The notes under the pieces are model-generated. The model did no database searches, had not been told where the DNA came from, and worked only from the letters and a program-made list of their open reading frames with translations. From contig NC_069002.1 of the NCBI RefSeq assembly GCF_001194135.2, positions 36,387,308 through 36,451,307 of the forward strand: a DNA stretch of 64,000 nt. The letters are read 5' to 3'. The DNA comes from Octopus bimaculoides. Its lineage: Eukaryota. Position numbers and translations under genes: made by a program. Each line of letters begins with the position of its first letter. The first letter of the stretch is position 1. Shown piece by piece: positions 1 through 64,000 of this stretch.

Positions 1-55
<55 letters not shown>

Positions 56-59
56 ATAT

Positions 60-270
60 GTTTGTGTGTCTATGTTTGTCCCCCAACATCGCTTGACAAT
101 TGATGGTGGTGTGTTTACGTCCGCGTAACTTAGCGGTTCGGCAAAAGGGAGTAATAGAATAAGTAGTAGGCTTACAAAGAATAAGTCCTGGGGTCGATTT
201 GCTCGACTAAAGGCGGTGCTCCAGCATGGCCGCAGTCAATGACTGAAACAAATAAAAGTGTAAAAGAGTA
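60..270 (+). mobile_element. Octopus microsatellite-containing SINE, 3' half
   Basis: gtttgtcccccaacatcgcttgacaa...ggcggtgctccagcatggccgcagtcaatgactgaaac. The family recurs at 326-560(-), 12965-13175(+), 36045-36510(-) and 62690-62985(-). Confidence 0.85.
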
Positions 271-325
271 TATATATACATACACATAGATATACGCATC
301 AGAATATAAGTATATGTATTTCTAT

Positions 326-543
326 ACTGTTTTACTCTTTTACTTGTTTCAGTCATTTGACTGCAGCCATGCTGGAGCACCGCTTTTAGTTGGAGAAATC
401 TACCCCATGACCTATTCTGTAAGCCTAGTACTTACTCTATCGGTCTTTTTGCTGAACTGCTAAGTTACGAGGACATAAACAGACCAGCATCGGTTGTCGA
501 GCGATGTTGGGAGACAAACACAGACACACAAACATATACACAC

Positions 544-560
<17 letters not shown>
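326..560 (-). mobile_element. Same SINE family, inverted, tail-to-tail with 60-270
   Basis: Reverse complement of the 60-270 element. Confidence 0.85.
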
Positions 561-586
<26 letters not shown>

Positions 587-713
587 CACACATACACACA
601 CACACACATACACACACACACATACACGAAAAAGTGATACAAATCAGTATGCACACACACAAACATGGAGATACATGTATGTGCGCTTCACATAAATGAA
701 TACATATGAAGAA

Positions 714-767
<54 letters not shown>

Positions 768-1285
768 NNNNNNNNNNNNNNNNNNNNNNNNNNNNNNNNN
801 NNNNNNNNNNNNNNNNNNNNNNNNNNNNNNNNNNNNNNNNNNNNNNNNNNNNNNNNNNNNNNNNNNNNNNNNNNNNNNNNNNNNNNNNNNNNNNNNNNNN
901 NNNNNNNNNNNNNNNNNNNNNNNNNNNNNNNNNNNNNNNNNNNNNNNNNNNNNNNNNNNNNNNNNNNNNNNNNNNNNNNNNNNNNNNNNNNNNNNNNNNN
1001 NNNNNNNNNNNNNNNNNNNNNNNNNNNNNNNNNNNNNNNNNNNNNNNNNNNNNNNNNNNNNNNNNNNNNNNNNNNNNNNNNNNNNNNNNNNNNNNNNNNN
1101 NNNNNNNNNNNNNNNNNNNNNNNNNNNNNNNNNNNNNNNNNNNNNNNNNNNNNNNNNNNNNNNNNNNNNNNNNNNNNNNNNNNNNNNNNNNNNNNNNNNN
1201 NNNNNNNNNNNNNNNNNNNNNNNNNNNNNNNNNNNNNNNNNNNNNNNNNNNNNNNNNNNNNNNNNNNNNNNNNNNNNNNNNNNNN
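768..1285. other. Assembly gap (first of 11 N-runs)
   Basis: Other gaps at about 2896-3001, 4918-5184, 17200-17892, 27491-28308, 33187-33253, 36372-36381, 36899-37515, 42564-42624, 51832-52289 and 56518-56765. Most abut microsatellites. Confidence 0.99.
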
Positions 1286-1286
1286 N

Positions 1287-1317
<31 letters not shown>

Positions 1318-1605
1318 TTATATTTATATTTATATTTATATATTTATATACATAGACGTTAACAAATTCAAGAAAGTACACTTAGTAACCGTTAAAAGAA
1401 CAGAAGACTATGACTTGTGGTATTTGTTTCGGTTTTCATGTTTTGAGTTCAAGTCCCGTGAGATTCTTTTTTCTATCGACGTCGATAAGATAGATACCAG
1501 TATAGTTTAATCCTCTTTCCCTACAAATTCCTTGCCTTCTCCCTGAATGAGAAACCATAATTTAATAATATTTCTTTTATTTCCTAATATATTCTGTATT
1601 TACAG

Positions 1606-1768
1606 TGACAGGATCAAGAGAGATGGTGCTACATGTTCCCTACGGCCTTGTGCACATGCTCCGATAGAGAACTGCTGCAAAGGTCACAATTGTATATGTT
1701 ATGTGGTGCCCGGGGGCACTCGTTGCGTGTGTGTTGCCCCTGAGGTTGATAACGCTATACTGCAAACT
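1606..1768 (+). CDS. KN1: mature-peptide exon of a secreted 8-Cys knottin (agatoxin-like) precursor; signal and propeptide exons not seen (before the window or in a gap)
   Basis: Acceptor ttctgtatttacag|t, phase 2. Translates (S)DRIKR-DGATCSLRPCAHAPIENCCKGHNCICYVVPGGTRCVCVAPEVDNAILQT, followed by donor-like act|gtaagc. Framework C-C-CC-CxC-CxC after a KR site. Confidence 0.85.
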
Positions 1769-3001
1769 GTAAGCGCTTTTCTCGTTTTCCTTGTAAATTT
1801 TAATCTTATTGACGTTCTGTTCCTGTGAATCTTGTGGATAAATTGCTTACGCCAGATTGTTTTTCATGCAAGTAGAAAATCAATGAGACCACGAAGACAA
1901 TGAATTTGATGTTTTAGGTAAAGAGCATTTAGAACTATAATGCACAAATTATCCAAAGGAGCCAGACAAACAGCAAGCACAAAAATACACTCAACTACAA
2001 GAACATCAACTAGTGCTGCTGCTGTTGCTGCATGCTACTACAACTACAACAACAAAATGAAAAACTACTACTACTACTACTTTTTCAATTTTGATACTAA
2101 CTCAGTTATTAAATCCTATAACAAAAGAGAATTATGAACGAACATCAAGAATAAAATGGTAAAAGATGAATTTGTCTAACTACCATGAATTAATACAACG
2201 ATTTTATACATAATATATTAATCCGTCAAATCTTAATGAAATCCCAATTAAATAAATTCATTAAGCAATGACGAATTCTCCGTGCTTTGTTCTTCGCTGT
2301 TGCGTTCGTTTTTAACTTGTGGTGATAGTTGTTAATATTTTACATTGCAGTGTCACATTATGGTTTCAATAAAAAAAACAGTCATGGCTGAGTTGGCAGT
2401 TGATGACAGACGATACGGTTGAATTACGACCACTTCCAACGCTCTTTTTACAGACATCAAATGTATAAGCTCCCGCAGTCCACACTGTCCATCCACTCTT
2501 CAGATGATTACACTTGATTTGCTGATGATTTTACAGTAATTTCTTGCAAATGGAGCGACCACACAGTCTTCCGCATTTTCTACATCTAGGTTGCAATACT
2601 GAAGAAAAATGTCAGATAATTACGTGTATATATATATATATATATATATAAATAATTTAGATTCAAGGTGAATATGGTACTTAAGTTTAGGCACCAGAAT
2701 TAACTATGGTATTATCCATACAATTTCAAAATAAGGTGATTAAAATCAAAATAAGCAACAAGGATATGCAAAGTTAATGCAGTACGATCGTTTCATGCGA
2801 CTCCATTTATTTAAGCAATGTGAACATTACATCAAATTAAGATATTGAAATTTAATAAAATTTCATTTCAACAGAAGGACATATTTTTAGAACTANNNNN
2901 NNNNNNNNNNNNNNNNNNNNNNNNNNNNNNNNNNNNNNNNNNNNNNNNNNNNNNNNNNNNNNNNNNNNNNNNNNNNNNNNNNNNNNNNNNNNNNNNNNNN
3001 N

Positions 3002-3033
<32 letters not shown>

Positions 3034-4659
3034 TCATATTACATTATATACAGATAAGGATATGTATTCAACTAGAACCATACATATAAATTAATAAATA
3101 GATACATACATACCTTCATTCACATCCATATATATCAATATATATCAAAACGGAAAATTATGATACACATAAAATATTTACATGTACATAGTTCTCTATA
3201 TATGTCGATGTTTATATAGACGCATGTATTCACATATGGTAATACTCAGGCATACATAAATGTGCAAATTAAGTCTACACTGACAACACCTATATACACA
3301 CGTTTACAAATATACACTTACATATAATTATATTGAAAAGAAATAGTAAAATAATAATATATCTGGATAAGAATATAAATAAAAAATAAAAATGAAAAAT
3401 AGATAGATGCCTGAATAAATAAAAATGAAAATAAAGAAATAGATAAATAAATGTAATAATATTATATGATTGAATATCATTCATTATTTAGTTATTAATA
3501 ATTTGTAAATATGGTTATTAATTAAATGTAGTTATGTGAATAATAATGGATTTTATGTATGTGTTACAAAATTTGACTGTTCAATGTTTTTTGTTTTTTT
3601 TTTTGATAAAGTCTAATATAGTACATATAGCAATAATGCTTACTCCAATATTTTCTTATGTGTGATTAATGCAAAGATACTAGGTATATTTTTACTGGAG
3701 GTGTAATATGATATTATTAAAATGATTAGATTAAATAGTATACAAGAATAAATATAAAGAATATGGGATGGAAAATTGAATATATACAGAAAATATATAA
3801 ATATAATATTGGTGCATATTATATCATGTATTAATTTACAGTTAAAGATTTATCTGTATAGTAAATGAAAATAGTTATGAGGAAAATGACAGATACAAAT
3901 ATTATCAAGTGTAACTATTCACTGCTGTAATATTGGATAACTGATATAAAAGTTAGCAATTGTGCAAGGTAAGATATTGGTAGAAAAATAATTCTTGTGT
4001 GTACAATATGTTAAACAGTAGAATTAATTATTATATTATTATAATATTATGTGTAATAAAATTATAATAGAATTAGGTATTAATGTTAATAGTTTATTAG
4101 TTAGGTATAAAGTTAGGAGGGGGTTGTTATTAATAATGTGGCTAGTGATTACAGGGGTGTGTACAAGCAATCTAGTGAGGGAGATAATCAATTAATTCTA
4201 GTGAAGAGAGATAATGAAATAATTGTATAATTAAATAATAAATTAAAAAGATAATTAATTAAATTTGAAAGATATTTATATTTCCAAGAGAATATATGGA
4301 ATACTTTTCTCATTGAAAAGGATTTAATAGGGTGTTACTGGATTAGTGTTGACTTTTTAAAACAGTGCAGAGGTAATTGTATCACATTTAAGGTAAGATT
4401 CAATAATAGTAGTGGGCTAGGGGTTAGGGGGTGTACAAATATTATAGTGAGAGAGACAACAGATCTACTTATTATTTGAATTTGGAAAATACGTATTTTT
4501 CCGCGTGAACACGGGAATTACTTTTCTCGTCTCTTAGGTTAAGTAAAGTATTCCGAGACAAAAGAATATAGAATGCTTCCGTTATACAAAGAAGACATTT
4601 TTTGTATTATTCACTGTGAAAGCTGGTGCGGAAGCAATTATGTCCCATTTAAGATCAAA

Positions 4660-4850
4660 TCACACTCTGCTCTAGGCACAAGGCCCAAAATTTGTGGGGA
4701 GGGGACCAGTCAATTAGATCAACCTCTGTATGCAGCTGGTACTTCATTTTATCGACCCCGAAAGGATGAAAGGCAAAGTCGACCTCGGCGGAATTTGAAG
4801 ACAGACGAAATACCGCTAAGCATTTCGCCCGGCGTGCTGACGTGGTAAAT
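4660..4850 (-). mobile_element. tRNA-derived CORE-type SINE (octopus OR2-like)
   Basis: cgaccccgaaaggatgaaaggcaaagtcgacctcggcggaatttgaa is the reverse of the family core seen intact at 63384-63618. Further copies at ~7140-7350, 12232-12460, 13335-13430, 15160-15310 and 30000-30190. Confidence 0.8.
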
Positions 4851-5969
4851 AGCGTTAGAAAGTTATTAAGCTGTACAGACACCACTTCTTTTCTCTTTTA
4901 CAAATACAAGAATGCGCNNNNNNNNNNNNNNNNNNNNNNNNNNNNNNNNNNNNNNNNNNNNNNNNNNNNNNNNNNNNNNNNNNNNNNNNNNNNNNNNNNN
5001 NNNNNNNNNNNNNNNNNNNNNNNNNNNNNNNNNNNNNNNNNNNNNNNNNNNNNNNNNNNNNNNNNNNNNNNNNNNNNNNNNNNNNNNNNNNNNNNNNNNN
5101 NNNNNNNNNNNNNNNNNNNNNNNNNNNNNNNNNNNNNNNNNNNNNNNNNNNNNNNNNNNNNNNNNNNNNNNNNNNNNNNNNNNNTGTGTGTGTGTGTGTG
5201 CATGAAATTATTTGGCATTTTTTCTACAATTTTGCAACTTCGGTCAAGAAAACGCGTGAGACTTCGTGGTCGCGAGACTTCGTGGTCGCGAGACTTCCAA
5301 GGATTTAATCATAAAACCAGATGCATCACGGGAAGGGGGCGTGACTGCTGCAACGTGTGTCGCTGGCTTTTCCTCGCGGAAACACCATCACGGTCACAAC
5401 CGAGGAATACTGCTGAGCACTCCATTTGTTTTGGGGTATGTTGCCCATTGCCCACAACCCTCCATCTCTTGCACTCGTTTCCTACACCCTTTTCTGCTTT
5501 TCTCTATTCTCCTTTCTTATCTATCTTTTTTCCTGTTTCTTTCTATTTAAATGTTATAAAATAGAACTTGGACAAAATTTGTTTTACAATAATATAATGT
5601 GACACTGCAGAAACAAGTAGTGCAGTGAAGAAGGAAGAACAGAGTAATTTTCATGGTTTCATAAATTTATTTATCTGAGATTTCATTAAAATTTGAGGGA
5701 TTAATAACATAAATATATTAGATATAGGAGGAGGTGTAGGATGAGGAGAAGTAGCAGCATCAGTGACAACAACAACATTTGTTGATGTTCTTGTAGTTGA
5801 GTGGATTTTTGCTGTTTCTCTGGCTCCTTTGGTTTGTTTGTTTCCGTGATCGCATCGATTTCCCCGTTGTATAAAAACAATCTGATGTATATAGTTTACT
5901 CACAGGATTCACAGGTGCAGAACGTTAATAAGATGGTAAATTTACAATAAAAATCAGAAAAGCAATTAC

Positions 5970-7373
5970 AGTTTGGACTATACCGTTAGTAGCCACATGG
6001 ATCCTATTTTGTGAACTACAATAGCATTTACGATTTTCACATTCACATATGTAACCTGCGCAACATGGACGTCGTAGCCTCGGTCTTGGACCGTTGCAAG
6101 GCCCTTTTGTACATCTACCACGTCTCTTAATCCTGTCACTGTAAATACAGAATATATTAGGAAATAAAAAATATTATTAAACTATGATTTCTCATTAAGG
6201 GAGAAGGCGCGGAATTTACAGGGAAAGGGATCAGGCTGTATTGGTGTTTATTTTAACGACGTGGATAAAACCAAAAGAATCTGACGGGACTTGAACTCAA
6301 AACATGCAGATCCGAAACAAATACCACAAGTCGTATATTTCTGTTCTTTTAACGATAACTAAGTATATAAATATAAATATATATCCAGAATTTCATAAGT
6401 AGAATTAGATAGTCACAGGGGAATTAATGGATAAATGTTATAAAGAGTTAGAGACGAGGTAACAAGCGGGATAGTTATGTTCTTCAGTTAATAATTTTAA
6501 CAAATATGCATGTATATTAATTAGATGAGTCTACTTTTTAATACCCCCGATACATTTCAATGTTGCACTTATTGATTGACTGCATTCGAATTATCGCCAC
6601 TATTTTAAAACTTGGTTCCTGATTCTCAGCACATTTTAATTGAGAATTATGTTTTTAATTAGGAAATCAAATCTATATTCTATGTGGTAAAATCTCTCTT
6701 TTTCGGGTCATTATGATTTGTCATATATACACCTCTTAAATGAGATATGTAAACAAGGTTTCCGAATTAACAAGCCAAACAATTTTCCATATTGAAAATA
6801 ATGTTCAAAACAGAAATCTTAACCTTTATATGATTTTCAATTTTAGTTATTTTGGTTTAATTGTATTTGTATCAGAAAAACGATCTTCTTGGCTCGTGGT
6901 TACGAAGTGAGCCCCTTAACCACACGACCATACCAGCACGCATATTTCAATAAATTGTTAATAAATTTTGTAGGCAAGATATAAAGAAATATTATTTAAT
7001 TTTTTACTTATGAAAATAATTTTCTCTTCGCTAAATCTCGCTTCATATCTTCCCCTTTCAGATTTTCTGTTATACAGAAACTACCATTTAGAAATAGTCT
7101 CAGAATTTGAATTTGCCAATACGAATAACATTTTTACTATACACTCAAGGCCTGAGACGTTGATGGCGGGTGCTACTCCCTTACATAGACCCTAGTTCTC
7201 AACTAGTAATTATTTTATCGACCCAGAAATGATGAAAGGTGCAGTCAACATCGGCAAAATTTCAACTCAAAACACAAAACCGGAAGTAGTGCCACTATGG
7301 GTATTTTATCCAGAGAGCTAATGATTCTGCCAGCTTACCGCCTGGCCAAAACTAAATTAAGCATATATATATA

Positions 7374-7421
<48 letters not shown>

Positions 7422-8170
7422 AGAGATGCAGATATGTAGTACTTACCTATAACTCACTGCACTCAAACTTACATAAACTCCTGTCTGTTGATGCACTAGA
7501 GCAACATCTGAAAGAGATATTAAAATACATCTGAAAGAATTAGATATCCATTTGCCCATGCATCACTCAACAGATAATTCATTGAATACAGGATAATGTA
7601 TTTATAATAACCCCATTTGAAACAAAATGCAGGATCATGACGACTGGAACTCGTATTTCCTCATTCAGGCAGTTAATATGGCTCCTCACTGCAGTGATGG
7701 ATATTTGTAATGCATAAAGGAGAAGGAAGGACAAGAAAACAAGTAAAACCCTCACCTTATGCATATTTGGAATATATAATATAACGAGGCTCTACTATTA
7801 CTATTAAATAAGATTCAACGCTCTATATCAAAGGCTCACAGTGAACTGCTTACCAATAGGAGCTCACAGTTTTTTAAATTTATAACAGTGGAGTCAGTTC
7901 ACCTTTAGTCACGAGGGAGTGGTCGGACTCCTTCCACAACATGTAGATAAATAGAGAATTATTTATTTGAAAGCTGTAATTACATATAAACGGGGTACAT
8001 CCGAAAGACCGTTGAGGTAACGTTATTCATTTTTTTTTCTGACTCCCTTTTCTCCCACTACATATCTGATGACTATAAAGTAAAAAATATTTCCAATTAT
8101 ACTTACTTCGTTTACCGGAGAAGCTGTATGAAATGAATGCACAAAAGAATAAGACACTGATGTTTTTCAT
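5970..8170 (-). CDS. KN2: 8-Cys knottin precursor (signal exon 8170-8107, propeptide exon 7507-7447, mature exon 6138-5970)
   Basis: ag|gtgcgtgATG, MKNISVLFFCAFISYSFSGKR a|gtaagt; ttcag|at..NVALVHQQTGVYVSLSAVSY ag|gtaagt; tttacag|t DRIKR-RGRCTKGPCNGPRPRLRRPCCAGYICECENRKCYCSSQNRIHVATNGIVQT|gtaatt. Phases 1 and 2 join in frame. The middle exon is the least certain because it has an internal gtaagt. The C-terminal end is uncertain. Confidence 0.82.
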
Positions 8171-9040
8171 CACGCACCTAATGATATAGAAATATAACAA
8201 CGGGAGTCATTAGAAACGGAAGCTTTATTCCTACAAAGAAGCAAAGGTCTGCAGCTGAAATTTAGGTTACGCTGATCTTGTAGCTATCTGTTGTGGAGAT
8301 AACAGTAATAATGGCACACCCTCCCACGTGACGAGTGATATGTGCTAGTCGCTATAAATATAGTGGTGTCGGTCAGTAGAAAGAGTGAGTATGAAGTAGA
8401 AAGTCATAGATAGTGGTGGTCTTACTTGTCTTACTAACTATAGCAGAGTGGGCATTATAAGGATTACAAGAGTGGCGACGAGGAATTAAGAAACTTCCGA
8501 GGAATTAACAAACTCACAAGGAGTTATGAAACTCAAAAGTTTTTTTGTGAAAATTTTACGGGAAAAAAATTGTAAAAATATGGAAAGTTTGTTGGCGGGT
8601 TTGCTTGAGTTGTAAGAACAGTAGCAACTGAAAGAACAACAGCAACAGTTACAACTGCTAGAGCAACAGCAGAAGCAACAGCAGAAGCAACAACAACAAC
8701 AATTACTATTACAACAACAAATGCTGCAATTAATGAAGTGTAAGTCATCAGAAAATGCTGAAAAAAATGTTCTGAACGACCGATTTGCATTAACCAAAAA
8801 AAAAAAACAAGAAAAGCTGGAGTTAATCCAAAAAGAAAGAAGTAAAATGATGCATATTCAGTCGATGATTTGTAAAGCGAAAATTTTTAAATCGTTAAGA
8901 GTATTCTGTCTGATTGAGGATCTTGGGTTCTACACATGCGCACTGACAACAAACAAATCAAGCTTATAAACACACATTCTACCTCTACAAACCATCATCG
9001 TTACCATAACATTCTATACATTGTTAATACTAATTTACAT

Positions 9041-9100
9041 ACAGTCATAATGAATAATTTAAATGTTACATACTTGTTATATTCGACCGGTATTTATATA
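9041..9100 (-). promoter_or_regulatory. Putative KN2 core promoter (TATA) plus short non-coding first exon
   Basis: TATATAAATA at 9100-9091 (minus). A GTATGT donor at 9042 is conserved in the paralogous blocks at 11174 and 13975. The signal exon is preceded by an acceptor, so an upstream UTR exon is required. Confidence 0.5.
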
Positions 9101-9325
9101 AAGAACTCAATAGACTTCTCTTGTGAAGAGTTCAAATTAGATGATGGTATTTATATATATATATAATGTTAGTTATCAAGAGAACAGCATCAACGCTTGT
9201 TTGCACCAGCTTTCGTATCCTTCTCTCTTTCTCAACTTGCTCTCAATGTATCCTGTTCTTTTTTTTTGCTCACACAAACACACATATATACACACAAATA
9301 CGTACACACTAAAAAACGACCACCC

Positions 9326-9393
<68 letters not shown>

Positions 9394-9849
9394 AACATGA
9401 TTAATGCGATTAGTTTCTGTATTACTAACTCGTGTAGCTCGAACACCTGTGTGGAGTAATAATAAGAAGTATTATTATAAGAATTAGAATAAGTCGTTTC
9501 GCACAATATCAAAATCATATTCTCTGTTACGTCAACGATCCTCACTGAATGTCGGAGCAACATCTGTGTGCGAAAGAGTTCGATTACAGTTTGCCTCGGG
9601 ACGTCAGGCGAGAGACTTTTGAATAAGTAAAGGTTCCGTGCTGATCAGAATGATATTGTATTAGAAATCGACAGAAGGAAATGTATAATGTATAATTTTT
9701 ATTTATTGGGAACATAAACGAAATGCATTTTCCTCTTCACATGGTAGAGAATCGAAATCTAAACCAAGACAAAAAAGAAACAGGAAGAAAAAAGAAGAGA
9801 GAAAGTCAAAAGAAACAGCGATTAGAACCTTTGACCTCCAGAAAAGTGG

Positions 9850-10030
9850 GATTACTTAAGTAATTTCTTAGATTCTCATGTACTCAAGTTTTTGTAAGAC
9901 AAAAGCTCTAGCTAAGAAAAAATAAAGAGGAATATCATCTATACATGCGCAGGGGTTGATCGATAAAAATCGATGTTCAGAATGGATAAGAGTAATTGGC
10001 ACATTACGATCTGATGGACTACAAATAGTG
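9850..10030 (+). mobile_element. Decayed pogo/Tigger-type transposase fragment (paralog of 12620-12880)
   Basis: Aligns with 12620-12880, sharing e.g. cacattacgatctgatggac. Confidence 0.5.
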
Positions 10031-10039
10031 AAGTGTTTC

Positions 10040-10250
10040 ACCATCTGGGACCAATTAAGAATATTCTATAACAAACACTGATCGAACAGTAAATTCTCAA
10101 CAGAATTTTGGAAGAGGAGTCCTGCAAGTCTACCAGATAGATGGTAGAGCATTGTAGAAAATGAAGGAGAGTATATTTTAGATGAAAAAATAACTTTGTT
10201 TATCTTTATTCGATGTGGTATCAAATGGTTCCCAGACTAGCTATATTTAA
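10040..10250 (+). mobile_element. Mariner transposase C-terminal remnant
   Basis: Translates FWKRSPASLPDRW*SIVENEGEYILD, resembling the mariner C-terminus (..LP.RW..V....G.Y). Confidence 0.6.
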
Positions 10251-10400
10251 AGTTTCGACATCTTCGCCTTCGAAATAGTCACTTTGCGCAGCAATACACC
10301 AGTCTCAATGATCCTCCTGCTTTTGGAATCTGGCCTGGATGTTGTTTTCTGTAAGCGAGTCAAGGACCTTTATAAAGTAAAAGAAAATTATAATTAACAC

Positions 10401-10473
10401 TTTGTTCATCCGAAAAGGTTCATGAAATGAGTTCACAGAAAAGAATAAGACATTGATGCTTTTCATCAAGCAG
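10401..10473 (-). pseudogene. Degenerate duplicate of the KN2 signal-peptide exon
   Basis: cag|ctgcttgATG aaa agc atc aat gtc tta ttc ttt aligns with KN2 exon 8170-8107. It has a 2-nt insertion that destroys the hydrophobic core (MKSINVLFFSVNSFHEPFRMNK) and a weakened donor (gtgtta). No propeptide or mature exon lies between it and the KN2 upstream unit. Confidence 0.65.
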
Positions 10474-10689
10474 CTGCTGAAATAGAAAAACGAGAGTCAC
10501 TGAAGACGGAACCCCTTTTGTTTCAAAGAAGCTGAAGTTTTGGTAAAAATAACCTTATACCGATTCAAATTTATTTCACTGAAAGTCCAAGATGTGTGAA
10601 TTAGTAACAATAAAAGTCATTTCAAACTGTCAAATTTATGTTCATCATTGGAGAAAATTTCGGATAAAAATACGATAATGTTTATATGT

Positions 10690-10823
<134 letters not shown>

Positions 10824-11049
10824 TGTTTTTTTTTCATACCAACATATACTCATGCCTGAAATCATGGCATATTTCAAATTGTTGTTTAGATACATTTTAT
10901 TCCTTATCCTGCATCCATATGATCAACGATATTAACCCATTACCTCCCACAATTCTATTAACTGGAATTTTTTTTATGAAACTTTGATTTCTAGCATAAA
11001 ACAGCCTTAGAAAAATTTGTAAAACATTCAGTGTATTGTCTCTGTTTCA

Positions 11050-11350
11050 GGTTCACGGGATGTACGCATGCGCACAGGCAACAAACAAATCAAGCTTATA
11101 AACACACATTCTACCTTTACAAAATATCATCATTACCATAACATTCTATACATTGTTCATACTAATTTACATACAACCACAATGAATAATTTAAATGCTA
11201 CATACTTGTTATATTCGAACAGTATTTATACAAGGAGCTCAGTAGCCTTCTCTTGTGCAAAGTTCAAACCGGTTGATGATACTTAAATGGTGTTAGTTAT
11301 CAAGAGAACTACCTCAAACGCTTCTTTATACCAGATTTCGTATTCTCTCT
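11050..11350 (-). repeat. Second copy of the KN2 upstream block (putative promoter/first exon)
   Basis: Aligns by eye with ~8930-9260. GTATAAATA at ~11231-11222, GTATGT at 11174. Confidence 0.7.
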
Positions 11351-12619
11351 TTCCCAACTTGTTCTGCTTAATATTTCTTCTTTTTTTACACACATAAGCA
11401 CAGACACACACACACCCACAGACATAAGCACATATCAATACACACACAAACACACCCACAGACATAACCACATACCAATACACACACAAACATACATATA
11501 CGTATATACATAGATATAGCAACACACACACACACATACGTACATACATGAATATCAACAACACGATTTATGCGATGAGATTCAATGTTACTAATTTATG
11601 TACCTCGAACAGCTGTATGAATTAATAAGTAGTAATTAGAGAACGTAATTTCAAATAATACTAAACTTATGTTCTCAGTTAGGCCAATGTTGGAGACGTC
11701 AAAATTTGTGATAAGAACAGGATAATGTTTATATATTGTTTTTTACATGTCAACATATATAGATTGCTAAAAAAATTTCCGCAAAACTCCAAATCGTTGT
11801 TTAGATCCAGATCATTCCTAATCCAGCAGACATATTGTCAATGACATTTTATTTATGACCACCTTTTATTGTGTCCAGCTTCACATACGGAATACCGTGT
11901 AGACTCCTATAAAAAAAAATCAATCTCATGTAATATTCGGTTCCCTATTTTTGGAAATAATGTGGAATTTTCCATTTATCACGTGTAAAAGTCGATTCTA
12001 TGCCAGTGCAATATATATGTGTCAGAAGATAGATTATAGTTTCCCTCTGGACGTTGGGTAAAAAATTATTGAATAAGCAAAATCGGGTCGTAACATCACT
12101 TTGCAGCACAGCTTCTCCTGGAATTGAAATTGCATTATGGACGGGTTTTATGACTGAGTTCTTCGGCTGATAACTAAGCACCCAAAACGCTGCTTGATGA
12201 TCAAAATGATAATATATTATATCTTCATATAAGGCGGTAAGCTGGCAGAGTCATTAGCACACCAGGTAAAATGTTTAGCAACAGTTTCTTCCGACTTTAT
12301 GTTCTGAGTTCAGATTCCACCGATGTTGGGTTTATCTTTTATTTATTTATTTTTTGCGACGCTGGTAAAATAGATACCAGTTAAGTACTGGTGTTGATAT
12401 AATTGATTTAACTCTTCTCCCCCAAAATTACGGGACTTGTGCCAAAATTTGAAGCCAATATGTTAGTTTCTTCAGATTTTAATCGGAAATCGGCGGAAGA
12501 AAGGCAACAAATTTTCATCTATTGGTAACATAAATGAAAGGCTTATTCCTCTTGGAATGTCAGAGAATCGAAATCTAAGCCAAAAAGAGAACAGAAGCAG
12601 CAATGAGAAGAGCTGGATT

Positions 12620-12880
12620 GAAGAAAAGTAGGATTGTATTTGCAGATTCTTAGTTTCTGATGGACTTAAGTTAAAACCGATGGTTGTTTTTAAGAGAAAA
12701 ACTTTAGCAAAGGATAAATAAAGAGAAATGTCATCCAGGCAAGCATAAAGTTGGATGAATAAGAATGGATGTAGAAAATGAATTAAAGTAGTTTGCACTT
12801 TACGATCTGATGGACAACAAGAAGTAAAGAGTTTGTTCGTCAGGGACCAGTTTAGGGCACTTTAGTGAAAAATGGGAGAA
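12620..12880 (+). mobile_element. Decayed pogo/Tigger DDE_1 transposase fragment
   Basis: DGLKLKPMVVFKRKTLAKDK...WMNKNG...DQFRAL matches pogo-family DDE motifs; broken by stops and frameshifts. Confidence 0.7.
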
Positions 12881-12903
12881 CGTTGTTGATAACATTCTGC
12901 TAG

Positions 12904-12964
<61 letters not shown>

Positions 12965-12966
<2 letters not shown>

Positions 12967-13175
12967 GTCCCCAACCACCGCTTGACAAACGGTGCTGGTA
13001 TGGTTTACGTTCCCGTAAATTAGCGGTCGGTTCCTTTAAATGTGACCAATAGAGTAAGTACCAGACTTCAAATGAGAGTGCTGGGGGTTGATTCATTCGA
13101 CCAAAGTTCTTCAAGACGGTGCCCCAGTATGGCCACAGCCGCATAACTGAAACAATTAAAAGAATAGAAGAATAA
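12965..13175 (+). mobile_element. Microsatellite-containing SINE, 3' half
   Basis: Diverged copy of the 60-270 family following a (gt)n tract. Confidence 0.75.
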
Positions 13176-13769
13176 AAGAAGATATAATATCAAATAATGA
13201 CATTGACTAGTCATAATGTATATAAAGAAATAAACAGCACTGTAGTTGGTATGTCTTTAGGTGCTGCTAATGATTAATGTGTCTTAAATCAGTTTCTGTT
13301 CTTTTTTTTTGGAGGGGGGGGTGCCATTAACGGAGTCGAGCTGGCAGAATCGTTAGCACGCAGGGCAACGTTCTGAGTTCAAAAATTACGTTTTTCCATC
13401 GGAAATTATGGAGCAAAATGTTGCCCGAAAGTGCTATTTGTTTATTGATGCTGTTAGATTTATTATTATAATATTTGGTAATTTGTGTTAGTATTAATAC
13501 TTGTAGTAATATTAGCAAAAGTGATTTTAATAGCAGAAGCAGTAAATGAATTTACGTGTATTGATGTTCGTTGCGCGTTGAAAATAAAGAAGGTAGAAGA
13601 AAATACAAAGGAACCCTATTAAATATCAAAATATCAATTAACATTGTATATCTGTCTATCTAACTGTTTCTCTATCTATTTAATATATTTGTGCATTTGT
13701 GCGTGCGTGTGTACGCGCGTGTGCATATATGTATACATGGTTTAGTGGCTAGGCTCGTGTTCATTCACA

Positions 13770-14130
13770 AAGTACAGAGTAAAATGATGCACATTCACCA
13801 AATACAATCGATGAGATGTAAAGGGAAAATTTGTAAAGCATTCTGGTTATTCTCTTTGTTTGCGGTTCTTGAACTGTACACGTGCAAACCGGCAACAAAC
13901 AAATTAAGCTCTACCACTACCATCATCATCATTACCATAACTTATTCTGTATTTTGTTATTACTAATTCACATACAGCCTCAATGAATAATTTTAATGCT
14001 ACATAGTTGCTATACTCGAATTGTATTCATATTAAGAGCTCAGTAGCCTTCTCTAGTGTAAAATTGATGATATTTATATCATGTTAGTTATCAAGAGAAC
14101 TCTTTCAACACTTGCTAATTCCGACTTTCG
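13770..14130 (-). repeat. Third copy of the KN2 upstream block (TATA degenerate)
   Basis: Aligns with ~8840-9230. GTATGT at 13975; the TATA position reads taatatgaatac. Confidence 0.65.
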
Positions 14131-14133
14131 TTT

Positions 14134-14187
<54 letters not shown>

Positions 14188-17100
14188 CTCTCTCATTACA
14201 TCGTTTTCTCTAAACTAGAATGTATAATTTTCACGTTCATATTTGAATTTTTCGCGTTTCAATTTTTCTCTGTTTTTTACTCATTCCAAAAGTTGATGGA
14301 CATATAGCGGTACATAAAACCGAATCAGAAAATCTCTAGTGAGACTTTTTATTTTTTTGTTTATTTATGTATCCGAGAGGTCACTAGAATTCTACACTGA
14401 GTTTCAGCTCCTCAAATGTAGCATCAATATAATAATTGACCCCTGAGATTTAATAATTGAGATTCTTTAGAAAATTCAACTTATATAGGCATATGCACGG
14501 TATGCACTTCACGATCGAAGACTGGTGGGATTTGGTGGGTATTGGTTACCAAACTTAGTAGGTTAGAGGGACAATAAATGATGTGTATCAAGGCAATTTC
14601 AACTACTTTCGTAAATTACAAAATGTTCAGTCATATTTCGTGAACTCCACAGCTGATTTATGTCCCAATGCTTAATTCTAAATGGTTCATAGGTATTTGG
14701 CGTCACGCATGAACAGATCAAGCGAAACGATATTAACTTTAAAAGAAGAAAACCTTATATCTCACGAAGTCTAAAAACATCCTGAATTCGAAAGTGGGAA
14801 TCAGAAAATATTAAGTAGCTCATATAATGGAAGAAATGACCTACTTATCAACATTAACAATCAACCAGTTCAGAAATAATATTTTACTCTTTTATACATT
14901 TTAACCCAAAGGATTTGGCCATGCTGGAGCACCTCATTTTATATAATATCAAATAAGGATACTTCGTATATTCCACCATGCAAATTACAATCCTGTGTTT
15001 GTCATCCGAAGGACACCACGTCGTTTTTGAAACATATTTATCAATCAAAACACAAAGAAGGGACTCCAGATTTCCATGACTAATATTGGATGAGGGGTAA
15101 GCATTTTTCAGCTGATGGAACTTCTGTGAGTTGTATTTCATAAGTCGACTACATCAATCTCACTGCTCAACTGGTACTTATTTTATCGACCTCGAAAGAA
15201 TGAAAGGCAAAGTCGACTCCAGTGACATTTGAATCCAGAAGGCAATGTCGGAAGAAACGTCGCTGGGCATTTTGTCCGATGCAGTAACGATTCTGCCAAC
15301 TCGCTAATCGTTCTGTCAGTTCATGTAGAATATTAATATTGAATTATGTATTTCATTTTCATCAAATGTTTCTGACAGAAACAGCATAATTTATTACAAA
15401 TTTAATTGTGTAAAGACAAGAATAAAAATTATAATTACTATAGCAAGCTGTTTCATTTTTATTGTTATTGGTATCTTTTACATACTCCTACATATCCATG
15501 CCAATTAATGCAGCATTTCCTTTGAGAATCACTCTTCTTTTCTAAGCAAGGAGAAATATATCAGAATATATTTATATTTGCCAGTTAACGCAGCTGGCAA
15601 ATATAAAAGCAGCGCTCTATGTATAAACTTACACTTAATTTACCAAAACCCAATTTAGATAAATTTAGTCATCTATTCTAGAAAATTTTATAAACTAATA
15701 CAGCGAAAGCCAAGCTATATGTGTGTGGATGTGTGTGTGTGCGTGGTGTTTTTACGAATAAGTAAGTGCCATCACATTAGTTACGAAATGGGTGATCCTG
15801 ATATCAGAAGTACATGTAATTTGATTAATTGCAAAGTAATTAAACTAAATGTTTCAAACCAAATAAAAATGATTTCTTAAAAAGCAAATAAAAGTAAATA
15901 AACAGCACAAGTCTTTAAAACATAGTGCAAAGAGAGTGTCGATTGCATATTCCCCTTAATTAAATTTGTGACACGGTCTATAATTAATCAACGAATATTT
16001 TATTGATCTCTCACACTCTCTCTCTCTTTCTCTTTATCTCTCTCTTCCTCTCTCTCTCTTTCTCTTTATCTCTCTCTTCCTCTCTCTCTCTTTCCATTTC
16101 AATTTCCAAATGTACTTTGAGAAATATTGTTTTCTTTCTACAAGTATTGTGAAATGAGTTTCTGTGTTGATTGTATCTGTCTTTGAAAGTTATGCATGTA
16201 GTTCTGAAATAATATTTTTTTGGTATATCCTTGAAATACCGTTGTCCAGTAGATTTCGTTTTCAGGTAACTTATTCTTATAGTTTAGTGTGTTGATATGT
16301 GGCAGACTCATCTGATTTGAAAAATATTGGTAGTCAAGTCATGTAGCAAATTGCAGCTTAACTGTAATGACTAATTTCTTATGCAGGTAGATATAACTTC
16401 TGTACTGCTACTGTTGAATAGTTTGTGGTAACTATGATCGGTTCAGAATCGTCAGAGGAAAAGTGTAAGGAAGATTTTTGCAGCAGTTGTTCCTTCATTT
16501 TCATCGAAAAGTTGGTTGAGTTAAGTGACATCATATTTTTTCCTGCTTTATTCGGATGGTGGTTTATGTCACTTTTACTATGCATTTGATTTAACATTAC
16601 AACCGCTCGCTTATAAGGATTCGTTTTAGAAGAGTTTTATTGGTTGAATAATGGTTTGTTTATGAAATTGGGAAAAAAAATGCCACTCTATGTTACTGGT
16701 GAGATTCTTTATAATATTAGTGAAGATTCTGGATGGGTGCAGGGATAGGTATATGTGTGTGTGCGCGTGCGCGTGCGCGTGTGCGTGTGTAGTAAATGAA
16801 AGACGGAAGATGGAATGGAATATACGAGAATTTTTATTATTAATCACGACAATTGTTTTGACACATCTAGCATCAATCCCTCACAGGTGAGAAACTTAGC
16901 AACTGGTTCAGGAGCATCCGGTGGTGCCGATGTGTCTCGTCGGTTGATAAATAATACAACGCGTAAAAATAACAGTTCAGCAATGTATCATCTCATTTCG
17001 TAGAAAGAAAAGCAGCAAAACGAAGGAAATATTATTTATATAGAAAATCAAAAATAAAATCACAGATGCCAAAAAGAAACGAACACGCAATACAGCGAAA

Positions 17101-18229
17101 AAAGTAATTAAAATAACCGTTAACAGATATGGATGTATAAATGCCCTTGCGCAAGCTATATGGCGCGTGTACACCCGCTCATATACATATATATATATAN
17201 NNNNNNNNNNNNNNNNNNNNNNNNNNNNNNNNNNNNNNNNNNNNNNNNNNNNNNNNNNNNNNNNNNNNNNNNNNNNNNNNNNNNNNNNNNNNNNNNNNNN
17301 NNNNNNNNNNNNNNNNNNNNNNNNNNNNNNNNNNNNNNNNNNNNNNNNNNNNNNNNNNNNNNNNNNNNNNNNNNNNNNNNNNNNNNNNNNNNNNNNNNNN
17401 NNNNNNNNNNNNNNNNNNNNNNNNNNNNNNNNNNNNNNNNNNNNNNNNNNNNNNNNNNNNNNNNNNNNNNNNNNNNNNNNNNNNNNNNNNNNNNNNNNNN
17501 NNNNNNNNNNNNNNNNNNNNNNNNNNNNNNNNNNNNNNNNNNNNNNNNNNNNNNNNNNNNNNNNNNNNNNNNNNNNNNNNNNNNNNNNNNNNNNNNNNNN
17601 NNNNNNNNNNNNNNNNNNNNNNNNNNNNNNNNNNNNNNNNNNNNNNNNNNNNNNNNNNNNNNNNNNNNNNNNNNNNNNNNNNNNNNNNNNNNNNNNNNNN
17701 NNNNNNNNNNNNNNNNNNNNNNNNNNNNNNNNNNNNNNNNNNNNNNNNNNNNNNNNNNNNNNNNNNNNNNNNNNNNNNNNNNNNNNNNNNNNNNNNNNNN
17801 NNNNNNNNNNNNNNNNNNNNNNNNNNNNNNNNNNNNNNNNNNNNNNNNNNNNNNNNNNNNNNNNNNNNNNNNNNNNNNNNNNNNNNNNNNNNTGTGTGTG
17901 TGTGTGTGTTTCAATGTTTACAAATAACACGGAAAAAATAAATAGTTACCAGGGTAGCAAAAATTCACACAAGTACCGAGGATGTAACAGCCTACTTATA
18001 AAGGTAGAAACTCCAGGTTTAGGTGAAATGTTTTGTATAATGTGGATAAATAAATAAATGGAGTTAAGCACAGATACTATTCAAATTCTTTTATTTCCGA
18101 CATATGTTTCGAAGACAAGATTGGTATTATTCCAGAAGGAACAAAAATGGTGTAAAACAATGCAATCTTCTCATCAGGGAAAGAAAGAAACCAAACGCAT
18201 CATTAAGACATTTTAACAGAATGTGATGA

Positions 18230-18500
18230 CTGCGTATGTGATGAAGGGAATGCTAGCAAGTTTTTTTTTAACCGTTAGTAGATATAATGAACGTAGCAAC
18301 ACTGGGCTTAGTAAACTAATTTGGTATCTAAAGGATCATAATCAGTTTGATTTGGAATGGAATATCCTATCTATATCTTTTCCGTATGATAAAGGTAAAT
18401 CTTTTTGTCCGCTTTGTAACAGTGAAATGTATTTCATCCTGTTCTCAGAGAATCCTCTTGTAAACGTTTATAGAACGCGTTTATCGTTGCAAACATTGGC
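18230..18500 (+). mobile_element. Penelope-like element GIY-YIG C-terminal remnant
   Basis: NTGLSKLIWYLKDHNQFDLEWNILSISFPYDKGKSFCPLCNSEMYFI matches the Penelope endonuclease tail pattern (T.LS..IW.LK.....I.W.I.....PY......C.LC..E). Confidence 0.7.
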
Positions 18501-21012
18501 AAAAACATACCTTAGCTCTATAAGTGATTTCTACCATTCAATAAAATCCGAACTTTGACTGTCTTCTTATATTTCACTTTCACTAAATATACCTACTCCC
18601 ATGTTATCCCCGCTGTATATGGCCGAGTATTACCCTGATGAAAGAACACCTTTCGTCTTCAAACCAAAGATGGTCGTTTTTCTTCTTGAGCTGACTTAAG
18701 CCGCTCAAGCTGCTCACAGTAGATCTCCTTTGTTATCGTTTTGTAAAACATCTTCAGGTATTATGGTCATTTTGAGAAATCGATATTTCTTTATATACAC
18801 ACCGGAACATAAGGTAGCTGCATTTTTTCTATTGTGACATCTTTAATGATGAACTGGTGAATAACTGAAAACATAAATTTATTAACTGTAAAACATGTTG
18901 TGATGTGACCATTTTTATTACTAATTCAAAAATTTATGTAAAATGCAGAAATATTTCGCCTTACTAAGAACTAGAAACGTAGGAGAATGAGCGAACGGGG
19001 AAAGAAAATAGGAAACAGTAGAGCTAAGACTAGATGACTGCTTCGGTCATGTATGGCGAGCCCTCTTTGTTTAAGTATCACCAAGGAATACAAATTTTGC
19101 ACAAGTGAATGTAGTTTACTTACACAGTATACTGTGAGTATAACAAGTATGTGTATGGCTTAAATTATTCGCTTAAATTATGGTTAGTAATGGTAATATG
19201 GACTGCGTAGAGGCGATGTCGCTGGTGGTGGTGGTGGTGGTGGTGGTGGTGGTGGTGGTGGTGGAAAGAGGAAGAGTTTGTTTGTTGAGTTGAGCCGCAG
19301 AGAAGTGGATTTGAAGTTGATGCTCATGTATGTAAGAAGTGACCTTGAATGCTTTACTAGTAGAAAAAGGAAATAAATAGATAAATATTAGAGCCCCGAC
19401 ATACGCTGACGACGTTTCATCTATACATATGTGTATATATATATAATTGAGGAAATGAGAAGTGAAATCGACGTTACGAGTGTTTCCGTAAACGAATATT
19501 GCTTATTCCACACCGCATATAAAGATACACAATACATGCAACATATCCGATACATAACTATTCAATCACTTCCTCAGACACAGTCTTTGAAACACAATCA
19601 ACTTCTGAAATAAATCGGATATGCAGGATAATTTTATATTACTTTATGGCTGTGTCAGCACCAAATGTTATTAGTAGAATGAGACAAATTGTTTTCGATA
19701 AAAAGGAAAAGTGAAACAGATGACATTTTTTTAAATGTATAACATCAAGTACCAATACTTTAAGCTCTGTCAACCCTGACCTGTCTCAATATCAGGATTT
19801 TCCATTATATACGTATACATACTTATGTATAGGTGCAAGCGTAGCTGTGTGGTAAGAGGTTTCCTGCCCACCCACACGGTTTGAATTGAAAGGAAGAATT
19901 ACATCGGGCTATTTGAGGGCGAATTCAAGAGGTGTTATGAAAACCACTTATTTTCTTTCCAACACACCGATAAAAGTAATGCACTTAAGTTAGCTATCCA
20001 CGTATGGTTATTTGAGAGCAGCTCCACACCACAATTAAGTGGAGAATAATGGAGAAATCCAAGCCAACTGTTAATGGATCTAAGAAAGGCAACTTATGCG
20101 TAGCAGAAAGATCTCATATTTTTCTTAGATCCAGCAATTCCAACTCACTGCTTAATTCGAGGTCTGAAATTTTTAGCATGCACGGATCTCTTTATCGAAC
20201 TGGAGAGCATGACCCGCTCCAGACTGAGTTGATGTCTCGAAGACTTTGAAATATTTTCTGTTATTTTCTTCTAAATCAGTTTTTAATGAGCTTTCTGCAA
20301 TCAGGGTCTTAGTTTTATTGATTATTTCGTTTCTCTTTTCTCGTTCCATTTTTGCACCAACCTTCTTCAGGTTTTTTCCACGCTTTTCTTATTTTTTTTT
20401 TTCACTGTCCAGCATCGTTGTTTTTAACATTTGTATAACGCATAAACAGAAGCTGAAAGATTGATTGCTTTAAGACACACGGTGTGTTTATACATATGCC
20501 TGTTCAAGTATCATTAAAGCATGAAACTATTAGTAACTCTTTGGTTGTGTATTTAAATTGATATTTATCTCTCACTAGATGGAGTTCTTTTTCTGTTGAT
20601 TCTACCTATTGGATCTTTTATATATGTGTGTGTGTGTGTGCGTGTGTGTGTGTGTGCGTGTGTGTGTGTGTGTAAGAGAAACTGCGATTCCCTGATGACC
20701 CGTTTGTGTTAAGCATCGAATTGCACTTAGAACATCCAATTAGGAATTTCCAAACATCCACAAGGAAGAAACATACGTAGGAATGAATAATATAAACTTG
20801 TACCTATCGTAATTTCTCTTATGTGTACTCTGTATACCATAACTAGCAATGCTACTAAGTGTAGCTGTTATATAACCATTATACTGAACGCAGACTGGAT
20901 GGTGATGGTCTACGTAGTGCTATAAACTAATAAACTAAACAGTAGCTGTCATACACACAGGATATATTATACACACACGCCTAGGTCAATATCTATATTT
21001 ATCAATCTATCT

Positions 21013-21052
<40 letters not shown>

Positions 21053-21071
21053 GGCAGGCAGACAGACAGAC

Positions 21072-21135
<64 letters not shown>

Positions 21136-21379
21136 GGATCTAATGGATGTCCTTAGAAAGTTTCATTTCACACGAAGAAATTTATATTAGAAAAGCAACG
21201 TGAAGAAAATGCTTTGAGAACTTTTATCATGTGTAAAAGAAAGTATTTACATTTTCGTCAAAATATGTTACCGGTTTCGTTCGCTTTAAAAGCCGATTTT
21301 ATATTTTAGGATCGTAAATTTCAGTTGCTTTTCATCTGTACATACGTCTCTATGTTCACTGAGTCTTATTTACTTGTTT

Positions 21380-21620
21380 TGCCGTATTGTGATCTATGCA
21401 GAGTCATGCGTTGACTTAATGACATTGTGGTCTGTCCCATGCAGCTTTTTCTACATACTAAGCATGTTATTAAGTTTCCAAACGCGCAGGGAAAGTTATA
21501 TTTTATTTTATATCCAGAATTGTGTTCTTGATTAAAGCAGACCACCGATCCTTCTGTTAGACTAAAACATATTCCACAGTTAGATCTTCTACACTCTGTT
21601 AATGTTAGTCCTATCATTGG
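21380..21620 (-). mobile_element. Penelope-like GIY-YIG endonuclease remnant
   Basis: CRRSNCGIC...YKIKYNFPCAFGNLITCLVCRKSCMGQTTMSLSQRMTLHRS resembles the GIY-YIG (C..C...Y.GQT...L..R...H) region. Confidence 0.65.
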
Positions 21621-22407
21621 GTGTATTTTCGCCTGTGATAGCGCTCTTTATAGATTTGGGTTGTCCTTTATGATGGTGTGTTGTGGGATTTGGGTCAGCG
21701 AAATGCAAACTAATTTCACCTGCAAAACAGAAGTACAGGTAAGAAACAGTCAAATTTTACTTTTTCCCTCATACTAATTTAGCAATTGCAAAACACAATA
21801 ATTATGAATCAACAAAAGCAAATACCGACCACATTCCAATGTATTATGATGTCGCCAAAACTATATACAATGCAATCTGCAGGAAACATTGCACTTTGAT
21901 AAATGTATAAAATACTTATGGTTGAGTACACACAAAAAATATTGGAGGAACATACGCATCAAAATATCCACCAACTTGAGACATAATTATTTACAGGAAG
22001 AGACGCCAGCTATAGTAAAACTGTATACAGCCCGTAGATGTTCTGCAACTGTGAGCATTTTTCTTTTCAAAATTAGTAAGAAAAAGAATATTTACACTCA
22101 ACTACTACTAAACAAAGAGCTTTTCTAGCCTTTGATATATATAATTATTTGTCTATGTTACTAAATGCCGTAATGGTAGTCTTAATAAGCTGGGATTTTC
22201 AAACAAAGTCAGCAGTTTTCAGCTTATACAAATTTTGCAAATAAAATCAGTTGAATCGTGGTAAGGTGTAAAAATTATCAAATTCAGCACGAAAACTTTC
22301 ATTCATTTCCTTACCTAAATTCCTTACCTGTTTCTATAGAGACCAGCTTTATCTACATGTCTTCAATATTTCTAATTGTTGACTTTTTTTATACCAACAG
22401 GTTCGGG

Positions 22408-25249
<2,842 letters not shown>

Positions 25250-28200
25250 ATTTCTTTACTTTCTGCTTTTTCCTTGTAAAGTAGATCCGCCTGGTCTGGG
25301 TGTTGCGATAATCATAATCCAAAGTAATCCAAATCAGCAAAAAATAGCAATTCAACCGCGTTTCGACATCATATAAAACTATAGACACATAAAAGTTGCT
25401 AAAACATATCAACGTTCATTGTACAATTCGTTTGTAGAAAATGCGTTATACGAAGTGTTTATGACTTGCAGTTCTTTGTTGCATGTCACGTTATTTAGAA
25501 GGGATTAGTGTTGCTATATGAACAAGAGGAAGCAAAACAGTTGTTATGCAATATTTGGAGACAAGTGAGATGTAAACAGCATCAGTTGAAATTTGTCGAA
25601 TTTTTTCCCAAACCTAAAAATACAGAGTAAAGTAAAACAGCTTGCTAATTGTTTAAGGTTTCAGATTACAGCATATAACATGAGGTTATAGGGGAAAAAA
25701 CGGAGACGAATCTGGTATTACTTGAACAATAATAAATTTATCACAAAAGAGTTCAATCTGTGTCAGTTCATTTCTTGAATAATTAAGAACTTTTGGCGTT
25801 TGCAATAATTCCTCACCGGTTTGATCTGAATTAAATACGTATGTCGTCAAATATATGCTTCCCCCACTCCAAAAACTAGAAGATTACGATAGGAACGGCA
25901 TATAAGGATCACAAATCAACTACAGACAACATATAAGTCCAATGACTCCCCACACACACAACCTGATGCACATGAACCATGAACCTTATACCACGGACTA
26001 ACGCTACTCTATATAGCGTAACCTCTGGACCACCTAGATAAGATGTGCATACTCATAATCAATACAACTCTACCTTATAAAATATGTCATCCATATTGTC
26101 GAATGCCATCAAGACAATTCTATGTGCAGCCCTTGAAATTCATTTTCTTTATATATTATATTGTATTGTGATTATTGTCTGTTTACGCAATCGCGCCAGC
26201 AAGCCTGTCAACTTCCAGGTTTTTATACAATATCTATTAACAATGGCGGACTGGCCTACTTGCCAGCTTTGCAAGTAGGCCCCTGCACCATTAGAATCCA
26301 TATATGGGGACCCATGCTCTCAAATTTGATAATTTTTTATTCAGTCCTGGAAGAATGCATTATTTCGGCTTGGCTGTGTTTGTAGACAGTTGAAAAGGAT
26401 ACTTTTAACAAAACAAAGAAAAAAAACCTTCACATTTTTTATGTTTTATTGCATAAAATTTTAGACACTTTAGAGACGACAGCTTGCGCTAAAAAAGGCA
26501 ATAAATTTAATTTCCTTTGATTTAATGTTATGTGAAAACAAGCGGACAATTACAAACGCGTGTGTACGTGTATACATGCGTATGTGTACGCACGCCCGGG
26601 TGTACTGTATAATTGGCCAGTACAGGGGTTGTAACTGTAATTGTCGTGATTCTTGTTGGTGGATAGCAGATGGAATCTACAAAGCTGACTTTTCATTAAG
26701 CATTTTATCAATTGTGGTTGAATTAAGGAGTCTCAGAGGTTAAGCCTGGGTCAGTTGTTGTTGCAGTTGCAAAGGATTTGAAGAGAAAACACGTTGTTGT
26801 TGCCGTGGTGGTGGTCAGAAGAACGGAAATAAGAATTAAGAGATTTTATTCCCACCAGTCACAAAATTATTATCGAGTTTGTGAATTTGCGAAAAAGGTA
26901 AGAAAAAATTTCCATCATAAGTATTTTGAGATTACAATTTGAAATTTTCCCAAAAATGATATTCAGAAAATCTTTTTTAGCTGAGAAGATTCACAGAATA
27001 ATTTGTTTCTCTTTGAGCAAATATATATATAATTCAGTATAAACTGTTGGTTAAATCGTTTTTATTCAACCGACATTATTGTAAGATCACTCAACGAAGT
27101 ATACCATTAAGGCCAGTGTACTACGGTGTTTAACAATTTAATTTCAATAATGGAGTTTCGGATCGGAACACCCCATGTCGGATTTTCTCCGTTTGACGGT
27201 GATTTTTCCAATTTCTTTTTCACAACGATCTAATTTTTTCCTCACTCCCTCCTTTCTCCTCCTTGCTGCCATCCGGACCGATTTTGGCTCTTTTTTTTTT
27301 TTTTTTTTTTGGTAGTACGCACTTAAAAACGATCGGAGAAGCTTTTACGGTTTTAAAAAAATCATATTTTCACAAGAAAAGGTGTGTGATTTAAACGAGA
27401 TTTAGCAGTTGTTTCTAGCACATCCAAAAATCCCCACTTCAAAATTTCAAATAGCAAATAAATACTGTGACAAAGTAAAATTAAAGTGTTNNNNNNNNNN
27501 NNNNNNNNNNNNNNNNNNNNNNNNNNNNNNNNNNNNNNNNNNNNNNNNNNNNNNNNNNNNNNNNNNNNNNNNNNNNNNNNNNNNNNNNNNNNNNNNNNNN
27601 NNNNNNNNNNNNNNNNNNNNNNNNNNNNNNNNNNNNNNNNNNNNNNNNNNNNNNNNNNNNNNNNNNNNNNNNNNNNNNNNNNNNNNNNNNNNNNNNNNNN
27701 NNNNNNNNNNNNNNNNNNNNNNNNNNNNNNNNNNNNNNNNNNNNNNNNNNNNNNNNNNNNNNNNNNNNNNNNNNNNNNNNNNNNNNNNNNNNNNNNNNNN
27801 NNNNNNNNNNNNNNNNNNNNNNNNNNNNNNNNNNNNNNNNNNNNNNNNNNNNNNNNNNNNNNNNNNNNNNNNNNNNNNNNNNNNNNNNNNNNNNNNNNNN
27901 NNNNNNNNNNNNNNNNNNNNNNNNNNNNNNNNNNNNNNNNNNNNNNNNNNNNNNNNNNNNNNNNNNNNNNNNNNNNNNNNNNNNNNNNNNNNNNNNNNNN
28001 NNNNNNNNNNNNNNNNNNNNNNNNNNNNNNNNNNNNNNNNNNNNNNNNNNNNNNNNNNNNNNNNNNNNNNNNNNNNNNNNNNNNNNNNNNNNNNNNNNNN
28101 NNNNNNNNNNNNNNNNNNNNNNNNNNNNNNNNNNNNNNNNNNNNNNNNNNNNNNNNNNNNNNNNNNNNNNNNNNNNNNNNNNNNNNNNNNNNNNNNNNNN

Positions 28201-29094
28201 NNNNNNNNNNNNNNNNNNNNNNNNNNNNNNNNNNNNNNNNNNNNNNNNNNNNNNNNNNNNNNNNNNNNNNNNNNNNNNNNNNNNNNNNNNNNNNNNNNNN
28301 NNNNNNNNTTTTTTTTTTTTTTTTTTTTTGAAAAATTGTAATTTTACAAGCAATTTTTGTTTTTTGTTTTTTTTTTTTCAGAATAATAATCTCCGTATTT
28401 TTCTATGTATTTCGCGAAAAAAATTTCCGGAAAAAGTGAAAAGTGAAGAAATGGTTGGGGAATTGAAATTTCTTGAAATTGCGATTTTTGAAAATTGTTT
28501 TTCAGAATTGGAATCTCCATAGCCTAAAACGTGGGACAGTTATGGAAAAATATCAATACATGTGACAGTGACAAAGAAAAGAGGATGTGCTAGAAACAGC
28601 CAAATCACCCTTAAATCACACAGCTTTCTGTTTGAAAATATTTATTTTCTTTTTTACCGAAAAGGCTTCTCTCATTGTTTTTAAGTGCGTAATGCCAAAA
28701 AAATTCACCAATATCTGCTAGGAGGATGAGATTGAGGTGAAGAAAAAAATAAATTTTCAAAAACATTTTTCATAAAAAGACCCCCTCTACCACCACCAAC
28801 ACATTACCCCGAAGGCCTGAGTGAAAAATAAAATTCGAAAGATCCCTGTCAAAACGGAGAAAATTAAACTTACGTGGGCGTTCTGATCCAAAGCTCCACC
28901 TCAATAATTTCTTAACAGCATGATGCGTAAATATGTATGTACTTATATAAATATATATATGTATTTATACATATATAGATATATATGTGTGTAATTGTAT
29001 GTATGTATGTATGTATGTATGTATGTGAGCAGATTCGTATGTTTTGTTTTATGTATATATTCTCATGCATATAGTTGCATATCTAGACAGGCTC

Positions 29095-29340
29095 ATATAT
29101 ACTTAAATGATAAACTTCTGGAAAGTTTTACAGATTTGTACAGTTCCAGTGATTGATTGGATCGGTAGTCTTCGAATCAGCTTTCTCTCTCTTCTGGATT
29201 TGAAGAGGCTTAATTTCTCAAGATTGGTATTTGGGCAGTGTGTTACATATTCTATTGCCCCAATAATTACAGGTATAAACCTGAACTTGTAATCTGGATA
29301 AAGTAACTACAGATTTCTCATAGTTTAGTGTAGGTATTCT
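29095..29340 (-). mobile_element. R4/Dong-like non-LTR retrotransposon C-terminal (REL endonuclease) remnant
   Basis: Minus strand gives PDYKFRFIPVIIGAIEYV...LPIQSITGTVQICKTF. Confidence 0.6.
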
Positions 29341-30249
29341 CTTTTTCACTTATCTTCAGCTTTATGTTAACATCCGCTGGGCAGCTGATTTCCACAATTG
29401 TACACAGTTTCTCTTCTCTATTTCAAATCATTACATCGTTTATTCCTTGACCAATTTTGCATACATGAAGCTGATAACATCATGAGGCATGGAAGACAAC
29501 TCAATGAACAGCATTCCTTGTCTGATAACCTAGAATACATGCCCAAAGAAGTTACCCGACTCTACTGCAATATATCATCAGATGAAAGGATGAGCGTATA
29601 TGAGCAGAAGATCATGCATGGATATGTTAGTAGAAAACTCCGATATGATAGTAACAATGATCATCAATGCTGTATGACTTGGGTGTAATTCAGAGACATT
29701 AACTTCTTCGAAATTCTTCTTTCTCTTCACATCAGATTTTCGTCCATCTATGTATGCATGTATGTATGTTTGTATTGGACATTGCTTGTGTCCTGTAAAA
29801 TGAATGTTTTCTCTATTTCACATAATGATATTGTTCATTGAACGAGAGTAATATATATATACGCATTTGCATATATAAATTACACAATGAGCCTTTATAT
29901 GCGAACATATGTACCACGATTGAACGCAAAAGATTTATGTCTTAACATTATAATTCAGACTTTATTTTATTAGTTTTATACGATGTTGAATAATCTTTTC
30001 TACTCTAGGCACAAGGCCCTAAATTTGGGGGGAGGGGCCAGTCAATCAGATCGATTCCAGTAAGCAACTGGTACATAATTTATCGACCACGAAAGGATGA
30101 AAGGCAAAGTTGACCTCAGCGGAATTTAAACCCAGAACGTAAAGACAGACGCCTTTACGATGCTGAATAATAGCCGGACACTTAGATCGGGCAGGTCCAT
30201 AATTTGTAAAAGAAATGCTAACAAACAAATACGTATACATATATAATTA

Positions 30250-32247
30250 TATGCAGTTATTGCGCTGCTCGAATCTTTACAATGGCAGTTCGTCCATAAA
30301 CCTCCACATACACAAACTTGACCTCTACAGCATAATTCAAGGGGACTATTACATGGCAATCTTTTGCATATGTTGTCCCTCTTATATCTGCTTCTTCTGT
30401 AAACAGAGAAAATAATTAGAAATGTTAGCAATCTAAAGACACCAGGTATGTTGTAACTGTACTATAGACACATATTTTATATCCGAAACCTCTAAACTGC
30501 TATTGTTCCCATGAAACGATTTTATAGTTACTTCGATTCTACTTGGATTGTGTTAACATTGTAGTGTGTTTACAATCCTGCTTCTGTCGCTGTCGCAACA
30601 GAAGCGAGACTTTCAAAAGACGAATGCTAATCATTAGGAGCATGCAACATCAACTATATAACATATGTGGTGCACCTTGTCAACCACCACTAAGTCCGGT
30701 CTGTTATGTTCTAGCATCTGATTTGTTTGGATTGGGAAATCCCAGAGGATCTTGCAAGTCTCTGACTGCCCCACTCTCTGCGATTCGCGCTCAAACCACG
30801 TCTTGCTTCTCTCCAGGCCAACATGGCAAAGAACGGCAGCAGCTTCCCAACATGTCGTGTATGTCAACAACAAAATGAAACCATTGATCATGTTGACTCC
30901 CTGTGCAGTCTTCTTATGCCTACTGAGTATCTCAACAGGCATGACAGAGCTGCACAATATATGCACTGGGTAATTTGCAAAAACCTGGACCTGCCCTATG
31001 ATATAAAAAAAAAACCTGATGTGAACACAAACCACCTCCAGTGATTGAAAAGGATCACATCGCACTCCTCTAGAACTTCATCATTCAAACTGACAGGAAG
31101 ACAGATGCAAATAGGTCAGACATAATATTGAAAGACTTCAGACAAAAGTCATGCCTCCTCATTGATATAACTGTCCCAATCGATATAAACGTATCTGTCA
31201 AAACCTACCAAAAACTGAGCAAATATAGAGATCTTGAAATAGAAATTTCTCTATCAGTGTGTATTGGCATATCTCAGAGTATGGTTGTTTTCCCATTTTC
31301 TGTGACCTTTTCTAGCGTGTACCTATACCATTATTATTATTATTGTTATTTATTCAAGTCACTGCCTGGAATTGAACTCGGAATCTTGGGGTTAGTAGCC
31401 CGCGCCCTTAACCATTACGATATATAGTCCATGGGAAGTCTATATAACTTGTGTCAGTTAACTAATAATGTTGTTGTTTTTTTATCTGTGGTTGGGGTTT
31501 TACAGCCTTATGGCCTCCTTTCAAAATCTGTTTGTCAGATAGATTACTTCGACATTTTATTCGTGTATTAATTTGATAAAAATAAATTTTAGATATATTC
31601 TCTGTAGAAAATACCTTTGTTTAACATTTAGACAAATATTTTTTCCCCTAATCCAGACAATATTTCAGATAGTTACTCTATTTTCTGATTTTATTTTTGT
31701 TACACAAAGCACGAGACACTCTTTACAAAATAAGCCTAACACAAATAAATCAGTTAACAAAAGCATTATAACAATTATTTCACTTTTACTGATGCCATTC
31801 TCAAACAATTGTCAATATATAATTCTTACCTTCCATCCAAACGGTCATAATCTGTTTCTGACTTGGCATCGGACATACTGCGATCTGAATATGATACACG
31901 AACACAAGAATAACACAAGAATAACACGGGCCTCATAAATATAGTATGGAAGATAGAAGAGCCATGAAAATTTGATGAGAATAAGCAATCTCTCATCCTT
32001 TGAAAACATAAAAAACAACGACTCTCCCCACGTCTCTCTCCTTTTCTCTCTCACTCCTTTCACCACTTCTAGAAAACATAAAAAACAACGACTCTTCCCT
32101 CATCCCCTCTCTCTCTCTTTCCTTTTCTCTCTCACTAGCTCTAGAATTACTATGAAGTGATGGTAGTGGGGAATATTTACCTTGCTTCTGCGACGAGGTG
32201 CTTGAAACGAGTATGCCAATGCAGAGAAGTGCAAGAGTCTTTTTCAT
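30250..32247 (-). CDS. KN4: 8-Cys knottin precursor (signal exon 32247-32181, propeptide exon 31884-31830, mature exon from 30396; 3' end uncertain)
   Basis: ag|ttgcgtgATG MKKTLALLCIGILVSSTSSQKQ g|gtaaat; ttcag|(D)RSMSDAKSETDYDRLDG ag|gtaaga; tttacag|(R)RSRYKR-DNICKRLPCNSPLELCCRGQVCVCGGLWTNCHCKDSSSAITAY. Confidence 0.88.
30560..30795 (-). mobile_element. R4/Dong-like REL endonuclease fragment
   Basis: CKILWDFPIQTNQMLEHNRPDLVVVDKVHHICYIVDVAC (PD..D motif). Confidence 0.75.
30800..31260 (+). mobile_element. R4/Dong-like CCHC zinc knuckle + REL endonuclease fragment
   Basis: CRVCQQQNETIDHVDSLC...EYLNRHD...MHWVIC and SCLLIDITVPIDINVSVKTYQKLSKYRDLEIEI. Confidence 0.8.
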
Positions 32248-32419
32248 CACGCAACTAATGATATAAAATATAAGAAAGCAATTTAAGACAAGCTATGCAC
32301 TGTTACCCAACTTCTTAAATCTTGAATTAATTCTATCATAAAAAGCTGAATTTCCATATAAACTAAAATATAGTTAACGGCAACGGCGAATAATCGTTTC
32401 GATTCAGGTGTAACGCCTG

Positions 32420-33122
32420 AAATTTGGGGGAAAGGGACTACTTACTTACATCCACCTCTCTACTTTACCTGTACTATTTCATCGACCAATGTACGTGACT
32501 AGTAATTTTTTTTTTACTTAGAATGGATGTAAACCAAACTCGACTTCTGAACTCACAACTAAAAACGGACAAAATACCGCAGATCGTTTTGTCCGGCGGT
32601 ACGTTAGCGATTCGACCGGTCAGCCGCCTCCTTGTTTCTAAGCCTTCAATAAGATTACTATCAAAGCAAAACCACAACAAACTTCTTGTATTCTCGACAT
32701 AAGAATACATACCATCCAATCAAAATCAAACGTACAAATAAAAGTCCATTCAACCACCATCGCTAGCATCATCATCATCATCATCATCAACACTACACAC
32801 TCTGTATCGCTTTTACATATCTGCACACGACCAAAAGTTAATAGTTTAAACATTACCTATTTCTTGCATTCCTCCGTTAGTATTTCAGGGGTCTTGTAGA
32901 TCTCCCTTGTACAAGGATCAAGATATTTTGTAGTAATTACACAAATTAAACCTAGCTGGTCATACTTATACCGTTTCTGTACTTCACCAATCCCCCTCCT
33001 CCTCCTCCTCCTCCTCCTCTTATGCTGCGACTGTCTTTTACAAAGATTCCTCCTCCGCATTAATCAACACCGCTTTCTTTCACTGCTTTTTCCTCACTTT
33101 TCATCTTCTCTCCCCTTTCCGA

Positions 33123-33186
<64 letters not shown>

Positions 33187-33253
33187 NNNNNNNNNNNNNN
33201 NNNNNNNNNNNNNNNNNNNNNNNNNNNNNNNNNNNNNNNNNNNNNNNNNNNNN

Positions 33254-33322
<69 letters not shown>

Positions 33323-34015
33323 GTGTGTATATGTATATATATACATATATTTGTGTGTGTGTGTATGAGTATGTATGTATAGATAAATAGATGTAGTCAT
33401 AAATATATTTGTATGCATATATACACATGTGGTATATGAGACTTTACTTGCTAAATGGTTGAAATGTCTTTGCTGGTTGTATAACTGTAAATCGGAAATC
33501 TAATGAAATACAGTTCATGCTGTGGACTTCTATAGAAGAGAGAAATGCAGCCACGCAAAGGCCATGTGTTGCATTTCATATGTCAACAAATATTGGTTCC
33601 AGAAAATAGCTGCTGTCGTCGTGATAGAGTCCAGAGTTAATGACCTTCTAATTCGGGTATTATCATTGTTATTATCATTGCCATGGTAATTAATTTTGTC
33701 CTGATCACTCTTACATGAAGGTAGAGAGGTGTGTCGAGAATACAAGAAGTTTGTTGTGGTTTTGCTTTGATAGTAATCTTATTGAAGGCTTAGAAACAAG
33801 GAGGCGGCTGACCGGTCGAATCGCTAACGTATCGCCGGACAAAACGATCTGCGGTATTTTGTCCGTTTTTAGTCGTGAGTTCAGAAGTTGAGTTTGGTTT
33901 ACATCCATTCGAAGTAAAAAATTAAAAAATTACTAGTCACGTACATTGGTCGATGAAATAGTACAGGTAAAGTAGAGAGGTGGATGTAAGTAAGTAGTCC
34001 CCTTCCTCCAAATTT
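32420..34015. repeat. Near-identical ~280-bp inverted repeat pair (32420-32699 / 33731-34015)
   Basis: Each arm is a decayed CORE-SINE plus unique flank (ctccttgtttctaagccttcaataagattactatcaaagcaaaaccacaacaaacttcttgtattctcgaca). The arms share the same private mutations. Confidence 0.9.
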
Positions 34016-34399
34016 CGTAGTAATTCTAGATTTTCTGGATATTTTCCATGCCTATTGCATTAAATCATAAAGTCATTTAGATTGAGAAATAGTTTTGACA
34101 GCTCACTTTGTTTCCTGTGTTCATCTCATTGTCTTACTATTAATCTTTTTATTAGCAATCCTGTTTATTATACAAATGTTCATAATTTATTATACAAATG
34201 ATCGTAATCATTCTCATTATCTTGATTGATGCTCTCTCGAAACACCGGCACGCATATTTTACCGTCTTTAGGTGTGTTTTCGGTATTTACCGCAAGAATA
34301 TACAAGATGTTCACAGATTTGGGGTATAGCAGTATTATAATATTCTTCAGTGTGTCAAAAAATTATATTTCTTAGAATACTTAGACTTTCAGCTACCAA

Positions 34400-34600
34400 A
34401 GAAATATATTTCTAATTATGAAATTAATCACACATCTAAGATGGTTGGATCTTCGATTGACGTATTGTAGGTTTTTAATAGGTTTATGGTACGAATGATG
34501 GAGTCCATTATTAAGGTTCAATGTAACGTTCAGAAACTTCACTGCGCTATAGTCTTTCTCTAAGGAGATAAAGACTCCAGCTTCTCTTTTCAGATATATT
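34400..34600 (-). mobile_element. Penelope reverse-transcriptase thumb remnant
   Basis: VKFLNVTLNLNNGLHHSYHKPIKNLQYVNRRSNH matches the FLD.T....Y.KP......SNHP pattern. Confidence 0.7.
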
Positions 34601-34954
34601 ACAATTATAGAAAGTGAACACAACGTCATCCCAAAAAAGACCATGCCCCCGATTCCTGAGAATTCCCTATTGATTCAGCGTATATATATATCTACAATCA
34701 ACGGCATACTTCTCTAGGTGACTAAGCATCTGCATGATAGTCGTGACATGTCAAATGCTCCGGCAGCAAAAGTATGCTGCTAAACAAATAAAATCAGTAA
34801 GGAATAAAATGAAACTAAGCAAAACTTCTAAAATTTAACGTAAAAACATTCAGCCTTGTGACGTAAATTCCAAGAAGAGACGCTTTGTTTCTTTGTTAGA
34901 GTCTTGCTTCTTTAGTAGCTTTTATTATTGCCATTTTATATCAACAGGTGCATG

Positions 34955-36731
34955 ATGAAACATAATTTTATCCTCTGTTTGTACTTCTGTGTACTCATTC
35001 CATTCGTGTTCTCATATTTTCAAGGTAAGTACTCATTGTTCCTTATTACTTCATAGTGAATGGGGACAGAGTAAGTGGCAAAGAGATTATTTCATGGATT
35101 GGGAATGTTTTTTCTATCCTTGTGTCATCAAATTCCCTTCTCTTCTCTTGTTTCACGTGATTCTTCCTTTCAGCGCTAGTTTCTTTCCGTTTATCATCTC
35201 TTATCAACCCACCTTGAAGAATTGTAGCCGAATGAGTTGACCCCAGTGCTTCTTTTTAAGGCCTAGGAATTATTTCATGGGTCTCTTTTGAAGAACCTCT
35301 AAGTTACAAGGACGTCGTCGCACTTCCCAGCTACTGATCCTCTGCAAATATCTAAAGAGGAACATCCACCGGTCTTGTTGCCCGACTTGTAGAGGACAGT
35401 GAGCGCCTGACGACATTCTAAGGGCCAGGCGCCCAGTCTCGGCCTATCCTTTACCCAGGACCGCAGCTCCGTCAAGGAGACGAGCTGCGGAAAGGCGTGT
35501 CTCACAAACAGAGCCCACACACCTAGTAATCGCTGCAGGTGGCGCAACCTGAGTGCGTGTCTGCGCATTAAAATCTATGGCAAGCCAAAGCCGCCACGCA
35601 AAAGAAGTTGACAGCAGACCAATCGCCTGACCATTGGAACGAGTCCTTTCCACAAGAAAATAAACAGGATACGCTCCAGTCTAATCAAACAGTAACTGGG
35701 GCAAGGCACAACGGTCAGACGATAAATAATGACAGTTTCTCTCGGTTTCTGTCAACTAAATCTACTCACAAGGCTTTGGACTGTCCAATGTTATTGTAGA
35801 AGATACCTGCCAAAGGAGCGCCGTAGTGGCTCTAAACCCGAAACCGTTTAAGGGAAGCAAACTACACTACTCCTCCCCATCCCCAGTACGTTTACAAAAG
35901 ATGTGTGTGAGGGGTGAAGCTGCAAGACTAAATGGGTTTATTTTGACAAGCATGGTGGTATACTGGAAGACTGCACGTTTGATTTCTGTGAAATCAATCA
36001 TCCTATTTCCAGGAAGGAAAATATAAATTCCAGTCTTTACTGACCTCTTTTATTCTTGTACTTGTTTCAGTCATTTGACTGTGGCCATGCTGGAGCACCG
36101 CCTTTAGTCGAGAAAATCGACCCCAGGACTTATTCTTTGTAAGCCTAGTACTTATTCTATCGGCCTCTTTTTGCCGAACTGCTAAGTTACGGGGACGTAA
36201 ACACACCAGCATCGGTTGTCAAGCGATGTTGGATGGACAAACACAGGCACACATACACACACACACACACACATACACATATATATATACGACGGGCTTC
36301 TTTCAGTTTCCGTCTACCAAATCCACTCACAAGGCTTTGGTCGGCCCGAGGCTATAGTAGAAGACACTTGCNNNNNNNNNNCTACCAAATCCACTCACAA
36401 GGCTTTGGTCGGCCCGAGGCTATAGTAGAAGACACTTGCCCAAGGTGCCACGCAGTGGGACTGAACCCGGAACCACGTGGTTCGTAAGCAAGCTACTTCC
36501 CACACAGCCACTGCTACGCCTATCCTGTGAATTTTTCAAACGTAGTATAGGTATAATTTCACCGTCTACTATTTATTTAAATATCCAGTTACTATATTTG
36601 TGTAATCGATATGTTTTCTTATAAGAATTTAATCAACTGAAAACTGATTCATCGTAACGATTGACGTAATTTCCAGATCGATATATGCCTGAGGTTTTTT
36701 TAAAAAGAGGGCTTAAAGGTTTCGTAAAAAG
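34955..36731 (+). CDS. KN5: signal exon (34955-35024) and propeptide exon (36677-36731) of an 8-Cys knottin precursor, upstream of three tandem mature exons
   Basis: caacag|gtgcatgATG MKHNFILCLYFCVLIPFVFSYFQ g|gtaagt; ttccag|(D)RYMPEVFLKRGLKGFVK ag|gtaaga. The phase-2 end joins in frame to all three downstream exons and creates KR|S at the junction. Confidence 0.85.
36045..36510 (-). mobile_element. Near full-length microsatellite-containing tRNA-SINE in KN5 intron 1
   Basis: tRNA-like head (gtggctgtgtgggaagtagcttgcttacgaaccacgtggttccgggttcagtccc), body, (ca)n and tail. A ~50-bp segment is duplicated across the 10-N gap. Confidence 0.85.
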
Positions 36732-37515
36732 GTAAGAATTATATATTTTATCTTTTATCTTGTTTCAGTTATTAAATTGCGGTCATGCTGGGGCACTACC
36801 TTGAGGAATTTTGGCCGCACTTGACCTTTGTACTAATTTTCCATTTTTCAAAAGCCTGATACATATTTACTCGGTTTTTTTTTTTTTTTTTTTTTTTTNN
36901 NNNNNNNNNNNNNNNNNNNNNNNNNNNNNNNNNNNNNNNNNNNNNNNNNNNNNNNNNNNNNNNNNNNNNNNNNNNNNNNNNNNNNNNNNNNNNNNNNNNN
37001 NNNNNNNNNNNNNNNNNNNNNNNNNNNNNNNNNNNNNNNNNNNNNNNNNNNNNNNNNNNNNNNNNNNNNNNNNNNNNNNNNNNNNNNNNNNNNNNNNNNN
37101 NNNNNNNNNNNNNNNNNNNNNNNNNNNNNNNNNNNNNNNNNNNNNNNNNNNNNNNNNNNNNNNNNNNNNNNNNNNNNNNNNNNNNNNNNNNNNNNNNNNN
37201 NNNNNNNNNNNNNNNNNNNNNNNNNNNNNNNNNNNNNNNNNNNNNNNNNNNNNNNNNNNNNNNNNNNNNNNNNNNNNNNNNNNNNNNNNNNNNNNNNNNN
37301 NNNNNNNNNNNNNNNNNNNNNNNNNNNNNNNNNNNNNNNNNNNNNNNNNNNNNNNNNNNNNNNNNNNNNNNNNNNNNNNNNNNNNNNNNNNNNNNNNNNN
37401 NNNNNNNNNNNNNNNNNNNNNNNNNNNNNNNNNNNNNNNNNNNNNNNNNNNNNNNNNNNNNNNNNNNNNNNNNNNNNNNNNNNNNNNNNNNNNNNNNNNN
37501 NNNNNNNNNNNNNNN

Positions 37516-37760
37516 CGAACCCTGCTGTCCTCTTTCACCACAACTTTCTCTCACTCTTACTTCCTGTTTCTGTTGTGCCTGTAATCCAAAGGGGCCAGCC
37601 TTGTCACACTGTGTCACGCTGAATATCCCCGAGAACTACGTTAAGGATACACGTGTCTGTGGAGTGCTCAGCCACTTGCACGTTAATTTCACGAGCAGGC
37701 TGTTCCGTTGATCGGATCAACTGGAACCCTCGACGTCGTAAGCGACGGAGTGCCAACAAT
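37516..37760 (+). mobile_element. Third octopus SINE family (OK/OR1-like), 5' end in gap
   Basis: Nearly identical body to 57472-57840, ending gtgccaacaa. Confidence 0.8.
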
Positions 37761-37784
37761 GTATGTATGTATGTTTTGTGTGTG

Positions 37785-37816
<32 letters not shown>

Positions 37817-38357
37817 TGTACGTATGTATGTATGTACGTACGTACAGGCTTACTTTAATTTCTGACAACCAAATCCACTCTCAAGGCTGTGGTTGGCCCG
37901 AGGCTATAGTAGAATGCACTTCGAGACTGAACCTTGAACCATGTTGTCAGGAAACGAACTTCTTACTACACAGCCACGCCTGCTCCTATACTGATAACTG
38001 ATTCAGCTGCGCTATTATTATTAGTATTGTTATTATTAGACTCGTTAGCACACAGGACATATTATTAAACATAACTAGTCCTGGATCATTTTGATACCAC
38101 CTCGTACTATGTGGTGAGAATCTTTGGAATTTGAATCTCGAATAATTTTTGCTTAGTATCAGGTTGTTACTTCTTGCTAGTTCAGTAACACTTCTATGGC
38201 CTATACACTTCTGCTAACGTGCTGTAACATTTGACTGTATGTATCTACAAACATATTTATAGGAACAAAAATAATTTAATCAAGCACTGTATTAACACAA
38301 CGTAATTACGAAGTTCTTTCTTTTATATATCTTCTTTGCTTTTATCTACATTTCCAG

Positions 38358-38496
38358 AAGCATATGGCCTACATGCGGAGCATTTGCTGAGAAATGCCAA
38401 CATAAGCGGAGTAGGTTATATAATCCATGTTGTAGGCAATATGATTGTACATGTAGGATCGTCTGGAAGAAATGCCTGTGCATGTATCCTAAATAG
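38358..38496 (+). CDS. KN5a mature-peptide exon
   Basis: atttccag|a then SIWPTCGAFAEKCQHKRSRLYNPCCRQYDCTCRIVWKKCLCMYPK-stop (tag 38494-38496). 8 Cys intact. Confidence 0.88.
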
Positions 38497-39122
38497 TATG
38501 TCCATTGATTAAAGTATCTTCCATGAATGTCATGCTGTTTAAAATTGTTAACCTCATTATATGAGACAAAGGAAAATAAAAATACTTTTTATGCGAAATT
38601 GTTATTTGTTCAACGCTAACATGTCCAATATATATTTTACGTTGCTGGAAATTTAGAGCCAAGTGAAGCAGTTTTTTGGCTTCTTAGACTTCGTGTACAT
38701 TTTTGCAGTTATTATGTGACTACATGTAACGATAAACTATAGAAAAGCATCAAGAGATAACTTGGTTTTCTATTTATAACAAAAAAAAACAAAATCAAGC
38801 GTCACAGGGCTCCGTTATTTGCTTCATAATGAACTCCTTCGCATTTGTTAAGAAGTTGGGTATTAATTATGAAATCCTTTGCTTTCATTAAAAATAGTTT
38901 TGTCAATAAATCTATTTTAAAAAACTACGTTTTTCAGTTTCAAGTACATTTTCAAACCCCAAAACAAATTCTCACCCACCCAAACACACACACACTGTAA
39001 AAGTTCGGTGAAAATTCATATTTATAGGCACAAAAATAATTTAATCAAGCACTGTATTAACACAACGTAATTGCGAAGGTCTTTCTTTTATATATCTTCT
39101 TTGCTTTTATCTACATTTCTAG

Positions 39123-39285
39123 AAGCATATGGCCTACATGCGGGGGATTTGGTGAGAGATGCAACCCTGTGCGGAGAAGATTATATGCTCCATGTTGTAG
39201 GCAATATGATTGTGCATGTAGGATCGCCTGGGAGAGATGCATGTGCATGTATCCTTCTTTTAGTAATAGTATGTCCATTAATTAA
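39123..39285 (+). CDS. KN5b mature-peptide exon
   Basis: atttctag|a then SIWPTCGGFGERCNPVRRRLYAPCCRQYDCACRIAWERCMCMYPSFSNSMSIN-stop. 8 Cys intact. Confidence 0.88.
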
Positions 39286-39886
39286 AGTATCTTCCATGAA
39301 TGTCATGCTGTTTAAAATTGGTAACCTCATTATATGAGACAAAGGAAAATAAAAATACTTTTTATGTGAAATTTTTATTTGTTCAACGCTGACATGTCCA
39401 ATATATATTTTACGTTGCTGGAAATTTAGAGCCAAGTGAAGCAGTTTTATGGCTTCTTAGACTTCGTGTACATTTTTGCAGTTATTATGTGACTACATGT
39501 AACGATAAACTATAGAAAAGCATCAAGAGATAACTTGGTTTTCTATTTATAACAAAAAAAACAAAATCAAGCGTCACAGGGCTCCGTTATTTGCTTCATA
39601 ATGAACTCCTTCGCATTTGTTAAGAAGTTGGGTATTAATTATGAAATCCTTTGCTTTCATTTAAAATAGTTCTGTCAATAAATCTATTTTAAAAAACTAC
39701 ACGTTTTTCAGTTTCAGGTACATTTTCAAACCCCAAAACAAATTCTCACCCACCCAAACACACACACACTGTAAATGTTCGGTGAAAATTCAGTCATACT
39801 GAGTTTTCAAAATAATTGAAGAGAGAGAAAGAAAAAAAAAGGGGGTGGTTATAATTTCTGTCTCGGTGCGTGTTATTCATTTTTTC

Positions 39887-39949
39887 AATTTCAGTCTCTG
39901 TGCACTGGTCTCTTCACCGCGAAGAGACCAGTGCACAGAGACTGAAATT
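39887..39949. repeat. Perfect 29-bp inverted repeat with 5-nt loop
   Basis: aatttcagtctctgtgcactggtctcttc-accgc-gaagagaccagtgcacagagactgaaatt. Confidence 0.95.
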
Positions 39950-39950
39950 A

Positions 39951-40068
39951 GCCTATACACTTCTATGGCCTATACACTTCTATGGCCTATACACTTCTAT
40001 GGCCTATACACTTCTATGGCCTATACACTTCTATGGCCTATACACTTCTATGGCCTATACACTTCTGC
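39951..40068 (+). repeat. 17-bp minisatellite (cctatacacttctatgg), ~7 units
   Basis: Identical head-to-tail units with no spacers. About 1.5 units occur at the paralogous site 38189-38212. Confidence 0.95.
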
Positions 40069-40211
40069 TGACGTGCTGTAACATTTGAATGTATGTATCT
40101 ACAAACATATTTATAGGAACAAAAATAATTTAATCAAGCACTGCATTTACACAACGTAATTGCGAAGTTCTTTCTTTTATATATCTCCTTTGCTATTATC
40201 TACATTTCCAG

Positions 40212-40368
40212 AAGCACAAGGTCTAAATGCAGAGGATTTGGTGAGAGATGCAATCCTATGCGGAGAAGATTATCTGCTCCATGTTGTAAGGAATATGATT
40301 GTATATGTAGGAACGCCTGGCAGAGATGCATGTGCGTGAATTCTACTTTGAGTAAAAGTGACACAGCG
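40212..40368 (+). CDS. KN5c mature-peptide exon (3' end uncertain; read-through stop at 40437)
   Basis: atttccag|a then STRSKCRGFGERCNPMRRRLSAPCCKEYDCICRNAWQRCMCVNSTLSKSDTA. 8 Cys intact. Confidence 0.85.
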
Positions 40369-40719
40369 GTTACATACTTACATAATTATATATTTATGTA
40401 TCAGTGTATTTCTTTATTTTCCGCTTTGACCCTGTAATACAGACATCTCTGGTCATAACTATTGTTGTCATTATTATTATTATTATTATTATTGAGGGAG
40501 AGAGCCGTGCATGCCATCAAAGTGGCATTGGGGTAAAATATACGAAGCCCATTATACCCATCATGACTACCCGTCTGTACAGGAATACATTAGTAAATAA
40601 ACAGCAGGTCAAAGGAATGGCACAAAAATATCTTTATGGCAAAGCATCGTACAAATATTTGTGCATGAACATTCTTTGGATATTGATTTGTAGAAAATGT
40701 ATTCTGTGCAGGTGGCACG

Positions 40720-40935
40720 TAAAATACACCATTTGAGCGTGGCCGTCGCCAGTACCTCTTGACTACACTCTCGGAGTGGTTGGCGTTAGGAAGGGCATCC
40801 AAATGCAGAAACTCTGCCAAATCAGGTTGGAGCCTGGTGTCGCCTCCTGGTCCACCAGTCCTCAGTCAAATCGTCCAACTCATGCTAGCTTGGAAAGCAG
40901 ACGTTAAACGACGACGATGATGATGATGATGACTC
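40720..40935 (-). mobile_element. RTE-type 3' tail element with (cat)n end
   Basis: gagtggttggcgttaggaagggcatcca...tcagtcaaatcgtccaac...gacgttaaacgacgatgatgatg. Further copies at 46320-46500(-) and 50915-51160(+). Confidence 0.8.
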
Positions 40936-42029
40936 TAAAAGTTCCATCTTTGAGTGTCATGCAATTTATATTGGATAATATCGTTAAATGACAATAGAAA
41001 ATAAACGTAGGTATACTCTGAGCGTAATACTGTGTAAAGTTACATCAAGAATTTAATCATGTTCAATATATAATCGCACAAGACTCATAGAATATTCAAA
41101 GAGAAGATTCAAAACAGGAAAGAATAGTCAGAAAATATTGTGCGTATTACAGTGTAAAATAAATTGATATTGAAGCTAAAGATGTTCCACGGAAATAAAT
41201 ATAAGAATATAAGAGATTTCGGGATCGATACACTAAGTACCAGTTGAACAATGGAGTTCATGTAACCAACTTAGCTCCTTCCCCGAAATTGCTGGCCTTG
41301 TGCCAAAATTTGAAACCAATATTTTACATCACTCTTGTACGAAGTTATATCCGTCGTGTGCCAAGGGAGATCATTCTTAACCAACACTGCCATGAGTTGT
41401 TTCTTGTTCAGAAAGGGAGTTATTTCAAGAACGACAAGTGACGGTAGGCTTTCTGAACTTTAGTATGTCGCCAAAGTTGCTTCCCTTATATACACTGTCT
41501 TTTTTTTTTTTAAGAGTAGCGCGAAGCTAGCAAGAAGGCGTTTATATAGGTTACGTCTGTTACATTATATTAGGCAGATAGTGAGATAAAGAAACCTAAA
41601 AACCTAAAATCTTCTTAAATAATGAGTAAAAGACCTTATGTCAAATAAAGGAATATATAAGAAAATAAACCAGATATCGTTATCAGAAATACATGCATAG
41701 GAGTTTATATCGATTACTATATCAGTCGAGAGATTATCATAAAATAATCCCGGTAAATTCCAGAACGTAAATGTCACAAAGAAACTATTATAATAAACGC
41801 CTTACAATGATTGAAAAATATTCAGTGAAATACATGACTAAATCCAGGAAGCTTATACAACACAGAAGTTGTCACCACTAGGACTTGCACATATTATATA
41901 AGGCGCATTTCATGTAATAACACGTAAAAAATATATGCAAAAAACTGCGTATACGAAACCAAGGTACACAAAACCGTGCTCGGATGCGAAATGAAATCAC
42001 GAAATAACGAATGTAAGACTAAAAATAAT

Positions 42030-43270
42030 TCTAATACTTGGCAGGCACATGTCCCGAAATATTGAGAGATGGAGTAAGAGGGTTACATCGCCTCCAGTCC
42101 TTGAATGGTACTATTTCTTATCGACCCCAAAAGGATGAAAGTCAAAGTTTAATTAATGATAATCTAAGGCGGCGAGCTGGCAGAATCGTTAGTACGCCGG
42201 GCAAAATGCTTAATTGCATTTCGTAATTCTTTACGTTCTGAGTTCAAATTCCGCAGAGGTCGACTTTGCCTTTCATCCTTTCGGGGTCGACAAATTAAGT
42301 ACCAGTTGCATACTGGGGACGATCTAATCGAATGGTGCCCCCTCCCCAAAAATTTCGGACCTTGTGCCTAGAGTAGAAAAGAATTAATGCTAATCCTTTC
42401 TACTATTGGCACAAGGCCTGGAATTTGAGGTGGGAAGGGTTAGTCGATGACATCGAGCCCAGTGCTCAACTGGTAGTGATTTTATCGACCTCGAAAGGAG
42501 GAAAGGGTAAGTCTACCTCGGCGGAATTTGAATTCAGGACGCAAAAGAAGGACGAAATGCCACNNNNNNNNNNNNNNNNNNNNNNNNNNNNNNNNNNNNN
42601 NNNNNNNNNNNNNNNNNNNNNNNNCCTTACTACTTTAGGCCAAGGCCTGAAATTTGCGGGGAAGAGGTAAGTCTATTACATCGAACCCAGTGCGTAACTG
42701 GTACTTATTTAATCTACCTCGGAAAGATGAAAGGCAAAGTCGACCTCGGTGGAATTTGAACTCAGAACGAAGCGGCAGACGAAATGCCGCTAAGCATTTC
42801 GTCCCGCATACCGGCTCACCACCCTTGTCCTGTCTACAATAGACACAAGGCCTGAAATTTGGGGGTCAATCGATTACATCGACCCCAGTGCGTAACTGGT
42901 ACTTAATTTATCGACCCCAGAAAAGATGAAAGGCAAAGTCGACCTCGGCGAAATTTGATCTCAGAACGTAACGACGGGCGAATTACGAGCTAAGCTCTTC
43001 GTCCAGTGTGCTAACGGTTCTGCCAGCTCGCCGTCTTAGTTTAAATACGAATAACAAATAATCATATGTGATTATAAAGCAGCGAGCTGGTGAAATCCTT
43101 ACAGAACCAGATAAAACTGACGCCTTTCTTCCGATTTTACATTTTGAGTTCAAATTCCGCAGAAGTTGCCTTTTGGGGCCGACGAAATAAGTACTAGTTG
43201 AGCACTGATGTTGATGTCACCGACTTTCCCAGCTCCCACAAAGCCGCTGATCTTGGGCCAAAATTTGAAA
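42030..43270. mobile_element. Cluster of about six CORE-type SINE copies in both orientations
   Basis: Repeated gaaaggcaaagtcgacctcggcggaatttga / ggcgagctggcagaatcgttag motifs at ~42040, 42170, 42400, 42625, 42840 and 43080. Confidence 0.85.
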
Positions 43271-44709
43271 TTAATAATATACGAGTATGTCTCTATGCGT
43301 ATAACATAAAGGATGTGACTAAGGATCACAAATAATTGTCTGAGACGCCATATTGTCAACTGCTAATGATAATAACAACTGTGTCTTACTTAGATAAAGA
43401 TGAATTTCTCAAGATGGTTGGCAATAATGGGAATGTCTTATATTAAAGGAAAGTTTTGTTTTTTTAATAGCTCTTCCTTTAAATATGAGCATACCAGTGA
43501 TTAAAGTCATTTTAGCTTCGCCGATTACGTTCTTTATTCAAAGATAATGTATCTACAATGATACTGAAAAAAAGAATATTTACATACAATTATAAATATA
43601 TACATACATATATGGATGTATGTATGTATGTATGGATGTATGGATGTAAATATATATGTATATATATATATATATATATACATACGTATATGAATGTATG
43701 TATGTCTGTATATAAACCTTTTTCTATTTACTCTTCCTGTTTATTTCTGTGTTCCTTTCTGTCGAAGAGCATAGGCTCGAAACGTTAAAGACTTTCTCAC
43801 GTCTGTTTGTTGTTTACACACCGGTCTTCGTCTTTTGTTTTGTTTTTTTTTTTGTTTTTTTGTTTTTCTTTGTAAGTTCTCACAATTCAAGTTTGATCCA
43901 AACAAGAGACTCCTCTGAGGCTTCAATTAATTGCTAATGAAAATGAAAGACTAAATTCACATTTGATGTTTCTCTATTGCAGCGGTTTTCAACCATTTTT
44001 GAAAAATGGATCCCTTTAATTCTTCTTTTACTCTGCCGGACCTTCATAATCATTCGATGATTAAAAAATTCCCATTGTATTCTTATCGTTAAATATCAAG
44101 AGGATTTCTATAAAAACATTAAAATATTTCGTGTATTATAAATGTATAACCAATTTATTGCGCATTATTTTCAACAACTATATTTAAATGGACGCTCAGG
44201 GGTCAAACGGACCCTGGTTGAGAATCACTGTTCTATTGACTCTGCATTATATGAAGTCACGTCAAAATTGAAATAGCATATGAAAACTAACAGCAGCAAG
44301 CCATTGTTGTTCGCCTCGATCTTCTTTTTCACATATGTAGAATATTATACTAGACACGTTTCAAATAAAACAATAACAGTCTGCAACAATTGATTTCTAT
44401 GCAACTTTCAAATCTATTTATTTTTGTCTTTTTCACATAGCAGCATTATCCATTCTAAACAGCGCGTCATTCAACAAAGGAATTGAATTTCTTGGAGAAA
44501 CCATGCCTAACATTTTCTACACACGAGTTACCCAATAAGCGTTTATATGCGAGCATTTCTATAAACGTGCCTTTAATTTGAAATATTTACTCTTCAATTG
44601 CTAATTTATTACTGTTAATTAAAAACTACAAAATAAAATTTGCAAAATCTTGGAGAAGTCAACACTAAATAAAGAAAATAATAATATATATATATATAAA
44701 TAAAACCAC

Positions 44710-45455
44710 GTGTTGTTGTCATCTTTGAGCTACCACCATGCATCGTAGACAACTTTAAACACTTGCATTTATTCCATGTTGTACTACATACGCACTCATG
44801 ATATTTACAGCATGAATCTTCATTCGGCGGCAAAGCGGGGTTACAATACTTTGAACAAATAGGCAGCCTTCTCTTAGTTCTGACTCTGGAAATAGCAACA
44901 ATAGAAAGGAAGTTGTATAAAAAAACAATTTAGAGATTCGATTGGATAAATAAAGTTATCGACAAAATGACCTAGGTGACCATAAAAATGTCTTACGCGC
45001 ACACATATTGAAATATTTCAGTTTGTCAGCAGTAGTAAAAAAAAAAAAAGAGTGTACCCAATATTGAATTCTTTTTTTTTTTATGTCAACAGTTTCAGGC
45101 CAGTGCGACTGTCAGGCAAGATCTATTTTCTTTCGTAAATCCGTCTGGTTTTCTACACTTCATATTGATTTCATTTTGTTGTCTATGTCCTTCTTAATAT
45201 TGACCGATTTGTATTTTTTTTATTGAAGCGTTTGCGTTGTGCTACTTTATAGAATGCAGTTGGGCCTTAAAGACAATTTGAAAGCTCGCTACACAATAAA
45301 GTTTTGCGTTCAAATGGAGGAAAACGCTGCAGAACTTATGAAATGCTCCAAACTGTTTATGGATCAATGAATATCAGCTAAGCATCTGTTTTGTGGCATC
45401 TAGGGTTACTTTGTTTAGGAATTTTTCTTTTCGAACAATTTAATTTGTTGTGATG

Positions 45456-45489
<34 letters not shown>

Positions 45490-45872
45490 CAACAACAACA
45501 ACAACAACAATAATAATAAAACATCTAAAAAATTGATAATATAAAATTCTTACTTTTTGTCAAAATCTTTCTGTTCGTCAAACAAATCGTCAGATTTAAC
45601 AGGATCTGCAAATGTTGAATAAGCAGTTTCAAGAATCAACTTTTGGTTTAACAAAATTCTTATATAAAAATATTTAAATAGTCATTTGGTGATACAAAAA
45701 CAAACAACAAAAGAAAATCCCTCCCCCTGACTCGGACTCTCTCCTGCTATTTCAACAAACTCTCAGATCGCTATGTACCTGTTGGTTGTAGTGAGAACTT
45801 ACTTTGCTTATATGAAAGGGTGTATGAATTAAATATGCACAAGCAGAAACAGACGGCAATTATGGCTTTCAT
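44710..45872 (-). CDS. KN6: 8-Cys knottin precursor (signal exon 45872-45803, propeptide exon 45605-45554, mature exon from 44885; 3' end uncertain)
   Basis: aacag|gtgcgtgATG MKAIIAVCFCLCIFNSYTLSYKQ a|gtaagt; ttgcag|(N)PVKSDDLFDEQKDFDK aa|gtaaga; ttccag|(K)VRTKR-RLPICSKYCNPALPPNEDSCCKYHECVCSTTWNKCKCLKLSTMHGGSSKMTTT. Confidence 0.88.
45140..45410 (+). mobile_element. Mariner transposase N-terminal remnant in KN6 intron 2
   Basis: NLKARYTIKFCVQMEENAAE(fs)YEMLQTVYG resembles the mariner HTH (R..IKFC...G.TA.ET..ML..VYG). Confidence 0.6.
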
Positions 45873-46319
45873 CACGCACCTGTTAATATAAAATATAAAA
45901 TAAGAATAGGTGTTAGAGACATACAGAGAAGGTGATTTCTAAGAAGGAAAGAAACTTCAAAGGAAACTTAAATGAGAGAAGCAAACTTAGAAAAGTTGCT
46001 GTTGCAGAAAGTAACTTTGAAGTAGCGGTCAGAACAGTTTAAACCAGTAAATGTCATCGTGTCTCTTCCTGCTTCCCAGTACAAAACGTGGTGGTAGGGA
46101 AATGTCGTTAGCTCATAATTTATTCAGATGAGACCAAATATCTAGAAACGTTAGAGGACAAAGGTCAATCTAGGACACGCACTCACACACAAACAGCTAG
46201 ATAGATAGACAGGCAGACAGGCAGGCAGACAGACAGATAGATATCAATTATATAGGAATAGATAGAGACACAAAAATGGAAAAATAGGTGTACAAATGAA
46301 TTATTACAACACTGAACTC

Positions 46320-46500
46320 TCTCTGAGTGGTTGGCGTTAGGAAGGGCATCCAGTTGTAGAAACTCTGCCAAATCAGATTGGAGCCTGGTGTAGCCATCTG
46401 GTTTCACCAGTCCTCAGTCAAATCGTCCAACCCATGCTAGAATGGAAAGCAGACGTTAAACGACAAGGATGATGATGACGATGATGAACATGTTTTTGCA
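46320..46500 (-). mobile_element. RTE-type 3' tail element
   Basis: Same family as 40720-40935. Confidence 0.8.
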
Positions 46501-46591
46501 GAATTCATATCTATTTCTAACATCTTAACTCCCCTGCAAATATTGAAGCAATGCGATACAGAATGAAGCACTGATACATATCTACTCAAAT

Positions 46592-46645
<54 letters not shown>

Positions 46646-47746
46646 CAACAAATGCTCCATTTTCCTACCTAGAACATAATTAATGCCACGCACTCTGCAT
46701 TGTTATTTCTTGCGGATAATTTAAACGTTACCTACATGTTAAACTGAAGGTATTATTTGAAACCTAAGTAATATGCAGATTTCTCTGGTGCAAAGATAAA
46801 GCCAGTTGGTAATGCTTGTATAACGTCGTCCATCCACAAACTTAAATTTCATTTAACTACGCTCGCTGCTTCCTAGTCTTTCTCCATTTATTGTCTTTCT
46901 CTTTCTTTCGTTTTGTTGAGAGACAGACCGAGAGAGAGAGAGAGAGGGAGAGAGAAAGAAAGGTTTATCTGCTATTGGAATAGAATATTCTCGTAGTTAA
47001 TACAACTATCGCCATCTGGGCGATCTTCCGGTACAATACCTAAGATCGCCATCTGGGCGGTCATTATATATCTTGTCCGTTCCAATAAATATATTATAAA
47101 TTACATGTGACATACACAACATTTTGAATGTCTCCTTCTCTATAAATAATATTTATTACTTCATCGATACACGGACAAAGTAATGAATTGACACTACAGG
47201 AGTTTTAATTTTCATTGTCTCTACTGAAAATTTTAAGTGTAATTGTAAATCAACAAAGCAAAAGCCATCAGCAATAAATGACAATATTCCATAAGGCACA
47301 CACATTTAGAAATAGGTCAATATTTTGTGACAGCTGCAACTAATATAAAAAAAAAAAAACCACATGGAATTCTAAATTTGAAAAACAATTTCGACTTGTT
47401 TTTGGTTTAGCCAGCAATCTTAAAGAAGCAATCGTTGCACCGTAAGGCTTCCAGGAATAAGGAATTGATTAATTTATAGGTTATCTACAAACCGGAAAGC
47501 TGCTTCGAATACTTACACAAACAGTTCCTGCTAAAAGTACCCAAACTAAAGGCCAGGTAAATTATTTGGCATCTTAATATGGACACAATCCCGATAAGCT
47601 TTTGTGTTTCCGTCTGCTTAATTTTATTCAGAAAATATAATTTTAAAAAGGACTTATGGCTTATTTAAGAGATTGAAACAAGAAAATTCTGGTTGAGAAA
47701 TTAACTCCGTGTTAAAAAATCAAAGAAATGCAACCTGTGTGTAGTG

Positions 47747-48023
47747 AAAGAAGCACAGCAGAGATTTAAAGTTTAGAACTGAGATTTTCACTAAATACAT
47801 CAATCCGATGCATAACACAACATTGTTAATAGTACAGATTTAGTGTGTAAAATCAGTGTGTAAGTTTACTGTAAAAGTGAATTACTGACCTAGAGAATTG
47901 TAGTGTGATCACCCGGCGAAAAACCTTTTTTTTTTTTTCCAATTTCAAAAGAGAAACTTAACGGATTGATATATTTAGTGAAAATCTCAGTTCAAAACTT
48001 TAAAAACTCTGCTGTGCTTCTTT
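47747..48023. mobile_element. MITE-like element with ~60-bp imperfect terminal inverted repeats
   Basis: aagcacagcagagatttaaagtttagaactgagattttcactaaatacatcaatccg ... cggattgatatatttagtgaaaatctcagttcaaaactttaaaaactctgctgtgctt. Confidence 0.6.
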
Positions 48024-48269
48024 TTCCGATTTCGTTCACGCTTGGTGAATACATCACTTATGTTCCACAGATGGTTCTACACTCTCCAGATTATTCACTT
48101 ATGGAGTAATATGGAGTAATGGGGCTTCTAGAGAAAGGGTCAGAAAAACCTCCATTTCTGTTGTACGGTGACTATTGTTAACAAGGGAGGTAACTCTTTG
48201 CGAAGTAACATTCAGAAATTGATCGTCTTCGTTACATTTGTTTCCCTTGCTACACTTTTTTGGTCGACA

Positions 48270-49860
48270 ATCGGTGGGCTGTTCCCCCACAACAAGATGC
48301 TCTGAGAAACATTTCATGCACACAACAACGTAGAATTCTGTAATTCTGTCAAATCCATACGTTACGTATGCAAATACATTACCAAAGGATCAACAGATTT
48401 TACAAATGATGAAGTGACTCTTTTCGAAACTAGACGCTACATATCCACTAATGAAGCCATACGGAGAACCTTAGGATTCCTAATTCATGAATGATACCCT
48501 CCTATGATTCATCTCAGCGTTCATTTGGAAAATAGTCAGTGAATTTACTTTACAGAAGACAAGCTCATTCAAGAAGATGCTGCCCCGCCAAAGACCACTC
48601 TCACGGTCTTCTTTCATCTATGCAAAGTCGACTCCTTCGCAAAGTCTATTTTGTACGCTGAAGTGCCACATCATTATACATGGAATCAATCATCTTCCCA
48701 GTGGCAACGACGAAAACAAGCCTGGCCTACGCAGCTGGATCCAGCCGTGTACAAAGACGACACAATCGAATGCGTCTACACAGTTCAACCCCTGAACTCT
48801 GAATGCTTCCATCTGCAGCTTTTATTTCATGTCATTAAGGGACCAACCTCTTTCGACAACCTTCGCACAGTGGACGGCCATTTATGAGGAACTGTCAAAG
48901 ATGCCTGCTCCAAACAGGGACTTTTGGATACAGATGATCAATATGATAATGCACTCGAAGAGGCCTCTCTGTGTCATTCTCCACACAAGCTTCGACACCT
49001 TTCTGCAACAGAGTTAGTTTTCTGCAACCTGACAGATGCACATTCACTTTGGAATAAATACAAAGACTCAATGCACCATGACATTTTGCTGCAGACTCAC
49101 CAAATCACAGGTAGCGTTGGCACTCCCACTACTCCTGCCATTTACAACAGAGAGCTTCTTCTCTTAGAAGACTTGGTTATGGCAATTGGAGGTCAACGAT
49201 TGGACGCTTATTCTCTCAACACTCCAGACAGAAATGAAGACGCCTGTCCCAGTCACCTCATTCTCAGAGAAACATCCGACAACATCCACAAACTCAAACA
49301 GTACATTGCTGACAACGAGCCCCTTCTGAATTCTGATCAAGCTGACGAATACAATTTTGTCCTCGGAAACATCTACACACAAACACTATCCAACAGAATT
49401 TCTCAACTCCTAAGATCCTCCAGGACTCCCGTCCCACGAACTTCACTTGAAAAATCGGTTGCCCGTCATCCTCCTATGCAATCTAAACACACCTACACTA
49501 TGCAATGGAACTCGCCTTGTGGTCAAACAAATGATGGACCACGTCATTGAAGCCCAAATTATCACGGGACACGTCAAAACCGACACCGTTTTCATTCTGA
49601 AAATTCCTCTAACCCCAACAGACTGCTCCTACCCTATGCAGAGACTTCAGTTCCCTTTGAAACTCAGCTTCGCCATGACAATTAACAAAGCACAAGATCA
49701 GTCGCTGAAAGTTGTCGGATTCGACCATCAAACATCGTGCTTTTCACATGGACAGTTCTTCATCGGTTGTTCCAGAGTTGGCCATCTAGACAACTTATTT
49801 ACCTATGCTCTTGAAAGAAAAACCAAAAATGTCGTCTACGAAGCAGTCCTACAGTAGTTA
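48270..49860 (+). mobile_element. Helitron Rep/helicase pseudogene, internally deleted
   Basis: HNNVEFCNSVKSIRYVCKYITKG; YAEVPHHYTW; FHLQLLFHVIKGPTSFDNLRTVDG; LCNGTRLVV; QFPLKLSFAMTINKAQDQSL; FSHGQ...SRV (Pif1-like motifs V/VI). Multiple stops and frameshifts. Confidence 0.9.
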
Positions 49861-50914
49861 TTCCTCTACTGCAATCTTCACATCAACGCCAAACTGTAGC
49901 CGTTAGCAATCAGACATCCTGCAAGCATTTCATTGGTATTTCGCTTCATTTCCCTGATTGCTGTTAATAGCACCTTATCTTCAATGACCCTTCTTACTTC
50001 ATGCACGCAGTTCGCTCATAAGCATGCTCTGACATTTATTTATGTAAGCACTAGCTCTTTTGTATAAAACAGCCCTAAAATGATATCTGGTTATACTGTG
50101 GGTTTTTTTTACATCTAGAACATTTAACATGGTTCGAATCCTGCGGATCTGAAACACATTCACCTAATGACCAGATTGAAACATGAGTAGACACTTTTTA
50201 TACTTTTTTCTGTTAATTTATGTTCCTTTTAATTTTATTTGTATTAAATGGTTTGCTATGTTTTTATCGTGATACAAATAAGTATGAACTATATATTTTT
50301 TCTCTATTTTCCTCTATAAATACAACTATATATATACACACACAATGGGTTTCTTTCAGTTTCTGTCAACCAAATCTGCTCACAAGGTTTTGGTCGGTCC
50401 AAGGCTATAGCAAAAGACACTTGCCCAAGGGACCACACAGTGAAGTTGGGCCCGAAACCATGTGGTCGAGAAGCAAGCTTCTTACCACACAGCCATGCCT
50501 GCACTTATATAAAGAACATAAGTATCTTGAAAGAAAAATTTGGCATTGAAGTATGAGGAATAGTGTGTAAGAGAGAAGCATGACCAAATATAGGAATATA
50601 ACGTACATGAGGAATGATTGTTGGATAAAAAAATACTGTCAAATAATGCAAGTAGAAGAGGCCTGTGGATGAAAAAGACCAAAGAAGACTTAGGAAGGAG
50701 CAGTGAGGATGTTCAGCCTCACAAAGGAAGAAAAAATGGTGAAATACTGAAACCAGTGGAGAGACAATGTGTTGGCTTTGCTGGCATTAATTGTACTGGA
50801 ATGTTACGGTTATGCTGTAAAAATGATGAAGATAATGATGACGTAAAAATTTTAATTTTCTTTACATCAAATATACTTTTCTTTTTTGGTGCCATCAGAC
50901 CAACAACTTCATTA

Positions 50915-51160
50915 TCCTAGTCATCATTTAGTGTCTGTATTCCATGCTGGCATGGGTTAGATGGTTTGACTAGGATTGATAAGCCAGAAAGCTGTACCAG
51001 GCTCCAGTCTGATTTGGTTTGGTTCCTACAGCTGGATGCTCTTCCTAATGCCAACCACTCCAAGAGTGTAGTGGGTGCCTTATACATGTCACTGGTATGA
51101 GTGTCTTTTCATGTGTTACTGGCACAGGTGCCTTCTATGTGTCACCGGCACAGGTGCCTT
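50915..51160 (+). mobile_element. RTE-type 3' tail element
   Basis: catcatttagtgtctgtattccatgctggcatgggttagatgg...gatgctcttcctaatgccaaccactcc. Confidence 0.75.
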
Positions 51161-52288
51161 GGAATTTTTGCGCAACATTATAAAGATGGTTTACCAATGC
51201 CTTCCTTTATAAGCTCATCTTACTGTCCAGACACAGATAAGTTTGCCATATTGGCCTAGATATTCTCAATGTAAAGAGCTGGAACAAATGCTGCAAAGCA
51301 CTTTGTCCAACATTCTAACAATTATACCACTGCACCACCGTGGATTGCTATCTATTTTATTAACCTTACAAGGATAAAAGTTAAAGTTGGCCTATGCAGC
51401 TGGATCCAGCCCTTTCACCGTTCCCTCTCTCTCTCTCTCTCACTCCTTCTCTTCCTCCTTGACCCTCTCGTTGCTGACACCTGACGAAAGGGGTTCTTTC
51501 TTTCTGCCCACTGGTCTTCCTAAAGAACAGGCGTGAATTCTTCTGTCTCTTCTACTTAGCGTTCATAATAATTTTTCTATCGTCTTGGCCCAACAGCCCT
51601 CACCATTTGTTTTTACTGTCGTGTTTTTACTTGTTTTTACTGTTCTTATTGTTTTTACTGTCTTGTTCTCACTGTCTTTTTCTTGTTAACACTTTCACCC
51701 TCTGCAAAAAATTCCAAATTTTATTTAATTTGCTTTGCAGGAAGGACTATTCCAACGAAGTCGCGTATTGTCCTTGCCTTCGAAACGCAGAGTAGATGGA
51801 ACAGGGACAACTGACAAAGGGATATACTCTTNNNNNNNNNNNNNNNNNNNNNNNNNNNNNNNNNNNNNNNNNNNNNNNNNNNNNNNNNNNNNNNNNNNNN
51901 NNNNNNNNNNNNNNNNNNNNNNNNNNNNNNNNNNNNNNNNNNNNNNNNNNNNNNNNNNNNNNNNNNNNNNNNNNNNNNNNNNNNNNNNNNNNNNNNNNNN
52001 NNNNNNNNNNNNNNNNNNNNNNNNNNNNNNNNNNNNNNNNNNNNNNNNNNNNNNNNNNNNNNNNNNNNNNNNNNNNNNNNNNNNNNNNNNNNNNNNNNNN
52101 NNNNNNNNNNNNNNNNNNNNNNNNNNNNNNNNNNNNNNNNNNNNNNNNNNNNNNNNNNNNNNNNNNNNNNNNNNNNNNNNNNNNNNNNNNNNNNNNNNNN
52201 NNNNNNNNNNNNNNNNNNNNNNNNNNNNNNNNNNNNNNNNNNNNNNNNNNNNNNNNNNNNNNNNNNNNNNNNNNNNNNNNNNNNNNNN

Positions 52289-52325
<37 letters not shown>

Positions 52326-52329
52326 TTAT

Positions 52330-54544
52330 TTATTTCGTCAGCTGTGGAGCACAGAGTACTGGGATGGTGTCCAGTGCAGGATAATTCAGTTAAACTTTTA
52401 AGGGAAGAGGGGCTCCTTTGAATCTTCTGAGACAAACTCCTCCAGAGATGGTGCCTCAATAAAAATACTGGTGAATGTGACATCACCACTTTCCACAGCA
52501 TGAGAGAGTAACGGATAAAAGAATGAATGCAAAGGTGTAAATGAGAGCAAAAGTTCAGGTGACAGGCATTCGCCCAGCAGGTGCCTAACAGGTGACCAGC
52601 ACAGGTCTGGTTGTCATTATGCAGCTGCCAGAGCAAAATGGTCTAAGGCGATGAATATAGCTGTCATGGAATGTTATTCTTTGTGTAGACAAGTTGATGT
52701 TGAAGAGAAATCCATAGGAGGATATTGAAAGAGAAAGCATAGCATTTGGATGGAGATGCAGGGCTTAGACATTTTGGAATAGAGACTCTGTGACCAGGTA
52801 AGACCAATAAGGAAGAAGGGATGGCTAACAGCATTAAAGCTTGATGAGATTAAGAAGAGGATGATGATCGAAAACACAGTGAGTGAAGTTGAAGTGATCA
52901 CAGATAATGTTGACGAGGTTGTATTTAATGAGGTGCCCAGGAGAATTATACAGGTTTAAGTTTTGAGAATACAGGACTGAACGATTAGGATAGAGGAATG
53001 ATCAAAGATATCCCTAGTATCAAAGAGAAAAATCTAAACATGGAACTAAATGGATTCAGGAAAGTGGATAGAATTTTGCTGAGGAGATGGACTCAAAAGG
53101 TAAATAAAATACTGAAAGAAATTAGGACAGATAATATAACTGGAATGAATAAATTGATTAACGCTTGTATCATCTACGTAGGAAGGAACCATAGGCCCTG
53201 AACCAAACCATAAAAGAGGAAATGTAGAAAAAGAGCCCTGGTGGAAAAGAAAGATAAAGTAATCAATAAGGAAACTACAAATACATATCAACACGCTGGA
53301 AAGAAAAAAATATGGTGAAATCAGGAAGAAGGAGAAATATCAGGAATTAGAACATAGGTATGGGATCAAGAAAAAGGGGCTAATTATTGTCCTTGAAGAC
53401 CTAAAACAAACACTGCAGGTTAAAGCTACAAAAATAAAGAGATATGACCAAAGAATTGAATAAGATAAAAATCAACAGATTGTTCCAACAGGATCAGAAA
53501 ATAGTTTATCAGCAGCAAATGGAAACCAGAGACTGAAGAAAGTAGAAGATTTGGGAGCAATATCTGGAATAATATGAGAAGTGATAAGAAGGATGCTGAA
53601 TAGCTGAAAGTATTAAGATTGGAGGAGAATGAAGTGAAACAACAATATAAGAATAGTAAGTGAAATGGTGGCCACGTAGACAAGAAAGTTTCCAAACAGG
53701 AAAATGAAAACATGCATGGGTAATACCTCAAAGACAAAAGGGAAAACAAGACCAACACCTAGAAGTGGTTAAGGAAAAGTTATCTGAAAGGATGTACTGA
53801 GACACTGATATGTAATGCCCAGGTACAAGCTCTGAGAACTAATTACACCAAGTTCCAAATAGATAAGAATAGTGAATCACCTCTTTGTAAGATGTGGGGC
53901 AGCAAAAACAGAACAGTCTTACATATGAGTGAATGTAGCAAACTGGCCTAAAGAGAGTACAAAAAGAAGCATGATAACATGGCTAAGTTTGTTCATTGGA
54001 GATTGTGTGAGAAGTACAGTCTTGGAAGAACATAGAATTGGTAGAAACATAAACCAGAAGGCATTACTGAGAATAATGAATATAAGATCTTATGGGGTTT
54101 TGAAATTCAATGTGACTTGCTAATTGATGCTCAGAGACCAGACATTGTTGCAGTGGATAAAAGGAAGAAGGAAACCAAGATTATAAATATTGCTATACCT
54201 GGGGACACACATGTAGGAGACAAAGAGCTGGAAAAGATGAAGAAATACAAGTTACTAAGAAGAAATTGCAATAATGTGAAAAATGAAGAGAATAAATGTC
54301 ACACCAGTAGTTGTTGGGGCAGAGAATAATGTTGGAAAAATAGGAATTGACATCAGAGGTTGAACGTGCTCAAAAAACTGCTCTGTTGGGCACAGCGAGG
54401 GCTTTGAGATTGGTACTTGGGTGTTAAGTATCATGGAAAGAGAACCTGTGACACCAGAGACAACAGTTTGCTGTCTGCTCTCGTAGAATTAACCAGCGCA
54501 AGTAAAATTGAGAGTTCTGAGAAGTAAAATATAATAACAGTAAC

Positions 54545-54600
<56 letters not shown>
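52330..54600 (+). mobile_element. Degenerate R4/Dong-like LINE lacking the RT core, ending in (taa)n
   Basis: N-terminal KWSKAMNIAVMECY..EQRL.DQ.R motif; C-terminal EC..LA.REYK.RHD..VHW.LC, KILW.FEIQCD..I...RPDIV.VDK, INIAIPGD....KELEK..KY. Followed by a long TAA tract, the known target of Dong elements. Confidence 0.85.
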
Positions 54601-54603
<3 letters not shown>

Positions 54604-54725
54604 CAAGAACAACTGTTAGAAATGTATATATTGCTTATTGTTATTAGTTTAGAAATATATTTAAAAGAGAAACACACAAAAACAAAACAAAATACAACAA
54701 TAACAAAAAAAGAAACAATCCTAAA

Positions 54726-55349
54726 TCAGACTATTTTTAATGTTGAATCAGTTTTGAAAAGACTGCCATTGTCTGAGGATCGGTAAGGTGATAACTGGTT
54801 GTTACCTATCGTGTTGGATTCAAGGTTTGCTTCATATGATGGGATTGATGATAATGGCATATGGGAGAAATTAGAGTTCAATGCAGGATAACACTGACGA
54901 TAACAGTTGTAGGCAACTATAAATCCAAGTAACGATCCAACCGTGACATCTGCAACAGACATAAACAATTAAAACAGTCACTGATAATGAGAAACATGCA
55001 TTTTATTAACTGACTGGTATTACTAGTAATAATAATGTGTAAATATAGTGATTTTATTCTATATCATTCGTTTAACATCTGATTGCCATACTGTCATGGG
55101 TCGACAGGATCTGATGAATTGGTTTACAGAAAACGTTTTGATTATGTAAATAAAGCTCCTATTCCATTATCCTGGCCACAGTTTAGTGAAGCTGACTGGT
55201 AAACCAGTTTTTTGAGGTAACATTGAGTTGTACTGATGGCCAAGGATACCAAAGACTACACTGTAATCATCCCAGGAATCCGAAGTATGATCTTAAGAGA
55301 CATGTGATTTGTGGAAACATGCATTTATAAATTCCATGCAAGGATTACT

Positions 55350-55402
<53 letters not shown>

Positions 55403-56765
55403 ATATATATACATATTTGGTTTGGAGATTAGAGAGATGTGAAATAAATAAATGTTGCTAGAAATGTGAATAAGCGGAGAAAATACTTGCCTTGCCAATG
55501 GTGGTGATAATCACAGACACGCGACAGAGCCACTAACATAGCAATGAATATGGGAGTGATACAGGTGATAAAGCGCCAGGTACTTCCAAAACCATGTTGT
55601 CCAAAATAATGTAGTTTCCCAAATAAATATAGAGTTGTAAACCCTAAACCAGAGAAAGCAACTGAACGGAAAGAAAATAAAAAAGGAGAAAGAAATAAGA
55701 GATGAAATAAAAAGTAGAGAATTGCCATCATTTCATTTTATTAATTATTGTTTACAGTAACGATAAGGATGCAGAATTAGAACATAATATACAATGATAG
55801 ACTAAATATTTTATGGTATCCAAGTTCAAACCATGTAGAAATCAATCTTACCTTTCAAACCACTGCCACCAAAAAGAATTACCAGTAACTTACTAGGAAT
55901 ACTGTTTCTTAAATTTTTTTTTATTTATATTTTAATTGGTCTAGTTTGAAGGAGTGCTGTCCCCATGGTTTTGTAAGCTCTCCAAGATCAGTGAGATCAT
56001 TACAGTTAATGTCTCTTAAGGTTCCATGTCAAAGAAATTATTATTTGAACAGTGGAGTTGATACAGATGATAAGAACCAAAACCAAATGATTTTTTACAT
56101 TTAGTTTGCTATGGCAGCATTCTCAGTTTATACCAGCCCACAAAATAAAATCCAAATCAACTGCTAGGAGTTCCCTCCTTTGTGGAAAAAAAGAAAATGA
56201 AAATATTGTGCAGAGAACAGCTTCTGTCACATTCCAGGGAGAAAAACTACAAGTAGTTGATAGCTTCCATTACCTAGGGGACCAAGTCAGTAGCCGGGGT
56301 GGATGCTCTGAAAGTGTAGCTGCTAGAATAAAAATAGCCTGGCCAAAGTTCAGAGAGCTCCTACCTCTGCTGGTGACAAAGGGCCTCTCGCTCAGAGTAA
56401 AACATAGACTGTATGATGCATGTGTACAAACAGCCATTCTACATGGCAGTGAAACATGGGCCGTGACTGCTGAGGACATGCGTATATCCGTCTATATATA
56501 TATATATATATATATATNNNNNNNNNNNNNNNNNNNNNNNNNNNNNNNNNNNNNNNNNNNNNNNNNNNNNNNNNNNNNNNNNNNNNNNNNNNNNNNNNNN
56601 NNNNNNNNNNNNNNNNNNNNNNNNNNNNNNNNNNNNNNNNNNNNNNNNNNNNNNNNNNNNNNNNNNNNNNNNNNNNNNNNNNNNNNNNNNNNNNNNNNNN
56701 NNNNNNNNNNNNNNNNNNNNNNNNNNNNNNNNNNNNNNNNNNNNNNNNNNNNNNNNNNNNNNNNN

Positions 56766-56798
<33 letters not shown>

Positions 56799-59392
56799 TC
56801 ATCATCATTTAACATTATATATATATATAAATATATACGCACTTATACACACACATGCATATATATATTGTATATACACACATACACAAACATACACATA
56901 TGTAGACATGTCGACAGAGATTCATGCATAAATGTATATATTTTAATATGGATATATACACATAAATGTGCAAAATATAGACTGATATAGATATAACATA
57001 CATATCACTAGTTTCCATGGATTCTACTGTTTCACTTCTAAATTAAGTTAATCCTTTCAGAAATTTACTCACTTGAGGAATGTCCACTTGGAAAGCTTTT
57101 CCGACCTTCAGTGATTTTCTCCTGTAAACCTGTACACAACATGCCAGCAACGAATTTCCCATCAGGGAAACACCGCCAATAGAAGTCAGGACGGGGCCTA
57201 ACAGAAACAAAAGGAATATTTTTTTTTTAAATCAACAGAAAGAAAATTCATTTTAACATTTGTGTAGAGTTTATGTCTCATTTAATAATTCCAAGTAATA
57301 CAAAGGGAGCGCACAAAATAGTAGCTTGGGTTCTGTAGTACAGCATAAATACAGACATAAATTTACATATGTAGAAACACTTAGCCATTCATTTGCAAGT
57401 GTCGTCTGACTGCTTGTAACTGCTGAACAAAGATGGCACACTAGCTGACTGTTTGCTACATTATCCTCACTGTGGAGGCGCAATGGCCCAATGGTTAGGG
57501 CAGCGGACTTGCGGTCATAGGATCGCGATTTCGATTTCCAGACCGGCCGTTGTGAGTGTTTATTGAGCAAAAACACCTAAAGCTCCACGAGGCTCCGGCA
57601 GGGGATGGTGGCGAACCCTGCTGTACGCTTCCACCACAACTTTCTTCCTGTTTCTGTTGTGCCTGTAATTCAAAGGGTCAGCCTTGTCACACTGTGTCAC
57701 GCTGAATATCCCCGAGAACTACGTTAAGGGTATATGCGTCTGTGGAGTGCTCCGCCACTTGCACGTTAATTTCACGAGCAGGCTGTTCCGTTGATCGGGT
57801 CAACTGGATCCCTCGACATCGTAAGCAATGGAGAGCCAACATTATCCTCACTATATTCTCACCACATTAGTCAATTGTAAAATTACAATGTGTGAACATC
57901 TCTAGCTTCTTCTGCAAGATGACATATTCAATAGCAGAAAGAATGGACAGTGTGGAAGCATATTTGAGAGCAGGTCCTGTTAAGCAAACACAAGAAATTT
58001 TTGAAGTTTCCAAGTAAAAGTTTACTGGCAATGATACAAATGTTGGTTAAGAAGTGGCATGCTAAGGGGTTAGTACACAACACCCCAAAACAAAGAGATC
58101 CTTCAGGTTTGGATGCTGGAAGTTATTCAAGGCATTTGTCAAAGGATTACTCAAAGACCAAAGAAGTCAACAGCCTCACATAAGCAGGAGGTGAGGTGCA
58201 GGAAATTCTAAAGTTGAAGCCATATCATTTCACAAGTGTACAGCGGATGAGAAGAGCAAACAAGAAAATTACTGGACTCGGCTTCAAATAGCAGATACAA
58301 GTGGTTAGAATAACACAATGACACTTGCAAAGGAACGGTTCATTACACCATTTATGTTCCTGTTTCTGACAAGAAATTTCGCTTTCATGTAAAACAACTA
58401 TATTTTGTAGTCATTATCCGTAATCTACTCCCAAAACACTTTAGCAGCTCTACTTTGCATCCCTTGCAAACTTATATGTCCTATGATCATTAAAATGCAA
58501 CGACCTCCACAAGAACCAGCCTTCAAGTTTGGTTTTCCATTCCTAGGTTAATTGGAAACAGATTGCTGTGCTTCTCATAAACCTCCTTGGTGGTCCAATT
58601 ATTTGGTGAAAAAAATACCACCAAAGCAACTTAAACCGTCCAAAGGACAGGTGCGTTTGCTAGTGTGTGTGTGTGTGTGTGTGTGTGTATGCGTATTAGC
58701 TGAATAACTCATCATTGCTGGGCGATTTCAACACTAGAATGCTTTGGCTAACTTTCAATTTTCTCTGTTTTGACGAGGATTTTTTCAATTTTTGTTTTTT
58801 CACCATAATCTTGGAAAAATGACGGGGGAGGGGGAAGCTTTTTATGAAAAGAATTTTTGAGAATTTATGAATTTCCCCTCGCTCCCCCTCCAGACCAATT
58901 TTGGCCAACTTAAAAAACAATGGGGAATAGCCTTTTCTACGTGATATTTGTGTTTCATAAAATGAAAATAAACGTTACAAGACAAGGTTTTAAACAGAAT
59001 GAAAGCAAGTATGTCATACAAAGAGAGAGAGAGGGGGGAACAGCATGCATGAGAGATGATACATATACAGACAGAGTTATAGAGAGTGAGGTAAATGTAT
59101 AGAGAGAGGGGAAGGCTAAAGAGAGAGAGAGAGAGAGCCTGATGGAGATGTTGATTTGAAAGTAGAGTTATTTAATATAACAAATTATGTTTTTTGATTA
59201 TTACCAGAAACCTTCTCTTTAGGATGCAGATTTTGAGAATCAAATTTTTGTTTCCTTCTGGACACACTGTTTCAGAGCCTTAGGAGGCTAAACACACATA
59301 CATACACTCTCATTTATATAGTACACACACATAATATGCAATCACACATACATACACATATATGCAACCCCCAACCACACACACCTTCATGT

Positions 59393-59426
<34 letters not shown>

Positions 59427-62400
59427 AACACACCTATATATATGCATTCACACAGATATATAGAGAAAGATCTACTTACCGTCCAAAAATGATTTTTATC
59501 ACATTTGTAAGAGAAGCAGTAAAGAATATAGATAAAGTCACACCTGCAAGATAAAAATAAATAAAGGTAAATTCATGTTTTTAGCTGGTCACAATGACAT
59601 AAACTGTAATTTCTGGTAAACAAGGCCACAGATTTGGTCACTAGGCAACAGTCAATTAAACAGACCGAGTACTTGAGAGGTACTTTATTTTATCAACACC
59701 TGAACAGATAAAGATAACCTTGTGGGATTTGAACTTAGAATGTAAAGAAAAACATATTCCCCTCTCAGATTCACACTTATAAGTAATTACCACAAGGTAT
59801 TCGTCCAAAACAATGAATATTTATATTAACTTAAGCACAAGGCCTTAGATTTTGGAGGTGATGATAGTTGATCAAATCAGCTCCAGTACATGACTGGTAT
59901 ATTTTTTCATAACTCTGGCAGGATTTGAATTCAGACCATAAATAGACTAACTTAATTATTACAAGGCATTTTAGTCTAACACTAATGCTTTGGTCAAAAC
60001 ATCATCTCAAATGAATACTTTGAGACAATAATATGAATGTGAATAATAGAAATCATAGAATGGAATGGAAGACAAATGTTGTAAAAAGGAGATCAAAATT
60101 ATCAACTGTATTATCAAACGACTCTTACCCAAAACAGCACATGTCACATCTGTTTTATTTCTGTTCCTGATATAAGCAGACACAATTGAAACTAAAGGTA
60201 AAATAGTTACAATGACCTGTAAAATATAGAAATTACATAAATGTTGAGTTGAGCAAAGAAATCTTAATTCTCACTTTTTGTTCTAATATATGATGGGGTA
60301 CTAAAAAGTTCCTGGCTTTGGGTAAAAGAAAATACAGGATGAGGATCGGTTAATTATGAATTTATCCAACATATTCCCCTCTCAGATTCACACACTTATT
60401 GCAGTGGTCCTTCAGTTTTTCTAAGCCCTGTAAAAGAACTCAGAAGGTTGGGCCTCCAACCAGGCCTTTTGCAATGCCCTTAAAGCCAGGAACTTTTCAT
60501 TACCCCCTCATATCATCTAGTTGGTTGTTTAGTCCCAGTTTGGATAATAACATGTTCACATTTAGTTCCTTAGAAATAAAATGCTACACTCTAAATATAT
60601 GTATTAATAAATATAAGTAGGAAGGAAAATCAGAAATATATGTGACATCTCTAATCTGAAAAGGTGTGATTCTGTAAAAAGAAATGAGGACATTTGAAAA
60701 CCAACCCACAAAAATTTAACCGGAATATAACTGGGAGTTTCAGGATTCTTATACAACCATAATTCTTCTGGTTGAATATGTCTTTCAAATGGCTTCAGAT
60801 TATCTGTGTATCTACAATAGCAAAAAGAAAGAAAAAAAACAGATTACAGTAGAATTAACAAATAACGAAATAAATTAAGCATATTTTGTGGCTTTACCTT
60901 CTCTTTGAATTTATTTTCAGTTCATTTATATGGTAAGTACTTAACAAAATAATTAAAATATTAGTAATTGATTAATGCAATCAAAAGTAGAGCTACTCAT
61001 ATATGATCCCCAGAGATAGTTGAATGTTTTCTGGAAGTGATTGTGGAAGTAACAGGGTCTAAGAAAAGAACTGAAGGAAATTTATGCAACTATTACAGGT
61101 CAGCAACAGAGAGTTATGCCCCCTCCTTAATACATAAAGCATACATAAGCAATGTAATGATGTATAAGAGTGAAATGTGAATGCTAAATATAGATTTGAC
61201 AGGGATTAGAAAGAAACTAGACAACCCGTGACCAGTTGGATCACAAGGAAACTCCGAGTTTCCCAGCAATGGAGTTTTGTTTTATGGGTTAATTTATATT
61301 TTCTTTTCAAGGTTATTTCGCATGCTTAATCATGCGTAAACAGCTCCTTTCCTCCAAAAGGTAAGATTTGGCTGCTATTTCTTGCACGCCCGGCTACAAG
61401 GTAACAGGTATTTCAGGTCCTTTACCACAAATAGCTGTTACGGTTTACGAACGGGTCTTTTATGAAATATTCACCATATTTTTAGCCATTTTCACTTGAA
61501 AATATTTTCTAAATATACCAAAAACATTCTTGTAATGGTATTCACTTAAAAATAAAACATTAAAATATTGTCTGCTCAAATAAAGCTAAAATATAAATAC
61601 TTACTGTACAAACAACTTACATTTTTGTAATCACATTCACTTAAAAATATTTCTAAATGGTTAAAATATTACGGAGACGTACTAGCATAGCAAGTGACTT
61701 GATTTGAGATCGTGTGCTGAAACAAAAACAATTGCAATGTGGAAGATGTTTGTAAGCCATTTAAGAACACACAAAAACCATTAGTTTCACTTCAACATTT
61801 GAATTTGATTTGTGTCAAAATATTTTTGTCACTCTGAAACCGTGACCTGTTCACCGACAAAATAGAAACATTCTTTCTCTTTTGTTTTTCTCCATCACAA
61901 CATATGAATGAGAAAGGAAGGGGTGAAAGTCAACATTTTTTTTCCTTAGAGAGTGATAGAGAGTGTGATGACTGTGTGTGTATATGTCACAGATAGTATA
62001 CATATGTTTGTGTTGAATCACATGCCATGACATTCATTATATGTGTTGACGTCAGGGAAGCCGTGTTTTTTTGTTTTTCTTCACCAAGAAATAACATACA
62101 AAAATTGTGTTTAATCGTTTTCATTAATAAACAGAGGTCCAAATATCACAAAACCTTATACTGCACTGCATTAAAGTAAGCATGAAAATAAATATGTAAA
62201 AAAAATTAAGATAAAATATACTGTTTCTGAGATATTTCGGGAACAAACAAACATCTTCCAAAAGTTTTAGTAATATTAAGATGAGGCAAAGTATTATACA
62301 CTAAATGTGCCATATTGAAAAACAAAACAGGAAGGAGTCAAGAGACTGTTTGGGTAGTAAATATGTGTGTTGTAAGACTAAAATATACGTAGCACAAGTG

Positions 62401-63902
62401 ATGCTGAACTGGTCTAAAGACATGATGGGAAGAAATGATGAGTGTTGGATGACAAATTGCTATGGGTCGACAGAGGACAACAGCCATGGCAGAGGAAGAT
62501 TGTGATAATGGAAAAAAGTGGTAAAATTAGTGCTGAAGATGTTGAGTCTCACTGATAAGATGGTGCAGGAGTAAGATAATTAGATGACATTCTGTGCTGC
62601 AAGCCAGACCAACCCATACCAGCAGAGAAAAATGAACACAAGAACAAGAATTACTGGTACTGATATGGCATGGGTATATTCTTTTATTCTTTAGTCAAAC
62701 AAATCACCCACAAGACTTATTCTCTGTAAGCCTGGTACTTATTTTATCAGAGACTTTTGCCGAACCACTAAGTTATATGGATATAAACACACCAACTTCG
62801 GTTGTCAAGTGATGGAGGAGGGATAACACAGACACACAAATACATATATATATGTACAATGGGTTTCTTTCAGTCTCCATCTACCAAATCCACTCACAAG
62901 GCTTTGGTCAGCCTGCAGCTATAGTAGAAGACACTTGCCAAGGTACCACACAGTGGGACTGAACCCAGAACCATGTGGTTACAGGTTTTATAAACATATA
63001 TCTATTTACAACTTACACCTAATTGACACTAGAGTAATTATTACAATGCTATCAACTTTGTAACATTATGTAAATGGGTTGAGCCATTCACAATCTTGAT
63101 TACATTTCAAAAACTAACTTTCTGTTCTGCTCAGGTATCTTTACAGAAAGATATAAGCAAATTTTGAGTTGTAAATATGACAAAATTAGTCTGTTTAATC
63201 CTACTTTGAAGCCACCAAAAACCATGTGATACAACATATGTCATGTGATACAACATATGTCATGTGATACAACATATGTCATGTGATACAACATATGTTA
63301 TGTGATACAACACATGTTATGTGATACAACATATGTCATGTGATACAACATATGTTATGTGATACAACATATGCTATGTGGTACAGCAAGTTGACAGAAT
63401 CGGTAGAGCGCCGGGTGAAATGCTTAGCGGTATTTTATCTGTCGTTACATTCTGAGTTCAAATTCCGCCGAGGTCGACTTTGCTTTTCATCCTTTCAGGG
63501 TCGATAAATTAAGTACCAGTTACGTACTGGGGTCGATGTAATCGACTTAATCCCTTTGTCTGTCCTTGTTTGTCCCCTCTATGTTTAGCCCCTTGCGGGC
63601 AATAAAGAAATAAGAAACAAATTTGGCAGGTTTTCTCAGTTGCTGTTTGTATCAGAGGTGAGGAAAGTGATGAGGCTCTATGAGAAACATCCTATTGATG
63701 CCAGTAAGGAAAAGAAGAGATGTATGATGATGATGATGGCAACGTTGATGACGATGGTAGTGTGAGAGTGTCTGTGGACGCACATGCTAGCATGCACATG
63801 AGAGAAAAAAAACAACACTGAGTATTTATCAACTTACAAATACAATAGGAAGAAAAGAATCCGGAAAAGTACTTCTGCCCCAAAGCTCTCCAAAATCTTC
63901 AT
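54726..63902 (-). CDS. PLPP5: Phospholipid phosphatase 4/5 (PPAPDC1-type PAP2 diacylglycerol pyrophosphate phosphatase), 280 aa, 7 coding exons
   Basis: Exons 63902-63838, 60811-60706, 60216-60129, 59543-59480, 57197-57073, 55661-55491, 54949-54726 total 843 nt and join in frame. PAP2 motifs K(IIFG)RPRPDF, PSGHSS and [13 protein letters not shown] are present, plus the PLPP4/5-typical [22 protein letters not shown]4 vs PLPP5 assignment cannot be made by eye; it is probably a co-ortholog. Confidence 0.95.
56215..56485 (+). mobile_element. RTE-clade LINE RT C-terminal fragment, antisense in PLPP intron 5
   Basis: [67 protein letters not shown]. Confidence 0.88.
57472..57840 (+). mobile_element. 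Full-length tRNA-derived SINE (OK/OR1-like)
   Basis: A/B-box-like head ggcgcaatggcccaatggttagggcagcgg...ttcgatttcc. Body shared with 37516-37760. Confidence 0.85.
60291..60510. mobile_element. Mariner-type MITE, TA-flanked
   Basis: TIRs tgatggggtactaaaaagttcctggcttt / aaagccaggaacttttcattaccccctca, with TA on both sides. Confidence 0.85.
62690..62985 (-). mobile_element. Microsatellite-containing SINE in PLPP intron 1
   Basis: Same family as 36045-36510. Confidence 0.8.
63223..63382 (+). repeat. 19-bp minisatellite (catgtgatacaacatatgt), ~8 units
   Basis: Direct head-to-tail repeats with few variants. Confidence 0.95.
63384..63618 (+). mobile_element. Full-length CORE-type SINE (OR2-like)
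   Basis: tRNA-like head, core gaggtcgactttgcttttcatcctttcagggtcgataaattaagtacc, tail aataaagaaataagaaac. Confidence 0.88.
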
Positions 63903-64000
63903 TGTTTCTGTGCTCTGCTTTAAAGAAATTCATTCAGTATACCTTATAAAAACAAATTGAAAATCATATTCATACATGAAACAGAAGAAGTTGTTTAAAC

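Follow-up and report, generated by a model that had tools for sequence, protein, structure and literature searches.

KN5, an octopus knottin gene with a single leader and three tandem payload exons

We found that KN5, a gene of Octopus bimaculoides that lacks an annotation and encodes a small eight-Cys cystine-knot (knottin) peptide, consists of one leader followed by three payload exons, A, B and C. The gene lies on the forward strand of the window, the whole stretch of 64,000 nt that was analysed, from chromosome CM046622.1, and by its sequence it is a member of an octopus cluster of divergent CCWamide/agatoxin-like (ALP) eight-cysteine knottin genes. Our main reading, with a probability of about 0.5, is that KN5 is a CCWamide/ALP-cluster gene whose payload exon was copied twice and in which A, B and C are chosen as alternative last exons. 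The tandem triplication of the payload exon is very probably real, and, judging by the layout of the locus, it is plausible that KN5 could give three peptides through alternative last-exon use.

Exon 1 (34952 or 34955 to 35024) encodes the signal peptide MMKHNFILCLYFCVLIPFVFSYFQ, ends in phase 1 at the donor G|GTAAGT, and equals the signal exons of four window paralogues in length, phase and the ...[KF]Q|G ending. It is followed by a SINE-rich phase-1 intron (35025-36676) and by the 55 nt exon 2 (36677-36731), which encodes the propeptide DRYMPEVFLKRGLKGFVK plus AG and ends AAA AG|GTAAGA in phase 2, as had been claimed for it; the middle exons of the paralogues are 52-61 nt long, with the same phases. 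Intron 2, of phase 2 (36732-38357), has an estimated length of ~1.6 kb, compared with 0.67-1.4 kb in the paralogues. The payload exons A (38358-38496), B (39123-39285) and C (40212-40437) are tandem homologous terminal exons, each with its own acceptor, stop and AATAAA. Their acceptors read ...TTTCCAG before A, ...TTTCTAG before B, with TAG in place of CAG, and ...TTTCCAG before C, and contain 77-82% pyrimidines at -25..-4. All three exons share one phase, in which AG+A completes an Arg codon to give ...FVKR|S; the junction ...GTA AAA AG|A AGC reads V K R S, with the Lys-Arg site spanning the splice junction, and the claim that this site is made by the junction itself is borne out for every payload. 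Within the gap-free interval 37516-42563, we found no hydrophobic exon that starts with Met and has a donor, and tblastn with six family signal exons and six propeptide exons returned no match. In this interval there is thus no second leader exon, nor do the copies have a leader or promoter exon between them, and a single upstream donor and leader would serve A-C, as the initial annotation had proposed both for the leader and for the spacers. Since there is a single leader, secretion of the B or C peptide requires splicing from the 36731 donor to the exon in question.

Upon examining the payloads, we observe that 8/8 cysteines, arranged as C, C, CC, C-x-C, C-x-C, are kept both in the three KN5 exons and in another five paralogous exons from the window. 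Exon A encodes (R)SIWPTCGAFAEKCQHKRSRLYNPCCRQYDCTCRIVWKKCLCMYPK and then a stop, with no tail; exon B encodes (R)SIWPTCGGFGERCNPVRRRLYAPCCRQYDCACRIAWERCMCMYPSFSNSMSIN and a stop; and exon C encodes (R)STRSKCRGFGERCNPMRRRLSAPCCKEYDCICRNAWQRCMCV and, after it, an uncharged hydrophobic tail of 33 residues (...NYIFMYQCISLFSALTL before the stop). The homology of A and B to C stops 10 codons past Cys8 (39270 in B, 40359 in C), and A ends in ...CMYPK and B in ...SMSIN, whereas C and all other family members continue into a hydrophobic tail, which has been lost from A and B. The DNA of the C tail matches the tail of paralogue K25076 (25235-25279), and on these comparisons exon C represents the ancestral terminal exon, with the hydrophobic tail of the family. 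As a separate observation, the uncharged hydrophobic C-terminus of exon C looks like a candidate GPI-anchor or tail-anchor signal. The initial annotation had described three intact exons in the same phase with AG acceptors, any of which would yield a correctly processed peptide; the positions, phase, acceptors and eight cysteines are as described, and KR is formed with A, B and C, but in comparison with C both A and B are truncated and, given the C tail, the products would not be equivalent. After A we find a family-conserved 3'UTR/poly(A) module (38506-38600, forward strand; AATAAA at 38575-38580), which shows 71% identity both to a segment beyond C (40938-41005) and to the 3'UTR of a second-cluster paralogue. 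The module is copied after B (AATAAA at 39348-39353) and starts 10 nt past the stop in both A and B, and the candidate poly(A) signals of C are AATAAA at 40596-40601 and 41000-41005, the latter within the conserved module. An AlphaFold2 model of A (mean pLDDT 72.8) contains a C-terminal hairpin (29-33/38-42), and its best PDB matches are the spider ICK toxins 1kqh, 2roo, 8uwf and 1eit, with TM-scores of 0.58-0.73 and E values of at least 0.24.

By sequence comparison, A and B make up a clean tandem duplication of 766 bp (38252-39792), the two units of which (38252-39018 and 39017-39792) are 94.5% identical over 777 nt and each run from 106 nt of intron through the exon into ~520 nt of 3' flank. 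The spacers had been described as duplicated flank, which fits the A-B spacer, 97.5% identical to the sequence past B, but only part of the B-C spacer, which also holds unique sequence and, at the unit B/unit C boundary (39887-40066), a perfect 29-nt palindrome (39887-39949) and then seven tandem copies of a 17-nt repeat (39951-40066). The acceptor-side intron segments of units A and C (38188-38357 and 40042-40211) are counterparts with 95.9% identity. An older event produced a truncated upstream payload copy, with the tail lost and the acceptor region, knottin domain and poly(A) module kept, and the younger 766-bp tandem duplication then split this truncated copy into A and B. The duplication is at the level of the exon and not of the gene, as had been claimed, with the A-B-C tandem behind one leader, and the claimed contrast with whole-gene duplication is real. 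Among the eight other family genes (four of them complete within the window, one whose leader lies off-window or in a gap, and three in a second cluster), there is one leader per payload wherever both are visible, and KN5 is the sole deviant.

Next to these structural features, the copies differ in how fast they have changed. A and B differ at 18/130 exon positions (13.8%) versus 14/627 flank positions (2.2%; Fisher p = 3e-7), an exon divergence ~6x that of the flanks, and A and C differ at 27/130 exon positions versus 7/170 in the acceptor-side intron (p = 1e-5), which is 5x the intron divergence with every Cys kept; the exon excess between B and C is not significant (p = 0.13). The nonsynonymous to synonymous counts in the exon comparisons are 16:2, 26:1 and 15:2, with 0/24 Cys-codon sites changed. 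Lineage-specific exon changes number 13 in A, of which 12 are nonsynonymous and the remaining one, AGA to AGG at Arg19, is synonymous, versus 3 in B, which equals the flank rate of B, while changes in the C lineage cannot be polarised. Such fast, near-wholly nonsynonymous exon change sparing the Cys codons argues for selection, which is clear only on A. Furthermore, the A-C exon to intron ratio of five, with the cysteines kept, indicates that, once the first duplication had occurred, at least two lineages evolved faster than neutral. Because the duplicates are young, with an intron divergence of ~4%, the intact frames of B and C prove nothing.

We infer that the leader and payloads form one transcription unit across the 617-N gap of intron 2. 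The leader joined to A is probably expressed, and the use of at least two KN5 payloads has, in our estimate, slightly less than an even chance. In the proposed mechanism, the proximal A would be the main product, a tail-less soluble peptide evolving fast under selection, and B and C would be used upon skipping of the acceptor or poly(A) site of A; counting against their use, the strong proximal acceptor and poly(A) site of A would tend to pre-empt both. No protein sharing words with the leader+A precursor was found among a collection of 5.8 billion, no KN5 payload among 1.84 billion representative proteins, and no gene is called by the NCBI annotation over 33-42.8 kb of the window. Since paralogue K25076 is likewise uncalled by NCBI, the missing KN5 model and protein are weak counter-evidence. 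Additionally, we regard it as unlikely, though conceivable from the exon ends, that KN5 switches by terminal exon between a tethered knottin C and soluble, rapidly diversifying knottins A and B. If true, the switch would lie within an octopus-specific, positively selected expansion of the ancient CCWamide/ALP neuropeptide family and would be an invertebrate counterpart, from a single promoter, of the lynx1/SLURP tethered-versus-secreted toxin-like modulators.

It may instead be that KN5 uses a single payload, either A, whose acceptor is met first, or the ancestral exon C, and that the others are young silent by-products of duplication, which we consider possible if rather doubtful. The flank divergence of only 2-4% means that B and C could be intact by chance, exon change in B is not in excess and its acceptor, now TAG, is weakened, no KN5 isoforms are annotated, and no alternative splicing is seen in spider ICK genes of like structure (PMC13172734). 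However, the A-C divergence, with at least two lineages faster than neutral and all cysteines kept, is at odds with silent copies, as are the acceptor, stop and poly(A) signal of every copy and a phoronid gene of the same family that appears to use two tandem payloads. It is very unlikely that the locus is dead and that no payload is expressed, a reading that could draw on the lack of a gene model and of a protein in any collection searched; annotation of the KN family is patchy anyway, the reading frames, splice sites and cysteines are all intact, and A shows accelerated, nearly all-nonsynonymous change sparing the cysteines where a relic would be expected near the flank rate.

The assembly itself could mislead, through a payload or leader hidden in the 617-N gap, non-adjacent contigs, or A/B haplotypes that were mis-assembled, and this too we judge highly improbable. 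The gap (36899-37515), bordered by poly-T on the left and a dispersed repeat on the right and of estimated length only, falls exactly between the leader and all three payloads, so that their linkage rests on scaffolding, with different contigs in one scaffold. The other KN5 gap, 10 N at 36372-36381 inside a SINE of intron 1, is demonstrably an assembly flaw, as the preceding 58 nt are repeated exactly after it, which marks it as spurious, an unmerged contig overlap; the copy of the locus in GCA_001194135.2 agrees exactly with the window and has the same gaps. Against an artefact, 37516-42563 is free of gaps and places the A-B-C tandem and its junctions in one contig, and A and B differ far more in exon than in flank, with no N at their junction. 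Moreover, order, orientation and phase fit, intron 2 would be of normal size, and no other orphan leader or payload was found in the KN5 neighbourhood.

The protein search gave six real matches, all O. bimaculoides "uncharacterized" proteins, and the KN knottin gene family was found only in O. bimaculoides in this search and is largely unannotated. One of its members, the neighbouring paralogue XP_052831763 (P0008), consists of a signal exon (32247-32181), a propeptide exon (31884-31830) and a mature exon (30396-), and our exon-finding procedure reproduced this NCBI model exactly. The split-Arg junction of KN5 also occurs in K25076, K30395 and K44863, and K6140 differs (AG|T = Ser). CCWamide/ALP genes have a phase-1 and then a phase-2 intron, the latter after the second base of the basic cleavage-site codon, and their peptides have an aromatic residue between Cys6 and Cys7 (PMC8557429). 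The three-exon plan of KN5, its phase-1 and phase-2 introns and its split basic codon agree with this pattern, and a Trp lies between Cys6 and Cys7 in A (CRIVWKKC), B (CRIAWERC), C (CRNAWQRC) and most paralogues. A junction-encoded KR as a special adaptation of KN5 was considered and rejected, since it is a conserved ancestral CCWamide/ALP intron position (PMC8557429). The KN knottins align Cys-for-Cys with 16 published CCWamide/ALP peptides, and hhalign between the two gives a probability of 95.2% and a score of 42.0, which comes mostly from the Cys framework, as 15 within-loop column shuffles that keep the Cys columns already reach 19.8-38.0. The link between them draws on this hhalign result together with exon count, intron phases, the split basic codon and the Cys6-Cys7 Trp. 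Pfam Toxin_9 scores 11.7-17.5 bits on KN proteins, below the cut-off of 21.3, and several mollusc CCWamides carry this domain. The aromatic-Gly(-Lys/Arg) amidation C-terminus of CCWamide/ALP is absent from A, B, C and the other paralogues.

In CALCA (calcitonin/CGRP) and Lymnaea FMRFamide, a shared 5' portion that encodes the signal is joined by splicing to alternative downstream exons for different bioactive peptides, and those exons are not recent tandem paralogues of each other. Canonical CCWamide/arthropod ALP (U8-agatoxin) shares with KN5 the eight-Cys framework, the Cys6-Cys7 aromatic residue and three exons with phases 1 and 2, with the basic codon split after its second base (...YTRK|RSC... 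in scorpion, ...FVK|RSI... in KN5), whereas the KN peptides lack an amidated aromatic C-terminus, have other loop lengths and are mostly hydrophobic-tailed. In Phoronis psammophila (comp71831_c0 seq7/seq1) and P. ijimai (comp81603_c0 seq7/seq3), identical signal and propeptide sequences up to KR precede two different eight-Cys CCWamide peptides (PMC8557429 supplement), and transcript seq1 of P. psammophila carries both payload ORFs in tandem. The shared leader and tandem ORFs point to tandem alternative payload exons behind one leader, and phoronid CCWamide thus already appears to work by payload choice, judging from transcripts that very recent gene duplicates with identical leaders could also give. 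Thiel et al. 2021 give these variants as sequences without describing the arrangement (PMC8557429). The phoronid genes differ from KN5 in having two payloads and not three, both ending in the canonical aromatic-Gly-Arg amidation signal. Veenstra 2016 (PMC4888303) reports 2-4 splice variants for decapod ALP genes and, for the CNMamide gene of the termite Zootermopsis and decapods, last two coding exons that join the common first exons as alternatives, each with its own mature peptide. CNMamide resembles KN5 in its shared leader and alternative terminal peptide exons and differs in being an unrelated, non-knottin neuropeptide with two alternatives. The spider ICK toxin genes Hadronyche Hc1a/Hi1a have signal, propeptide and mature exons with phase-1 and phase-2 introns, and diversify by whole-gene and intra-exon duplication (two-domain toxins), with no alternative splicing found (PMC13172734). 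They are like KN5 in the three-exon plan, the phases and growth through duplication.

The KN5 design itself would therefore seem to be already present in the published phoronid CCWamide transcripts. If the three junctions are used, toxin-like diversity would arise by terminal-exon duplication and splice choice, not gene duplication, and KN5 would give the CCWamide/ALP family a second example of this kind, hinting that its conserved phase-2 "cleavage-site" intron favours payload swapping. Apart from splicing, the locus reveals a largely unannotated family of hydrophobic-tailed, divergent CCWamide-like knottins, whose mature regions evolve far faster than their introns, a conotoxin-like pattern in a cephalopod. 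The family is a concrete re-annotation target and a candidate source of peptides with neuroactive or defensive roles. The canonical CCWamide of octopus lies at another place (P0014, P0015; ...CKCNLWMQNCRCVNKLWGG).

We found that KN5, a knottin gene at 34952-40437 on the + strand, consists of a single leader, made up of a signal exon and a propeptide exon, followed by three payload exons, A, B and C, each a last exon encoding a mature eight-cysteine peptide (adding 36,387,307 to a window position gives the position in record CM046622.1, GCA_001194135.2). The signal exon (34952-35024, +; MMKHNFILCLYFCVLIPFVFSYFQ) ends in G before GTAAGT in phase 1, and the propeptide exon (36677-36731, +; 55 nt; DRYMPEVFLKRGLKGFVK plus AG before GTAAGA) ends in phase 2. 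Payload exons A (38358-38496, +), B (39123-39285, +) and C (40212-40437, +) have pyrimidine-rich acceptors ending in CAG, TAG and CAG, respectively, and the first base of each is an A completing AGA (Arg), with all three choices reading FVKR followed by S. The predicted peptides begin SIWPTCGAFAEK, SIWPTCGGFGER and STRSKCRGFGER, and AATAAA lies 79 nt past the stop of A, 63 nt past that of B and 159 nt past that of C. These results confirm the exon positions, acceptors and phases of the initial annotation, and every payload retains all eight cysteines. The single leader and the exon-level duplication that it described are genuinely present in the assembly, and its claim that no signal or propeptide exon lies between one payload and the next was upheld by three independent scans, none of which detected a leader exon there. 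Use of A or B as internal cassettes was rejected: both contain in-frame stops and the only donor-like sites downstream (GTATGT) leave a stop or a frameshift, so they can serve as terminal exons only. A promoter and terminator scan was disregarded, since its bacterial sigma-70 model does not apply to octopus genes.

Next, we examined the other KN genes. The window contains five additional payload-type exons, starting at 1606 (+), 6138 (-), 25048 (+), 30396 (-) and 44885 (-); four of the five have one upstream signal exon and one propeptide exon of 52-61 nt in the same phases, and the leader of the fifth lies off-window or inside a gap. Six family loci, with alternating orientation, lie within 46 kb: 1606-1828 (+), 8170-5925 (-), 22408-25279 (+), 32247-30126 (-), KN5 itself (+) and 45872-44615 (-). 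For only the second and fourth of these (LOC128250536 and LOC128250537) did the searched collections contain a protein; the third and sixth, and KN5, appear unannotated. The NCBI protein of the 30396 gene, XP_052831763, exactly matches the three-exon model that we predicted, which validates the exon-finding method. A profile of eight payload exons, searched against 1.84 billion representative proteins, returned six real matches, all of them O. bimaculoides proteins labelled 'uncharacterized', two being window genes and four belonging to a second cluster of this chromosome, located at 29.13 Mb, 7 Mb from the window cluster (CM046622.1:29,125,984-29,161,601; fetched stretch L003+L002). All three genes in that fetched stretch have one leader per payload, and a multi-payload gene like KN5 was sought there and not found. 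Among nine KN genes, one of which has its leader off-window or in a gap, KN5 alone departs from the plan of one leader and one payload. Two tandem genes of the second cluster share an identical signal exon (MRRTLALLYIGVLISCASSQKQ) and differ in their propeptides and payloads, and another, similar to the window paralogue K25076, has a propeptide exon whose protein is identical to the window copy; the second cluster appears to have arisen by segmental duplication of part of the window cluster. The KN genes make up a fast-evolving family of octopus knottins, so far undescribed and worth annotating.

With the exception of KN5 exons A and B, all family members carry a tail of 28-50 residues past Cys8 (40338-40437, 25178-25276, 30270-30129, 1736-1825 and 6017-5928, and also in L002/L003), which is included in the NCBI models and whose last part is hydrophobic and uncharged (peak Kyte-Doolittle mean over 15 residues of 1.7-3.2). 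The tail resembles a GPI-anchor or tail-anchor signal, an uncommon feature in knottins and CCWamide-like peptides.

The payload exons retain a clear record of their duplication. A and B form a clean tandem duplication of 766 bp (38252-39018 versus 39017-39792, 94.5% identical), each unit made up of 106 intron nucleotides, the exon and roughly 520 nt of 3' flanking sequence. A and C have in common 170 nt of upstream intron (95.9% identical). Homology with C runs through the exon to 10 codons past Cys8, ending at 39270 in B and 40359 in C, beyond which C continues into its uncharged, hydrophobic tail of 33 residues. Because this tail is homologous to those of other members, in both protein and DNA, C is the ancestral terminal exon, with A and B as its truncated, tail-less derivatives. 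Ten nucleotides past the stops of A and B lies a 95-nt module containing AATAAA and ending GGAAAATAAA (38506-38600 and 39279-39373), which shows about 71% identity to a stretch lying 500 nt beyond C (40938-41005) and to the 3'UTR of a second-cluster paralogue (30725-30820 of the merged L003+L002 sequence). Each copy is thus a complete terminal-exon unit, and the element, which several genes of the family share in their 3' parts, is probably a family polyadenylation module. At the B/C boundary (39887-40066), a perfect inverted repeat of 29 nt, with a loop of 5 nt, runs straight into a 17-nt unit (GCCTATACACTTCTATG) repeated seven times. One more copy of this unit precedes exon A (about 38197-38213), and the combination of hairpin and repeats is a hairpin and slippage signature at the duplication boundary.

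We consider it very unlikely that the arrangement is an assembly artefact. A gap of 617 N inside intron 2 (36899-37515), with poly-T to its left and a dispersed repeat to its right, separates the leader from A, B and C, so that the linkage of leader to payloads rests on scaffolding. The A-B-C tandem itself lies within one contig, as 37516-42563 contains no N. Continuity across the gap is favoured by order, orientation and phase, which are all consistent, by an intron 2 of about 1.6 kb, compared with 0.67-1.4 kb in paralogues, and by the lack of any further orphan leader or payload in the KN5 neighbourhood. A copy of the locus fetched via the neighbouring gene (isoform X1) is base-for-base identical over 20126-42869, gaps included; it is the same assembly and provides no independent check. 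The other gap, of 10 N (36372-36381), is an unmerged contig overlap within a SINE of intron 1 and no real gap, since the 58 nt on its left (36314-36371) recur exactly on its right (36382-36439). Many such false gaps with duplicated flanks may exist elsewhere in the assembly. Furthermore, KN introns are full of tRNA-like SINE copies (35735-35845, 36288-36514, 37839-37990, 50320-50498 and 62689-62980) and abundant microsatellites, and most assembly gaps abut such repeats.

Upon comparing exons with their flanks, we observed an excess of exon changes between A and B (18/130 versus 14/627 in flanks; Fisher p = 3e-7) and between A and C (27/130 versus 7/170 in introns; Fisher p = 1e-5), with B and C giving 17/130 versus 7/106 in introns (Fisher p = 0.13). 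Nonsynonymous to synonymous counts were 16:2 for A-B, 26:1 for A-C and 15:2 for B-C, and none of 24 cysteine-codon sites had changed; the dN/dS ratios (1.8-6.8) are noisy, as they depend on only one or two synonymous changes, and the exon-versus-flank contrast was used instead. Using C to polarise the differences assigned 13 to A alone and 3 to B alone. This excess and the A-specific changes are convincing evidence that A has remained functional ever since A and B separated, and do not show B or C to be still in use. Gene conversion by another paralogue as the source of A's changes found no support in the window or the 35.6-kb second cluster, neither of which holds another match to exon A; a donor would have to lie elsewhere in the genome. 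Similarly, the inverted whole-gene paralogues 1436-1935 (+) and 6308-5818 (-) are 88.6% identical across the 170 intron nucleotides that precede the payload exon, and their cysteine-rich regions (1606 and 6138) only 79% identical with many indels. As in KN5, the flank is conserved and the mature peptide hypervariable, which we read as the product of diversifying selection on an expressed peptide. That KN5 is a dead gene is highly improbable, even though its product is absent from both protein collections searched, a leader+A precursor search found no protein with three 5-residue words in common, and NCBI calls no gene over it; the last is weak evidence, because the paralogue at 25048 is likewise uncalled. 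Look-ups with one window ORF and isoform X2 of the neighbouring gene gave no match. The main rival is use of one payload alone, most likely A, a possible but rather doubtful reading. We assign a probability of roughly 45% to alternative last-exon use in KN5. With a single leader, this choice is the only way for B or C to give a secreted peptide. Dscam-style docking and selector pairing was rejected: when the first part of intron 2 (36732-36898) was compared with the regions preceding the three payloads, the longest complementary run was 8 nt, equal to the shuffled expectation of 7.7.

Finally, we investigated the family identity of the KN genes. Their proteins gave only sub-threshold Pfam matches to Toxin_9, and an AlphaFold2 model of the exon A peptide (pLDDT 72.8) best matched spider ICK toxins with TM-scores of 0.58-0.73 and non-significant E-values. 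The protostome CCWamide/agatoxin-like peptide (ALP) family is defined by eight cysteines, an aromatic residue between Cys6 and Cys7 and three exons, with a conserved intron splitting a basic cleavage-site codon between its second and third base; splice patterns in the supplement of the same study run phase 1, then phase 2 (Thiel et al. 2021, PMC8557429). A profile-profile comparison of octopus exons with 16 published CCWamide/ALP peptides gave a probability of 95.2% and a score of 42.0, against 19.8-38.0 for 15 controls with cysteine columns kept and loops shuffled. The same basic codon is split in scorpion U8-agatoxin-like (YTRK, phase 2, RSC) and in KN5 (FVK, phase 2, RSI). The KR site formed by the splice junction is therefore real, as initially proposed, but is an inherited CCWamide/ALP trait and no adaptation particular to KN5. 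An amidated aromatic C-terminus, another CCWamide/ALP criterion, was found in none of the KN genes, and because canonical octopus CCWamide is encoded by a separate gene (P0014 and P0015, ending CKCNLWMQNCRCVNKLWGG), the KN genes appear to be its divergent paralogues.

This kind of system is already known, and KN5 would be a new instance. In Phoronis ijimai and P. psammophila, two transcripts from one Trinity component are identical in signal and propeptide up to KR and then encode two different CCWamide peptides, and a single transcript contains the two payload ORFs one after the other (PMC8557429, supplement); by our reading, on which the authors make no comment, these sequences suggest tandem alternative payload exons, an indirect family precedent for a shared leader with differing payloads. 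Additionally, the decapod ALP gene is reported to have 2-4 splice variants, and alternative last exons of the CNMamide gene to yield different peptides (Veenstra 2016, PMC4888303). Spider ICK genes of identical structure to KN5 show no alternative splicing (PMC13172734). The KN5 propeptide is basic and has a second dibasic site (FLKR followed by GLKGFVKR), which could release an extra short peptide, GLKGFV; among the propeptides of paralogues, those at 23771, 31884 and 45605 are acidic and the one at 7507 is mostly made up of hydrophobic, uncharged residues. Elsewhere in the window, overlapping ORFs at 49447-49857 (+) and 48924-49550 (+) weakly match the Pif1 helicase 2B domain (E = 1.5e-4, below the Pfam cut-off) and are probably a decayed Helitron-like element.

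Follow-up and report, generated by a model that had tools for sequence, protein, structure and literature searches.

Positive selection in conotoxins was reportedly described by Duda and Palumbi in 1999, and Nakashima, Ohno and colleagues are said to have found in the 1990s that the exons of snake-venom PLA2 and three-finger toxins evolve faster than their introns and UTRs. Conotoxin genes encoding different mature peptides show 98–99% intron identity (PMC3862624). A further comparator is the group of CCWamide/agatoxin-like peptide (ALP) precursors of protostomes, which includes spider U8-agatoxin (Thiel et al. 2021, PMC8557429). ALP precursors are encoded by three exons, the first carrying the signal peptide and the last the mature peptide; their introns are of phases 1 and 2, and the second is placed between bases 2 and 3 of a codon of the basic cleavage site (PMC8557429). 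The receptor of the CCWamide scaffold is still unknown (PMC8557429, PMC13311285).

Here, we analysed a 64 kb stretch (hereafter the window, to which all coordinates refer) of the Octopus bimaculoides chromosome CM046622.1. It holds eight knottin exons, including KN5a, KN5b and KN5c, and the divergence pattern between KN5a and KN5b is that of cone-snail and snake toxin genes. As in the conotoxin superfamilies of Conus, introns and pre/pro regions are kept, and the Cys-framed mature region in the last exon diverges with its cysteines preserved. Unlike in conotoxins, it is not an entire gene that was duplicated here but one exon within it, and the peptides belong to another family and another animal class, KN5 being known here from sequence and not from a venom gland. 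As in snake-venom PLA2 and three-finger toxins, the coding part diverges more than introns and UTRs, and replacements outnumber synonymous changes; the snake toxins differ in being encoded by vertebrate multi-exon genes that underwent whole-gene duplication, and in having a demonstrated toxin function.

The ALP family is resembled in sequence and in architecture. Like its members, all eight window knottin exons encode eight cysteines in the arrangement C-C-CC-CxC-CxC, and the domains align column for column with 13 CCWamides. Between Cys6 and Cys7, where ALP members have an aromatic residue, a Trp occurs in six of the eight window copies, among them KN5a, KN5b and KN5c (CRIVWKKC, CRIAWERC and CRNAWQRC, correspondingly). 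KN5 is likewise a short three-exon precursor with intron phases 1 then 2, the second intron splitting a codon of the KR site. Comparison of the eight octopus domains with the 13 CCWamides in hhalign returned a probability of 93.8% (E = 1.7e-7, 41 columns), a figure to be read with caution, as the profiles are short and Cys-rich. Unlike ALP family members, KN5 is devoid of the C-terminal aromatic-Gly-(K/R) amidation end: KN5a terminates in CMYPK and KN5b in CMYPSFSNSMSIN, and KN5c together with most cluster members ends in a hydrophobic tail of 25–50 residues. The canonical octopus CCWamide is a separate protein, A0A0L8HXQ3 (...CKCNLWMQNCRCVNKLWGG), which ends in KLWGG and whose mature peptide is identical in O. 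sinensis. In contrast to it, the window copies are hypervariable, and homologues were detected in O. bimaculoides only, among 1.84 billion representatives searched. As the canonical CCWamide gene encodes a different protein, the window cluster would represent a paralogous, lineage-specific expansion, and it is filed here as a divergent relative of the CCWamide family, not as the CCWamide neuropeptide. The literature searched yielded nothing specific on cephalopod CCWamide or on octopus and other cephalopod knottins.

The same cysteine framework is found in spider omega-agatoxin IV/Toxin_9 ICK toxins. Omega-agatoxin IVA matched the octopus family profile weakly (E = 0.008), and the Pfam scores for Toxin_9 (13.2–17.0 bits against a gathering score of 21.3) and Toxin_7 (11.9 against 27) were all sub-threshold. 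The AF2 model (pLDDT 74) has a beta-hairpin at residues 29–33/38–42; in a Foldseek search of the PDB, the three best matches and most of the list were spider ICK toxins with TM of 0.6–0.7, the best E-value being only 0.2. No link of this family to cephalopod venom was found in the literature searched.

A three-exon gene with three copies of its last exon

One unannotated gene of three exons, on the forward strand, has its third exon, that for the mature peptide, in three copies: KN5a, KN5b and KN5c. Exon 1 (34952..35024) encodes the signal peptide MMKHNFILCLYFCVLIPFVFSYFQ and the first base of the next codon, followed by the donor GTAAG of a phase 1 intron. By tblastn/blastn, this exon is homologous to the signal exons of LOC128250536/7 and also to those of the genes with the knottin exons 44759 (−) and 25076 (+). 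Direct splicing of exon 1 to KN5a was rejected because of incompatible phases, and this mismatch led to the search that turned up exon 2 (36677..36731; 55 nt). The latter encodes the propeptide DRYMPEVFLKRGLKGFVK and closes with AG, the first two bases of an Arg codon that the phase 2 intron interrupts. The exon 2 donor, GTAAGAATTATATA, is conserved with exon 2 donors of two paralogues, and the donor region matches that of LOC128250537 at 19/19 nt.

In the coding part of KN5a (38358..38496), the initial A supplies the last base of the Arg codon at the KR cleavage site; the acceptor AG occupies 38356–38357, which corrects the exon start to 38358, with the codon frame running from 38359. The splice junctions read CAA G/gtaag at the end of exon 1, AAA AG/gtaag at the end of exon 2 and A AGC at the start of exon 3, and the spliced product reads FVK-R/SIWPTC across the boundary of exons 2 and 3. 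The mature KN5a peptide is SIWPTCGAFAEKCQHKRSRLYNPCCRQYDCTCRIVWKKCLCMYPK, followed by the stop codon TAG. Its poly(A) signal AATAAA (38575..38580) lies within a 3' element (38511–38580) common to KN5c and other family members. The spliced ORF composed of exons 1, 2 and KN5a is complete and includes the signal peptide and the KR site; acceptor and AATAAA are likewise present.

KN5a and KN5b belong to a 765 bp tandem duplication (38254–39018 to 39019–39792) with a 2-nt CA microhomology at the junction. Unit A (38254..39018, forward strand) contains 104 nt of intron, the KN5a exon, the poly(A) region and approximately 420 nt downstream. Unit B (39019..39792, same strand) carries KN5b (39123..39285), which has the acceptor TAG instead of CAG and encodes SIWPTCGGFGERCNPVRRRLYAPCCRQYDCACRIAWERCMCMYPSFSNSMSIN, followed by the stop codon TAA and an AATAAA at 39348. 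Directly after codon 44 there is an 8-nt indel, absent from an earlier, sequence-only reading of this DNA, owing to which KN5a ends in MYPK and KN5b in MYPSFSNSMSIN. The third copy, KN5c (40212..40437, also forward), was used as the outgroup in this analysis; it retains the hydrophobic C-terminal tail of the family (…DTAVTYLHNYIFMYQCISLFSALTL before the stop) and shares with KN5a 170 nt of upstream intron, with seven differences. KN5b and KN5c are exon-only copies with no signal exon of their own, and could be expressed only via splicing from the shared exons 1 and 2. A further copy hidden in the assembly gap at 36899–37515 is unlikely, since the sequence after the gap is unlike the 3' flank of the unit.

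In the databases searched, KN5 was matched by no transcript, protein record or orthologue, either in word-indexed searches or in an exhaustive profile search of 1.84 billion representatives; both approaches retrieved O. bimaculoides paralogues only, with no KN5-like protein among them.

Divergence of the mature-peptide exons

The sequence-only reading had counted 18 nucleotide differences between KN5a and KN5b over 44 codons, and the alignment of the two units (38359–38490 vs 39124–39255) gave the same count, i.e. 13.6%. These differences all fall within 38379–38476. Fifteen codons differ, with the same split into 13 replacement and two synonymous ones (GGA/GGG at 38379 and AGG/AGA at 38415), and the eight Cys codons are preserved as had been stated, being identical in KN5a and KN5b with third positions included. 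Furthermore, all 24 Cys codons of the three copies are intact (p = 0.002 under 33 random hits), and Cys-codon usage is identical across KN5a, KN5b and KN5c. For the downstream flank (38521–39018), the nine substitutions and the 2-bp indel were recovered, but a 1-bp indel in an A run had been missed.

Over the full downstream part (38497–39018), the units differ by 10 substitutions in 521 nt, and the 102 nt of upstream intron common to both (38256–38357) shows four differences. The higher divergence of the exon relative to its flanks was thus confirmed (18/124 exon vs 14/623 flank bases, or 14.5% vs 2.2%; Fisher p = 1.8e-7), the coding part being about seven times more divergent. Between KN5a and KN5c, divergence amounts to 20% in the exon vs 4.1% in the intron (7/170; p = 1.6e-5), and between KN5b and KN5c to 12% in the exon vs 6.9% in the flank, which is not significant (p = 0.26). 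According to Nei-Gojobori counts, 16 replacement and two synonymous differences separate KN5a from KN5b. Since the synonymous divergence of this pair (2/23 sites) is not significantly different from that of the flanks (p = 0.11), the excess resides in replacements.

Intrinsic hypermutability of the exon was considered as well and is unsupported, as synonymous sites are not significantly raised. The control pair, the 25076 exon and LOC128250510, has a pN/pS of 0.49, which also argues that the exon is not intrinsically hypermutable. CpG content of the exon is low (3 CpGs).

When KN5c is taken as the outgroup, the KN5a lineage accounts for 13 of the 18 differences as derived states and KN5b for three (Tajima test p = 0.012); KN5b is near the ancestral state, and the acceleration is asymmetric, on KN5a. 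The KN5a-derived changes cluster in inter-cysteine loops. Divergent block 1 (38379..38423, forward strand), corresponding to the loops Cys1-Cys2 and Cys2-Cys3, accounts for 13 of the 18 differences, ten of them derived in KN5a. Divergent block 2 (38462..38476, same strand), which covers the Cys6-Cys7 hairpin and the residue between Cys7 and Cys8, accounts for another four, of which three are KN5a-derived. Over 124 nt, the KN5a branch accumulated 13 changes, as against approximately 1.4 expected from the flanks, and seven of its 12 replacements are conservative (G>A and R>K twice each, N>Q, A>V and M>L).

Tests for selection were run on no more than 41–44 codons of three sequences, KN5a, KN5b and KN5c. 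For the three copies together, the estimate of omega was 3.4 in codon-only ML (p = 0.03) and 6.8 in joint ML with flanks as the neutral reference (LRT 40, p = 2.6e-10), but the pair KN5a/KN5b is not significant alone (1.97, p = 0.30); the other pairwise values were 6.3 for KN5a/KN5c (p = 0.03) and 1.6 for KN5b/KN5c (p = 0.44). The joint model combined MG94xHKY codons and HKY flanks on one shared tree, flanks and synonymous sites together serving as the neutral reference. In this framework, omega = 1 was rejected for the KN5a branch (p = 5.6e-8, omega_A ~20) and for the other branches (p = 0.003), these strong, flank-referenced tests presupposing one genealogy and one mutation rate for exon and flanks.

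Proposed selection on KN5a and competing explanations

For the excess divergence, replacement bias, polarity and preserved scaffold observed in this gene, we consider positive (diversifying) selection on KN5a to be the best explanation of the excess replacements, and we lean towards it with somewhat more confidence than doubt. The sequence-only reading had put forward positive selection on the peptide surface and, from it, an arms-race function, which would be hypothetical for this relative of a neuropeptide family; replacements far above the neutral rate with cysteines preserved agree with the proposal of selection, whereas the changes turn out to be asymmetric (on KN5a), blocky and mosaic. 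The cause would be positive selection acting on exposed loops of a secreted peptide. The recent duplication of the 765-bp segment, whose flanks are ~2.2% diverged, would have carried along 104 nt of intron, the exon and the poly(A) site. Afterwards KN5a, the copy nearest to exon 2 and probably the one mainly spliced in, would have gained about 13 substitutions, 12 of them amino-acid changing and almost all in the loops between cysteines, and would have undergone an 8-nt deletion which shortened its C-terminus. Throughout, KN5a retained its Cys codons and reading frame, along with its splice acceptor and poly(A) signal. As for the target of KN5a, an ion channel or receptor of prey, of a predator or of the octopus itself would all fit.

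An import of sequence would account for the extra differences in one step and not through accelerated substitution: one or several short tracts in KN5a would have been overwritten after the duplication from an unsampled KN5-like paralogue or divergent allele, via ectopic gene conversion or template switching. We assign to this scenario a low, though appreciable, probability. It draws on the crowding of 13 of the 18 differences into one 45-nt window (p = 0.015–0.02), with four more in 15 nt, on the 8-nt indel situated 15 nt beyond block 2, and on the spatial segregation of KN5a-derived sites from those at which KN5c differs from both other copies, a mosaic (runs test p = 0.004) that recombination also fits. 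A second cluster of the family is located on this chromosome at a distance of 7 Mb, and there are assembly gaps close to the duplication (36899–37515). Blocky differences and mosaic site patterns thus keep the import of short tracts among the possible sources. However, neither the window nor three loci searched from the second cluster contained a donor matching the KN5a-specific blocks, and the profile search described above yielded no KN5-like protein. Moreover, the import would have to involve two or three very short tracts independent of each other, because in the 38 nt between the blocks KN5a equals KN5b, yet four sites differ from KN5c. Such a donor would have to combine a KN5 backbone with hypervariable loops of its own, so that the acceleration would only be moved to another copy. 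A conversion of KN5b by KN5c is a separate matter and is disfavoured: the 60 nt of the blocks show five KN5b/KN5c differences, where a tract that post-dates the duplication should show 1.35 (p = 0.012).

Tandem arrays are readily homogenised, and KN5a and KN5b could alternatively be old duplicates, split long ago, in which concerted evolution by unequal crossing-over or conversion erased the differences in the flanks and in part of the exon, the loops having escaped by chance or via selection for two peptides. The exon stretches 38358–38378, 38424–38461 and 38477–38490, which are as similar between KN5a and KN5b as the flanks are, agree with this view. We nevertheless regard it as improbable, given that each of the three comparisons shows little synonymous divergence in the exon (1–2 differences in ~23 sites), that Cys-codon usage does not vary among the copies, and that the flank differences are evenly spread, their longest clean stretch of 213 nt being not unusual (p ~0.13). 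Furthermore, KN5c, which lies outside the tandem unit, is also only 4% away from KN5a in the intron, vs 20% in the exon. Were the loops protected from homogenisation by selection, this would again be diversifying selection.

It is very improbable that the assembler placed two haplotypes of a single-copy exon in tandem. The assembly is gap-rich and short-read, with 11 N runs in 64 kb, and the ~2% flank divergence of the units could be allelic; against this, the junction of units A and B is seamless, free of Ns and with a clean microhomology, both ends of the array run on into unique sequence, and the clearly separate KN5c demonstrates that this exon does duplicate. If the units were alleles, their 14% exon divergence would be more remarkable, not less. 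The earlier argument that exon divergence speaks against assembly duplicates is reasonable, though short of proof, the one assembly consulted being that of the window.

Neutral decay, whereby one or both copies would be redundant or unexpressed pseudo-exons drifting freely, is scarcely credible, for although KN5 has neither annotation nor a transcript match in the databases searched, KN5b and KN5c lack exons 1–2 of their own, the KN5b branch changes (3–5) came at about the flank rate and the KN5a changes lean towards A/T as the mutation bias of the genome would give, drift cannot exceed the neutral rate and is contradicted for KN5a by its 13 changes vs ~1.4 expected, Cys codons, frame and stop are undamaged in every copy (p = 0.002), and acceptor and poly(A) signals are intact.

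The wider family and its significance

The divergence pattern seen in KN5 has counterparts among other family members in O. bimaculoides. In the paralogue trio 1634, 6018 and LOC128250513, introns are 12–20% diverged vs 43–53% in the Cys domain; intron, propeptide and tail are conserved, and the Cys domain is hypervariable. At the protein level, LOC128250537 and LOC128250515 exhibit the same pattern of conserved and hypervariable parts, and LOC128250537 has the same three-exon layout as the KN5 gene. In the favoured explanation, the KN5 gene belongs to a divergent, octopus-specific branch of expanded genes within the CCWamide/agatoxin-like peptide family.

The best-known constituents of cephalopod venoms are enzymes, tachykinins and large proteins, and no knottin-type peptide family from these venoms was described in the literature searched. 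In a broader and doubtful scenario, one gene would use three alternative terminal exons, each encoding a different knottin with its own acceptor and poly(A) site, to obtain a diversifying repertoire from one promoter and one signal peptide. The cluster might then reflect a cephalopod-specific recruitment of the CCWamide scaffold to a toxin-like or defence role, in parallel to the conversion of a neuropeptide into a toxin from which spider U8-agatoxin arose, with some members tethered by their hydrophobic tails.

In O. bimaculoides, CCWamide/agatoxin-like knottins form a clustered expansion that is mostly unannotated, and their mature domains evolve like those of cone-snail and snake toxins. 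The exon-only duplication offers a simple test system for the question of whether new toxin-like isoforms can start out as alternative last exons and become separate genes only later. If expressed, KN5-type peptides would be candidate new ligands of ion channels or receptors, and the expansion would constitute a second, independent case, after spider U8-agatoxin, of the CCWamide neuropeptide scaffold having turned hypervariable.

Organisation of the KN5 gene and its terminal exons

A six-frame scan of the window, located at ~36.4 Mb on Octopus bimaculoides chromosome CM046622.1 (GCA_001194135.2), revealed eight knottin exons with the pattern C-C-CC-CxC-CxC, distributed over six genes. These are situated at 1634-1732 (+), 6018-6113 (-), 25076-25183 (+), 30279-30368 (-), 38374-40335 (+, the KN5 exons) and 44759-44857 (-). 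LOC128250536 and LOC128250537 own two of the exons and are the only genes with protein records; those at 1634-1732, 25076-25183, 38374-40335 and 44759-44857 appear to be unannotated. Two signal-exon-like fragments, at 10396-10472 (-; CLMKSINVLFF…, with an in-frame stop) and 13274-13309 (+; LMCLKSVSVLFF, without ATG), resemble remnants of additional members of the family.

The signal-peptide exon 1 of KN5 (34952-35024) was located by homology to the first exons of annotated paralogues. It ends in phase 1 and KN5a, the first copy of the mature-peptide exon 3 (38358-38496), requires a phase-2 junction, so direct splicing between them was ruled out. A search of the intron then identified a 55-nt exon 2 (36677-36731); its donor region, GTAAGAATTATATA, shows conservation with those of exon 2 in two paralogues. 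Splicing of exon 1, exon 2 and KN5a in silico yielded an 88-residue precursor, MMKHNFILCLYFCVLIPFVFSYFQ-DRYMPEVFLKRGLKGFVKR-SIWPTC…MYPK, with the Arg codon of the KR site split AG|A by the intron. No protein matching KN5 was found in the databases searched, and the gene is therefore unannotated. The other two copies, KN5b (39123-39285) and KN5c (40212-40437), lack separate exons 1-2 and are additional copies of exon 3 only, each with a YAG acceptor and an AATAAA ~80-560 nt past the stop; KN5c and other family members also contain the 3' element in which the KN5a poly(A) signal lies. Unusually, duplication here involved a lone terminal exon within one gene.

The residues following KR are SIWPT in KN5a and KN5b (38363-38377) versus STRSK in KN5c (40217-40231), with five replacements and no synonymous change. 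In KN5c the split Arg and the residues after it make up R-S-T-R, potentially a further furin-type site, so that the mature N-terminus may differ among the copies. KN5c also carries ~570 nt extra between the Cys domain and the common poly(A) element (40438-40937), comprising an (ATT)n run and an element recurring at 46316-46484 with 90-93% identity, which implies either a deletion in KN5a/KN5b or insertions in KN5c. Furthermore, two perfectly matching 29-nt arms of an inverted repeat, 5 nt apart (39887-39949), lie at the far margin of the duplicated block, in the interval separating KN5b from KN5c; they may represent a transposon end or form a hairpin that took part in the rearrangement. It should be added that a 17-nt unit, GCCTATACACTTCTATG, occurs in 6.8 perfect repeats at 39951-40066, upstream of KN5c, and in only ~1.5 copies at the homologous site upstream of KN5a (38191-38215).

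Divergence and probable selection in the mature-peptide exon

Three homologous units (around 38150-39030, 38990-39830 and 40000-40700) were aligned and differences counted by region. KN5a and KN5b lie within a head-to-tail duplication on the forward strand (38254-39018 and 39019-39792) with a seamless junction and a 2-nt CA overlap. In KN5a the acceptor AG is at 38356-57, the exon starts at 38358 and the codon frame at 38359. Over 44 codons the two exons showed 18 differences, all within 38379-38476, affecting 15 codons (13 replacement, 2 synonymous), with all eight Cys codons identical including third bases. The common intron differed at 4 of 102 nt and the 521 nt downstream by 10 substitutions, a 1-bp and a 2-bp indel. 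The exon is hence more diverged than its flanks (18/124 versus 14/623, Fisher p = 1.8e-7), as the sequence-only reading had claimed from accurate hand counts; of the indels, it had the 2-bp one right and overlooked both the 1-bp one and an 8-nt indel directly past codon 44, which gives distinct C-termini (MYPK in KN5a, MYPSFSNSMSIN in KN5b, each followed by a stop).

That reading had also proposed positive selection on the peptide surface. The Nei-Gojobori comparison of this pair did not reach significance (Sd = 2/23.2 sites, Nd = 16/99.8, ratio 1.97, p = 0.30), nor did KN5b-KN5c (1.6), while KN5a-KN5c gave 6.3 (p = 0.03). Codon-only maximum likelihood on the three copies estimated omega at 3.4 (LRT 4.7, p = 0.03), and a joint model of codons and flanks on one tree, with the neutral rate taken from 693 non-coding plus the synonymous sites, at 6.8 (LRT 40, p = 2.6e-10); the latter is more powerful because codons and flanks are fitted to a common tree. 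In branch tests omega = 1 was rejected for KN5a (p = 5.6e-8, estimate ~20) and for the remaining branches (p = 0.003, ~3.3). Synonymous differences between KN5a and KN5b were not significantly raised over the flank rate (2 observed, 0.5 expected, p = 0.10-0.11), and the excess is therefore one of replacements, making simple hypermutation less likely. With 33 random hits, the chance of all Cys codons staying intact is 0.2%.

The acceleration is asymmetric, a point absent from the earlier reading. When KN5c is taken as outgroup, it agrees with KN5b at 13 of the 18 differences and with KN5a at 3, and all three copies differ at the other 2; the 8-nt indel is polarised as a deletion in KN5a. The fast copy is therefore KN5a (relative-rate test, p = 0.012), with KN5b remaining near the ancestral state. 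KN5a is closer to exon 2 than the other copies and hence the first acceptor met by the spliceosome, a position that would fit selection on the expressed copy.

Similar patterns were present elsewhere in the family. Among the genes at 1634 (+) and 6018 (-) and LOC128250513, introns are 12-20% diverged, the Cys domain 43-53% and the tail 12-28%, with a conserved propeptide start. In LOC128250537 and LOC128250515 the signal and propeptide regions have ~77% identity, but the mature domains can hardly be aligned. The control pair, the 25076 exon and LOC128250510, showed a Cys-domain pN/pS of 0.49; inherent hypermutability of the exon was rejected on this ground, and the acceleration is episodic.

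Alternatives to selection on the peptide

The KN5a/KN5b differences are clumped (13 of them within 45 nt, p = 0.015-0.02), and KN5a-odd sites are segregated from KN5c-odd sites (runs test p = 0.004). Such a mosaic could reflect selection of different loops on different branches; import of short tracts from an unsampled paralogue or allele could equally account for it, although a donor of the KN5a-specific states is absent from the window and three second-cluster loci. Since such a donor would also need to be of KN5 type and to have divergent loops, the conclusion for the family as a whole would be unaffected. Conversion of KN5b by KN5c after the duplication is disfavoured (~1.35 differences between them expected in two blocks, 5 seen, p = 0.012). 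Homogenisation of the flanks between older duplicates is unlikely, because synonymous sites and Cys-codon usage are as alike as the flanks, flank differences are evenly distributed, and KN5c, beyond the tandem unit, likewise shows 4% intron versus 20% exon divergence. That the two units are collapsed haplotypes of one exon is improbable, the junction being clean. Overall, the observation is confirmed, and its interpretation as selection is partly supported: replacements are in excess and omega exceeds 1 in the likelihood models, but the differences are clumped and mosaic.

An octopus expansion of CCWamide/agatoxin-like peptides

CCWamide/agatoxin-like peptides are defined by eight Cys, an aromatic residue between Cys6 and Cys7, three exons with phases 1 and 2, a second intron splitting a basic codon at the cleavage site, and an amidated aromatic C-terminus (Thiel et al. 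2021, PMC8557429). KN5 shares all of these features except the last. A profile of eight octopus domains matched a CCWamide profile built from 13 published sequences (93.8% probability, E = 1.7e-7). Pfam returned spider-toxin matches below threshold only, and the solved structures nearest to an AlphaFold model (pLDDT 74) were spider ICK toxins, with weak E-values.

The same chromosome harbours a second cluster of this family at a distance of 7 Mb (L002-L004, CM046622.1 29.13-29.25 Mb), in which LOC128250510, LOC128250513 and LOC128250515 are accompanied by at least two other called genes (119 and 131 aa). The one-to-one correspondence between its members and window genes suggests that the entire cluster arose by segmental duplication; L002, L003 and L004 showed no counterpart of KN5. 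Most family members, unlike canonical CCWamides, possess a hydrophobic tail past the last Cys, e.g. …NGIVQTVIAFLIFIVNLPSY (window 5928-6020 (-), 1733-1830 (+), 40336-40437 (+) and 30129-30278 (-); L002 14808-14900), which is lost in KN5a and KN5b. The last 51 nt of LOC128250536 and LOC128250513, stop included, have 2 differences (one synonymous, one TAA>TGA) versus 20% in introns (p = 0.006), suggesting that the tail is translated and constrained; it may, for example, anchor the protein in the membrane or act as a GPI or sorting signal.

An exhaustive profile search recovered relatives in O. bimaculoides only, those of the second cluster among them, and a literature search found no reports of cephalopod knottins or of CCWamide expansions in cephalopods. 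The canonical octopus CCWamide is encoded elsewhere, ends in …CRCVNKLWGG and has the same mature peptide in O. sinensis; the window genes thus represent paralogues that have expanded and diverged, rather than the neuropeptide itself. Judged from its scaffold, basic charge, secretory precursor and toxin-like evolution, the predicted KN5 product would most likely be an ion-channel or receptor ligand. At the level of sequence, the locus exhibits toxin-style accelerated evolution of a mature-peptide exon within a previously undescribed octopus expansion of CCWamide/agatoxin-like peptides.
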